A stretch of 64,000 bases of DNA, taken from assembly GCF_963921235.1 (NCBI RefSeq), contig NC_086108.1, forward strand, positions 81,966,001-82,030,000. The letters are read 5' to 3'. Shown one piece after another: positions 1-64,000 of this stretch. The DNA comes from Mobula hypostoma. Taxonomy: Eukaryota. The notes beneath the pieces are model-generated. The model did not search any database. It worked only from the letters and a program-made list of their open reading frames with translations, and had not been told where the DNA came from. How positions within the stretch are numbered: the first letter of the stretch is position 1; each line of letters starts with the position of its first letter. A program made the position numbers and the translations under genes.

Positions 1-1227
1 ATAAATCTTTACTCCTGGTTATGCTTCAATCCTTTCAAACCCTCTAAAATCCACTCTTCAATTTGGCTTTTAAACAACCCTTCCTTATGGCTCTGATTTT
101 GTTCTGCTATGTTGAAAATGCTCTTTAAATGTTAATTGTTTTGACACTGGCTTTCTTCAATTGAAGACAATATATTTGCAAAAAAAGCAGGAGTTTGTAT
201 TTACAATCTCATCCTCAAGACATCCTGTATTAAATATGTTACTGACATTTAAGTTTACTTTAATTTGAAGGTATTATGCAAGCAGAATTTTTGTAAGGAC
301 TAGCATGATCTCATACCCTGTATTGAGATTTTTAAAAATTATTACCTTATGATGAGAGGTAAATGTCAAGCCAAGTGGATGAAAGAAAATTTGAGGGTTA
401 TGTTGAAGAGAAGGCTTGGATTCATCTTGGTTAAACAGTTGGCACGACATCATAGGCTGAAGGACCTGTACTGTTCTATATTCAGAGCATCTCTGATCTC
501 TGAGTCTGAATTGTCAGCCTAGATTCTTAAAGCCACAAAATAACTGGTGTGTGAAAAAGAAACTAAATAGCAAGCAAGTCTTTCGGATAATAGATCCCTT
601 GAATATAAAAATTTTGAATGCCAAAATTGTACTTTGACCTTTTGTAAGGGAAGCAGAATTCCTTTAATGATATGGACTGTGATGGTGTAAATACTTGAAA
701 AAAGCATTGCAGTTCTGGTTGAACTGAGACCAAAGTTAAGTGGTCACATGGTAGTCCTGTACTAAGCAACAATATTGTTCCATGGATTATTCATGTGCAA
801 TTTTATATAACTGCCAACATAGTCAGCAGAAGGGCAGTTTGGAACACTACTTGATTTGTAGGATATAAAGACTTAGAAAAAGTTTATTACCACCAAATTT
901 TGGCCATATTAGGCACAGGATTGTTTGTATTAACGTGTAACTGCTATTTTGAAAACCTGACAGTGAAGTATTCTGAGACGTCATCTGTCCACTTCCTTCC
1001 AGAAATGCTGCCTAACCCACTGCATTCCTCCAGCAGCTTGCCTTTTGCTCCAGATTACAGCATTTGTGTTCTGTTGTCTTCTGCTTAGTTGTCACATTGG
1101 TCATATCTATAAACTAATAACAGTTTTCAGCATCACTTGAAACCAAATGCAATTTATCTTGGTAATGTCAGTCGATCTCTGGTGAAGGAAAAAGATGACC
1201 ATTTTATTGATATAAAGCAGTTTTAGC

Positions 1228-1233
1228 TTTATT
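1228..1233 (-). terminator. Probable PCSK9 polyadenylation signal (AATAAA), implying a ~2.2 kb 3' UTR
   Basis: Minus-strand AATAAA preceded by a U-rich tract with several TGTA motifs (1234-1300). Other AATAAA at 1203-1208 and 1499-1504. Confidence 0.55.
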
Positions 1234-3405
1234 AACATGTGTAATGTATACAAAACAGTACAAAAAAGTATAAAATCATATTCTCAAAAATATTTACAGA
1301 TGTTGGTAGCAATAAAACCTGGTGGGATTTTGAAATAGTTTGGTGCTAACTTTCTGTGTATATACACAATGCTTTTACTATTGGATGTCCTATCCCTTTC
1401 GTGTACAGTGAATATTAATGCCTACAAGGTTATAATGCAGGTAAGAAATTCAGCATATTATAAGCTAATAAAATTCAGTTCAGCTATCACTCTAAACCTT
1501 TATTTATCCATTAAAGTGTGAATTACAAGCATTGATTATTCAGAATTATGAAAAATCTAACCTGCCAAAAAATGAAGTTCTATTCCAATGAAAGCAAGTT
1601 CCTTCACATATGCAGAATTGGGTTAATTGGATTTCATAATTACGAACTTTGTTCATAAGGAAACTTGCAATAGTCGATTTTCATTTTGACTGCATTTTAT
1701 TTCATCTGTTCTCTCCCTCTTCGGGCATTCACTGAGACTAAGGTGCTTGTAAACTTGTCCCTCCTCCAAGTTATTTCTATTTTCAGCATAATTGAGAAGA
1801 GAGGACATCAGATGATCTAATCAAGGTGAGCTCGTCTCCACAGTGAATCAATTCCAGTAAATACGTGATCTTTTTATGTCTTTCATCCAATGTGCTTGGG
1901 GGAAAATTCATGTGCACATTCAAATCTTGGGTTTTTCTATTCCGTAAACACCAGCCTCATTTTCAGAACTGTAATTACAATCTGTGTGTTTTAAAGGGTG
2001 TGATTGTACATCCACTGCACTAGTAGCCAGGTATCTTCCCTTAATGCCAAGCAGTTACATGATGACTGAGTATTAAAGGCTGTTGAAAGTGCTTGAGGCT
2101 CGTCTATGGTGATGAGTGTCCATGACTAGAAATAACAGGTAAGAGACATTCACCTTTTTGAATTATGTCACAGCAATGGATTGGTTTATCTGTGGGAAGC
2201 AAATGAGCTGCTCACACTATAAAGATATCAAAAGTACAAAATGAGTAATAGAAATGGTCTTTTCACTGTTTGAGTATAAATGTAGTTTCTTTATAGTTTG
2301 TTTTAGTCTGACAGTTCAAACACGTTCAATAAAGAAACTAGATATTGTTGAAATTCCATGTCTTCTCCATCCAAAACAAAAGGTGATTAATACTTCCATC
2401 ACTGCATGGCTGTGTGACTTTTCAGGTTTCAGGAAATTACATATATTTCTCATTGGATGTCCAATAGTTTGGTGTAACATAAACCTTGGTGTTCAGATTA
2501 AGAATCAATAACTGATTCATACTGCGAGCACCAGAGCAAGAAAACTGGAAGTTAAGGTTTAATTGAAACCAAATATTTTGTCTTTGTTTCTAAAAAAAAA
2601 CATATTTTTCCAAATGGCATAATTCTTTGAACGAGTGTGATGTACTAAGGAAACAGTTTCCTTATTTTAATTCTGTATCCCTGAAGAGCCTAATGGAAAG
2701 GTTATCCTCCGTTTTGGAACAAGGGTGTTACGACATTATCCACTGTTTACTTGTACAATTGGCTCCAAAAAAATATTTTGAATAAACTTGGCTGTGAATT
2801 TTGGAATGTGGTAAGTGAAGCCCCACTGACTTTGATGGACATGTGCCATATTAACGTGTTTGTTCTGGAGTGACCGGACTTTGCCATGAATTTCTAACAT
2901 CCTAGCTGCATTCAGTAATTATCAGTAAATGTTCATTTTGTGGTGATTCATTGTTATTCTCAACAGTTACCAATGATTATATTAATGCTGACATGCTCTC
3001 ATAAAACTATTTACAGGTTGATAGTGCCTGAATAAGAAAGCTTTAAACAAGAAAGTATTCTCCCAAAAGGAAAATAAATCAAATACTGTAAACGATAATC
3101 CTTTGACATTACCTAAGCTTTGTTCAGACACAAGGATTGGGGAATTTGGCCTGTTTCTTAATTCCACTTGCTGTAAACTATATCTAATTTTAGGAGGAGG
3201 GTTTGAGCTCAGTTGTCAGAAAAAGCAATTCACCAGTATTTTGCCCTGATTACATCAACCCTGGTTTTCCAAGCTGGGTAAAATAGAGCTGCCCTTTCCG
3301 ATAGACTAAACCACAGCAAGACTGCCTGCCTTACAGGAAAAAGGAGAAGTATATAAAATTTGTGAGAGGGGATGAGGGAACACACCAGTGGACATTTTAA
3401 TCAAT

Positions 3406-3579
3406 CTACAGTTCTCTCCTCTTCTGGCAGCATATGCCAATGGCTGCTGCACCTTTCCCCTTTCCTGTGTAGGATACCACACAGGTGTTGTCCACAGCAT
3501 ATGCTCCGTGAGTGTGTGACCGGTGGGAATATGCACTGCAACCAGTCAGGGTCCAGCCTTCGTCACATGACACCATCAC
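3406..3579 (-). CDS. PCSK9: PCSK9 exon 12 coding part
   Basis: [18 protein letters not shown]...[11 protein letters not shown]...[12 protein letters not shown] (TAG). Confidence 0.97.
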
Positions 3580-6500
3580 CTGGAAATTAAAGCAAAAAAT
3601 CAACAAGACATCCAAATCTATTAGTACAGGCAAACTCCTGCCTGGAGGACTAAACCCCTTATTTCAACTCAGCCAGTAGAAATTATGGGATCATGCCAAG
3701 CCAGATACTTTTAAAATTACAGGATGGCCAAGTCCAACCAATATAAGTCAAGCAAGCTTAAAAATCAAAACCAAGGTTCCTGATGTTATTTTAAATTAAA
3801 TAAGAATAATATGCAATTCCCTTAAGAAGGAAATGTAAAATATTCAGTGCAAATTTTTTATTTATTGGTACTATTCAATGCTACTGGTTTTTATGCATCT
3901 AATCAGATTTAAGAAGAGCGTTGGCAAATGGGAAATATGTTGCTGCTGTCTCTCAACGAATCAGTGGTTAATATTTGATTTAGATAAATGATCTGGCTGC
4001 TTGCCTGGTAACTGCATTATTTTTGCAAATCCATTTAACAATATATAGAAAACAATCCTCGGGTTCAAGATTGTGTTACTCATTGTTTTCCTGTAGAAAA
4101 TCCACTTTAACAATGGAAATGTTTTGCAATCCCTTTCCTGCATGTCCATCCCTAGAGTAAAGACTTTAGAAAGAACTTTGAATGTTTAGAATATAGTCTT
4201 ACCTTTTCCATTTGGCCTGTGGAATGTTGTTCCTTCACCTTGCATACAAGACTTGGAGCTCGGCAACAGGTAGCATGTGAGATTGTCTCCTTTTGCCCAA
4301 GACACTTCTTGTTTTCATGAGGCATTGTTGTATCACTGAATGCTGAAAGGGAATGGGAGCTGCAGCCTGCGAGCAATAGGAACGTTGTTTATTTCCTTTG
4401 GAATCACTTTCCTAAAATGACTTCCAGAAAAAACAACTTCACTGATTCTTTGCATGCATTGGGACTATGCAATGACAGAGCTTCCACGCTAGGACCATCA
4501 GACACAAAGGCAGTTACTTCCCCAAGCCATTAGAGTGATCAACAACTCCACCCATTAACCCAGTGCACCATCACTACTTTATCACTCCTGTCAGTCATCT
4601 TAGGTGCAGATATTCCTGTACCCAGAGTCACATTATGTACATACAATCAGTCTATGTATAAGCTAATCTTATGTATTTAAGTTTATTGTATTTTTATGTT
4701 CATGCTTTTTTTTTTATACTGCATCAGATCCGGAGTAAGTCATTTCACTCTCCTTTATACTTGTGTGTTGAAGAATAACAATAAATAATCTTGAATCTTA
4801 GGAAGTTAGTCAAATTATTCCTCTCAGTTTAAAGATTTTTTTATATATATAGCTACATAGGACTGTTCATGTTCCATGTAGTTTAAGATTTTCCAAAGCT
4901 CTGAAGTATGTGTTTCACGAGGATTGTGTACGGACTGTGAAGCCTCTATTATTGATGAAATACATCGGGTTTCTCCAACACAATTCTGCAGAATGCACAG
5001 GTTGTATGAGAGTAATTAAGTTATTATTCAAGAGGCTGCACAGTGCCTTACAGTCACAATTCTGTTTAGCTAAAGGATACTGCTTCACTCCCACTTTATT
5101 TTATAAATCACTGAAGGGGTTTGGTGGAGCTTCATCTCCCCTCTGTGTATTCCTGTTCATCTTTTCCCAACATTCCCATCTCTCTGATCTGAGCTTTCAA
5201 AGTCTGAGGCCACAGCAAAGGCAACATCTTTGTAATTAGAAAAAGAAAATGCTGGAAGCTGTCAGCAGTTCAGGCAGAATCTGTGGTTAAGCATCAGTTG
5301 TTTTTCTATCCATAGATGCTGCCTGACCAGCTGGGTGTTGCTAACATTTAGTGCTATTTCAAATTTTAAAACTATACAGACATTTGATTTTCAAAATGCC
5401 GGTTTGATTGACCATACAGAACCCATAAGCCAGAATTATTTAAGCCAAGGATCACTATCAATAGCTTTAAAATTATGTTTCTGAAGATCAGTTTCTACCT
5501 AAATGATACCTGTTTGATAGAGCATATATGTACAAGATTAACCTAAAATCTAGCTCATAATCTATTGATCAATTTTGTCTCTAGTGATCGACCATTAACT
5601 TCATCTCGCCACCATATAGGCACTGGGCTTTCATGGCTGTTCAGCAAAAGTGGCCAGCGTGATGCCTAACTCCAAATAATCCTGGAACCTCCAGCCATGG
5701 CACTGTGAAACAGGAAGTGCATGCAGGCACCCTGAATGGATTATAGCAAGACCAGTAATTATACTCATTGTCTCAGTGCAGAGTTGAATCTGGAACCTGC
5801 ACACAATTTGGTACAATTATCCACCTCTGTTCCTTGACAAAAATTGGCAAAACTCATCTGCTCGGCTCTTTGAATTCATTCCTAACGTTTGAACTTGATT
5901 GTTCAGACTATAATACATAGGAACAGAATTAAGCCATTTGAGTATGTTCCACCATTCGATCATGGCTGATTTATTTTTCCTTTCAACCCATTCTCCTTCT
6001 TCCTGTAACTTTTGATGCCCTTACTAATCAAGAACCTATCAACCTCTACTTCAACAACAGGAATTCTGCAGATGCTGGAAATTCAAGCAACACACATCAA
6101 AATTAACCTCTACTTCAACTCTACCAAAAACACTTGGCCTCCACAGGCTTCTGTGGCAATGAATTCCACAGACTCACCAACCTCTACCTAAAGAAAGCCC
6201 TCCCCCTTTGTGTTCTAAACAGACATCCTATTCTGAGGCTATTCCCCTCTGGTCCTAGACTCTCCCACTATTGGAAACATCTCCATTTCTACCCTATTTG
6301 GGTCTTTCAATATTCAATAGGTTTCAATGAGATCCCCTTCATTCTTCTAAACTCCAGCAAGTATAGGCCCAGAGCCATCAAATGCTTGTTATAGATGTCA
6401 GAGTTAGGACATCTCTCACTCCCATACAGCCACATTTCTCAGGACGTTGCTTACCAGTGAGGACAAAGTCCTTGTGTGGACAGCCTGCCATTTGTGTGGT

Positions 6501-9500
6501 GCCGTCATCAGCCACTGAACTTGCGTTGACGAGGCATTCAGTTCTTGGCCAAGTGCAGCACCTGGCAACTGCATAAACCCCACGACTCCCAACAGCATTA
6601 TGAGCGACACACTTCTTCTTGCCTTGGTCTTCCTGGGATATTTATGTAGAATACAAAGAGAATTTCATTTACAAGGAAACAGATGACCTGAATTACCAAA
6701 AATTGCCACTGCAATTGCAGGAATTATTTTTAACACGGACTTTGAAGTTGGCATTTAAATGCAAGTAGTACTGTTTTTTAAGGTTGTTCCAGTAAAATGA
6801 TCGTTTCAAAATCCCTAAATCTAATGTTGCTAATACCCTTGGAAGCCTGTTCTCCCTTGATAATAAATCTAGAGTAGGCCCTCTTCAGCAAAGGTGATTG
6901 TCAAATAAGACTTAAGTATAATCTTCTGTTGTTAATCTATTGGCACTGTTGTAAACAGTCCTCCCCAGTAAACCTCATAACGAATTCCAGCACTCTGAAT
7001 ACATTCTCCAGTGTCTTGGTGCTTATACAACATGCAACCAATCAAGCATGAGGAGCAAGTAGCAAAACACGAAGTTTTGAGGCTATGGAATTTCTGCCCT
7101 CTTGTTCTTTCACAATGATTTATTGGGCAAAATACAGGTGGTTTGCATTGGGATGCTGAACTATTTAACAATAGTAATAAACTGATGCACTGGGAAGAGG
7201 GTAGAGCACTGGTTGGGGAGCCAGGGTACACCATGTGCTCTACCCTGATCCACTACTCATCACCATTAAGTTGCATTCAATTTGCTGAAACTGTCTGATT
7301 TATTTAGACCCAATTCTGAAAGACTTTTTTTTAAATACTGGGAAGTTGGTACCGTACTTTACCACCATAATGTGTTATGACCTGCCTTCATCTATTAACC
7401 ACAATTTACCACCATTGCCCTTATTGCATCCACAAAATGTGTTTTAACATTCTAGTATCAACTCAATATCTGCATCCATCATTTTCTCCCTAGCCTTTGT
7501 TGATGTTCCCTTTTCTATTAGTCATTGCAATTGAGATCGTGATCAATATGTTGCAATGTGAACTTTCTCCATGTTTTACCTCTATATGTTCCCCTCTTCT
7601 CTTTCCATTTTTTGAGAAACTTGAACAACTGAACATTTCCTCATTCTTGTCACAGTGCACTGTAGCTTTGGCTGAGTGTGCAAGCCCTGATATCTTTGAC
7701 CACACGGTCCTGCACAACAGCTGGTTCTCTGTAAACAGATGGCACATCAAAGTTCAAAGTGAATTTATTATTAAAGTACACATGTCACCATATACAGCTG
7801 TGAGTTTCATTTTCTTCTTGCCGCCATACTGAATAAATCTATAATAGAATAATAACCATAATAGAATCAATGAAAGACTGCACCAACTTGGGTGTTTAAC
7901 CAGTGAGCAAAAGATGCAAGGTGGCCCTGGTGAACCATGGCAACAGTTTTCAGTCTATGTACATCCTTTAATAGCCTTGCTGTACCTGCCACATTACCTT
8001 TTGTTAGAACCACATCCAGATGTTGTGGTTCATCTGTTAGCAAATGGCACACTCTTATAACAAAAGGAAATGAAGGGATTAGAGGAGGTAACAATACAAG
8101 CTAATTGCACAGACCAAACAAAGTGCAGGAGTGTTAGGCATGAAAGTGAAAGTTGCTCTCTTAATTTCTTAGGGAACTTTACAATTAAATGACTTGCTGA
8201 ATCTGAATTATTGAGAATCTCCTCAATCATTGCAGGGAATGGAGGGAAGTGGATCATGTACAGGCAGAAGAAATTTAGTTTAATTCAGCATAATGTTTGG
8301 TACAAACATCATGAGCTGAAGGTCCTACTCCTGAGCTGTACTGTTCTATGCTCTTTGTGTTTTCTAGATGTAATTCAGAAGTGGTACAACAGATTACTAA
8401 TGACACATGCTAATCTACATGTTGGAATTTTGTACACTTACTACTTTTTACAATTAATTCAAATAGATAATATTGAAACTGAATCGGTATTTGCTGTTTA
8501 CTCACCTGTTAGTACAGGCGAAGACAATCTTGCAATTCTGTTGGGCGTGACTAAACGCTGATCCTCTGGAAACCAGATGTCATTGATTGCTTTCTTTGTG
8601 GAATAATGAATTAGTCTCTGGCGTAGTTCAGATACTGTGATGTTAGGGTCAGTGCTCATTATCATCGCCGAAATGCCTACAGAGGAAAAAGCAAGTCAAA
8701 AAGGTATCCAATGAATAACATCAACTTTTTTTTAATGGTTTCAGTAGATGAGATAAACTGGACCACGTAATTGCCTCTGACAAAAATGTGCTGTTGGGAG
8801 CAGAAAAGGACACATGGATGTCCTCCGACTTGGTCATTCAAAAGATATTAAAATACAAGATTATGAACATGCTTATACACATCCATTGTATTCAATATTT
8901 AGGATGGACCTGTGTTTTTTCTCAAAGCTGGCAAATTTAAGGTGCTGGATGTGGGGCACAGAGCCTTTCGCCTAGAGGAAAGGCTGTAAATTTCTCTTGT
9001 ACCTGATAGTAAGAACAGAAGAGTAACAGCCCAAGGAACAACTGTAGGTTTATCTCCAGTGACAACATTTAATAAGAATTAAGTTATTAATTGTGCTCCA
9101 GCGTGATCACTACAGACAAGAGCTGCAGAGTGAGGAGATCTGAACAAGAAGCTGTAAAAGTGTCCACCTTGGTTGTCAAGCCCTGGGCCACACATTTCCA
9201 CAGGAATGTGACTGAATCTGGCAGCTGGCATGGAAAATGGAACCTGTGCATCCCAAAAGGCTGTGTCAACTTTCCATGAGGCAGTGGCTATTTGAGCACT
9301 AGCATTTCATCAGTCCCACCGCCATCAGCGCTGTGTACCTGCCACTTGAGCTGCTGCCTGCGATGTTCCGCTATTCGAGGTGAAGCACGTGACACAATCA
9401 CTAGAAGCACTGACAATGTCATCGCCAGGAGCAAAAAGATCAACACAACGACCGAAGTTAGTTCCTAGGGTTCCACTTGTGGTCGGCTGATTGTCACGAT

Positions 9501-12500
9501 TTGTGGCACCTACAGTGATGACCTGAAAAAGATAATGAAGTGGTCATTTTTATTTATTTAGGGATACAGCATGCTAATAACCTAACAAGCCCACAACATA
9601 CCCAATTAAATTCATGTGACCAATTAACCATATGTCCTTGGAACATGGGAGGAAACTGGAGCACCTGGAGAACATACAAACTCTTTCCAGTTCCTGTATA
9701 ATATATCTGATACTTTGTTCACTTTTATGTTGCTTGGATATGACATCTCCATCCATTAGTTGTAATTAAAATAGTTTTCAAATCCTCCTCCATCCAAATC
9801 AGCTTGACTTGATATAATCAGAACATTTTTAAACTTTTTAAGCTAACTATTAACCTTCCTGTTTTAGGAATTCTGCTGTATGCCCTCCTTAGGCTATTAA
9901 GCCAGTAAAGCAGTGCAAGGGACAGGCAAATTGACTGATGTAAATCATTGGCAAGTGAAGATTTTAAAAAAGCATAGGGTGAGCAGTTATAAATATAAGC
10001 ATGTAAACCATGCCCATTTTAAACACAGTGTATACAATACAAACACAGCATATACAACCATAGGAAGGGGCACTTTCCAAGAACCCTTCACTTCTACACC
10101 CCAACAACCCTGGGTTGTCAATGATTGTGTAACGCTGAGACGCAAAGTTCAATCCTAATACCTGTAAGTTTCCTTAAACCAACTGAACTATCAACCCTGC
10201 TCGTTGCAGTCAGAAAGACAAATGTACCTCCGGTTCTGAGGCAGGTGAATACAAACAGGCGTCATCCTTGTAATTTCCTGCAGCTGCGATCAATGCTACG
10301 CCTGTCCATGCTAATTGTCTGCAGGCTGAGTTCAGAGTCTGACTAAATCTTCCAGCGAAGGGCAACAGCACAATTACAGGTTGGTAAGGCTGAACCATCA
10401 GAGTTTTCCTGATGAACTCCAAACCTAAAAAGTAGAGGCAGAGTAATTATCTTTCGAGTCTCCTCCTCCTCAATTTCTGTCCCACCTGCTCAGATCTCAG
10501 TTCTGGCAATGGAATGAATTCAGATTCTGTTAACTCTTATGGATAAAAATGCACACCTCAATTTTAACAGAACGACAGGATTTTCTCTTTGATTTGAATA
10601 CACTGTCTGTTAGAAGCTGTAAGTAGAAGGCAGCCTATCAGGGGTCAGAAGATGTTTATCTGTGTGAGTGGTTAGAGAGGAAGGAAGGGAGTTTGCTTTG
10701 CTGCTTTGTTCTGCCGAGCATTGTGGGTATGCTCTGTTGGTGCCAGAATGTGTGGCGACACTTGTAGATTGCCCCCAGAACACCCTCTGCTGTGTTAGCT
10801 GTTAGTCCAAAATGATGCATTTCACTAGGTTTCAATGTATGAGATACAGTGCCTATAAAAAGTATTCACCTCTCCCCGCCCCCTGAAACTTTCATGTTTT
10901 ATTGTTTTACAACATTGAATCACAGTGGATTTAATTTGTCTTTTTTTGACACTGATCAACAGAAAAATACTTTTTCGTGTTAAAGTGAAAACAAATGTCT
11001 ACAAAGTGATATAAGTTAATTATAAATATAAAACAAAATAATTAATTATGTAAGTATTCATTCCCTTCAAGTCAGTATTTAGCAGATGCACCTCTGGTAG
11101 CAATTACAGCCTTGAGTCTGTGTGAGCAGGTCTCTATCAGCTTTGCACATCTGGACACTGCGATTTTTCCCTATTCTGCTTTACAAAACTGCTCAAGCTC
11201 TGTCAGCTTGCATGGAGAATGTGAGTGAACAGCTCTTTTAACTCTCAATTGGATTGCGGTCTGGACTCTGACTTGCTCACTATAGGACATTAACTTTGAT
11301 GTTTTCATGCCATTCCTGTGTAGCTTTGGCTTTATGCTTGGGTCATTGTCCTGCTGGAAAACAAATCTTCTCACAAGTCGCAGTTCTCTTGCAGACTGCA
11401 TCAGGTTTCCTCCAGGATTTGTGTGTATTTTGCTGCATTCATTTTACCCTCTACCTTTACAAGCCTTCCAGAACCTGCAATGAAGCATCCCCACAGCATG
11501 ATGCAGCCACCACCATGCTTCACAGTAGGGGTGGTGTGTTTTTGATGACGTGTGGTGTTTGGCTTACAACATAGTGTTTAGTCTGATGGCCAAAAAGCTC
11601 AGTTTTGGTTTTATCAGACCATAGAACCTTCTTCCAGCTGACTTCAGAGTCTCCCACATGCCTTCTGGCAAAATAGCTGATATTTCATGTGTTTTTTTTA
11701 ACAGTAGCTTTCTCTTTGCCAGTCTCCCATAAAGGTGTGACTGGTGAAGCACCCGAGTAACGGTTGTTGTATGTGCAGTCTCTCCCATCTCAGCCACTAA
11801 AGCCTGTAACTCCCTCAGAGTTGTCATAGGTCTCTTGGTGGCGTCCCTCACTAGTCCCCTTCTTGCATGGTCACTCTATTTTTGAGGACAGCCTGCTCTA
11901 GGTAGATTTACAGCTGTGCCATATTCTTTCCATTTCTTGATTGACTTAATTCAGTGACTTTTTCTTGTATCCACCTCCTGACTTGTGTTTTTCAAAACAA
12001 CCATTTTGTGCAGCTGCTTGGAGTGTTCATTTGTCTTCATGGTGTAGTTTTTGCCAGGACACTGACTCACCAGCAGTTGGACCTTCCAGATACAGGTGTA
12101 TTTTTACTACCATCAATTCAAACACCTTGACAGCACACAGGTGATCTCAATTTAACTAATTGTGTGATTTCTAAAACCAACTGGCTACACCAGTGATGAT
12201 TTGATGTGTCATATAAAGGGGGTGAATACTTAGGCAATAAATTATTTTGTATTTTATATTTGTAATTAATTTAGATCACTTTGTAGAAATCTGTTTTCAC
12301 TTTGACATGGAGTTGAATACTTTTTATGGACACTGGGTATTTAAACTGGAGTCTTGAATTTTGAGTACACTGGTGTGAAATGCAGGAAAACCAGCTCCCA
12401 AGCCAGTTGTGTCAAAAGCTCAATTCAGGGAAAATGATACAAGAAAAATGGAGCAGGCAGGGTGATCAGTACTAAAAGGTGGCCAAGCTTCAGAGAAACT

Positions 12501-15500
12501 AATCATTGCCATGGTATAAAATGGCTAATATCAGGGCACAAAATGGTGAACTTTTCTGGTTTTAAGAATAACATTATTTTTGAAATGTGATCATAAAATT
12601 AAAAACTAAAACTAAAATTGCTAATATCAGGTATGCCCCCACCAAAGGTGCAAAGTTCACTATCAGGACTTTGATCTCTAAAAGCTGTTCCTGCAAAAGC
12701 ATACTCTCCTATGGATTTGTGAATGTACACCTAATGCTAGAACTGTGCAACAGAGCGGAAACACTTCCACAGAAAGCTCCTAGATGTCCCACGTACAAGA
12801 CTGATCCTGCCATTTTAAAAGTGATGGCATTTAGGTCCACATTCAAATTATGAAGAAAGGTGCATATATATGGTCCAGTTTAACATTTAAAAAAAAGGAA
12901 AATATCAAAAATCATAACATTAATAGATAAATTTATTTTTGTGAATTAGTTGTCTCCTCAACTCTGTATTCCACTCTTCAGTTCTTTTATTCAAAATTAT
13001 TCTCATTTGGCTTCAGTCCTTTGAAACTGTTTTATATTTTTCTCTGGCCTCCTTGTAAACCAAGCCCTGATAATTTGGAGATGTAAATTATTGTGCAAAT
13101 TTTGTATAAAGATCACTGTAATCTGGGCAATAAAGTAAATGCAAGAATGACTTGATACTGTTCACCCTGTTTCCTCCCTCCCTGGCATAATCCCAATATA
13201 GAAAGCTATTCAGTTATGTCCCAATATAAAGACACTACTCACCCGCCAGTGCTCCACTTACAGTACCCCTTCCCTGGCAATTAAGAATTCTCACAGTGCG
13301 GATATTGGCTCCTTTGGCAACACCAGAGTCGCGCCCACTAACCACACCCGCAGTGTGAGTTCCGTGGCTATCGCATTTACTAGCCTGCAGGAAAAAGAAG
13401 GCAAAACCATCTGGTCATTGGAGAAGCTCTTGAGCGGGAGCCAGATACTACAACTCAGTCTGTGCACCAACAGAGAAATGCAAATAACTTCCACCACAGT
13501 GTTACTCTACACTGCGTCAAGAAGTACCGCCACAAAGAAAATAATTTTGTCCCCATGTATGTTGCTTATCAATTTTTATGGGGCAATCATTATCGTTCCC
13601 GGCAAAGGTTATGAAAATGGAATTGATAGTACTATTAGCAGTGATTAAGCATATTTACATGGAGCACTGCTACAAGAAAACAGCATCCATCATCATAGTC
13701 CTCCACCATCAAGGCCATGATCTCTTCTTGCTACTACCATCCAGCAGGAGGTGTGGAGGCCTTGGGTCCCACACCACGAGGTTCAGGTCTCTGAACCAGA
13801 GTGGATAACTTCACACACCACAACTCTGAACTGATCCTACAACCTGCACAATCACTTTCAAGGACTTTTTACAACTCGGGTTCCCAGTATTATTTTTCAT
13901 TTGCACAATTGTCTTCTTTTGCACATTAGTTGTTTGTCCATCTTTGTTTATGTGTAGTTTTTTAAATAAATTCTATTGTATTTCTTTATTTTCCTGTAAA
14001 TGCCTGCAATAAATTGAATCTCACGGTAGAATATGGCAACACACATGTACTTTGATAATAAATGATACTTTGACTTAGATTTTCCTCAGGCATTTTAATT
14101 TCCTCGTTAGCCAAAGAACTCAAGGATCTTCATCAATGTGGCAAACTGAACCGAGACATTCAGTGATAATACACAAGATGAGCATCTCTAGGGTTTTCTC
14201 CACTTCTGACACCACTATGACTTTCTATCAATAGGTCCGTTTTGACAGTGGCACCAGGGACCTATACACAGTGGGAGATGTAGCAGCTCCCCACCCCTCC
14301 ACTGCCAATAATGTTGGTTTAATCTGCATTTAAAATGCCACTCTGAAAATAGTCAAGTTTAAATTACAATAATTCCCAAAGTAATGACAGTCTCTTGACT
14401 ACCAACTGCAGCTGTGAAGAAGCCATTCACCACCTTAACTTTAAAGGAAACCAAAAATTGGCAATTAGTTTTCAGTAATGTTTTTAAATGGGGGGGGGCG
14501 GAAGTAGAATCCTAAATGCAAGATAGTTTAGAGGGTTTGCTGTGCAAGTACGGGTATGTTAGTAATATTTGGTTGTAGTCTTGAGGTGCGCTTCAATGAA
14601 TCCTTATCTGCCACTTCCCAGTGATCTTTGGAATAAGAAATTAATTATTAAACCAAGATCCAGTTCCTCTGTTCTTTCTGTACAAATCCCCACCCTGAAT
14701 CCAATTAATTACTTCATCGAGGTTGAAAATTTCCAAGTGACTGCGTTACCTGGCGGTAAAACCGAGTGCCATCCTCTTCTGGAATACTTTTGAATTCTGT
14801 TGCAAAAACTTTCCCTTCAATCTCTCGATGGTTGCTCTGTACACTAGTGTCGAGCAAGTAAACTTCTGCCAGTTCACCATCATCTAATGAAATATGCAGT
14901 GAAAGGTTAGTGTATTAAATTACAACCTACCTGGTGAAGGAAAACTGCAAAATGATGTTTTCACACATGGAAATATGATGGGAAATGCCACAAATTGACA
15001 CTGCAGTGCATCTGCCACTCTCGGATGCCAGTTCACAGCATGAAGTTGGGTTTAGTACAACCGATTGTGAGATTAAATTGTCGTGAATTTTGTTTTGTCG
15101 TAGCAGACAAAAATTTTTGCAAGTTGCAGTAAAACATTTGTAAATAATAGTACAGAAGTCGAATAGTTAGGTAGTGTTCATGGACTGTTCACAAACCTGA
15201 TGGCAGAGGGCAAGACTTGAATGTGGGAGCAAATTCACACTAAAGGAGTGTAGCACAAGGATTTTAACTCTATTGTGGGAATTATTGATTGACATAAAAT
15301 TGAAAGTGAAATAAAACAATTAATGATTAATATATACAGTACAAGCAAAAACACAATGTACGATTTCCTAATTATGATAAAAGGACAAGTTAGTTTAGCT
15401 TATCTATTTATTAGTTACTGAAAGCTCTTTATGCATCAAAATAAAGTGGACTCACTTGGTGGGGTGTATTGTTCTGCTGAGTTTCCTGAAGGAACAATTT

Positions 15501-18500
15501 CATTTAGATTCCAAGGGATAGTCTGAGCAAACACAGAGGAGTCTTCTTCAATATACTCAACGTGAGGTAAACTCAGAGCCTGTGCAAAAGATGACACAAA
15601 AAAGCATTTCTAAATACTGTATTTGTCAGAGAAGAGTAAAATGAATAGAAAGACTTGTATTTGTATAGAATATTTCACAACATCAAAGGGCACTCCAAAA
15701 GCAACTTATAACCAATGTACAGTGGTTCTGAAATGTAGTCAGTGTTGCAGTATGGGTAATGTTGCATAATAAACTCTACAAAATGCAGTTTGAAAATGAA
15801 CAGTCTATTTTTGAGTTAATGTTGGTTGACATATTAGTACTGGAGGGAACACATTGATATAACAATGAGTTATTTGTCCATCAACTTGTAATTCAAAAGT
15901 GGGGTATGAAACTAACTGTGCGTCATTCCCTCAGTACTGGGTTGGAGAGTCAGCTATTGATTATGTCACCATGTCTCCAGAGCAGGACATGAATTCATGA
16001 GTTTACTCAAAGGTAAAACCTTGTTGTAACCTATAAAAATGAAGGGAATCATTTTGTCTTGGATCCACACTGAATGCAGTAACCAGCCATATATTGTGTA
16101 TATCAAATGTTTATTGACTTTAATATATTTGTTGAAGCAATCTAAAACCCCTGGAATGAGTTCCTTCAACACTTGGGTACATGTATACATCTGTTCTCCA
16201 TTCGTATGCTTTCTGTTCGTACAAAGAGGTTGCAATGGTGATCTAATATGCAAATATGTATTGTTCTTAAGATTATGTAAATTGTTTTCTCTCTGCCCTC
16301 TTATTTATGTTGGTTTCCAGACATTAATGTATAAATGACACATGTTATGAATAAGAGGAAAGGCAGCAGAAGGCTGACTGACAGGTGACATTCTCCAAAA
16401 CAGTGTTCTGCTGCAGATTTCCCCAACATGGGACAAAACAGGCCCTTCAGCCCACAACGGTGCACTGACATTTTTTAAACCTACCCCAAGATCGATCTAA
16501 ACCTTCTGTCCCACATAGCCATTTAATTTTATTTCCTCCATAAGCTTATCTGAGTCTCTTAAATGTCTGCATCTGACATTTACCCATACTTTCCTTGAAC
16601 CATCTTAAAATTGTGCTCTTGTACTCGCCATTGCCACCCTGGGAAAAAGGCACTGGCTCTCCACCTTATTTATGCTTCTTATCAAGTCATAAGCCTCTTG
16701 CCTCTCATTCTTTTTTGCTCCAAAGAAAAAGGCTCTAGTTCACTCAATCTCTCTAGTCGAGGTAACATCCTGGTAAATCTCCTCTACACTCTCTCTAAAG
16801 CTTCCACATCCTTCCTATAATGAAGTGAAGTGTACTGAACAAAATACTCCACTACGCAATAACCTCAGCTAGGAATCTAAGCATTGTTATTATACCACCA
16901 TTTACATGCATTAAACAGTTCAAATGAACACATCAACAGGTAACATTTGGTCCTACCGCTCTGCCACCCTCATATGTAACACATTGCTGCTCCTTGTTCA
17001 TATTTAACCCACCTCAATCCCCTCTTCCCGAGGGCCCACCCAACACTGAATGAAGGGGACTTTACCAGGTCCAGCATATCACTGCTCATTTTTATGACAA
17101 AGCCTTTGAAGACCTCATGGAATACCAGGACAAGTTCAGACATATAGCCATGCTTGGCGGCCTTGTTACGAAGCTTGCGTATGGTGTGCTCTGCCTGGGA
17201 TTTCTCTGTGTTTTCTTTAAGCACCACTATGTACTGGCCAGGCACCCTCCAAGCATCCTGAAAATACAAATGAGGAGGAGTTATTATAGTTAAGTATTCT
17301 TGAAAAAAGGATTCTAATCTTAACTATGAATCAGGACATTGTTTAATTGGTCAGTACTTCAATCTTCTGTTAATTAACCAGACCTTCTGTAGTTCATCAC
17401 ACCACCAAGCAGAAATACTCAATTAATTAATAATGGATTTGATCCCCGAATGAGATGTAATTACAAAATAATTCCATTGTACTTGTTAGAATGAATAACT
17501 TTCTGTTCCAACTTGCATTTATAAGGTATATTGCATGTATTAAAGCAAAACAGTTGTGAGAGCTTTATTGAACAACATGTAACACAAGTCTTACAAGGTA
17601 ATGTAAGATTTGTTTTTATTATTGCATGTGACTCAGGCAAGAATGCACCCTTATGGAGGCTAAGGGGACACCTGAGTGACTTTCTAGATTATTTCAAAGG
17701 GCAAAAAAGAGTTATAACATTTGCTGTCATTCTGGAAACAGAAGGAGGAGGCCAATTGGATTTATGAGACTGTTTCACGACATCCTTAAAATCATGGCTC
17801 AACCAATCTTGGTGTCAGCACCTTTCCCGCATTCTCTACTGTCTTCTGACTCCCTTGTACTTGTTAGAACTCAACAACTCTGCTTCCAGAACTCTCCGAG
17901 GTAGAGGATTCCAAAGAGTCCCAGTACTTTGAAAGAAGAAATATCCCATCATCTGCCTAAAATCGATGACTGTTTATTCTGAAGATATGCCCTTGAGTAA
18001 TAGATTCCCACCCCACCCCCACCCCCGCTCAGTGTTGATGCTAAGAGAACATTTCACTATCAATTCCCTCACAAAATCTGTTTTTCAAAATCTTTCAGTT
18101 TTCTATTCCAGATGAATTACATCTCAGTCTTCCAGGCTCCAAAGAGTATTGCCAAACTGCTCAACCTTTTGAGAATAACCCTTTGTGTATTGTCTCCAAT
18201 GTAATCACAAGCTTCATTTAGTAGGGAGTTTAGAGTGTACACTATCATTTGTCTCACTGTTAGAGCTGCATCAAAACAATCCTTTTTATAATCCATTGCA
18301 AGAAAGACAATGTTCTATTAGCCTTTGCAATTACATACTGTGGTATGCTAATTTCTGTAGATAAATTTGTATTTCAACCTTTTATAATTTCACTCAAATT
18401 AAATAATTCCTTTTTCATTCTTTGTTTCATTTCCTTTCAACTTCACATTTCCTCACATTCTCCATCTACCAACTCTTGCTCACTTGATCTATATTCTTTT

Positions 18501-21500
18501 GCAGTTTCAAAACTCTTCAACCTAGTTATCCTGGTGTCAGCAAATTTGACTACTGTACATTCAATCCTTGCATTCAAGTTACTAACCCCTCATCTGCTGC
18601 TTTCTGCCTTCTTTCCCCTTTGTTTCCACTAATCATCCACCAGTCTGCTATTCAGGTCTTCAGTAAAACAGCAGAACAGGATTGGGCCATTCAGCCCATC
18701 AAGTCTGCTCCACCATTCTATCATGGCTCATTTATTATCTCTCTCAACCCCACTCGCTTACCTTCTTTTTGTAATCTATGACGCCCTTACTAATCAAGAA
18801 ACTATCAGCTTCCACTTTAAATATACTCAAAGACTTGGCCCCCACAGCTTCTCCCTCAGGCTAAATAAATTCCTCCGCACCTATTTACGGAAGAATAGAT
18901 CCTTGTATTCTGAGGCTGTGCCCTCTGGTCCTAGACCCCCTAGTAATGGGAAACATCCTCTCCATGCCCACTGTATCGAAGCTTTTCAATATTCGATAAG
19001 CTTCAATGAGATTCTCTTCCCCCTCCCCCCATTCTTCTAAACTTCAGTGAGTACAAACCAGAGCCATTAAACAATTCTAATACACTAACCCTTTCATTCC
19101 CAGGATCATTCTTGTGAACCTCCTCTGGACCCTCTCCCATACCACCTTTTGAGAATCCTGCATGAGAACACCCACATTTTGCTCCACATTGAGAGAACAG
19201 CCTACACATTCATTCCGTCTATCAAGTTGCATGATCATACACTTTGCTACGCTGTATTCCATCTGCCACTTCTTTACCCATTCTTCTAATTTGTCCTAGT
19301 CCTTCTGTAGATTCCCTCTTTCCTCAACACTACTTGCTCCTCCACCTATCTTTCTATTGTCCACAAACTTCGCCACAGAGCCATCATTTCCATCATCTAA
19401 ATCATTGAATTTAGCACGCAAAGAAGCAGTCCCAACAACAACACCTGCGGAACACCACTAGCCATTGGCAGCCAATCAGAAGAGGCTTGCTTTGCCTCCT
19501 TCCAGTCAGCCACTGTTCTATCCATGCAGGCATCTTTCCTTTGATACCAGGGGCTTTTAACTTGTTTAGCCGCCTCATGTGTGGCACCTTCTTAAAGTTC
19601 TTCTGAAAATCCAAGTACACAACATAGACAATTCTCCTTTGTCTATCCTGCTTGATATTTCTTCAAAGAATTCCACCGGATTTGTCAGACCTGATTTCCC
19701 CTGAAGGAAACTATGCTGATGTTGGCCTATTTTACCATGTTCCTCCAAGAACCTCAGGACCTCATCCTTAATAATGGACACCAGCATCTTACCAACCACT
19801 GCAGTCAAGCTAACTGCCCTATAATTTCCTGCCTTTTGCCTTCCTCCCTTATGAAAGAGTGGAGTAACATTTGGAATTTTCTATTCCTCCAGAACTTGCC
19901 TGTATTATTCTAAAGTGTGGATATAAAGGCTATAAAGAAATTCCAGCAGATTCAATTCTCTGGAACAACAAACTATCTTCTGGAGGAACTCTTGAGTAGA
20001 AGAAGCTGCTTCACTGGTAGATTTCCTCCAACAGATCGTGTGCTGCTCCACATTTCCGCACCTGAATTCAGTCCACTGGTGAGGAATTCAGGGCAGAACA
20101 CAACATTAATATTGGAAGCACTTACACATCTGGGGCTATTGCCCTCTTCCAAAACAACTAATGAAGGGTCTCTGCCCGTCGACTGTACCTTTTCCAATAG
20201 ATGCTGCCTGGCCTGCTGCGTTCACCAGCAACTTTTATGTGTGAACCTTTATTTATCCAAAGTTTTCAAGACTTAAATTGGTACTTCTCTTTATTTCAAC
20301 GCATGCCCCATTAACAACCAACCTTTCTTTGCATAATCTTCTCTTGCATTGTTCGATAATCTGCTTTGCGCTTTTTTTTAATTAGAGGAAAGCCCTCCTG
20401 ACTTTAGATGAAACTGAGTAATTACTCTAAATGGAAATAAAATTCCGAATAGTCTTAATCGAAATACCTGTGGTCGGTGAAATGCTTTGGGGGGGCGGGG
20501 GGCGGCTGAAAGACAACGTTTCTTCCAAAATAAAGAGCCCAGTATCTCTGGCCCAACAATAAAACAGGGATACAGGGTTTTTTTAAAAAATCAATTCCCA
20601 ATATCTTTCAGCACCACCCTGTTGCAGTCAGTCAGTCTTTTATTGAAACAGCTACTACACCAGATTATCCTGGATGTCAGGAGCGTAACAATAATAAAAG
20701 GACTCGGTTAACAAAAACACGGATGGTACAGACAGCTATGGGGGAGCAAGGCAGAACGGTCAGCAGAGGGGCACACCCAACGTTGCATGAGATACATTAT
20801 CACTGAGCTGAAACGTTAACTGTTCCTCTCTCCGCCTAAGCTATCTGACCTGCTGGATAATTTTCGGCATGTTCTGCTTTTGTTTGAAACTTCCAACATC
20901 GAAACAATCGTTTATAGATGGGTTATTGCTGATGACCCCATGTCAACACGTCCCCCTATTACGTTACTTTTGCCGAATTACCGTTTACCAGCATTCATTG
21001 TTGCGGACGCACAGAGCGTCCGGAGTTAGGATAGAGCCAACAATTTGAAACCTTCTAGATAATCTAACTTTAATTTACGTTTTATTCGGACCCAAGCAAG
21101 AAGCAGTTTGCACATTTTTGCCCACTTAAGAAACGAACCACAAATATGAAGTGTACATAGTTCGCTTTCTTCCTCGGCCACATCCTTCACTCGCTTCATC
21201 AATGAGGATGTCGCCTCGCACAGAAAGATTTCAAGCTGAGAAGCAAAGTTTGAAGCAAAAGCGCGCACAAATGGCGGGGTTGGAACATCGTTATAAAAGT
21301 GGAAACAGTGAAATGCTCTTAAGACACGAGATAAACTGAAGAACTGCAGAATGCGGAGAAACTCTAGGCGGAGCTTACTATGTTGGAACGGTGGAAGGGT
21401 GCAGGTTTGTTCTGATTCCTCCTCTCAGCAAAAGAACCCGGGAGAGTCTCCCCTTCATCGATCATCTGCTCCCCTGCAAAGTCCGACGCAACCTGAAAAG

Positions 21501-21546
21501 ATGCAGAGCAGAAGAGAATCAGTAACCGCGCCGAGAAGCAGCCCAT
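3406..21546 (-). CDS. PCSK9: Proprotein convertase subtilisin/kexin type 9, complete 12-exon gene (spliced CDS 1977 nt, 658 aa)
   Basis: Manually assembled exons 21546-21379, 17257-17066, 15579-15456, 14883-14750, 13384-13243, 10424-10228, 9522-9339, 8676-8506, 7728-7580, 6632-6455, 4366-4203, 3579-3406 join in frame with GT-AG introns. Contains signal peptide, prodomain ending VFAQ, catalytic D (LLDTS), H (DSHGT), oxyanion N (AAGN), S (SGTSQ) and 18 Cys of the C-terminal domain. Confidence 0.98.
4203..4366 (-). CDS. PCSK9: PCSK9 exon 11 (164 nt)
   Basis: [57 protein letters not shown] acceptor, GTAAG donor. Confidence 0.96.
5915..6390 (-). mobile_element. CR1 LINE 3' fragment in intron 10, with a 49-nt Penelope-end insertion
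   Basis: Same 3' end sequence as the other CR1 copies in the window; insertion 6056-6104 is flanked by a 15-bp duplication. Confidence 0.8.
6455..6632 (-). CDS. PCSK9: PCSK9 exon 10 (178 nt)
   Basis: [62 protein letters not shown] acceptor, GTAAG donor; missed by the ORF track. Confidence 0.96.
7580..7728 (-). CDS. PCSK9: PCSK9 exon 9 (149 nt), C-terminal domain module 1
   Basis: [14 protein letters not shown]...[22 protein letters not shown] acceptor, GTAAA donor. Confidence 0.97.
8506..8676 (-). CDS. PCSK9: PCSK9 exon 8 (171 nt)
   Basis: [59 protein letters not shown] acceptor, GTGAG donor. Confidence 0.97.
9339..9522 (-). CDS. PCSK9: PCSK9 exon 7 (184 nt), LDLR-binding loop and catalytic Ser
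   Basis: [64 protein letters not shown] acceptor, GTACA donor. Confidence 0.98.
10228..10424 (-). CDS. PCSK9: PCSK9 exon 6 (197 nt), oxyanion Asn
   Basis: [24 protein letters not shown]...[23 protein letters not shown] acceptor, GTACA donor. Confidence 0.98.
10847..12335 (-). mobile_element. Degenerate Tc1-family (IR/DR, Passport-like) DNA transposon in PCSK9 intron 5
   Basis: TA|CAGTGCCTATAAAAAGTATTCA left end and TGAATACTTTTTATGGACACTG right end; inner and outer direct repeats; transposase remnants [10 protein letters not shown] (ATG 12040), [31 protein letters not shown], with frameshifts and deletion. Confidence 0.92.
13243..13384 (-). CDS. PCSK9: PCSK9 exon 5 (142 nt), catalytic His
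   Basis: [50 protein letters not shown] acceptor, GTGAG donor. Confidence 0.98.
13670..14080 (+). mobile_element. Rex1/Babar-like LINE 3' fragment
   Basis: Remnant ...LLPSSRR... C-terminus and an AT-rich 3' UTR ending in AATAAA plus a TTGAC-type tail; related to 59450-60170. Confidence 0.65.
14750..14883 (-). CDS. PCSK9: PCSK9 exon 4 (134 nt), catalytic Asp
   Basis: [47 protein letters not shown] acceptor, GTAAC donor. Confidence 0.98.
15456..15579 (-). CDS. PCSK9: PCSK9 exon 3 (124 nt), autocleavage site
   Basis: [44 protein letters not shown] acceptor, GTGAG donor. Confidence 0.98.
16430..16850 (-). mobile_element. CR1 LINE 3' fragment (intron 2)
   Basis: Similar to the CR1 3' ends at 45000-45530 and 60720-61220. 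Confidence 0.75.
17066..17257 (-). CDS. PCSK9: PCSK9 exon 2 (192 nt), inhibitor I9 prodomain
   Basis: CAG acceptor; [15 protein letters not shown]...[18 protein letters not shown] donor. Confidence 0.97.
18674..19905 (-). mobile_element. CR1 LINE ORF2 fragment (intron 1)
   Basis: RT remnants [19 protein letters not shown] and [13 protein letters not shown]. Confidence 0.9.
21379..21546 (-). CDS. PCSK9: PCSK9 exon 1 coding part: signal peptide and start of prodomain
   Basis: [23 protein letters not shown]...[10 protein letters not shown] then GTAAG donor; end resembles human ATFHRCAK. The start codon choice is inferred. Confidence 0.85.
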
Positions 21547-21653
21547 ACTGGAGAGCGTGTATGAGAGCGGCTGGTGAGATGTGGGACAAAAGTTCTTATC
21601 CCTGCGAAAGCTGGTGGTAGACTCGTTCAGTGGTTTCTGGTACATGGTGCCGG

Positions 21654-21661
21654 TTTATATA
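21654..21661 (-). promoter_or_regulatory. TATA box candidate of the PCSK9 proximal promoter
   Basis: TATATAAA on the minus strand, ~60 bp downstream of the SRE and ~110 bp upstream of the ATG, in a locally CpG-rich region. Confidence 0.65.
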
Positions 21662-21719
21662 CCTGTGCAGACAGGTGTGAGCTCGCCAGCCCCGCGTCAT
21701 TAGGGTCCCTGAGCTGAGA

Positions 21720-21729
21720 ATCACGCCAC
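21720..21729 (-). promoter_or_regulatory. Sterol regulatory element (SREBP site)
   Basis: GTGGCGTGAT on the gene strand (ATCACGCCAC on +), identical to the human PCSK9 SRE as I recall it. Confidence 0.9.
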
Positions 21730-21756
21730 CGCTTACACATCGGACCATCCATTCAT

Positions 21757-21769
21757 ATCAATCGTTACC
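21757..21769 (-). promoter_or_regulatory. HNF1-like site 27 bp upstream of the SRE
   Basis: GGTAACGATTGAT vs consensus GTTAATNATTAAC (4 mismatches), in the same position as the human PCSK9 HNF1 site. Confidence 0.7.
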
Positions 21770-22369
21770 TGACGGAGGAAAGCCCACAGCGATCAAATTA
21801 CAAAGAAGGAACCGGGAAAGACAGCCCCTTTTCAATCAATAGGCCTCTAATCCCTCCAAATTGACGTCGCAGTACTGTTTGAACATCAACCTTGCTGCCC
21901 AAGGCGAGAGGAAGTGCTTTCAAATAAATATTATTCCCTCCTCTAACACCTGGCTATTTTCTGTTGTGCACATTATTTTGAAAGAATCTAAAAAATATGT
22001 GCGGGAAACTTGTGAGGCTTATCTGTGGTGGGGGAGAGGATCCTGTTGGCACTGGCCACACCTGGAAAGGAACGCTCATTGGTGAGCTGAGGTTAAACAA
22101 CAAAAAAATCCCTTTACTGTGGGGTCTTCACCTTTCTTCTACCTCCAGAACTGGCAATCTACCTGGACCTCTAGATCTGGTCTCTTCCCCTCTCTGGATC
22201 TATTCATTGCTAATGGTCAACACGCCAATGACTGTCTCATTTTTCCCTTTCCTCTTACTGACTCTAACTTCCCCACCTCTGTCACTGGTTCAATAAGAAC
22301 CAAGCCCACGAATGTGATGTTGTGATGGACTGGCAACCTCAGCTGTATCTGCCTCCCAAGCACCCCCTC

Positions 22370-23800
22370 AAACCTCTTCCCATCACCGCAGATTTCCTAG
22401 TCACATACCTTCCTCAGATTTTCCCTGCATAGCATCCAGTTTTCCAGTTTCCCCGCCTTGCACATCCCCCTTCTATCTCCTGCCCAAGGGCCCCAAGCAA
22501 GTGTGCAGGGACAGAACCATAGTCTCAGCCTGCCCTTGTCCCAGCAAATATATTTCCTCCTATCCTGATTCCTGTCCTGTTCTTTCCCATCAGTGACCTC
22601 TCAGGAGCTCTCTGCCATTTTGACAGTTTCCTGTTTCCTAGTCCCCAATCAGCTCATCTTTGTCATGGATATGCAATGTGTCTGGAAGTCCACCTCTAAT
22701 TTTTCTTTGAACAGAGGGCCTTCCATGAATGCATTCATTCGCTTTGCTGAACTACTCCTAACATTGAACAGGTACTCACATTCTCCAGATCAAAGGTGTA
22801 ACGAAGGGAACTTGCATGGTCTTGAGCTCTTTGTGAGATGCAAGCAACGATATGTCTCAGGCCACTCCCGTACCTCTGTGGAACTGTGACTGCATTGAAC
22901 TGCCTCCTGTCTTCTTACTAATTCAAGAATGTTTCATTACTTTGCTGTCGGTCTTCACACTGCTCTCACCTTCATGTTGTGGATTTTTGACTTTTCCCTT
23001 CACTTTCTGGATGTTGGCTTAAGCCAGGTCTTTATGTTTTGACTCTTGGCTGGGTCACCCATGCCAAACAGGTCAAAAGGTTGAGGTCTGACTGAGAGGG
23101 GTTTTCTGGTCCTCTGAGTTTGGGGGTTCACCTCAGGGCTAACAACCCTGACTGGTCAAAAATGAATTATTGTTACAGAAAGAGCAATGAAGAATGTCTG
23201 TGGATGGTATGATGGCCAAGACAGAGGTGGAGGACCTTCATTGCTGCCCTAAACACCAGTGGCATGACAGGAAGTAAGCGAATAAGTTATCTTATCTCTG
23301 TTATCCCTGCGCTCAGCAATATTCCCCCTAGACAGAGCAAGGACAGAAGTTTTCCTCTTCTTCATTGTTCACCATCCAACCCCACCACCCGCTTTCATTC
23401 AATGGATAAATATTCACAATTTCCACTAGCTCAAATAAGATTACCTCTCCCCCCCCCCACACCCTTTCCCTTCAGCAATCCAAAGGTGCCATTGCCTTTC
23501 CCATGAACCCACAGGAATTTTATCACCTGTCCTTTCACCTTTTTCCTTCCCACCACCCAGAGATCCAGGCAGTCCTTCCAAGAGGAATAGTGTTTTTTTT
23601 GCATTTCTTCCAATCTGGTGTTGGGCATTCTGTGTTCACCATGTTGTCTCCTCCGCGAAGCAGCTCTGCTTTGTCTCCAGGTCCGACCCTGAAGTTGCAG
23701 TTCCTGCCACTTCTCCATCCTTTCTCTTTCTCTGTGGTCCTCTGCTGTTCCAAAAAGGCTCAATGTGAGCTTAAGGACCAGCACTTCATCGCTATCTTGG
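22370..23800 (+). mobile_element. Old Penelope-like element remnants (RT and GIY-YIG), interrupted at ~23010-23290
   Basis: Degenerate RT motif region (~22790) and a GIY-YIG segment (23550-23800) similar to 38750-39070. Confidence 0.6.
23010..23290 (+). mobile_element. Short RTE-derived (bipartite) non-autonomous element
   Basis: RTE-like 5' motif GGGCTAACAACC joined to an RTE-like 3' end with TAAG repeats. Confidence 0.45.
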
Positions 23801-25349
23801 CAAATTGCAGTCATTGGGACTCAGTGTTAAGCTAAGCCATTTTCAGTCTCAACCTTTTTTATCTAAATATTTCTTTCTATTTAAATATGTAAATATGCAA
23901 CCAGTCAGATGCTCTTCATGGTACCCCTGTAGAAATTTGCTAGGCGTACCATGAAGAGCATTCCCACTGGTTGCATCACCACCTGATGTGGAGGCACAGG
24001 ATTGATTTCTAGACTCAGCAGCTCCATCATGGGCACTGGCCTCAACACCAGTGAGGACATCTTCAACAGGCAGTGCCTCAAGAAGGCGGCAACCTTCATT
24101 AAGGACCATCACCATCCAGGTTATGTCCTCTTCTCATTGATACCATCTTGAAGACATAAACTCGACATTTCAGGAGCACTTACCATCAGATTTTTGAATA
24201 GTCCATGAACACTACCTCACTACGTTACTCCCTTCTTGTCAATTTGTTTTTTTAAATATTTCATAGTGTAACACTAACTTTTATGTGGTGTGCTGTACTG
24301 CTGCCACAAAACCAACTCATTTCACAAAATAATAATCCATAGTTCTGATTCTGATTTTGATTTGAATAAGAACCATCCATTTCTGCTGTAAGGTTAACCA
24401 TCTGTGATTAAAAAATAGTTTTCTCCCTCCACAGATATTTCTTGATATTCTGGGCATTTTCAACCTTCTCCTGCAACTCTGATCCATCCACCCTCGCCCA
24501 ACATTTCTGTAAGTTAAACTCATTTTCTCTCTTTCCCAGTTCTGACACAGGGTCTACCACTGAAATGTGATCTGTTTCTCTTTCCACAGATGCTGTCCGA
24601 CCTGTAGAATGTAAAGGGTATTTTCTGATTCTATTTCCAATCCCCAGCATTAAGATTTTAATTTTCATTGTTCGTTGACCAACAGATCTGCTACTGCCCA
24701 GAGCAAGGGCATTTCTACTCCATGTCAACTTTAAAAATGTGAAAATACCCTATAAAGCAGTTTTTGAATTAATTTGCAAGCAATTCAAGAGTGAGTGGTT
24801 GAGATGCTCTTATGAAAAATGGGCAGTCTAACTATGTATCTAATAGTAAAAAAATGCAATGAGGAAGAAGATATTTCAACTTCTGCTGATCTTGTTAGGG
24901 ATCATTCTGAGGTTATAAAATTATGGATAGCATAATAATGGATTAAATAAAGTGAGAACCAGTCTTAAGGAAATAAAGCCTATACACAATTTAACTTCCA
25001 AATGGTACTTTGTGGCTAGTGAAACACACCATTCTGGTTCTGTCCCATTGAACCTGCCCAGGGAAAGACAATAGAATATTCATGCCATTAGCACATTGTT
25101 AAGGGTCTACCCTTGCTATTTCAGAACACATCTGTTTTGTCAGCTAAGCCTCTGATTAGTTGTACTTTGATGGGGCACAACTGTAACAAAAGGAGTATAT
25201 TTTGTGTGTCTGGCATTTGAACAGACATCAGTATTGAATATTCAAAGTGGTGCTGCTGGTTGGGATTTGTTACCATCGTAAATATGCAATTATGTAAATT
25301 TCTCTGACTATATTCCAAATGTTAAATTTCAGTGGTTAATCGTTAATTG

Positions 25350-28300
25350 TCCCTCCCTACTAATCTCCCTCCCGACACTTATTTTTGCAAGTGGCCAAAG
25401 TACCACACCTGCCCATTCACCTCTTCCCTCACCTCCGTTCAGGGCCCCAAATAGTCCTTCCAGGTGAAACAACACTTTACCTGTGAATCTTCTGGGATCG
25501 TCTATTGTATCCGGTGCTCCCGATGCAGCCTCCTCTACATTGGTGAGACCCTTTGAAAATTGGGGAGACCACTTTGTCAACCACCTCCTCTCCACCCACC
25601 AAAAGTGGAACTTCCCAGTGGCCAAACATTTTAATTCTGATTCCCAATCCTATTCTGATGTGTCAGTCCTCTTGTGCCATGATGAGGCCACACTCAGAGG
25701 GGAGGAGCAACACCTTATATTGTGGCAGCACACACAAAATGGTGGAGGAATTCAGCAGGCCAGGCAGCATTTATGGAAAAAAAGTACAGTCAACATTTCA
25801 GGCCGAGACCCTTCCGCAGGAGCTTTCATATTCCTTCTGGGTAGCCTCCAACCTGATTGCATGGATGTCAATTTCTCTTTATGGTAAAAAAAAATTCCCC
25901 TCCTTTCTTCTTCCATTCCCCACTCTGACCTCTTCTCATCTGCCTATGACCTAGCCCTGGGTCCCCTCTTCCTTCTGTTTCCATAAGACCACAGGAGCTG
26001 AATTAAGCCATCGAGTCTGCTCTGCCATTTCATCATGGCTGATCGATATTTCCCATCAGTCCCAATCCCCTGCCTTCTCCCCTTGTGTAGCTGGATCCTG
26101 GACTTCCTGTCAAATCGCCAGCAGGTGGTAAGAGTGGGCTCCCTCACCTCTGCCCTTCTGACCCTCAACGCAGGTCCCCCACAAGGCTGTGTACTGAGCC
26201 CCCTCCTTTACTCTCTGTATACCCATGACTGTGTCGCCACCCACAGATCCAATCTGCTAACTAAATTTGCTGATGACATTACACTGATTGGCCTAATCTC
26301 AAATAATAATGAGGCAGTCTACAGAGAAGAAGTCATCACCCTGACACAGTGGTGTCAAGAAAACAACCTCTCCCTCAAAGTTGCAAAAACAAAGGAGTTG
26401 GTTGTGGACTACAGGAGGAATGGAGACAGGCTAACCCCTACTGACCAGTGTATCTGGGGTTGAGAGGGTGAACAGCTTTAAGTTTCTTGGCATAAACGTC
26501 ATTGAGGCTTTCACATGGTCTGTACATACCGGCTGTGCGGTGAGAAAGGCACGACAGCGCCTCTTTCACAGACAATTGAAGAAGTTTGGTGTGGGCCCCC
26601 AAAGCCTAAGGACTTTCTACAGGGGAACAAATGATAGCATCCTGACTGACTGCATCACTGTCTGGTATGGGAACTGTACTTCCCTCAATTGCAGGACTCT
26701 GCAGAGAGTGGTGCGGACAGCCCAGCGCATCTGTAGATGTGAACTTCCCACTATTCAAGATGTTTACAAAGACAGGTGTGTAAAAAGGGCCTAAAGGATC
26801 ACTGGGGACCCGAGTCACCCCAACCACAAACTGTTCCCGCTGCTACCATCTGGGAAATGGTACCGCAGCATTAAAAGGCAGGACCAATAGGCTCCAGGAC
26901 AGCTTTTTCCACCAGGCCATCAGACTGATTAACTCATGCTGATACAACTGAATTTCTATGTTATATTGACTATCCTGTTGTACATACTATTTGTAATAAG
27001 TGACTATAAATTGCATATTGCACGTTTAGACAGAGACGTAACATAAAGATTTTTGCTCCTCATATATATGAGGGATGTATGTGACAAAGTCAATTCAATA
27101 TCCCTTCATGCCCTGACTAATCAAGAATCTTATCAATCTCTATCTTAATTCTACAGCTGCCTGTGGTAACAAATTCCACAGATTCACCACTCTCTGGCTA
27201 AAGAAATTCCTCCTCATCTCTGTTCTAAAAGGATGCCTCTCTATTCCGAGACAATGTCCCTCTGGTCCTGCACTGCCCCAGCATAGGAAACATCCTCTCC
27301 ACATCCACTCTATCAAGGCCTTTCACCATTCAATAGGTTTCAACGAAGTCACCCCTCATTCTTCTGACTTCCAGTCAATAATGGCCTTGAGCCATCAAAC
27401 AGTCTTCCTATGACAAGCCGTTTAACCCTGGAATCATTGTTGTGAACCGCATTTGAACCCTCTCCAGTTTCCGCACATCCTTTCTCAGATAAGGGGCCCA
27501 AAACTGCCCACAATACACCAAGTGAGGCCTCACCAGTGCTTTATAAAGTCTCATCATTATATCTTACTTTCATGTTCTAGTCCTCTTGAAATGAATGCTT
27601 ATATTGCATTTGCCTTCCTCACCACAGACTTAAACTGCAAATTGACCTTTAGGGAACCCTGCACAAGCACTCCCAAATCTCTTTGCACCTCAGGTTGTTG
27701 TATTTTCTCCCCATTTAGAAAACAGTCAACCTTTTCATTTCTTCTACCGAAGTGCATGACCATACTCAGTCCAACACTGTATTCCATCTGACATTTCTTA
27801 TGCCTGTTTCCCTATCTGTATAAATCCTTCTGTAGTCTCTCTACTTCCTCAAAACTACCTGCCCCTCCACCTATCTTCATATCATCTGCAAACTTTGCAA
27901 CAAAGCCATCAATTCCATCATCCAAATCATTGACATATAACGTAAAAATGATCAGTCCAAACACAGACCCCTGTGGAACACCACTAGTCACTGGCAGTCA
28001 ATCAGAAAAGGCTCCCTTTATTCCCACCATCTGCCTTCTGACAATCAGCCACTGCTTTATCCATGCTAGAATCTTTCCTGTAATACCATGTGCTCGTAGC
28101 TTGTTAAGCAGCCTCCCGTGTGGCACCTTGTCAAAGGCCTTCTGAAAATCCAAGTATACAATATCAAGAGATTGTCTACCCTGCTTGTACTTTTTCAAAG
28201 AATTCCAACAGATTTGTCAGGCAAGATTTTCCCTTGAGGAAACCATGCTGACTATGGCCTATTGGATCATGTGCTTGCAAGTACCCTAAAACCACATCTT

Positions 28301-29010
28301 TAACAATTGACTCTGACATCTTACCAACTACTGAGATCAGACTAACTGGCCTATAGTTTCCTTTCTTCTGCCTCTCTCCTTTCTTGAAGAGTGGAATGAC
28401 ATTTGCAATTTTCTAGTCTTCCAGAACCATTCCAGAATCCAGTGATTATTGAAAGATCATTACTAAAGCCTCCACGATCTCTTCAGCCACCCCTTTCAGA
28501 ACCCTGGGGTACACTGTCATCTGGTCCAGGTGATTTATCTACCTTCAGACCTTTCAGTTTCCCAAGAATCTTCTCCCTAATAATAGTAACTTCACACACT
28601 TCAGAACCCCTGATTCCACCATACTGCTGGTGTCTTCCATAGTGAAGGCAGATGCAAAATATTTATTCAGTTTGTCCGCCATTTCCTTGTTCCACATTAC
28701 TACCTCTCTAACATCATTTTACAGCGGTCCAATGTCTTCTCTCTTCTCTTTTATGCTTTATGTATCTGAAGAAACTTTAAGCATTCTCTTTTTATATTAT
28801 TCCTTTCTTCTACAGTCCACTCTCTTCTCCTATTAGATTCCTCCCTCTCCAGCACTTTCCCTTTCCTACCCACCTGTCTTTACCTTTCACCTTCTAGCAT
28901 CCTCCTTCCCTCCCTCAACCTGCAGAAGGGTCTTGGACTGAAACTTCGACCGTTTATTCATTTCCATAGATACTGACCTGCTGAGTTCCTCCAGTATTGT
29001 TTGTGTGCCA
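25350..29010. mobile_element. Nested stack: Penelope (+, 25350-25980 and 28795-29010) containing CR1 (-, 25983-26084 and 27098-28790) containing Rex1 (+, 26085-27098)
   Basis: GIY-YIG remnants; Rex1 RT (PQGCVLSPLLYSLYTHDC, KFADD); CR1 RT (YLDFQKAFDKVPH). Each host resumes after the insert. Confidence 0.85.
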
Positions 29011-29049
29011 ACTGTTTATCTTTGAGGTTTAGAGGCTTAGAAGGATTTA

Positions 29050-30300
29050 AAAAGATTAGGAGAATGAGCATAGAAGTGGCAGATGGAATACAGTGTTGGA
29101 AGTGTATTGTCATGCACTTTGGTAGAAGGAGTAAAAACGTAGACTATTTTCTAAATGGGGAGAAATTCAGAAATCTGAGGCGCAAAAGGTCTTGGGAGTC
29201 CTCATGCAGGTTGAGCTGGTGGTAAGCAAGGCAAGTGCAATGTTAGTATCATTTTGAGAGGACAAGAATATAAAGACAAGGATGTAATGCCAACGCTTTA
29301 TAAGACACTGCTGAGGCCTCACTTGCAATATCGTGAGCAGTTTGGGGGCCCTTACTTAAGAAAGGATGTGCTGATATCCTTTCAAAGGTGGTTCATGCAC
29401 GAACGTTGAATTCTCCAACTTCTGGTAATTCTCTCCTCCTCCCTTCCCTATCCCAGTTTCACTCTGCCCCCTCTCCCAGCTGCCTACTACCTCCCTCATG
29501 GTTCCACCTCCTTCTACTACCCATTGTGTTTTCCCCCAATCCTCCTCCACCTTTCCTGCCTATTACCTCCCTGCTTCCCCTCCCCCACCCCTTTATCTTT
29601 CCCCTTACTGGTTTTTCCACCTGGAACCTACCAGCCTTCTCCTTCCCACCCTCCCCCCACCTTCTTTATAGGGCCTCTGCTCCTTCCCTCTACAGTCCTG
29701 ACGAAGGGTTCCGGCCCAAAACGTTAACTGATCGCTTCCACGGATGCTGCCCGACCTGCTGAGTTTCTCCAGCGTGTTGTGAGGGTTGCTTTGACCCCAG
29801 CATCTGCAGAGTATCTTGTGTTCATGTAAATGATTGTGGGAATGAAAGGCATATCATATGAGGGGCATTTGATGGCTCTGGGTCTGTACTTGCTGGAATT
29901 TAGAAGAATGAGGGGGATCTCATCAAAACCTTTTTAATGTTGAAAGTACTAGATAGAGTGGATGTGGAGATGATGTTTCTTATAGTGGGTGAATCTAGGA
30001 CTAGAGGGCACAAGCTCAGAATAGAGAGATGTCCATTTAGAAATGAGATGAGGAAGGACTTCTTTAGCCAGAGGGTGGTATGTCCGTGGAGTTTGTAGCC
30101 GCAGAAGCTGTGGACGCCAGGTCATTGGGTGTATTTAAGGTGGAGTTTGATAGATTCTTGATAATTCGAGGCATTAAAGGTTACAGGGCGAAGGCAGGAG
30201 ATCGGGGTTGAGAGGAAAATGGATCAGCCATGATCAAATGGTGGAACAGACTCGATGGGCTGAATGGCCTAATTCTGCTCCTATGTCATATGGTCTTATG
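29050..30300 (+). mobile_element. CR1 3' fragment interrupted by a Penelope 3' end (~29398-29819)
   Basis: CR1 ORF2 C-terminal remnants; GTTCATG repeated at 29391-29397 and 29820-29826. Confidence 0.85.
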
Positions 30301-32253
30301 TAGAAGTGTAAAACATTGTGTCAGCAGAGCACTGTTCACCCTGAGCTGCCCAGTAACTAAAATGCTCCTGTGCACAGAAACTCTGTTACTGCACAACTGG
30401 AATTTATATAATACTTTTATATAATGTTAATATAAAGTACTGCACAGTTTTCAGAGCAGTAAAAAAAAGAATTCTTTTTTTAAACAGTTCAAACAGTATT
30501 CTTCTCCTTTTAGTCACCTCTCTCAACCTCCCTCCACCTCCCTCCCTCCTTCATGCTGCGCTGTACTGGAAATCTTTCCTCTTCCTTCTCAGTCCAGATG
30601 CAGCCCTTACCCAAAATGTCAAGTTACATCTACTGCCTACACAGATGTTGTGCGACCAGTCGAGTTCTTCCAGCACTCTGTTCTTTATCCAGATTTCTGC
30701 ATTTGCAGTTTTCTCCTAATTCTCATATTTCCTATAGTACAGAAGAAGCTCATTTGGTGAAAAGGTCTCCAGGGCATTCCCACTTGTCCCATTCCCTGTG
30801 AATTTCCATGTCACCTGTTAGGCACAGAGTCATAGAAAAGTACAACAGAGAAACAAGCCCTTTGGCCCATCAAGTCTGTGCTGAACCATTTAAATTGCTT
30901 ACTCCTTTCGAACTGCACTGGGATCATAGTCCTCCATGCCCCTACCACCCATATATCTCCAAACTTCTCTGAATGTTAAAATTGAGCTCACATGGACCAC
31001 TCGGCAGCTGGGTTCACCACCCTCTGAGTGAAGAGGTTTCCCCTCATGTTCACCTTAAACATAATGTTCTCTCATGTATGCTCGTCCAATCCACGTTGGT
31101 TTCCTGCTGCCCGCCTGCATCACGGTGACTTTATAGTAACCAATTAACCTATCAACCACCCCATTTTTGGGATGTGGGAGGAAAAAGGATAACTCTATTG
31201 TAAAAAAAATATTATTTATAATGATGATTAGTGAGGCACAGAGAGATCTGTATTTACTGACAAGTACCTTTATTGTTTAGACTAACAAGTACTTGAATTC
31301 GGACACTAAATACGTTGTGTGCACACCACTAAGTATCCCTGACTCTCCTGAATAGCCAAAGAATAGCAAAGGTATTACCTGGGCAAAGGAGTTTACGCTG
31401 GCCAGGCGTTCCTCGTTGTTCCGACTCACTCGCCACGTGTTTCACGTAGGGTTGCTCATGCTTGTATCTGTGATGGTTATTCTTCGAAGTTACCGCTACC
31501 AGCACACACAAAGCATCCACTTTTATATCCATCCCTTATCAATTCAAATATCGCATTCCAGTGTCATTGGGCACAGGTCATGTGTCTGTCCTTTAACACC
31601 TTGTTATTGGCTCTGCTCCAAGCCAGCATCAATGTATTGTCCTCTTCCCATCAAGTGACAGTTGATAATTTATAGCTCTTTGTTCTCAATCAGCAATGAG
31701 TTTGAATCTCTTCAGGCAGGCATCAACCCCAACATTCACAAACCTGCATGTTATAGCCAACCAAAGAACATCTCACAAACAACTTCTTATTTGGAAATAA
31801 CCTCCAGTCCAACAGATTACCTAAAGTATCATTTTCTTCTTCAAAACATTGATCAAGCCCAGCATGTCAAGCTCACAAAATGGAGAATAGAGTGTCTTCA
31901 CAAAATGGCAGCCTCCATTCCCAAGCATGTGGCAAGAACAAAGACAATCAGTCTGTCAGTTTCCCCTGCCCTTGATCCATTTGAATTCACTGACTTGTAG
32001 ATTGTTGTTCTTTCTGGCCAACAACTCACTCTCCCATTTCTCTCAAAGTGTCTCCAAACTGAAACATTAACTGTGTTTCTCCATCCACATCTGCTGCCAG
32101 ATCTGCTATTTCCAGTATTTCCTGTTTCGTATTTTGGATTTCCCGCATCTGCAACTTTTCCTTATTTTATTATCACTAATATTGTTTATTGAATGCCTGG
32201 AACTTTTCGTTCCTTCAACCAACTGGGGGCAATGAAAATTCAGTACCTGCAGT

Positions 32254-32452
32254 CGGTTGTTGTTGTTTCTCTCTGCACATCGGGCGATAGCCTAGCCATT
32301 TCTTTAGCATGTGTCTGCCTTTCACGAGGCTGAGTATCTAGCTGGATGCTCAACAGGGCATGAATGGAAAGTGTTCAAGGAGCTGGCCGCATCCTAATGT
32401 GGGACCATTAGCCTCGAAGTCCAGTGCGGATGCCACTACACTGCTGGCTGGC
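32254..32452 (-). mobile_element. tRNA-derived SINE with (AAC)n tail
   Basis: Minus strand begins GCCAGCCAGCAGTGTAGTGG (box A-like) and ends in AACAACAAC. Confidence 0.5.
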
Positions 32453-33820
32453 TAACCTGGCCTGCTGATAAACAAATGTAGGAGAGGGAGGCACTTGGAG
32501 ATCTTTAGCTTCTGCGCTGCTCCACTCAACACCAAATGCAAAACCAACCGAGTGCTTATGTACTACCCGTAATTGTTCACCTAACAACGAAGTTTCATAG
32601 CAAAAAGCAAGCTGCTGGGAGAAGTCAATAGGTCATTTATGTAGACTGAGAGTTCATCTTTATTGTGCTGGAAGTCCATTATAACATTGCAACAGCAGGA
32701 TGGAAGTTGTTCTTGAATTTGATGGTATACGTTCTCTGACTTTTGTATCTTCAGCTCGATGGGGGTTGGGGGATCAGAAGTGCGAATGGCCGGCTTGTGA
32801 TCATGCTGGCTTCTTTCCCAAGGCAGCGGGAAGTATAGGCAGAGTCAACGGAGGGGAGGTTGGTTTTTCTGATATACTGGGCTGTGTTCAAAACTTTCAG
32901 CAATTTCATATGGTCTTGGACAGAACAGTTGCCTTGAGAAGCTATGGGGCAACTGGATAGCATGCTCTCTGCAAAAGTTGGTGATGCTCACCTGAAATGA
33001 TGGGTTCAAAGTAAAATTTATTATCAGAGTACATATATGTCACCACATACAACCCTGAGATCCTCTTCCTGCGGGCATACGTAGCGACCTATAGAACAGT
33101 AACTGTAAACAGGATCTTTGAATAACAATCTGTACGAATGCAAATATTGAGAAATAGCGATAGATAATGAGAGCATGAAATATCAAGATAAACGGTCCTT
33201 AAAGTGAGGCTATCGGTTGTGGGAACACCAGCAGTTATCCCCTTTTGTTCAAGAGCCTGATGGTTGAGGGGTAGTAACTGTTCCTGAACCTGCTGGTGCG
33301 AGTCCTTAGGTACTCGTATCTTCAACCTGATGGCAGCAGTGAGAAAAGAACATGGACGGGGTGCTGAGGGTCTTTGATGATGAATGTGAAATTGAGTGTT
33401 CCCGTGGTCACTGCCTTCTTGTTCTTCCTGCAGCCTATGACTGAATTGTTCATCTTAGGCACTGGGAAGAAGAAAATCTTGGATTAGCTCATGGTGAAGG
33501 AAGTGGGGAAATTAAGACCTACCTTTAAGTTAACAAGCAAAAACGTTTGCGGGATGGGGAGAAACTAGGATGAGAGGAGAAATGTGGATGAGATGATCTT
33601 TGATCTCTTAGCTGTCCACCATCTCAGCAATCCTAATAGTAGCAGGCACCATATTGTCCAAGTAGTTAGGCTACACAACAATTCTCACTACCTCCCCCTC
33701 TCAAACACACACTATTTCCACTACCTGCGATCAAGCTTTGCCATCCCCTGAAAGATAGAGGAAATTGAGGCAGCTTGGAATGATGGCTTCTTGACTGAAT
33801 AGTTGGCAGGGCAAGGGTAA

Positions 33821-34321
33821 GGCTGATTTATACGTGTGTACTAGCTTACACCGTAGCCTACGCTAGAGGGCTACGCCGTTGTGAGCATTTATACTTGTGC
33901 ATTGGTGTGTCTGCGTCGCTCTGCAATTCGCGCATGTCACACATGCGCACACAACTGCCCGTGAAAGGCCTCATGGTCATGGTAGTCTTTCTTGGGGTAA
34001 ACAAGTTTAAAGCGAGCTTCTTTTTTCGTAAAAGCGAAATGTGTCCTCCATAATTTCGGAGGTCTGTAAAGCTTTATGAAAAGCATTGCAGCCAGAGTTC
34101 CTTCCCTGCTCTTCATTTGCCCAACGGGAAGCTATTGCAGCGTAGGAGGAAATGCGATGCTACCAAGCGGATGAATCACAGTTGTTACGGTCTGCGTTGC
34201 CGCAACACGTGGTTACATTTTGGGGGAGGTGTGCATCAGGCTATGGCGTAGGGATACGCGTAGGCACTGCGTAGGGTTCACGGCTATGCCGTACTACGGC
34301 ATCGAGTTGACGCGCAGGTAT
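33821..34321. mobile_element. Non-autonomous Harbinger/PIF-like MITE, right end truncated
   Basis: TAA|GGCTGATTTATAC left end; CGTAG/CTACG subterminal inverted repeats at both ends; CpG-rich. Confidence 0.6.
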
Positions 34322-35030
34322 CTGGTAAACTATTTTTTCACTCATTCTGCATTTGTAATATATAGTTAGGGCAGTAACAATGACTCCAGGGGCCATGTTT
34401 TGTTCTTTGTGTGAGATGTGGGAATTCTGGGAGACCTTCAGTTTCCCTGGTAATCACATCTGCACCAGGAGCACTGAGCCACAGCTCCTCAGAGAATATG
34501 TTAAGGAACTGGAGCTGCAACCCCATGATCTTTCAGGGAAACTGAGGAGGTGATAGATAGGAGCTACGGGAAGGTAGTCACTCCTTAGTTCCAGGGGGCA
34601 GGCAAATGTCAGGAGAAGGAAGGGAAATAGGCAGGTGGTACAGAGTACCCGGTGGCTGTTCCCCTAAAGAACAAGTATACTGTTTCGGATACTGTTTGGT
34701 GGGGGATGAGCTACTGCGGGGAGCTATAGTGACCAGGTCTCTGGGACTGATTCTGGGTCTGAAGCTCAGAAGAAAGAGGAACATGGCAGGACTGCAACGG
34801 TGATAGGAGATTCCAATGGTGAGCAGTAGATAGAGGAATCTGTGGATGCGATAAAGAGACCCAGATGGTATGTTGCCTCCCAGGTGCCAGGATCAGGGAC
34901 TTTTCAGATTGTGTCCACAACGTTCTAAAGGGGGAGGATGAGCAGCCAGATGTCTTGGTACATACTGGCACCAGTGTCATAGGAAGCAAAAGAGAAGAAG
35001 TCCTGAAGAGAGAATTCAGGGAGCTAGATA

Positions 35031-35351
35031 CGAGGGGTGATTGATAAGTTCATGGCCTAAGGTAGAAGGAGATGAGTAATTAACTTCAAACTTTCTGCAT
35101 AATCACTCAAAGAGTTGAACTGCATGTGTATGTAACAAGAGCTGCATAACTCATCACTTTCTACCTTAGGCCACAAACTTATCAATCACCCCTGCTGTGG
35201 ACACTTTCTGGAGGTCCAAGATCCGTATGCTTCACGACCACTGGACTAAGTGTGTAAATGTAGGAGGGGACTATGTTGAAAAGTAAATGTGCTAGGTTTT
35301 CTAAAATTGACTCCTTCTACCTTAGGCCACGAACATATTAATCGCCCCTGT
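35031..35351 (+). mobile_element. Mariner deletion derivative (MITE) with TA duplication, inserted in CR1 ORF1
   Basis: TA|CGAGGGGTGATTGATAAGTT...CCCCTGT|TA; transposase C-terminus IRMLHDHWTKCVNVGGDYVEK* at 35221-35286. Confidence 0.88.
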
Positions 35352-37800
35352 TAGAAGGATGTAAAGCAGGACCTCCAGAGTAAGACTCTCTGGGTTGCTG
35401 CCTGTGCCACACACCAGAGAGGGCAAGGATAGGATGATCTGGCAGATGGATGTGTGTCTAAGGAACCGGTTCGGGGGGCAGGGTTTCAGATTTATTCATC
35501 GTTGGGATTTCTTCTGGGGAAGGTATGACCTGAACAAAGGGGACGGGATCCACCTGAACCGAGGGTGGGGTTGGTGGGGTTGGGTGGCGGGGTGTGACCA
35601 ATATCCTTTTGGGCAGCTGTTAGCTGTTGGGGTGGGTTTAAGCTAATTTGGTAGGGGAATGGGAACCAGAGTGTTATGGCTGAGGATAGGAATGTTGGTT
35701 TACAAGCAGAGGTAGTGTGTAGTGAGCCTCTCAGGAAGGACGGGCAGATGATAGGGCAACATTGCAGTCAGTGGGATGGGTTGTAGGGTAAAAGTGGAAC
35801 AAGATTGAAAAGTGTGACAAACACAGGACTGAGGGTGTTATATTTGAATGCACACAGTATATAGATAAGGCAGCACAGTTAGAGATTGCCAGATATGGGT
35901 ATTATGGAGTCACGGCTGCAAGATGATTGTAACTGGGAGCTTAATATCCAAGGATACCCAATATGTTGAAAGGACAGGCGGGTAGGCAGAGGAGGAGGAT
36001 TGGGTCTGATGGTAAAAACAAAAAATCAAACTTTTAGAAAGAGGTGACATAGGATTGGAAGATGTAGAATCCTTGTGGATAGAGTGAAGAAAATGCAAGG
36101 GTATGAAGACCCTGATGGGAGTTACTTACAGGCCTCCAAACAGTACCAGGATGTGGTCTACAAATTACAATGGGAGATTAAAAAAGCACGTCAAAAAGGC
36201 ATGTTACGATAGTCATGGGGAAGTTCAATGTGCAAGTAGGTTGGGAAAACCAAGTTGATGCTGGATCCCAAGAGAGGGAATTTGTGGAATGCCTCTGAGA
36301 TGGCTTTTTGGAGCAGCTTGTGGTTGAGCCCACGAGGGGATCAGCTATTCTGGATTGGGTGTTGTTCATGAACTGGATACGATTAAGGAGTTTAAGGTAC
36401 AGGAACCCTGAGGAAATAATGATTGTAATATGATAGAATTCACCCTGCAATTTGAGTGGAAGAAGATAAAGTCAGGCGTATTAGTATTACAGTGGAGTAA
36501 AGGGAATTACGGAAGCATGAGAGAGGAGATGGCCAGGGATGACAGCAGAGCAGTAATGGCTAAAGTCCTGATGAAGGGTCATGGCCCAAAATGTTGACTG
36601 TACTCTTTTCCATAGATGCTGCCTGGCCTGCTGAATTCCTCCAGCATTTTGTGTGTGTTGCTTGGATTTCCAGCATCTGTAGATTTTCTCTGTTTGGGAA
36701 TGGCTGGAGTTTCTGGGAGCAACTCAGAAGGCACAATATAGAAACATCCCAAAGAAGAGGAAGGATTCTAAAGGCAGGATGATGTAACTGTGGCTGACAA
36801 GGAAAGTCAAAACCAACATAAAAGCAAATGAGAGTATAATAGAGCAAAAATTCGTAGGATGTTAGAGGATTGGGAAATTTTAAAAAACCAACAGATGGCA
36901 ACCGAAAAAAACCATAAGGGCAGAAAAGATGAAATATCAAGGTAAGCTAGCTAATAATATCAAAAATGATATCAAAAATATTTTTTCCCGATACTGTATA
37001 TGAAGAGTAAAAGAGAGCTGAGAGTAGATATTAGACCATCGCAGAATGACACTGGAGAGATAGTAATGGAGACAACGAAATGGTGGATGAATTGAATAAA
37101 TATTTTGCATCAGTCTTCACTGTGGAAGACACTAGAGGTGTGCTGGTAGTTCAAGAGTGTCAAGATACAGAAGGGAGTGTAGTTGCTATTACTAGGGAGA
37201 TGGTGCAGTTGCTATAACTGGGAAACCAAAAGGTCTGAAGGTAGATGTCACCTGGACCTAATGGACTACACCCCAGAATCCCAAACGAGGTGGCTTGAGT
37301 AATTAAGAGCATTAGTAACGATTTTTCAAGAATCACTAGATTCTGGCATAGTTCCAGAGGACTGGAAAATTGCAAATGTCACTCCACGCTTCACGAAGGA
37401 ACGGAGGCAGAAGAAAAGACATTCTAGGCCAGTTAGCTTAACCTCAGTGGTTGGGAAGATGGTGGAGTCGATTGATAAGGATGTGGTTTCAGGGTACTTG
37501 GAGGCATATGACAAAATAGGCCAACGTCAGCATGGATTCCTAAAGGGAAAATCTTGCCGGACAAACCTGTTAGAATTCTTTGAAGAAATAACAAGCAGAA
37601 TTAAAATCAGAATCAGGTTTAATATCAACAGCCTGTGAAATTTGTTAACTTAGCAGTACAATGTAATGCATGATAATATAGAAAAAAATAAATAAGTAAA
37701 TCAAACAACAGGAATTCTGCAGATGCTGGAAATTCAAGCAACACACATCAAAGTTGCTGGTGAACGCAGCAGGCCAGGCAGCATCTCTAGGAAGAGGTAC

Positions 37801-37836
37801 AGTCGACGTTTCAGGCTGAGACCCTTCGTCAGGACT
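37801..37836 (-). ncRNA. Minimal type I hammerhead ribozyme (Penelope-associated), intact core
   Basis: AGTC-CTGACGA-AGG(GTCTCAG)CCT-GAA-ACGT-C-GACT: stem I AGTC/GACT, stem II AGG/CCT, palindromic stem III ACGT, GUC cleavage triplet. Confidence 0.85.
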
Positions 37837-39387
37837 AACTGAAGGAAGAGTTAGTAAGAGAATTGAAAGTGGGGGGGGGGAGATCCAAAATGATAGGAGA
37901 AGACAGGAGGGGGAGGGATGGAGCCATGAGCTGGACAGGTGATAGGCAAAGGGGATATGAGAGGATCATTGATCAGGAGGCCCAGGGAGAAAGACAAGGG
38001 AGGGGGGAAAACCAGAGGATGGGCAAGGGGTATAGTGAGAGGGACAGAGGGAGAAAAAGGAGAGTGAGAGAAAGAATGTGTGTATAAAAATAAATAACAG
38101 ATGGGGTACGAGGGGGAGGTGGGGCATTAGCAGAAGTTAGAGAAGTCAATGTTCATGCCATCAGGTCGGAGGCTACCCAGACGGAATGTAAGGTGTTGTT
38201 CCTCCAACCTGAGTGTGGCTTCATCTTTACAGTAGAGGAGGCCATGGATAGACATGTCAGAATGGGAACGGGATGTGGAATTAAAATGTGTGGCCACTGG
38301 GAGATCCTGCTGTCTCTGGCGGACAGAGCGTAGGTGTTCAGCAAAGCGGTCTCCCAGTCTGCATCGGGTCTCGCCAATATATAGAAGGCCACATCGGGAG
38401 CACTGGACGCAGTATATCACCCCAGCCGACTCACAGGTGAAGTGTCACCTCACCTGGAAGGACTGTCTGTGGCCCTGAATGGTGGTGAGGGAGGAAGTGT
38501 AAGGGCATGTGTAGCACTTGTTCCGGTTCTCCGTAACTTCTGCCACCTCCAATGGGATCCCACCACTAAGCACATCTTTCCCTCCCCCCTCTCTCTGCTT
38601 TCCGCAGGGATCGCTCCCTACGCGACTCCCTTGTCCATTCGTCCCCCCCATCCCTCCCCACTGATCTCCCTCCTGGCGCTTATCCTTGTAAGCGGGACAA
38701 GTGCTACACATGCCTTTACACTTCCTCCCTTACCACCATTCAGGGCCCCAGACAGTCCTTCCAGGTGAGGTGACACTTCACCTGTGAGTCGGCTGGGGTG
38801 ATATACTGCGTCCGGTGCTCCCGATGTGTCCTTCTATATATTGGCGAGACCCGACACAGACTGGGAGACCGCTTTGCTGAACACCTACGCTCTGTCCGCC
38901 AGAGAAAGTAGGATCTCCCAGTGGCCACACAATTTAATTCCACATCCCATTCCCATTCTGACATGTCTATCCACGGCCTCCTCTGCTGTAAAGATGAAGT
39001 CACACTCAGGTTGGAGGAACAACACCTTATATTCCGTCTGGGTAGCCTCCAGCCTGATGGCATGAACATTGACTTCTCTAACTTCCGCTAATGCCCCACC
39101 TCCCCCTCGTACCCCATCCGTTATTTATTTTTATACACACATTCTTTCTCTCACTCTCCTTTTTCTGCCTCTGTCCCTCTGACTATACCCCTTGCTCATC
39201 CTCTGGTTTCCCCCCCCCCCTTGTCTTTCTACCTGGGCCTCCTGTCCCATGATCCTCTCATATCCCCTTTTGCCTATCACCTGTCCAGCTCTTGGCTCCA
39301 TCCCTCCCCCTCCTGTCTTCTCCTATCATTTTGGATCTCCCCCTCCCCCTCCCACTTTCAAATCTCTTACTAACTCTTCCTTCAGTT

Positions 39388-39423
39388 AGTCCTGACGAAG
39401 GGTCTCAGCCTGAAACATCGACT
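39388..39423 (+). ncRNA. Minimal hammerhead ribozyme copy
   Basis: AGTCCTGACGAAGGGTCTCAGCCTGAAACATCGACT; stem III ACGT changed to ACAT. Confidence 0.7.
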
Positions 39424-42400
39424 GTACCTCTTCCTGGAGATGCTGCCTGGCCTGCTGCGTTCACCAGCAACTTTGAAATAAGTAAATCAATTACAGTCAG
39501 TATATAAACGTGTATTAAATAGTTCAATTAAATATAGTGCAAAAACAAAAATAATTTAAAAAGTGAGGTAGTGTCCAAGGGTTCAATGTCCATTTAGATG
39601 GCAGAGGAGAAAAAGCTGAGTGTGCTGACTTTCTGAGACATCGCTCCCTAAAGATATCCTGGATACTTTGTAGGCTAGTACCCAAGATGGAACTGACTAG
39701 ATTTACAATCTTCTGCAGCTTCTTTCGATCCTGTGCAGTAGCCCTTCCATACCAGATAGTGATGCAGCCTGTCAGAATGCTCTCCATGGTACAACTATAG
39801 AAGTTTTTGAGAGTATTTGTTGACATGCCAGATCTCTTCAAACTCCTAATAAAGTATAGCCACTGTCTTGCCTTCTTTATAACTACATCGATAGGTTGGG
39901 ACCAGGTTCGTCCTCAGAGATCTTGACACCCAGGAGCTTGAAGCTGCTCACTCTCTCCACTTCTGGTCCCTCTATGAGGATTGGTATGTGTTCCTTCGTC
40001 TTACCCTTCCTGAAGTCCACAATCAGCTCTTTCAGCTTACTGACATTGACTGCCAGGTTGTTGCTATGGCACCACCACTCGTTGGTATATCTCTCTCATG
40101 TATGTCCTCTTGTCACCACCTGAGATTTTACCAATAATGGTTGTATCATCAGCAAGTTTATAGATGGTATTTGAGCTATGCCTAGCCACACAGTCGTGTA
40201 TACAGAGAATAGAGCAGTGGGCTAAGCACACACCCCTGAGGTGCGCCAGTGTTGATCGTCAGTGAGGAGGAGATGTTATCACCAATCTGCACAGATTGTG
40301 GTCTTCCGGTTAGGAAATCGAGGATACAATGGTAGAGGGGGGTACAGAGGCCCAGGTTCTGCAACTTCTCAATCAGGATTGTGGGAATGATGGTATTAAA
40401 TGCTGAGCTGTCGTCGATGAACAGCATCCTGACGTAGATGTTTGTGTTGTTCGGGTGGTCTAGAGCTGTGTAGAGAGCCATTGAGATTGCATCTGCCATT
40501 GACCTATTGTGGTGATAGGCAAAATACAATGGGTCCAGGTCCTTACTGAGGCAGGACTTCAGTCTAGTCATGACCGACCTCTCAAAGCATTTCATCACTG
40601 TCGATGTGAGTGCTACCAGGCGATAGTCATTAAGGCAGCCCACATTATTCTTCTTAGGCACTGGTATAAATGTTGCCTTTTTGAAGCAAGTGGGAACTTC
40701 TGCCTGTAGCAGTGAGAGGTTGAAAATGTCCTTGAATACTCCTGCTAGTTGGTTGGCACAGGTATTCAGAGCCTTACCAGGTACTCCATCGGGACCTTCC
40801 GCCTTAAGAGGGTTCACTGTCTTTAAAAACAGCCTAACATCGGCCTCTGAGATGGAGATCACAGGGTCATCAGGTGCAGCAGGGATCTTCACAGTTGTAG
40901 TTATATTCTCCCTTTCAAAGCATGCACAGAAAGTGTCGAGTTCATCTGGTAGTGAAGCATCGCTGCCATTCATGCTATTGGGTTTCGCTTTGTAGGAAGT
41001 AATGTCTTGCAGACCCTGCCAGAGTTGTCGTACATCTGATGTCACTCCAACCTCGTTCGAAATTGTCTCTTCACCCACCGCAAATCATACCTGGTTGGCT
41101 GGTACAGGCCTGGGTTGCCAAACTTGAATGCCACAGATCTAGACTTTAGCAGACGACGTACCTCCTGGTTCATCCACAGCTTTTGGTTTGGGAATGTACA
41201 GTAAGTCTTTGTGGGCACACACTCATCCACACTGATTTTAAGGAAGTCGGTAACAACTGCAACATACTCATCCAGGTTCGAAGATGAATCCTTGAATACA
41301 GTCCAGTCCACTGATTCAAAGCAGTCCTGTAGGCGCTCCTGTGCTTCCCTTGTCCATATCTTCTTGGTCCTCACTGCTGGTGCTGCAGTCTTCAGTCTCT
41401 GCCTGTACTCAGGGAGTAGAAGTACAGCCAGGTGATCAGACTTTCCAAAGTGAGGGCGTGGAATAGCACGGTAGGCATTCTTGATGGTGGTGTAGCAATG
41501 TCCCAGTGTGTTGTTTCCTCTGGTATTGCAAGTGATCTGTTGATGATAGTTGCTTAGTGATTTTTTCAGACTGTCCTGGTTAAAATCTCCCAGAACAATG
41601 AAAGGGTTAATCATATGAGCAGCAATCAAAGGCTCTGGGCCTGTATTTACTGCAACTTAGAAGAAAGAGGGAGGATCACATTGAAACCAATTGAATGTTG
41701 AAAAGCATCAACAGAGTGGATGTGAAGAAGATGGTTCCTTTGGTGGGCCATCTAGGATGGAGGAGACAGCCTCAAACTAGAGGGACATCCACTTAGAACA
41801 GAGATGAGGAGGAATTTCTTTAGCCAGAAGGTGGTGAATCTGTGGAATTCATTGCCACAGCTGGCTGTGGAGGCCAGGTCACTGAACGCAGTCCAGGCGG
41901 ATGTTGATAGGTTCTTGATTAGTCAGGACATGAGAAGTTCTGGAGAGAAGGCAGAAGAATGGGGTTGAGAGAGAAATGGATCAGCAATGATGAAATGCTA
42001 GGGTGGACCCGATGGGTTGAATGGCCTAATTCTACACCCATGTCTATGGTCTTATGGTCACATTGCTGGAGATTGTTGGCCAATGATTGATAGAAGTGTG
42101 TGGCACTGAATTGTGCCTGAGGTTAGGTATGCAATGGTGGTTTATAATACTGGAGGATGCATTCCTTGCTCTGAGTACATGTGAGATTACTAAACTTCTT
42201 GCAACAGTGCATTTGGATTTTCACGGGTCGGCTCTGGGTTTTGACCTCCACGAATATCTGTCTCCGTAGTTTTCAGAGTTTCTGTCTGAAAGACCTCCTG
42301 GCTCTCCAAAAATACTGGACCTCTCCTACTTTTCTTCACTTCCTTTAAGCCTCCATTCCACACCTGAGAACCTTGACTTGCTTCCTCCAATGTGGTGCAA

Positions 42401-42865
42401 TTAGTCATTCTTTCCCAGGGGACAGTTACTTCCTCCATGGATGCCTGTAACTACAGTTCACCTTCCCACCAAAGAGTGCACCTAACTCTAACTGGTGGCC
42501 GATGTACAGCAAACTGAATGCAAAAATCAGTTTTTTATATTTATGCATGTCAGTATCTTTAAATGTCCGGAACTAATTGCCCTTGAAGTTAGGACAGCAT
42601 TGGACATACAGGTCAGATTAATTCTTTCCCTGAAGGACAAAAGTAAATCAGATGAATATTGTATGACAATGTTTCTTGCTATTTAAAAAAATACTGATTT
42701 ATCAGATCCCCTTTGATGCCATGATTTGAACTTGTGTCGCTGGGTCAATGGTTCAGATTTCAGGCTGATAATTGAGTGACTTCACCACCAGACAACCATA
42801 AAGGATGTCACAGTTTTGAACAGATGGCACAAAATTGATGTGCTATTGTGACAAGTTTGAAATCT

Positions 42866-43079
42866 CAAACACGAGGAAATCTGCAGATGCTGGAATTTCA
42901 AGCAACACACATCAAAGTTGCTGGTGAATGCAGCAGGCCAGGCAGCATCTCTAGGAAGAGGTACAGTCGACGTTTCAGGCCGAGACCCTTCATTAGGACT
43001 CTCGGCCCGAAACGTTGACTGTACCTCTTCCTAGAGATGCTGCCTGGCCTGCTGCGTTCACCACCAACTTTAATGTATT
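42866..43079. mobile_element. Short palindromic Penelope-end element with TSD
   Basis: ~95-bp inverted arms centred on the hammerhead region; AAG(T/G)TTGAAATCT at 42853-42865 and 43080-43092. Confidence 0.85.
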
Positions 43080-46000
43080 AAGGTTGAAATCTGTTCAATT
43101 TAGTTATAAATAATTGTTCAAATAATATTTTAAAAAAGAGTAAAAATAATTTATTTCATGTAAATATCATTTCCTGTTGAGAAAAGAAAAGGGATATTAC
43201 TTGAAAACATGCAAATGTGTTTGGTTGAAAATTTTGAGGATCCGTATGCAAAGTATTCCTTCGTAGTATTGAGCAGTGAATTTGCCATCGACTTGTGAAG
43301 GCTCGCATTCAATCTTCAGCACGCAGCTGATTGCTCACGTCTGCCAGAATGCCCGGTGACGGGCGATTACCCCTCCCTCCTTCCAGAAAGCGACTGGTGA
43401 GTGAACACCCCGTGTTTATGTTTCGTTTCCCATATCCCCTTTACAATATCTGTTTCACAATGAGAAGGTGCAGATTAACTGAGCCATCGCAATACAAAGT
43501 TAAGGTACTGTGCAAGTTACAAGCAATGTGTCAAAGGCACTTTGGGAAAATTCTAACATTGCTACAACGAAGCAAAAACTTATTTTATTCCATGCACTAT
43601 CGGATCATTTAAATAGCATGTATGTATTTTATTGCATTGCTGATTTATTACTGCATTAAAAATCTGAAGTTCAGGCAGAAAATGACAATTTATTTGTTGA
43701 CAAACGAGAAAATCTGCAGATGCTGCAAATCCAAGCAACACACACTAAATGCTGGAGGAACTCAACAGGCCAGGCAGCATCTTTGGAAAAAAGTACAGTT
43801 GGCGTTTCTGGACGAAACCCTTCCGACTCTCAAAGACAATTAGGGATGGAACAATAGATGCTGATATTATCTGTATCTCATAAATTAATGTAAATTAAAA
43901 GGTTCCACTTTAATTTGTGGAAAGTTTAAACTTTGTGATATATAATTTAAAGAATAATGAGCCGATTGTAAGTGTAACACACACACAATCTGGAGGAACT
44001 CAGTAGGTCAGGCAGCTTCAATGGAGAGGATTTATTCCTCTCAGTAGATTAGATACTGCCATATCTGTTGAGTTCTTCCAGCATTTTCTGCCTGTTATGC
44101 TGTATTTCCAGCTGCAGAATCTCTTGTATTTATTCTGTCTGAATCTCAGCCAGCCTGTACAATGCTGTTTGCCCTCCACACACTCCAGTAAGTCAGAATT
44201 GGAAATGGGAATCTTGACTAGTTATCTTATCCTCAACCGTTGGGCTTCCAAAGATGCTACCTGATCGGCAGTGCGTTTCTAAAATTTCCTTGGGCAATCA
44301 GTATAATAGAGCATGTTCATCTCAAGCTTAAAAGCAGGCATCAAACAGAAAACAGATAGCATCTTTGGAAAGAGGAAACAGGTAATGTTTCAGATGTGAG
44401 ACCTTTCGTCTGACTTAAAACACTAGTCCATTTGTTTTTTCCTAATCATAAGGAAAGTGTACCAACATGTTTGCTTTCTTAGGAGGTTAAACAGGCTTGG
44501 CTTGTCACCGAGCCCTCTAACAAACTTCTACAGATATACTGTTGAAAATATCCTGACAGGTCTGGTACAGGAATTCTTACAGATGTGTATAATTTGCTTG
44601 ATTTCTGTTTGCTTATGAACGTTGCTCATATGATGCAGTGTCTGTAATGATGCAAAAAGTAAGTTTTTTTTTAATTGCACCGGTGCATATGACAAGTCAG
44701 CCTTGACCTTCCACAGATGCCAACTAAATTGATAAGTGTTTACGGTATTCATACAGCATAGAAACAGGCTCTTCAGCCTAACTTGGCCTTGCCAACTGTG
44801 TTGCCAGGCAAGATGTTTGCACTCGATCCACAGTACTCTAAACCCCTCCTATCCATGTATTTAGCTTAGATGGCTTTTAAATATTGCTAATTTGTCCACT
44901 TGAACTACTATTTTTGGCAGTTCATTCCCAATATGCACCCTTGTTTTGTGTGAACAAATGCCCTGATGTCATAGAAGAGTACAGCACAGAAACAGGCCAT
45001 TCGGCCCACAATGTTGTGCCAAACCAGGTAAAAAGCAAATCAAGAACACCCAAACACTAGTCCCTGCAACCCTCACCATGTCCATAACTCTCCATTTTCT
45101 TTACATCCATATGCCTAGCCAAGTGTTTCTTAAAAGCCTCCAATATATTTGCCTCTACCACTATACCAGGCAAAACATTCTAGGCATCCACAACTCACTG
45201 AGTAAAGTAACTTACCCCTCACATCCCCTTTGAACCTACCCTCCTCACCTTCAATACTTGCCCTCTGGTGTTAGATACATCAACCCTGGGAAACAGATAC
45301 TCCCTGTCTATTCTACCGATGCCTCTTGTAATCTTGTAAACCTCTATCAGATCTCCCCTCGGCCTCAGGCACTCCAGAGAAAATAACCCAAGTTTATCCA
45401 GCCTCTCGTGACAGCACATGCCTGCTAAACCAGGCAGCATCCTGGTAAACCTCTTCTGAACCCTCTCCAAAGCCTCAACATCCTTCCTATAGTGGGGCAA
45501 CCAGAATTGTATGCAATATTCCAGATGTGGCCTAACCAGAGTTTTATAAAGTTGAAATATAATCTCTTGACTTTTGAACTCAATGCCTCGACTAATCAAA
45601 GCAAGCATTCCATAAGCCGTCTTAACCACCTTATTAACTTTTGTAGCCACTTTCAAGGAGTTGTAAACTTGGATCCCAAGATCTCTCTACTCAGCAACAA
45701 TATTAATGAAGAGTGTATTGTCTCCTTGCATTTGCCCTACCAGGGTGCAACACCTCACATTTATTTGGGTTAAACTTCATCTGCCATTTCTCAGCCCATA
45801 TCTGCAGCTGATCAATATTGCGCTGCATTCTTTGCCGGTCCTCTACACGATCCACAACTCCACCAATCGTGGTATCATCTGCAAATTTACTAACCCACCC
45901 ATCTACATTTTCATCCAGGTCATTTATGTACATCACAAACAGCAGAGGTCCGACCAGAGTTCCCTGTGGAACATCACTAATTACCGACCTCCAACTCGAA

Positions 46001-48815
46001 TAAGTCCCTTCAACCACTACTCTCTGCCTTCTATGTGCAAGCCAGTTCTGCATCCAAACAGACAACTCACCGCAGATCCTGTGCATCTTAATCTTCTGGA
46101 TTAGCCTCCCATGAGGGACTTCGTCAAACACTTTACTAAAATCCATATAGACAACATCCACTACCCTACCCTCATCAATCTCTCTTGTCACCCTGTCAAA
46201 AAACTCAATCAAGTTGGTAAGACATGATCTGCCATGCTGACTCTCCCTAATTAGGCCAAATGCTTATATATCCTATCCTTAAGAAATTTCTCCAGTAATT
46301 TCCCTACAACTGATGTGAGACTCAAGGGCCTTTAGTTCCCAGGATTTTCCCTTGTTCCCTTCTTAAATAGAGGTACAACACTAGTCACTCGCCAGTCCTC
46401 CGAGACCTCGCCTGTGCCTAGAGAGGACGTGAAGATACTGGTCAAGGCCCCAGCGATCTTGTCTGTTGCCTCCTTCAATAACCTGGGGTAAATCCTATCA
46501 GGCCCTGGGGACGTATCCACCTTAATACACATTAGAAGGCCCAACAGTTCCTCCTCCTTGACCTCTAAATGCCCCAACATATTTATGCACTCAGCACTAA
46601 TCTCCTGGTCCTCAAATACTGAAGTAAATTACTCATTAAGTATCTCAGTCACATTCCCTGCATTCAAAAATATTCCCTCCTTTATCCTTGAGTTGTCCCA
46701 CCCTCTCCCTGGTTATCCTCTTGCTCTTGATGGATGTAGAGAATGCCTTGAGATTCTTGTCCTACTTGACAAGGACTTTTCATGGCCCTTCCTGGCTTTC
46801 CTAATTCCCGTTAGTTCTTTTCTGGCTTCTTTATACTCATCATGTGCTCCGTTTGATCATAACTTCTGAAGCTTTATACATTTTTCCTTTTTCTTCTTGA
46901 CTAGATTCATGACCTCTCTGGACATCCAAGGTTCTGTTATCTTTCCATCCCCATCTTTCCTTCTAATGGGAACATACCTTTCCTGTACTCTGCAATTGAT
47001 CTTTAAGCACCCTCCACATGTCTGATGTGGACTTGCCAGAGAAAAATTGTTCCCACTTAACGCTTCTTAGTTCCTGCTGAATGCCCTCATAATTTTCCCT
47101 ACTCCAATTTAAAACTCTCCAAAAGGACCATATCTATCCTTATCTACAACTTTCCTGAAAGTTAAGGAATTGTGGTCACTGTTCCCAAACTGCTCACCCT
47201 CTGAAAGGTCAATCACCTGGCTAGGCTCATTATCCAACACCAGGTCTGGTACCACCTCTCGTTAGACCATCAGTATCTTGATTTAAGAAACCTTCCTGGA
47301 TGCACTTAACAAATTCTGCCCATCTAATCCCCTTGCACTAAGAAGGACCTAGTTTATATTAGGAAAGTTGAAATCCCCCATGACAACAACCCTATTATTT
47401 TTACACATTTCCATACACTGATTGCATATCAATATCCCAGTGGCTATTAGAGGTCTTTAGTACAATCAGTGTGATTGAACCCTTCCTATTCCTGATTTCT
47501 ACCCAATTGTCTGACTCCTCCACTATGTCTCCCCTGGGTGCAGCTGTGATATTGTCCCTGACCCCACCCCCCTTTTACCTTCTCCTTTATCTTCTCTAAA
47601 ACATTGAAAATCTGGTACATTAATCACATGTTCCTGCTCCTCTCTCAACCAAGTTTCAGCAATAGCTACAACAATGTAGTTCCAGGTACTGATCCATGCT
47701 CTAAGTTCATCACCCTTACCCATAATACTCCTAGCATTAAAACATGCATACATTAAACTATCCTGCTTAACATACCCATTTCAATACTTTCTGTAACATC
47801 TACCTTCTGGTACAATCCTTCCCTTACTGACCTGGGGCTCTGATTCCCAGCCACCTGCAAAACTGGTTTAAACTCCCCGGAGTTAGCATCAGCAAACTTC
47901 CCGGCCATGGTATTGGTTCCCCTCCAGTTCAGGTGCAACCTGTCGTTGTATAGGTCACCCCTTTCCCAGAAAAGATTCCAATGATCCAAGAACTTGAAAC
48001 CCTGTCCCCTGCACCATCTCCTCAGCCACTCATTCATCCGTGCTATCGCCCCATTCCTACCTGCACTAGCCTGTGGCATAGGGAATAATCCAGAGATTAC
48101 TACTTTAGAGGTTTCTCTCTTCATTCTCTTCCCTAACTCTATATACTCACTGTGTAGGACCTCTTCCCCTTTTCTGCCTATGTCATTGGTGCCCAAATGC
48201 ACCACAACCTCTAGCTGTTACCCCTCCCCCTTGAGAATATCCTGCAGCCACTCCAATACATCATGGACCTTAGCACCCAGGAAGGAACACACCATCCTGG
48301 TGCCTCCTGCGGCCACAGAATCTCCTTTCTGTTCCCCTAACTATCGAGTCCCCTATATCTACTGCACTGCCAGATTTCACCCTTACCTTTCGAGCCTCCA
48401 AGCTGGCCACAGTGCCACCAGCCTGGCTCTGCGGCTGTGATCTAATGGATCATCCTTCTCCCAGCAGTGTCCAAAGAGGAACACTTGTTGCTGAGGGGAA
48501 TGGCCACAGGGGACCCTACACTGACTTCTTAATCCCCTCTCTCTGCTGGTGGTCACCCAGCTACTGTCCAAAGGCTGTACTCTGGGTGTAACCACCTCTT
48601 CAAAAGTCTCATCTATAATATCTTCAGCCTCCTGAGTGATCCTGAGTACTCCAACTCCTTGACCCGATCAAATACACTAAATTTGGCTGCGCTTCCTGCA
48701 GATGTAGTTGTCAGGGAAACAGTCAGCTATCCCAAATTCCCACATTCGACAGGAGGAACGTTCCATCCTGACTACTCTATACAAAAAAAAAGAAAAAAGG
48801 CTTACCTCTTCTTAA

Positions 48816-49107
48816 AACGCAAACAACAGGAATTCTGCAGGTGCTGGAAATTCAAGCAAAACACATCAAAGTTGCTGGTGAACGCAGCAGGCCAGGCAGC
48901 ATCTCTAGGAAGAGGTACAGTCGACGTTTCAGGCCGAGACCCTTCGTCACGAGTAACTGATCTTCCCCTCCCCCTCCCACTTTCAAATCGCTTACTAACT
49001 CTTCCTTCAGTTAGTCCTGACGAAGGGTCTGGGCCTGAAACATCGACTGTACCTCTTCCTAGATATGCTGCCTGGCTTGCTGCGTTCACCAGCAACTTTG
49101 ATGTGTG
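48816..49107. mobile_element. Palindromic Penelope-end element with a 14-bp TSD, inside the CR1 5' region
   Basis: TTACCTCTTCTTAA at 48802-48815 and 49108-49121; inverted arms. Confidence 0.9.
49013..49048 (+). ncRNA. Minimal hammerhead ribozyme copy
   Basis: AGTCCTGACGAAGGGTCTGGGCCTGAAACATCGACT. Confidence 0.7.
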
Positions 49108-52100
49108 TTACCTCTTCTTAACTGTGCCTCCGCCTGTTCATGTCGAAGCCTGTTAAGCCAAAGCCTCCCACCCTGACACTGGCACACTCAAACAGTGGCC
49201 ACTTCAACAATGGCCACTCTGCTTGGGCCTACCTTCCTTTTCTTTGCAGCTGAGCTTGGGCCTCTGACAATGACACGTACCGTGCCTGTGCAGCCCCAGA
49301 AGACTGGCCTTGACTGAGTTTGCTCCTTTTATTCTCTCTCTCCTGATTTCTGTAGGGCTCTGATATCGGTTACTCACACTCCCTGTGCCTGACCGGATTT
49401 TCCTGAGTCTGCTCTCTAAACTCCAGTAGGCCTGTGACGCCAAAAAATCTTTCAAATCTCTCACCTTGGGTGGGACTACAACCAGAAGTCATGGGTTGAG
49501 GGTGAAAGGTGAAAAATTTAAGGGGAAGATGAGGGGAAACTTCTTCACTCAGAGGGGACTGAGAATGTGGAATTAGTTTGGATAGGTACATTGATGGTAG
49601 GGACATACATGGAGGGATATGTTCCTGGTGCAGGTCAATGGGAGTAGACATTAAAATGGTTTTCGCATGGACTAGATGGGCCAAGGAGCCTGTTTCTGTG
49701 CTGTACTTTTCTATAACACCTCTGATCTTAAACCAATGTCATTTTAAAAACCCACTCCCTGTGTTTTCACTTTGTCTATGCTTTCATGGTCTTACATATG
49801 TCTTTCAGGTCATCTCTCAGTCTCCTACATTCAAAGGAGTAAAGTCCTCTCCTTATAATTCAGGCAACATCCTGGGAAATTTTTTCTGTACTCCTAATTT
49901 AATAACATCTTTCCTATAACTAGGTGACCAAAACTGGCCTCAATACTCGCCAACATCTTAAATGATTGCCACATAACTTTCCATTTCCTATACTCATTAC
50001 CCTGGCTGATGAAGGCCTCTGTGCCAAGTGCCTTCTTTGCCACTCTGTCTACCTGTGACATTGCTTTCAACAAACCGCACATGCATTCCTAGATCCCTCT
50101 GTTCCATAACACGCCCCAGGGCCCAGGCACTCATTGTACAAGTCGCACCCTGATCTGATCTACCAAAATGCAATACCTCACATTAATCTGGATTGAAGGC
50201 CATTTTCCAATCCTCAGCCCACATGCCCAGCCGATAAAGATCAACCAGTGATTTTTCATTCTACGTTACCTGCACGCCACCTATTTTAGTGCCATCCGCA
50301 AATTTTACTTGTGCATTCATGTACAAATCGTTTACATAAGTGACAAACAAAAAAGGTCTGCAGCAGCCCCTGTGGCACCCCACCAGAGAAAGGCCCCAGT
50401 CTGAGAAACAGCCTTCAATTCAAAGTACCTTTATTATAAAAGAATGTATAAAGGATACAACCTTGAGATTTATTTGTTCACAGTGGCCACAATGCAAGAA
50501 ACCTGAAAGAGCCCCATTAAAGAAAAAAATAAAAATAAAAGACCAACACCCGATGCATAAGAGAAAGAAAAGGAAACAAAAACTATACAAACCATCAACG
50601 GTTCTGCATCTTACAGAACCTCTGGGGCAGTTGCGAATCCATCTTCTCTCTGATTCAATGCAATCTAGTGTTTTAGACAGCCAGCCATCAGGGGTCTTAC
50701 TAAGGTCGAGTCCATATAGAAGACAGCTACTCTACCTTTATTTGTTGTCTTGATTACCTCAAAGAACTCAAAAGAGATTTATCAGACATGACACCTCATG
50801 CTTTCAGAGGCATCGGTGGAAGCGGAAGGCAGTGCTATTGGTCTGGCTGCTGCTGCCTTGCCCAGATGGTCATCCCCCTCATCAGTATCCAAAGGGGTAT
50901 ACCTGTTGCTGAGGGGAATGGCCACAGGGGACCCTGCACTGATCTTTTTCTCCCTTTACCTCTCTCGGTGTTCACCATCTACTCCCTGAATTCTGCACTC
51001 TGGGTGTAACCACCTGCTCAAAAGTCTGATCTACCAATTGCTCTGCCTCCCAGATGATCCTTAGTTCATCCAGCTCCTTAATGCGATCTTCCAGGAGCTC
51101 GAATTGGCTGTGCTTCCTGAAGATGTAGTTCTTCAGGGAGATGATCAGGTTCCATGAATTCTCCTATCCAGGAGGAGCATTCCACAGCCCTATCTGCCAT
51201 CCTGCCTGCACTGTACTCTGGGCAACCAGGACCAAATCAGCAATAACAAGAGGAAAAACCTACCTGTTTCTTTGGCCTCAGCCCCTTCTCTCCAAAGCCT
51301 CTAAGTTCCACTCTGAGTCTAGCCCCGACTCTGATGATGGCTGCTCCACTAGAACCTACCGCTCTTCTATGGTTTAAAAATAAGAAAAACCCCCACGCAA
51401 GGAGAAAGAATTCACCGTGCTTGGTGGTGCTCCGCCTGCCTTCTGCTGCCGCCGATGCCTCCGATGCTTTGGGACAGTCAACACAGCTTTGTGGGTGAGA
51501 TTTCATGTCTGAGCCTTAGAAGGGTAGGGTGATGTCAGGAGGAGCAATAGTCATAGGGGACTCGATAGTTAGGGGGACAGATCGGAGATTCAGCGGCAGG
51601 AAAGTGATGCCAGGATAGTGTGTTGCCTCCCGGGTGCTAAGGTCCAGGATGTCTTTGAGCAGTTGCAGAATATTCTTGAGGGGAGGGTGAGCAGCCAGAG
51701 GTTTTGGTACATATTGGTACCAGTGACATAGGCAGGAGGGGGGTAGAGATCCTGTGCAGTAAGTTTAGGAAGTTAGGAGGGAGGCTTCAAGATGGGAATC
51801 TCCAGATTACTCCTGGTGCAACAAGCTAGGGAAGGTTACAACAGGAAGAGAGCGCAGATGAGTGGGTGAGTGAGCAGATGGTGCAAGCGGCAGGGTTTCA
51901 AATTCTTGGATCATTGGAACCTTTTCTGGGGAAGGGGTTACCTGTACAAGTGGGACCCAAAATCCTGGGAGGGAGATTTGCTAATGCTATCGGGGAGGGT
52001 TTAAACTAAATTTGTGGAGGGTAGGAACTGAAGTAAAGAGGCAGAGGATGGGACATTTGGCACACAAGGAGAGACAGCTTGTAGGGAGTTTGAGAAGAAG

Positions 52101-53456
52101 GATAGGCAGATGACAGAGCAAAGATGTACTCAGTCAGATGGTTTGAGATGAGACTATTATAATGCAAGGAGTATCATTAAACAAAACAGAGGAGGTAGCG
52201 GAGGTACTTAATGAATTCTTTGATTCAGTATTCACCAGGGAAAAGGACCTTGGCAATTGTGGGGAGGACTTACAGCGGACTGAAACACTTGAGCATATAG
52301 ACATTAAGAAAGAGGATGTGCTGGAGCTTTTGAACAGCATTAAGTTAGATAAGTCGCCGGGTCTGGACAAGATATACTCAGTCTACTGTGGGAAGCGAGG
52401 GAGGAGATTGCTGAACCTGTGATGATCTTCGCATCATCAATAGGGACGGGAGAAGTACCAGAGGATTGGAAGTTTGCAAATGTTCTTCCCTTGTTCAAGG
52501 AAGGGACTAGAGATAGCCCAGGAAATTATAGACTACGAGTCTTCTTCAGTAGTGGATAAGTTGTTGGAGAAGATCCTGAGGGGCAGGATTTATGAGCATT
52601 TGGAGAGACATAATCTGATTAGGGATAGTCAGCCTGGCTTTGTCAGGGGCAGGTTGTGCCTTACGAGTCTGATTAAATTATTTGAGGATGTAACAAAACA
52701 CATTGATGTAGGTAGTGCAGTGGATGTAGTGTATATGGATTTCAGTCAGGCATTTCATAATGCAATGGATTTCATAAACTTCCCTATGCGAGGCTCATTC
52801 AGAAAGTAACGAGGCATGGAATCTAAGGAGACTTTGCTTTGTGGATCCAGAATTGGCTTGCCCACAGAAGGCAAAGGGTGACTGTAGATGGTTCATATTC
52901 TGCATGGAGTTCGGTGACCAGTGGTGATCCACAAGGATCTTTTCTGGGACCCCTTCTCTTTGTGACTTTTATAAATAACAAAGGGTGTTGGAAGGGTGGG
53001 TTAGTATGACACATAAGTTGGGGTTGTTGTGGAGGCTGGAGGGCTGTCAGAGGTTACAGCGGGATATCGATATGTTGCAAAATTGGGCTGAGAAGTGGCA
53101 GATGGAGTTCAACCCGGATAAGTGTGAAGTGGTTCATTTCAACAGGTCAAATTTGAAGATAAAATATAGTATTAATGGTAGACTCTTAGCAGTGTGGAGG
53201 ATCAGAGGGACCTTGGGGTCCGAGTCCATAGGACACTCAAAGCCGCTGCGCAGGTTGACTGTGTGGTTAAGAAGGCATACGGTGTATTGGCCTTCATCAA
53301 CCATGGGATTGAGTTCAAGAGCTGTGAGGTAATGTTACAGTTGTATAAGATCTTGGTTAGACCACACTTGGAATACTATGTTCAGCTCTGGTCACCTCAC
53401 TACAGAAAGGATGTGGATACTATAGAGAGAATGAAGAGGAGATTTACAAGGATGTT

Positions 53457-53850
53457 AACACGAGGAAATCTGCAGATGCTGGAATTTCAAGCAACACACA
53501 TAAAAGTTGCTGGTGAACGCAGCAGGCCAGGCAGCATCTCTAGGAAGAGGTACAGTTGACATTTCGGGCTGAGACCCTTCGTCAGGACTAACTGAAAGAA
53601 GAGCTAGTAAGAGATTTGAAAGTGGGAGGGGGGGTGGAGATCCCAAATGATAGGAGAGGGAGGGATGGAGCCAAGAGCTGGACGGTTGATTGGCAAAAGG
53701 GATATGAGAGGATCATGGGACAGGAGGCCCAGGGAGAAAGAAAAAGGGGAGGGGAGAAAAAAACCAGAGGATGGGCAAGGGGTATAGTGAGGGGGACAGA
53801 GGGAGAAAAAGGAGAGAGAGGAAAAGAATGTGTGTATATAAATAAATAAC
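53457..53850 (-). mobile_element. Penelope 3' fragment inserted in CR1 ORF2
   Basis: Closely similar to 37705-38100; GGATGTT at 53450-53456 and 53851-53857 splits [10 protein letters not shown]. Confidence 0.9.
53554..53589 (-). ncRNA. Minimal hammerhead ribozyme copy
   Basis: AGTCCTGACGAAGGGTCTCAGCCCGAAATGTCAACT; core kept, stems partly mutated. Confidence 0.6.
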
Positions 53851-54390
53851 GGATGTTGCCTGGATTGGTGAGCGTCCCTTATGAGAATAGGTTGAGTGAA
53901 CTGGCCTTTTCTCCTTGGAGCGACAAAGTATGAGAGGTGACCTGATAGAGGTGTATAAGATGACGAGAGGCATTAATCATGTGGATAGCCAGAGGCTTTT
54001 TTCCAGGGCTGAAACAGCTAACATGAGGGGCATAGTATTAAGGTGCGTAGAAATAGGTACGGGGGGGGGGGGGAATGTCGGTGCAAGTTTTTCACAAAAA
54101 GTGGTGGGTGCATGGAATGCACTGCCATCAATGGTAGTAGAGGCAGATACAATAGGGGTTTTTAAGAGACTCTCAGGTAGGTACATGGAGCTTAGAAAAA
54201 TAGAGGGCTATGCAGTAGGGAAATCCTAGGCAATTTCTGGAGTAGGTTACATGGCCAGCACAACATTGTGGGCTGAAAGGCCTGTAATAAGCTGTAGATT
54301 TCTATGTTCTATGTCCTAAGTCAGACCCTGTCTCTAAATATTGCTAGTTTCTATCCCTCAGAAACTCCTTCAGTAACTTCACCACTACCA

Positions 54391-54678
54391 GTGGCAGAGT
54401 AGTGTAGTGGTTAGCACAACACTTTACAGTACCAATGTTCGGGAGTTCCATTCCTGCCGCACCCTGTAAGGAGTTTGTATGTTCTCCCCATGACCGTACC
54501 ATGGGTTTCCTCTGGTGGCTCCGGTTTCATCCCACAGTACAAAGACGTACCGGTTAGCGGATTAATTTGTCATTGTAAATTGTCCCGTGATGCGACTACG
54601 GTTAAATTGGGGGTTGCTGGGCGGCACGGCTTGAGGGGCAGGAAGACCCCATTCTGCACTGTATCTCAATAAATAAAA
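54391..54678 (+). mobile_element. tRNA-derived V-SINE (HE1-like)
   Basis: Box A TAGTGTAGTGG, box B GTTCCATTCC, V-domain TGTATGTTCTCCCC...GCTCCGGTTTC, CR1-like tail with AATAAA repeats. Confidence 0.85.
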
Positions 54679-55494
54679 ACATAGATGTCAGCCTCACTGG
54701 TCTGTAGTTTCCTGATTTGTTTTTTGAAAACAATGGTACCACATTAGAGCTGGCCTAAGAAAGTGGCCAGAGATGAAGCAAAAACAACTCTCGAAGGGCC
54801 TCCACAATTTCTTCTGCAGCTTTCAACAAAGTCCAGGAATGTGCCAGGCTAGGCCCTGGATATTTGTCCACCTTAAAGCACCTTACGGCCCCTTAAGGCC
54901 CCCTCTAGCTCCGCCCCTCTAAGTTGTACATGGATATTATATGTTGGATTTCCAATATCAGCAGGGTTTCTTCTCATTTTCAGAAGTGGGTGCCCAACTT
55001 GTCATCTTCACGGGATTTACAAATCATAGATTGTTGGAAGTCATTGTTAAAGGATTCTTATGTTGCTATATGATAAACAAGCTTGGGAAGACTGAAATCT
55101 AAATTTTGTGGAGATCATGTGATAGCCAGTGTTGGAAACTTCTTCAAACAGTGGGAGAGTATCATGCTACTGTTTACTTCTGGAATTTTTTCCAGATGAG
55201 GACTGTATCCCATAACTATTTACTTTCATTTTGTAAATATTAACATAGATCTGAGAGCTGTGTGACAGGAGGTTACAGAAGTATGGAAGCATGATGTCAT
55301 GGAGGGATTTGAACATAAAAACGGCAATGTTAAACCTTGTGGTCCAGCTGGTCCAGTGTACTTCAGAGAGACCGAGAATGGTTTTAGTCCTGTAAAAGCA
55401 TATACTTTATTCCAAGAATCTGTGTGTGATTTTATTTCAGAAGTGCATAATAGATTGTAAAGAGCTTTTCTTAAGTTCTTGTGTATTACCCAGG

Positions 55495-56605
55495 ACATAA
55501 ACCATAAGACATGAGAGCAGAATCATGCCATTCAGCCTATCGAGTCTGCTCTACCACTCCATCATGGCTGATCTCGGATCCCACTCAATCCCATGCACCT
55601 GCCTTTTTGTCATATCCTTCGTTGCTCTGATCAATTAGGAAACGATCAACTTCTGCCTTAAATATACTCACAGACTTGGCCTCCACCTCAGTCTGTGGCA
55701 GGGCATTCCACAGATTCACAACTCTCTGGCTAAAAAAATTCCTCCTTACCAGATGGCTATACATTAGGGAAATTCTAGGCAGTTTCTAGAATAGGTTACA
55801 TGGTCGGCACAAGATTGTGGGCCGAAAGGCCTGTAATGTGCTGTAAATTTCTATGTTCTATGTTACCTCTGTTCTAAAAGGTCACCCCTCAATTTTGAGG
55901 CTGTACCCTCTAGTTCTGGATACCCTCACCCTAGGAAGCATCCTCTCCACATCCACCCTATCTAATCCTTTCAACATTTGGTAGGTTTCAATGAGATTCC
56001 CCACAGGCTTCTAAATTCCAGTGAGTACAGGCCCAAAGCTGCCAAACGCTCCTCATATGTTAATCCACTCATTCCCAGAATCATCCTCATGAACCTCCTC
56101 TGGACTCTCTCCAATGACAACACATCCTTTCTGAGATATGGGGCTCAAAACTGTTGACAATATTCCAAGTGCGGCCTGACTAGTGTCTTATAAAGGCTCA
56201 GCGTTATCTCCTTCCTTTTATATTCCCCTTGAAATACAGTAACTGCCAACATTGCATTTGCCGCCTTTACCACAGACTCAACCTGTAAATTAACCTGGGA
56301 GTCTTGCACGAGGATTCCCAAGTCCCTCTGCACCTCTGATGTTTGAAGCTTCTCCCCGTTTAGATAATAGTCTGCACTATTGTTCCTTTTACCAAAATGC
56401 ATTATCATACATTTCCCAACACTGTATTCCATCTGCCACTTTTTTGCCCATTCTTCCAATTTGTCTAAGTCCAGCTGCAATTGCATTGCTTCCTCAGCAC
56501 TACCTACCCCTCCATCTGTACAGTATTCCTGTTATCTGCAAACTTTGCCACAAAGCCTTCAATTCCATTATCCAAATCATTGGACAAACAATGTGAAAAG
56601 TAGCA
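55495..56605 (-). mobile_element. CR1 3' fragment containing a 112-nt CR1 tail insertion (55751-55862, +)
   Basis: ORF 56145-56486 (WAKKWQMEY, LVRPHLEYC); TTACC duplicated at 55746-55750 and 55863-55867. Confidence 0.88.
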
Positions 56606-58509
56606 GACATGCTTCTCATTGCTCATATCCTGGAGGAGATACAGGAGCCTGAAGGCGCAAACTCAACGATTCAGGAATAGCTTTTTCTCTTCAGCTATCA
56701 GATTTTTGAATGGACATTGAACCCATGAACATTACCTCTACTTTTTTTTCCCTGTTTTTGCACCACTTATTTAATTTAGCTTTTTAAAATGTATATATTA
56801 CTTACTGTAATTTACAGATTGTTATTGTTATGCATCACACTGTACCGCTGCCGCCAAATTTCACGTCGCATGCCAGTGATATTAAACTTGTTTATGATAT
56901 TGGACTGAAGACTTGGACAGTGTAAGGAGGTGGGGATAGAGGGCGGTAACAAAACTGCGAATTGGCAAGTGTATGATGAGCTGAGGCGGATAAAGTTGCC
57001 GTTGTTCACTTCTGTCAACATATGCATCGAAACAGAATTTAAGAACTGGTTAAAATCGTTGCAGAAATTACGACTGGAATCGCAGCAGTTAAAGAAAGAA
57101 CTGGTGAGTTGATTTGGGCCTTTACAAGTTCTGGACTGACTTCCCTGCTGACTTGTCCGTCTGCTGCAGAAAAAGTTGCGGTGATGCGCTGGCGATGGAA
57201 CAAAGTGGCTGCTGTAAATTTAGACTTGGCTGGTGATAAAGTGTTTGCGGAATGTGTGTCATCTCGTCAAAGAACGTTAAGTGAAAGAGTATATTTGGAA
57301 ATCAGTTGGTCAGAGAATCATTCTTTCATCATTGTTAGCTTTCCAGATTACTGAAGGAAGTAAATACATTTGTGGAGTTTAATGCAGCAGCTGGTTTGAA
57401 TCCGCGGGGCGTAACGAAGTGAGTGGGAAGGAGAGACGCCACAGCCCAGGGTGAATGGTTGATGAGGGATTTTAAACTCGGCTGATCCCGAGAGATGGGA
57501 GTCATTAACGTATATCGTGTATGTTTTCGTTGATAAGGTCGGGATTCTGTTACAATTCCTGGGGGCAGTTCTTTTCCGGTGATCAATGGGTTATTTGTGT
57601 GTGTTTCTGGCCGTCTTTTCCTGCAGATGTGGACGTTATTCCGGTTTGTTATCTTGGCCGGTGACAACTGCAGCTCTGCCTTTGCTTTCTCTGTAGTGCC
57701 TGTAGTCACCGAGCATTACAGTTGCTGCTTCCTATGTCGCGGCAGTGCAATTGCTCGCGGATATGAAAATACCATCGAGCGAATGGGAGGGAGGCTGTCA
57801 TCGTTGCGAAACACTTTGAATTAAATTGTGTTTAGCTGTATCTGCCACCAAGCACTTTGTAATACCGCTTTAAACAGTCCTGTACCTTATTAAATAGATT
57901 GCCTCCATGTTAGAATTTTAATCCCATACAACCTAGAGAATCGAGCTAATTTCAGCCCTAGCGCGAAATTTAATCTTCCATCGAATACTACGTAAATGCT
58001 CTCTAAAACCCCACCAAATGTGTTATAACTTCTCGAAATTTCGATAAAAATTCCAATTTAGGAGCCCGCGCACATAGAGTTAATAGTTACTATAGAGTAT
58101 TAATTTTGTTCCTCGTTCGAGTTTTAGAAACCAATCAAATTTGTAAGTACGAGACACGTCCTCGCTACACGATGCTGCCTAAATCCACAGCAAAAGGGAA
58201 TTGTAGAGACAAGAGAGCACTTCTGATCCAAGTGCATGAGCGCTGTTTTCCTTCCTTCTGACACAGCTTGCTTCACTCTTCGCCCAGTTCCGGGACGTGT
58301 CCGGTCTCAAATACAGTACCCATTTACAACGAAAAACAATGCGAGTTAACGTAGCAGGCCAGGCAGCATCTCTAGGAAGAGGTGCAGTCGACATTTCAGG
58401 AAGTTAAATCTCTTCGCAAGTAACTTTGCAGAACAAAATATGCTTATTGGACCCAGTCTGCCATTTATGCTCCATTTGCACCTCAGTTTGCTATATACAG
58501 TAGCACCAT

Positions 58510-60170
58510 AACATGTTGTTCAGTCTCTGCCCTATGAGGAGCTGCCATTGAAAATCTGGCCGAATGGTGCCGCAACAACCACCCCTCCCTCAGTGTCAGC
58601 AAGTTACTGAGGAGCCGAACGGGAGGAGGGGTCCTGAGGTCCATATCCAGTCCTCATTGGGGGATTGGAGACGGGGAGGGTCAGCAACTTAAAAATCCTC
58701 AGTGTGAGAGCTGATTGTGGACTTCAGGAAGGGTGAGATGAGGGAACACAAACCAATCCACAGAGGGATCAGAAGTAGAGAGAGTGAGCAATTTCAAATT
58801 TCGGGGTGTAAATATCTCTGAGGACCTAGCCTGGTGCCAACATTTTGATGCAGCTATAAAGAAGGCAAAACAGTAGCTATATTTCAGTTTGAGGAGATTT
58901 GGTATGTCATCTAAAACACTTGCAAGTTTGTACAAATGCACCGTGGAGAGCGTTCTGAATGGTTACCTCACCGTCTGGTATGAGGTGGGGGGTCGGTTAC
59001 TGCACAGGATCAAAAGAAGCAATAGGGTTGTAAAATTAGTTAGCGCTATCATCGGCACTAGCCTCAGTATTCAAAACACCTTCAAGGAGTGGTGTCTCAG
59101 AAAGACAGCGTCCATTGTCAAGGACCCAGTTCACCCGGGCCCTGCCCTCTTCCCTTTGCTACCATCAGGTAGGAGGTACAGAAGCCTGAAGGCACACACA
59201 GGAACAGCTTCTTCCCCTCTGCCATCCGATTCCTAAATGGACTTTGAACTTGTGAACACTATCTCACTGCCTTTGTTATTTCTGTTTGTGCACTACTATT
59301 TTTAACTAATATACATAAATACTTGCTAACTCTGAATTTTATTCTAATTTATCATGTATTGCATTGTAATGTTGTCACAAAGTTAATAATGTTTCACACA
59401 TATGCTGGTGATATTGAACCTGATTTTCATTCTGATTCTGAGAGGCTCTATCCTCGGCACAGTAAGTGAGCGCAATTACGAGGAAAGCAGGGCAGTCCCT
59501 CTTATTTCCTTAGAAGTTTGTGGAGATTCAGCATGACATCCAAAACTTTGACAAACTTCTATAGATGTGTGGTAGAGAGTAAGTACATTGACGGTTCCAT
59601 CACCCATGAATGGAAAATATACTGACTGGTTGCAATGCCCACGAATGGGACATCCTATGAAAAACGGTGCATCTGGCCCAGTCCATCACGGGTAAAGCCC
59701 TCCCCACTATTGAGTACATCTACATGGTACAGTAAACAGTATCCATCAACAAGGAACCCCGCCACTCGGGCCGTGCTCGCTTCTTGCTGCTGCCATCAGG
59801 ACGAAGGTACAGGAGCCAGGGGACCCACACCTCCAGATTCCAGAACAGTTAATACCCCTCAGCCATCAGGCTGATGAACTAACAGGGATAACTTCACCTG
59901 TCCCATCACTGAACTGGTCCCACAACCTGTGGACTCACTTTAAAGACCTCTTCATCTCATCTTCTTGATATGTTTTGCTGATTTATGTTTTCTTTTGTAT
60001 TTGCAGAGTTTGTGGTCTTTTGCACATTGGTTGTTTGTCCTGTTGGGCGGGCTCTTTCAATTGATTCTATATGTTTCAAAGATTTACTGAGTATGCCCAC
60101 AAGAAAACTAATCTCAGGATTGTTTCTGGTGACCTGTATGTATTTTGATAATAAATTAACTTTTAACTTT
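58510..60170 (+). mobile_element. Tandem Rex1/Babar 3' fragments
   Basis: LRRFGMSSKTL..CTVES..LLPSGRRYRSLK; two AT-rich 3' UTRs. Confidence 0.8.
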
Positions 60171-60713
60171 TATTATGTCAGAGTGTTGACCTTGGTCACT
60201 CTGTGGTAGCAGGTTGCAGATTCTCATCACTGGCTGGTTAGGGAAGTTTTTACTGAATTTGCATTGATGACCTTTAGTTTTGCCCTCCCCTATGACATTG
60301 TTCCAACTTTTTCAAAATGTGACCCTCCAACCAGTTTCAGAATTGTGAATTTGAGTTAGATTGGGTCAGTCTATGGGGAGTGTGAGTTAGAGAGTGGAGG
60401 CTTGGTATGGGTTAGGATGTGTGCAAGGGATCCAAAGAGCCTGATGTTAAAACTGGAAGCCACCCCAGACAGAATTGCAATGAATGAACCTAGGAAAAAA
60501 ACACAGTTGAAAATTCTAATCTCCAATAAGCTGATAAAATCTTTGTAGGGTAATACAGACAGTAGTACATCACTACTATTGACAAATATGGTATTGAGTG
60601 TTTTGCTGTCAATAGCGGTAACATCAGAATTTCTTGTAAAATGACTATAGCCTTGACTGTGGGCGGTTAGTCTTTGGATTGCCTAGATCCAAAACCATGC
60701 AAGGCAAGTGTTG

Positions 60714-61745
60714 AACATAGCACAGTACAGGCCCTTCGGCCCACAATGTTGTGCCGACCCTCAAACCCTGCCTCCCATATAAGCCCCCACCTTAAATTCC
60801 TCCATATACCTGTCTAGTAGTCTCTTAAACTTCACTAGTGTATCTGCCTCCACCACTGACTCAGGCAGTGCATTCCACGCACCAACCACTCTCTGAGTAA
60901 AAAACCTTCCTCTAATATCCCCCTTGAACTTCCCACCCCTTACCTTAAAGCCTGTCCTCTTGTATTGAGAAGTGGTGCCCTGGGGATGAGGCGCTGGCTA
61001 TCCACTCTATCTATTCCTCTTATTATCTTGTACACCTCTATCATGTCTCCTCTCATCCTCCTTCTCTTCAAAGAGTAAAGCCCTAGCTCCCTTAATCTCT
61101 GATCATAATGCATACTTTCTAAACCAGGCAGCATCCTGGTAAATCTCCTCTGTACCCTTTCCAATGCTTCCACATCCTTCCTATAGTGAGATGACCAGAA
61201 CTGGACACAGTACTCCAAGTGTGGCCTAACCAGAGTTTTATAGAGCTGCATCATTACATCGCGACTCTTAAACTCTATCCCTCGACTTATGAAAGCTAAC
61301 ACCCCATAAGCTTTCTTAACTACCCTATCCACCTGTGAGGCAACTTTCAGGGATATGTGGACATGTACCCCGAGATCCCTCTGCTCCTCCACACTACCAA
61401 GTATTCTGCCATTTACTTTGTACTCTGCCTTGGAGTTTGTCCTTCCAAAGTGTACCACCTCACACTTTTCCGTGTTGAGCACCATCTGCCATTTCTCAGC
61501 CCACTTCTGCATCCTATCAATGTCTCTCTGCAATCTTTGACAATCCTCTACACTATCTACAACACCACCAACCTTTGTGTCGTCTGCAAACTTGCCAACC
61601 CACCCTTCTACCCCCACATCCAGGTCGTTAATAAAAATCACGAAAAGTAGAGGTCACAGAACAGATCCTTGTGGGACACCACTAGTCACAATCCTCCAAT
61701 CTGAATGTACTCCCTCCACCACCACCCTCTGCCTTCTGCAGGCTA
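60714..61745 (-). mobile_element. Young 5'-truncated CR1 LINE
   Basis: Uninterrupted 233-aa RT C-terminal ORF 60940-61641 (KFADDTK, LVRPHLEYC). Confidence 0.95.
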
Positions 61746-62605
61746 GCCTGAGTGTTTGAAGGAGAAGGAATTCAACTCTGTTGTCTGGCCATAAAATCAG
61801 GACCTTACCATTTTAATAATAGTTGAATACTATTACATGCTGCTTGATTCCCAATCTGTGCTGCCTAATATTTACATTTACAAGCATGTTTCCTGGATAT
61901 CATAATCCTGGCCTCCTGTTATACACAAAAAAAGAAACTGCTTTTATTCAGCACTTTTCTGATGAGACAAAGCCATGTGAGAATATAAGTAGTGATGAGG
62001 GTGCAAAGATGCCTTGAGAGTAAATTTGAGTGAGTGAACAACAGTGGAGTATTGTTGAATGTGGAACACCTGTGGCATTAACCTCTTCAGTAGAAAAAAC
62101 AATGATGTTGAGTTGATTTAAATGGGAACTGTTGATGTTTAAAAGGACCAGCTGCACTTGTACTCAAGGTATCAAATGCAGGTACTACAAGCAATTAGGA
62201 AGGCAAATGATGTTCACGCAGGGACAGAATCCTTCAGTATGTTGCTGGAGGAACTCTGTTGGTCAGGCAACATTTATCAGGGAGGTGAGTGTGTAGTTAT
62301 TTTGGGCAAGGGAACTCTCCTCATGCCGGGTCTCGGCCTGAAATGTCAGCTGTCGTTTTGCCTCCACGGATGTCGGCTGAACCACTGAGTGACTCCCTGA
62401 CCTTGTTTTATATTGCAAGTGAAATGATGACTTTTGTTGCAAGGGGATTTATTTTATTTTATTTTAGCAATACAGAGCAGAGTTGGCCCTTCTGGCCTAC
62501 TTGAGCAACACCATCCCAGCAACCACTGACAAACCCAATCAGGGGACCGTTTACACCTAACTTAATCACGGGACAATTTACAGTGATCAGTTAACCTACC
62601 TGGTA

Positions 62606-63660
62606 CAAAGAGGAGCGATTAATGGGTCCCTTTTGGAATGGCAGGCGGTGACCAGTGGGGTACCGCAGGGTTCAGTGCTGGGACCGCAGCTGTTTACAAT
62701 ATATATTAATGATTTAGATGAGGGAATTAAAAGTAACATTAGCAAATTTGCCGCTGACACAAAGCTGGGTGGCAATGTGAAATGTGAGGAGGAAGTTATG
62801 AGAATGCAGGGTGACTTGGACAGACTGGGTGAGTGGGCAGATGCAGTTTAATATGGATAAGTGTGAGGTTATCCACTTTGGTGGTAAGAATGGGAAGGCA
62901 GATTATTATCTAAATGGAGTCAAGTTAGGAAAAGGGAAAGCACAATGAGATCTAGGTGTTCTTGTACATCAGTCACTGAAAGCAAGCATGCAAGTACAGC
63001 AGGCAGTGAAGAAAGCTAATGGCATGCCGGCCTTCATAACAAGGGGAATTGAGTATAAAAGCAAAGAGGTCCTTCTGCAGCTGTACAGGGCCCTGGTGAG
63101 ACCACACCTGGAGTACCGAATGCAGTTTTGGTCTCCAAATTTGAGGAAGGACATTCTTGCTATTGAGGGAGTGCAGCGTAGGTTCACAAGGTTAATTCCC
63201 GGGATGGCGGGACTGTCATATGTCGAAAGATTGGAGCGACTGGGCTTGTATACTCTGGAATTTAGAAGGCTGAGAGGGGATCTTATTGAAACATATAAGA
63301 TTATTAAGGGATTGGACACGCTGGAGGCAGGAAGCATGTTCCCGCTGATGGGTGAGTCCAGAACCAGAGGCCACAGTTTAAGAATTAGGGGTAGGCCATT
63401 TACAACAGAGTTGAGGAAAAACTTTTTCACCCAGAGAGTGGTGGATATATGGAATGCTCTGCCCCAGAAACTGCGAAGGCCAAGTTTCTGGATGCTTTCA
63501 AAAAAAGAGATGGATAGAGCTCTTAAAGATAGTGGAATCAAAGGTTATGGGGATAAGGCAGGAACTGGATACTGATACTGGATGATCAGCCATGATCACA
63601 GTGAATGGTGGTGCTGGCTCGAAGGGCCGAATGGCCTACCCCTGCACCTATTGTCTATTG
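62606..63660 (+). mobile_element. Young 5'-truncated CR1 LINE inserted into a minus-strand V-SINE (62457-62605 and 63660-63899)
   Basis: SGVPQGSVLGPQLF, LVRPHLEY; CTATTGT tail; GTAC at both junctions; SINE tRNA head at ~63860-63899. Confidence 0.9.
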
Positions 63661-64000
63661 TACATCTTTGGAACGTGGGAGGAAACCAGAGCATCTGGTG
63701 AAAACCACAGGGACGACATACAGAGAACCCGTAAGACATAGGAACAGAATTAGGCCATTTGGCCCATCGAGTCTGCTGTGCCATTTCTTCATGGCTGATC
63801 CAATTTTCCATACAGAAAGGTGCCAGAACTGAACTCCGAACTCCAGAAAACTTCGAGTTGTAATAGCATCGTGCTAACCGCTATGCTACTGTGGTGCCCA
63901 CGATCTTGGATTTGAATCCAGGAATAAAGATATCTGACTACAGTTATATTGATACCTCGATTAGTGCACAGGATATGATCCCAGGAATGAGTGCTAATGG

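What the first reader, a model, noticed from the sequence alone, without database searches (positions are those of the whole stretch)
21720..21769. Human-type HNF1 - HINFP - SRE promoter module conserved with the same 27-bp spacing
Seen: the gene strand reads GGTAACGATTGAT-atgaatGGATGGTCCGATGtgtaagcg-GTGGCGTGAT. Recalled human PCSK9 promoter: GTTAATGTTTAAT-cagataGGATCGTCCGATGgggctctg-GTGGCGTGAT. The SRE is 10/10 identical, the spacer is 27 nt in both, and the central 13-mer (21738-21750, where a HINFP site is described in human) matches 12/13. Inference: the SREBP2/HNF1A/HINFP switch behind statin induction of PCSK9 dates to the jawed-vertebrate ancestor and is constrained in spacing.
Basis: partly seen in the sequence, partly recalled or inferred. 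Interest (0 to 1): 0.8.

Follow-up and report, generated by a model that had tools for sequence, protein, structure and literature searches.

The report
Ancient PCSK9 sterol switch in rays
A ray's intact PCSK9 gene carries the same three-part promoter sequence, at the same spacing, that makes the human gene respond to cholesterol and statins, so this switch likely predates the split of sharks and rays from bony vertebrates, although its activity in the ray is untested and its liver-factor site is weakened.

Summary
21769-21720 (- strand) lies 174 nt upstream of an intact 12-exon PCSK9 gene, identical in protein to Mobula hypostoma PCSK9 (658/658). I checked the human sequence against published oligos rather than memory. 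By hand: SRE 10/10, central 13-mer 12/13, HNF1 site 9/13, linkers 4/14, no gaps, 27-nt spacer in both; 35/50 is far beyond chance (about 1e-9). In the one related ray with a full difference list, the module has none of the 39 listed changes, against 15 in the 168-nt coding exon 1. Homology is near certain (about 0.95) and implies a jawed-vertebrate origin. Three qualifiers: the ray HNF1 site matches the consensus at only 8/12, worse than 40 background sites in this window; unchanged spacing is suggestive only (P 0.02-0.5 under neutrality); binding and sterol response are untested. No teleost, shark or tetrapod promoter could be fetched. Searches found published conservation only for human, mouse and rat. 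Verdict: a real, apparently unreported deep orthologue of a known module.

The parts
21720..21729 (-). Sterol regulatory element, identical to the human PCSK9 SRE; -183..-174 from the ATG (human -346..-337)
21738..21750 (-). Central 13-mer, 12/13 to human; its GTCCG core (21745-21741) is the stretch altered in a published HINFP-site mutant, all 3 altered bases are wild-type here; 11 nt from each flanking site
   Evidence: by-hand comparison
21757..21769 (-). Degenerate HNF1-type site, 9/13 to human, 8/12 to consensus; keeps 4 of 5 bases changed in the Li 2009 mutant and 2 of 3 in the Wang 2020 mutant
21770..21810 (-). 41-nt upstream extension with no listed change in run X9; not human-like over the 14 nt that can be compared (3/14 by hand)
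21874..21989 (.). Second block with no listed change in run X9 (116 nt); candidate upstream enhancer, content not resolved
21654..21661 (-). TATA box-like TATATAAA, 58 nt downstream of the SRE; no listed change in X9
21379..21546 (-). PCSK9 coding exon 1 (168 nt from the ATG); spliced to exon 2 in an RNA-type contig
   Evidence: (tables 7, 8)
3406..21546 (-). PCSK9 gene: 12 coding exons, 11 GT-AG introns, 658 aa, no internal stop
20751..22000 (.). CpG-rich promoter region (o/e 0.74-0.97 in 500-nt windows starting 20751-21501; window median 0.26)

Best explanation
This 50-base stretch is the ray's counterpart of the human PCSK9 proximal promoter module, likely inherited from the last common ancestor of jawed vertebrates, and it would switch PCSK9 on when sterols fall: SREBP2 is predicted to bind the identical SRE, helped by a likely co-activator (HINFP in human) at the central site and by a weakened, likely HNF1-type site upstream. 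Shown: sequence, position, spacing, an intact spliced gene, constraint among rays. Inferred: ancestry (about 0.95), SREBP binding and sterol response (about 0.75), HINFP as the central factor (about 0.6), HNF1 still binding (about 0.55), selection on the spacing itself (about 0.6).
For: Same gene, orientation, order and spacing as human; 35/50 ungapped with motifs kept (31/36) and linkers at background (4/14), P=2e-4 with reader-drawn limits and P=0.007 with limits from published sites. 9 of 11 bases altered in three published loss-of-function mutants are wild-type in the ray (P=3e-4). In human, SRE and HNF1 mutations cut activity to 13.8% and about 5% and nearly abolish sterol repression (PMC2781434). 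Run X9 has 0 of 39 listed changes in 21719-21810 against 15 in 168 nt of coding exon 1 and 13 in 173 nt of proximal promoter/5' UTR; P about 0.02-0.04 for the 50-nt module, 0.0005 for two empty runs of 92 nt or more. TATA box, CpG-rich context and a spliced exon 1 mark this as the promoter.
Against: No functional data. The HNF1 site is not above window background. The ray comparison is about one branch: most changes are shared by X9, X12 and X18; 11 rows were hidden (by my tally private to X12 and X18) and 5 of X9's 44 differing letters are unplaced. Among rays the linkers and 41 nt upstream are invariant too, so that test does not single out the motifs. No intermediate lineage was examined. 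Similarity to human ends at the module's edges, and no GC box lies in 21546-22060 although human has an Sp1 site 35 bp upstream. In PMC7026728 HINFP knockdown did not alter a drug response that the site mutation did alter.
Confidence: 0.65

Rival explanations
1. The module is homologous, but the upstream site no longer binds HNF1 in rays: it is vestigial or read by another liver factor (it contains ATTGAT, recalled as a ONECUT/CUX-type core), so the ray switch would be SREBP plus the central factor only.
For: 8/12 to consensus and no perfect half-site; not among the 40 background-level sites; 4 of the module's 5 motif differences fall here.
Against: 9/13 at the exact offset has P=0.002; 4 of 5 bases of the Li mutant are kept; no listed change in X9; position 8 is closer to consensus than in human.
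Confidence: 0.3
2. The central 13-mer is kept for a factor other than, or in addition to, HINFP.
For: Conservation runs 4 bases upstream and 3 downstream of the 5-nt core used in the published mutant; HINFP knockdown and site mutation gave different results in PMC7026728; the reviews read trace the HINFP assignment to one paper, which was not held.
Against: The one difference gives GGTCCG, which I recall as the histone H4 HiNF-P core; the same hexamer stands in a mouse H4 promoter primer, where it is not labelled as such.
Confidence: 0.3
3. The module is homologous and constrained, but serves another input in rays (for example SREBP1c and feeding, or non-hepatic expression) rather than sterol feedback.
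For: The human SRE also takes insulin input through SREBP1c; tissue of the RNA contig is unknown.
Against: The SRE is base-for-base the sterol-responsive human element and keeps its partners' order.
Confidence: 0.12
4. Chance or convergent assembly of common motifs.
For: An SRE-like 10-mer alone is at background in 64 kb; the 18 specified bases of core+SRE occur 12 times in metagenome contigs.
Against: Those 12 have 6-9 of 30 upstream identity, GC 0.54-0.74 and no HNF1-like site, and come from 241 million records; here the match lies within 230 nt of the orthologous start codon, P about 3e-6 after correction.
Confidence: 0.03

Closest known systems
Human PCSK9 proximal promoter module: HNF1 site (-386..-374), HINFP site, SRE (Li et al. 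2009, PMC2781434; Li and Liu 2012, seen only as cited)
   Same: Same gene, order, orientation, 27-nt spacer; SRE 10/10; central 13-mer 12/13
   Different: HNF1 site 9/13 and further from consensus; module 163 nt closer to the ATG; TATA box 58 nt downstream; no GC box nearby; flanks unalignable; function untested
Mouse and rat Pcsk9 promoters
   Same: Reported to keep Sp1, HNF1 and SRE sites perfectly
   Different: Mammals only; the ray extends the module to cartilaginous fish but changes 4 HNF1 bases and shows no Sp1 box
Typical SREBP target promoters (SRE beside Sp1 or NF-Y)
   Same: SRE close to a co-regulator site
   Different: No GC box or CCAAT in 21546-22060; the partner arrangement is the PCSK9-specific one that Li 2009 called unusual
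FoxO3 insulin-response element overlapping the human HNF1 site
   Same: Same position (overlap stated)
   Different: The TGTTTA centre of the human site (recalled as the FoxO core; Tao 2013 not held) differs at 3 of 6 bases in the ray, so this element likely is absent

Membership tests
PCSK9 HNF1-HINFP-SRE promoter module | Lies just upstream of a PCSK9 orthologue, same orientation | tested here: met
PCSK9 HNF1-HINFP-SRE promoter module | SRE GTGGCGTGAT | tested here: met
   10/10
PCSK9 HNF1-HINFP-SRE promoter module | HINFP-site core between HNF1 and SRE | tested here: met
   Core 5/5, 13-mer 12/13; (sequence only)
PCSK9 HNF1-HINFP-SRE promoter module | 27-nt HNF1-SRE spacer | tested here: met
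PCSK9 HNF1-HINFP-SRE promoter module | Strong HNF1 site (GTTAATNATTAAC-like) | tested here: inconclusive
   9/13 to human (P=0.002 at that offset) but 8/12 to consensus, below window background
PCSK9 HNF1-HINFP-SRE promoter module | Upstream Sp1 box (present in mammals; reported dispensable for the sterol response) | tested here: not met
   No GGGCGG/CCGCCC in 21546-22060
PCSK9 HNF1-HINFP-SRE promoter module | Binding of SREBP2, HNF1A, HINFP and sterol-dependent activity | not testable with these tools
   Needs reporter, EMSA or ChIP
PCSK9 HNF1-HINFP-SRE promoter module | HINFP, HNF1A and SREBP2 genes present in the ray | not tested
   No genome held and no tool-given query sequence
Pan-gnathostome conserved element | Present in sharks, chimaeras, ray-finned fish and non-mammalian tetrapods | not testable with these tools
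   No vertebrate genome collection; metagenome scan gave no vertebrate hit among 12

The most novel reading that the evidence does not exclude
The ancient core of PCSK9 control is the SRE plus a 13-base central site held in fixed register for over 400 million years, wider than the published 5-base HINFP core and possibly read by an unidentified partner of SREBP2; the strong HNF1 site and its overlapping FoxO element, the focus of human drug work, would be later mammalian tuning. The central site would then be the under-studied lever for uncoupling statin induction of PCSK9 from that of LDLR.
Probability: 0.3. Interest if true: 0.65.

Novelty: new member of a known kind. Interest (0 to 1): 0.45.

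Why it matters
Statins raise PCSK9 through this module, which blunts their effect. A ray copy shows which bases selection has kept since jawed vertebrates arose: the SRE and the little-studied central site more than the HNF1 site. That is independent evolutionary support for a site whose assignment to HINFP traces to one paper in the reviews read, it dates SREBP control of PCSK9, and it supplies a natural variant for a cheap reporter test. The mechanism itself is already described in human.

Tried and rejected
No whole genome is held, so no genome-wide background and no search for the factor genes. Metagenome scan for core+SRE, hoping for vertebrate host DNA: 12 hits, 0 of 12 with upstream similarity. 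Sequencing runs: no RNA holder on record; the RNA-type contig X11 begins at 21578, which does not show a start site. HINFP consensus not found in held papers (passages in 17, 36, 37), so it stays recalled. Six primary papers were not held: Li and Liu 2012, Miele 2005, Jeong 2008, Dong 2010, Nirala 2021, Tao 2013. Literature searches for a non-mammalian PCSK9 promoter comparison (mostly listings, one search returned no paper with the key term among 25 listed) showed none; the zebrafish paper read by passages does not compare promoters. Earlier scan findings: nothing relevant. Rejected: the upstream in-frame ATG at 21645 as a conserved start, since it lies 8 nt behind the TATA box and a 1-nt insertion at 21590 in X9, X12 and X18 shifts its frame. 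Rejected: extension of human similarity beyond the 50 nt (3/14 upstream by hand). TGACG half-sites near the module were not pursued.

Full report
Observation. The - strand of 21769-21720 reads as reported: a 13-nt HNF1-like site, 6-nt linker, central 13-mer, 8-nt linker and a 10-nt SRE, 27 nt between the outer sites.

The gene. An exon at 9328-9543 matches human PCSK9 structures at E about 1e-28. Exon 6 is 94-95% identical to stingray and sawfish PCSK9 and 77-86% to shark and other vertebrate top hits. tblastn places 12 exons in order. A model with 11 GT-AG introns gives 658 aa without internal stop, 658/658 identical to Mobula hypostoma PCSK9 X1 and 649/658 to M. birostris. The ATG is at 21546, so the SRE is at -183..-174. 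A TATATAAA lies at 21661-21654 and the region is CpG-rich (o/e 0.74-0.97 against a median of 0.26 over 254 windows). An RNA-type contig covers 21378-21578 and continues into exon 2 sequence, so exon 1 is spliced as modelled; its tissue and start are unknown.

The human side, from print. Published coordinates give the same 27 nt. By hand: HNF1 9/13, linker 2/6, core 12/13, linker 2/8, SRE 10/10; 35/50 without gaps. Upstream of the HNF1 site identity drops to 3/14.

Chance. P(>=35/50) is 9e-10 at 0.28 background, 3e-6 over 4000 placements. Sites defined beforehand by publications (HNF1 13, HINFP core 5, SRE 10) match 24/28 against 11/22 elsewhere, P=0.007. Of 11 bases altered in three published mutants, 9 are wild-type in the ray. 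The core+SRE pattern is unique in the window, expected 0.01. Singly, the SRE at 1 mismatch (3 found, 1.7 expected) and the HNF1 site (not among 40 sites within 3 mismatches, 37 expected) are unremarkable; the evidence is the combination and its place.

Constraint among rays. Of 24 runs listed I laid 4 on 21340-22060. Three are other organisms at 90-95% likeness. For X9, one contig spans the stretch and all 39 counted substitutions are shown: 15 in coding exon 1 (168 nt), 13 in 21547-21719 (173 nt), 0 in the module, 0 in 21770-21810, 3 plus 2 indels in 21811-21873, 0 in 21874-21989, 8 in 21990-22030. P(0 in the 50 nt) is 0.02-0.04; two empty runs of 92 nt or more arise in 0.0005 of permutations. 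Limits: most changes are shared by the three runs, so this is about one branch; 11 rows were hidden, by my tally 8 of X12 and 3 of X18; 5 of X9's 44 differing letters are unplaced, likely near the ends (inferred); linkers are invariant too at this distance.

Spacing. Linker identity is 4/14 (95% CI 0.08-0.58). With the substitution-to-indel ratios seen in X9 (8:1 to 13:1), no indel in 14 nt has probability 0.02-0.5 depending on the distance assumed. Fixed spacing is therefore suggestive, not shown.

Mechanism. In human, SRE and HNF1 mutations cut activity to 13.8% and about 5%, both are needed for sterol repression and SREBP2 activation, and Sp1 is not. Reviews place HINFP between them, recruiting NPAT and TRRAP for H4 acetylation (passages; the primary paper was not held). 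I infer the same logic in the ray: SREBP2 on the identical SRE (about 0.75), a co-activator at the central site (HINFP about 0.6), and a weaker HNF1-type site (binding about 0.55). The ray HNF1 site has no perfect half-site, and 3 of its 4 differences fall in the TGTTTA centre that I recall as the overlapping FoxO element, which therefore likely is not shared. The single change in the 13-mer gives GGTCCG, recalled as the histone H4 HiNF-P core; held papers did not confirm the consensus. One result cuts against a simple HINFP reading: site mutation, but not HINFP knockdown, blunted a drug response.

Ancestry. Two lineages on either side of the deepest jawed-vertebrate split share the module at the orthologous position, so parsimony puts it in their ancestor (split date over 400 million years, recalled). 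No shark, chimaera, bony fish or non-mammalian tetrapod promoter could be fetched: no genome is held and the metagenome scan gave 12 hits, none vertebrate-like.

Novelty. Li 2009 reports conservation in human, mouse and rat only. Searches, mostly seen as listings, showed no comparison outside mammals; the library lacks most subscription papers, six relevant primary papers were not held, and genome-browser tracks were not available, so 'unreported' is provisional. This is a new, distant member of a known module rather than a new kind of element. Interest 0.45.

Noticed in passing
window 21874-21989: Second 116-nt block with no listed change in X9 (X12's piece over 21849-21993 has one other letter, at 21990); holds a FOX-like TATTTAT at 21930 and an E-box at 21952 (motifs recalled). 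Possible upstream liver enhancer.
   Followed up: partly
window 21645-21547 (-): In-frame upstream ATG 8 nt behind the TATA box, giving a 33-aa extension. Skate PCSK9 entries (P0005, P0121, P0122) begin at the homologous Met with a 28-aa extension, and P0005 comes from a 2666-nt contig holding the whole frame; a 1-nt insertion breaks the frame in X9, X12 and X18. May mark an alternative upstream start or an annotation artefact.
   Followed up: partly
window 57250-58500: Second CpG-rich patch (o/e 0.85-1.17), the highest in the window; possibly another promoter or a young repeat.
   Followed up: no
window 22000-64000: The 44 ORFs of 110 aa or more include many that look like reverse-transcriptase fragments of LINE elements (by eye, not scanned); no other host gene recognised upstream of PCSK9.
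   Followed up: no
window 21770-21810: 41 nt directly upstream of the HNF1-like site are invariant in X9 but unlike human; contains GGGCTTTCC, recalled as kappa-B-like. Possibly a ray-specific addition to the module.
   Followed up: no

Follow-up and report, generated by a model that had tools for sequence, protein, structure and literature searches.

The motif at 37801 of the window (the whole stretch of Mobula hypostoma DNA that was analysed, 64 kb) is very probably a real ribozyme motif of a Neptune-type Penelope-like family that has been hugely amplified in rays, and it sits in a copy that is most likely inert. This reading is drawn from the published cutting data, from a monomer that is predicted to misfold and from the duplex that would form with an antisense arm of the same insertion. 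In an active element, by analogy with the mechanism in the literature, the RNA would be transcribed as a partial tandem, so that two motifs may pair through their ACGU palindromes and each would lend its GUC strand to the core of the other. The dimer would then cut after C17, probably only with the help of the element's protein. The 37801 copy itself is a by-product of retrotransposition, namely one 5'-truncated inverted insertion of 1.8 kb with one hammerhead per strand. We attribute its intact state to its youth, since it has not yet undergone the CpG changes that have disrupted neighbouring copies, and not to maintenance by the host.

Anatomy and folding of the motif

The hammerhead is on the minus strand (37837-37800), and the plus strand at 37800-37837 is its reverse complement. 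As RNA it reads (U)AGUC, CUGACGA, A, GGGU, CUCA, GCCU, GAAA, CG, U and C, followed after the predicted cut by GACU(G). In hammerhead numbering C3 is 37832, G12 is 37812 and C17 is 37805, and cutting is predicted between 37805 and 37804. The whole motif was assigned by the descriptor of PMC4209133 (Fig. S7) together with a position-by-position reading, and its parts were read from the sequence as follows.

37800..37837, minus strand: minimal type I hammerhead motif (min-HHR)
37837-37833 with 37804-37800, minus strand: stem I, 5 bp (4 Watson-Crick and 1 U.G)
37832-37826, minus strand: CUGACGA
37825, minus strand: extra A, one added nucleotide after CUGACGA
37824-37821 with 37816-37813, minus strand: stem II, 4 bp, closing pair G.U
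37812-37810, minus strand: GAA
37809-37806, minus strand: ACGU palindrome (palindromic 15.2-16.2), predicted to permit a dimer
37805, minus strand: C17

The preliminary description of this DNA had proposed a descriptor scan, for which the published RNAmotif descriptor was used (stem I of 3-7 bp, CUGANGA(+1), stem II of 3-7 bp, loop of 3-10, GAAANNUH; PMC4209133, Fig. S7). It gave three matches in the 64-kb window, at 37805 (-), 39392 (+) and 49017 (+); in 100 first-order Markov controls the mean was 0.01. A stricter descriptor that requires a palindromic stem III gave a single match in the window, the 37801 copy (control mean 0.04 in 50). Among the three descriptor-fitting copies (37801, 39388 and 49013), the ACGU palindrome is kept only in 37801. 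This is also the only one of the nine best-kept copies scored in which core, palindrome and both stems are all intact, the other eight being defective on position-by-position comparison. The perfect core that had been claimed for this copy was thus found, and the claim of a minimal type I architecture with a palindromic stem III was borne out by the descriptor and by ACGU.

The Rfam scan of the window gave no hammerhead match up to E 10, and the folding energy of the motif is unremarkable (fold z-score -1.27). Together with the missing covariation among the window copies, these results would fit a chance look-alike within a repeat, unrelated to hammerheads. We consider this extremely improbable, as every descriptor element is present against 0.01 expected per window, the position is the one where Penelope-like elements carry their hammerhead (PMC4209133), and the extra nucleotide and the palindrome are there although the descriptor does not demand them. 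Canonical type I hammerheads in Rfam have a stem III, whereas the 37801 motif has no Rfam match and forms no stem III as a monomer; we ascribe the Rfam miss to this absence.

With the min-HHRs of Penelope-like elements as described by Cervera and De la Pena (2014, PMC4209133), the motif has in common the type I topology, CUGANGA with an extra nucleotide, G10.1, GAAA-NN-UH with a palindromic 15.2-16.2 and a U-rich stretch upstream. Common to both are also mostly single motifs in truncated elements, with opposite-strand pairs nearby. That paper described, in 2014, hammerheads of Penelope-like elements, fish Neptune elements among them, which have spread as single motifs by the thousand, and it noted opposite-strand pairs as well; no cartilaginous fish is among its 56 listed examples. 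The consensus given there closes stem II with G10.1-C11.1 (above 80%), whereas the 37801 copy has U11.1 and closes with G.U, as do several of the listed members. Its stem II is also short (4 bp) in comparison with those min-HHRs. An Acropora Neptune example has a layout like that of 37801, CUGACGAA, with a 4-bp stem II, a tetraloop, a CG palindrome and a U-rich upstream stretch. Our search by title or abstract, outside which most subscription literature lies, found no paper on this ray family.

In the predicted minimum-energy fold of the monomer (-11.0 kcal/mol), G5-G8 are paired with C15.2-C17 and no stem III is formed; the open form has a probability of 0.0006. The active dimer was calculated at -11.5 kcal/mol versus -22.0 kcal/mol for two monomers, by nearest-neighbour energies that ignore tertiary core contacts. 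In a context of 199 nt, stem II is predicted to form (0.70-0.78) and stem I is not (0.02 or less). The duplex of the motif with the antisense arm was computed at -76.9 kcal/mol, and a minus-strand read-through RNA would bury the motif in this long duplex. Metazoan min-HHRs have been reported not to cut as monomers and to cut weakly as dimers (PMC4209133), an account repeated in a review in which host factors are suggested (PMC6765202). The anole Poseidon hammerhead was reported to cut only with the element's protein and to be dispensable for insertion in vitro; RNA-seq gave no read ends at its cut site (PMC11167929). Under the folding model, the 37801 copy is most likely inert; for the ray family, we infer the dimer mechanism by analogy with these systems.

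The carrier element and the copies in the window

The origin from a Penelope-like element, claimed earlier, was supported by the end of a GIY-YIG ORF 291 nt upstream of the hammerhead on the same strand, which places the hammerhead in the pseudo-LTR position, and by homologues of this ORF with RT and GIY-YIG. The insertion is composed of the following parts.

38127..38528, minus strand: C-terminal ORF remnant, with the end of the Cys linker and the GIY-YIG endonuclease; one in-frame stop before the domain
37702..37799, minus strand: 3' part of the pseudo-LTR with optional tail; several copies end there, with a loose-end peak at 37702 in all four runs
38521..39476, plus strand: inverted second arm of the same insertion, with a longer ORF remnant, CxxxxCxxC linker, two internal stops, pseudo-LTR, hammerhead at 39388-39423 and no tail
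37690..37704, plus strand: left target-site duplication, 15-bp, identical to 39476-39490
39476..39490, plus strand: right target-site duplication, 15-bp, perfect

An alignment of the minus arm (38528 to 37702) with the plus arm (38521 to 39476) covers 787 nt at 94.8% identity. The tail is present on the minus arm only, and the 3' end of the element is at about 37702-37704. Because these similar arms lie between the two copies of a perfect 15-bp duplication, 37801 (-) and 39388 (+) trace back to one event and are the two arms of a single inverted insertion, which is a new context for the motif. The arms have in common U11.1, the CUCA loop and a stop that interrupts the frame ahead of the nuclease domain, so that a donor with defects of its own is probable; alternatively, the sharing may come from independent CpG changes or from conversion of one arm by the other.

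The GIY-YIG remnant matched Pfam PF01541 with E 2.5e-4 and 21.7 bits, slightly below the cut-off of 22.6. Its best homologue is a Mobula protein (90% identity) with upstream RT-region sequence, and further homologues were found in other rays, sharks and invertebrates (23 matches among 83 candidates). RVT_1 and GIY-YIG were detected together in three of the five homologues scanned (P0006, P0016, P0021), mostly below the Pfam cut-offs. The RT part is absent from the 37801 insertion, and no full-length element of the family is present within the 64-kb window. In the alignment, the CxxxxCxxC linker precedes the nuclease in the plus arm and in the homologues; a Cys-rich linker marks Neptune and also the Nematis clade (PMC8557442). 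The carrier thus appears to be a 5'-truncated Neptune-type Penelope-like element, a clade assignment made from the layout of Cys linker and GIY-YIG.

With the Neptune clade (Craig et al. 2021, PMC8557442), the insertion shares a C-terminal GIY-YIG after a Cys-rich linker, a hammerhead in the pseudo-LTR, and a 5'-truncated insertion next to which lies an inverted copy, with the tail on one end only; the target-site duplication likewise belongs to the insertion structure described for these elements. It differs in being a 3' end only. Anole Poseidon PAc (Frangieh et al. 2024, PMC11167929) also has a minimal motif without stem III in its pseudo-LTR, and the genomic copies in the ray likewise come from uncut RNA, but PAc belongs to a different clade and is protein-assisted. 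Non-LTR retrozymes (Li et al. 2026, bioRxiv 10.64898/2026.07.22.740005), which have been reported in one chondrichthyan, are similarly non-autonomous, hammerhead-bearing and derived from Penelope-like pseudo-LTRs. These are head-to-tail tandems, whereas the ray copies are single or inverted, with no same-strand tandem in the window.

All 13 places named in the preliminary description were recovered. Blastn found 20158 (E 4e-27), and an edit-distance scan found the other 12. The edit-distance scan, which was run without a chance control, gave 14 matches at distance <=10. The weakest traces (28915, 44382 and 62316) have as support blastn E values of 0.003 and 0.01, or solely an edit distance of 9-10. 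The other copies and the small inverted insertions are listed here.

39388-39423, plus strand: palindrome broken (ACAU)
49013, plus strand: palindrome broken
42965, minus strand: G5>A; starts exactly at stem I; ACGU palindrome and GUC-GACU strand kept
48919, minus strand: C3>G; starts 6 nt upstream of stem I; ACGU palindrome and GUC-GACU strand kept
53457..53855, minus strand: 5'-truncated copy, hammerhead at 53554-53589, in which C11.1 is kept but the palindrome and the first pair of stem I are broken
29397..29822, plus strand: copy of an older subfamily, hammerhead at 29694-29729; G12>A
36564..36696, plus strand: older short copy; starts exactly at stem I; G12>A, palindrome broken
25788: A6>C
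42866..43076, both strands: small inverted insertion with the 42965 (-) copy and a partial plus arm (43000); 13-bp duplication with 1 mismatch
48820..49109, both strands: small inverted insertion with 48919 (-) and 49013 (+); 14-bp duplication

The copies are partly non-independent, as 37801/39388, 42965/43000 and 48919/49013 are each the arms of a single inverted insertion. The 48919 copy had been called truncated, but its motif is not cut internally. No intact same-strand partner of 37801 was found within the window; the nearest copy on its strand, at a distance of 5.1 kb, carries G5>A.

Further remains were observed in the window, about 42% of which is multi-copy within the window itself. 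The sequence at 42930-43055 is a near-perfect 126-nt hairpin that comes from an inverted Penelope-like micro-insertion. Matches of this hairpin to mir-5681 and mir-3926 in Rfam were below gathering and were rejected, as they reflect the inverted insertion; if they are transcribed, hairpins of this kind could supply small-RNA pathways. The family of the 37801 element has also left an older GIY-YIG remnant at 25350-25878 (+), into which a short hammerhead-headed copy (25821-25725, minus strand) is inserted. A tail-only insertion of 52 nt, 98% identical to the 3' end of the element, is in a PCSK9 intron at 6053-6104 (-), and the duplication around it is 18-bp with 1 mismatch. Very old traces that resemble the RT region and linker of the element (tblastn E 1e-4 to 0.05) were found at 22700-23650 (+), about 1-2 kb upstream of the PCSK9 promoter. 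Other mobile-element debris, all on the minus strand (47756-48217, 40185-41084, 45706-46263, 60943-61653 and 11567-11875), comprises a GDSL-esterase-like ORF, three LINE-type RT fragments and a Tc3-type transposase fragment.

Family abundance, decay and the starts of copies

Four of 24 listed sequencing runs (four organisms and four studies; none on record as RNA) were aligned to 37680-37900 at 80% likeness. The contigs that matched the module numbered 31,700, 9,524, 1,984 and 1,056 per run, and neither these figures nor the run depths, which are sums over contigs, are copy counts. The runs support a very high abundance of the 37801 element family in related animals, in agreement with the earlier expectation of very many copies.

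Among the in-motif variant rows listed for the four runs, CpG positions make up eight of nine. U11.1 accounts for 37, 78, 36 and 42% of the depth (about 36-78%), and C11.1 is the majority in three of the four runs (58-64%) and 22% in the fourth. At the same CpG, G12>A accounts for 11, 3, 15 and 22% of the depth, like other core CpG sites. Simple CpG decay of the 37801 copy was considered for U11.1 and rejected, because its share is far above the decay level of other CpGs in all four runs. The U11.1 change, which keeps a G.U pair, has spread through active lineages and the change that removes G12 has not; a small number of founder events, or even a single one, may account for the excess of U11.1. 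In all four runs the motif is bracketed by peaks of loose ends at 37799 and 37836, and therefore the flanks differ between subfamilies while the motif is kept. The change 37801 A>T was seen in 26% and 36% of the depth in runs X9 and X15.

Stem covariation across copies, which had been put forward as a test, was absent in 17 window copies (a single cell with changes on both sides, a value that 380 of 500 shuffles also reached). This was to be expected because the window copies are related and decay after insertion, so that the test has low power; the fold is accordingly not shown by covariation in these copies, in which only CpG-type decay was seen. A metagenome search with P0001 was uninformative (29 loci, mostly the RT part). 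Two of its loci had descriptor matches (L013 and L029), both on the strand opposite the P0001 match, and L026 gave one weak blastn match (E 0.19). The match in L013, at 1583-1615 (-), is a minimal hammerhead whose stem II has 7 bp; a related RT fragment lies close by on the opposite strand.

The points at which copies begin concern the 5' edge of stem I, where one more feature was found.

37835..37856, minus strand: pyrimidine tract ending in AG just before stem I, 3' splice site-like in sequence

Six of 21 copies have the start of their local alignment within -4..+1 nt of the stem I 5' edge, and none of the 21 has it within 2 nt of the cut site, which argues that copies come from uncut RNA. 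The binomial value of this excess is about 1e-6 under exponential truncation, for an interval chosen afterwards and copies that were picked by similarity and are in part non-independent. In run X19, the loose ends at 37834, 37835 and 37836 number 206, 202 and 608, versus 339 at the tail end; those at 37836 are purine-rich on the plus strand, like diverged element sequence, and part of the ends at 37834-37836 will be diverged upstream element sequence. The pyrimidine tract with AG precedes stem I in six of the seven copies that reach upstream. By analogy with the Penelope of D. virilis, in which an intron ends at helix I (PMC4209133), the tract may have a function in splicing. A conserved branch point UACUAAC (37856-37850) was also considered and dropped, since 37851 differs in most of the depth across the four runs.

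These start points raise the possibility that the motif is a hammerhead by ancestry whose main job is that of a folded landmark, either for the start of the template (promoter or 3' splice site) or for a stop of reverse transcription. A hammerhead-headed module of ~135-nt would then be copied as a unit from uncut RNA, which is compatible with the best explanation. The clustering of starts at the stem I edge and not at the cut site, the concentration of X19 loose ends, the tract upstream of stem I, the D. virilis intron and the use of uncut RNA as main substrate in the anole element (PMC11167929) all point this way, but the interval was picked after the data were seen, the copies were selected by likeness to the module, alignment ends can reflect subfamily divergence, and a clear duplication is found in only some of the short copies. 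We therefore hold the landmark role to be doubtful though conceivable. In rays, it might tentatively be proposed that a splice-site-like 5' edge sets the start of the RNA or the stop of reverse transcription, and that the ~135-nt module is mobilised in a SINE-like manner from uncut RNA. If this is true, the processing of Penelope-like RNA, a step that is still unexplained, would be recorded naturally in the many dated copies.

The PCSK9 neighbourhood and host RNA

The gene in the window was located by tblastn with ray PCSK9 proteins.

3409..21546, minus strand: PCSK9, 12 coding exons, ATG at 21546

Its exon 2 is 97% identical to a Hemitrygon protein. As had been stated earlier, the motif is on the same strand as PCSK9 but upstream of it, both being on the minus strand and the motif 16,255 nt from the ATG. 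The PCSK9 promoter (21770-21650, minus strand) contains an exact copy of the human SRE, GTGGCGTGAT, at 21729-21720, unique in the window against 0.03 expected (human sequence from PMC10036592). A TATA-like box is near 21660, and both the box and the SRE are within 200 nt of the ATG. A putative HNF1-like site is about 30 nt upstream of the SRE. The control of PCSK9 by sterols may go back as far as the jawed vertebrates themselves.

The motif should be absent from PCSK9 transcripts, because it is 16,255 nt upstream of the ATG and the promoter elements are within 200 nt of that codon. A neighbouring gene that spans the motif was also sought and rejected, as the few weak Pfam matches were all below the cut-off. 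Between 21.7 and 64 kb, no convincing Pfam gene exon was found in 178 of the 179 ORFs of >=45 aa outside multi-copy DNA, a search that short or non-coding exons, or the intron of a gene farther off, could escape; the remaining ORF had been matched to RVT_1 before. Within PCSK9 there is a single motif copy (20158), which is antisense and has no GAA.

Cutting of host RNAs had been suggested for copies on transcribed strands. In such a case, dispersed sense copies in one pre-mRNA or intergenic transcript would form (hetero)dimers, and the 37801 core would cut the GUC strand of, for example, 42965. In favour of this are the complete core of 37801, the abundance of the family in the four runs, and two copies at distances of 5 and 11 kb on its own strand, 42965 (-) and 48919 (-), in which both the ACGU palindrome and the GUC-GACU strand are preserved. 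Against this, 37801, 42965 and 48919 are all arms of inverted repeats (duplexes of -76.9 and -123.8 kcal/mol were computed for two), no gene was found across these three copies, and the copy inside PCSK9 is antisense without GAA. Published dimers moreover cut weakly at a spacing of 20-108 nt (PMC4209133), and for the anole element no RNA-seq reads ended at the cut site (PMC11167929). We regard such cutting as improbable. The suggestion was not supported for the 37801 copy, which is intergenic as tested, lies in a 95%-identical inverted repeat, misfolds as a predicted monomer and has no intact same-strand partner.

The finding at 37801 itself matters little, because this kind of motif has been known since 2014 and the copy is most likely a fossil. 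The abundant and partly young ray family allows genome-scale tests of the role of the hammerhead in Penelope-like elements. Across the whole family one could test where copies start with respect to the cut site, which changes in the core become widespread, and whether introns are depleted of intact sense copies.
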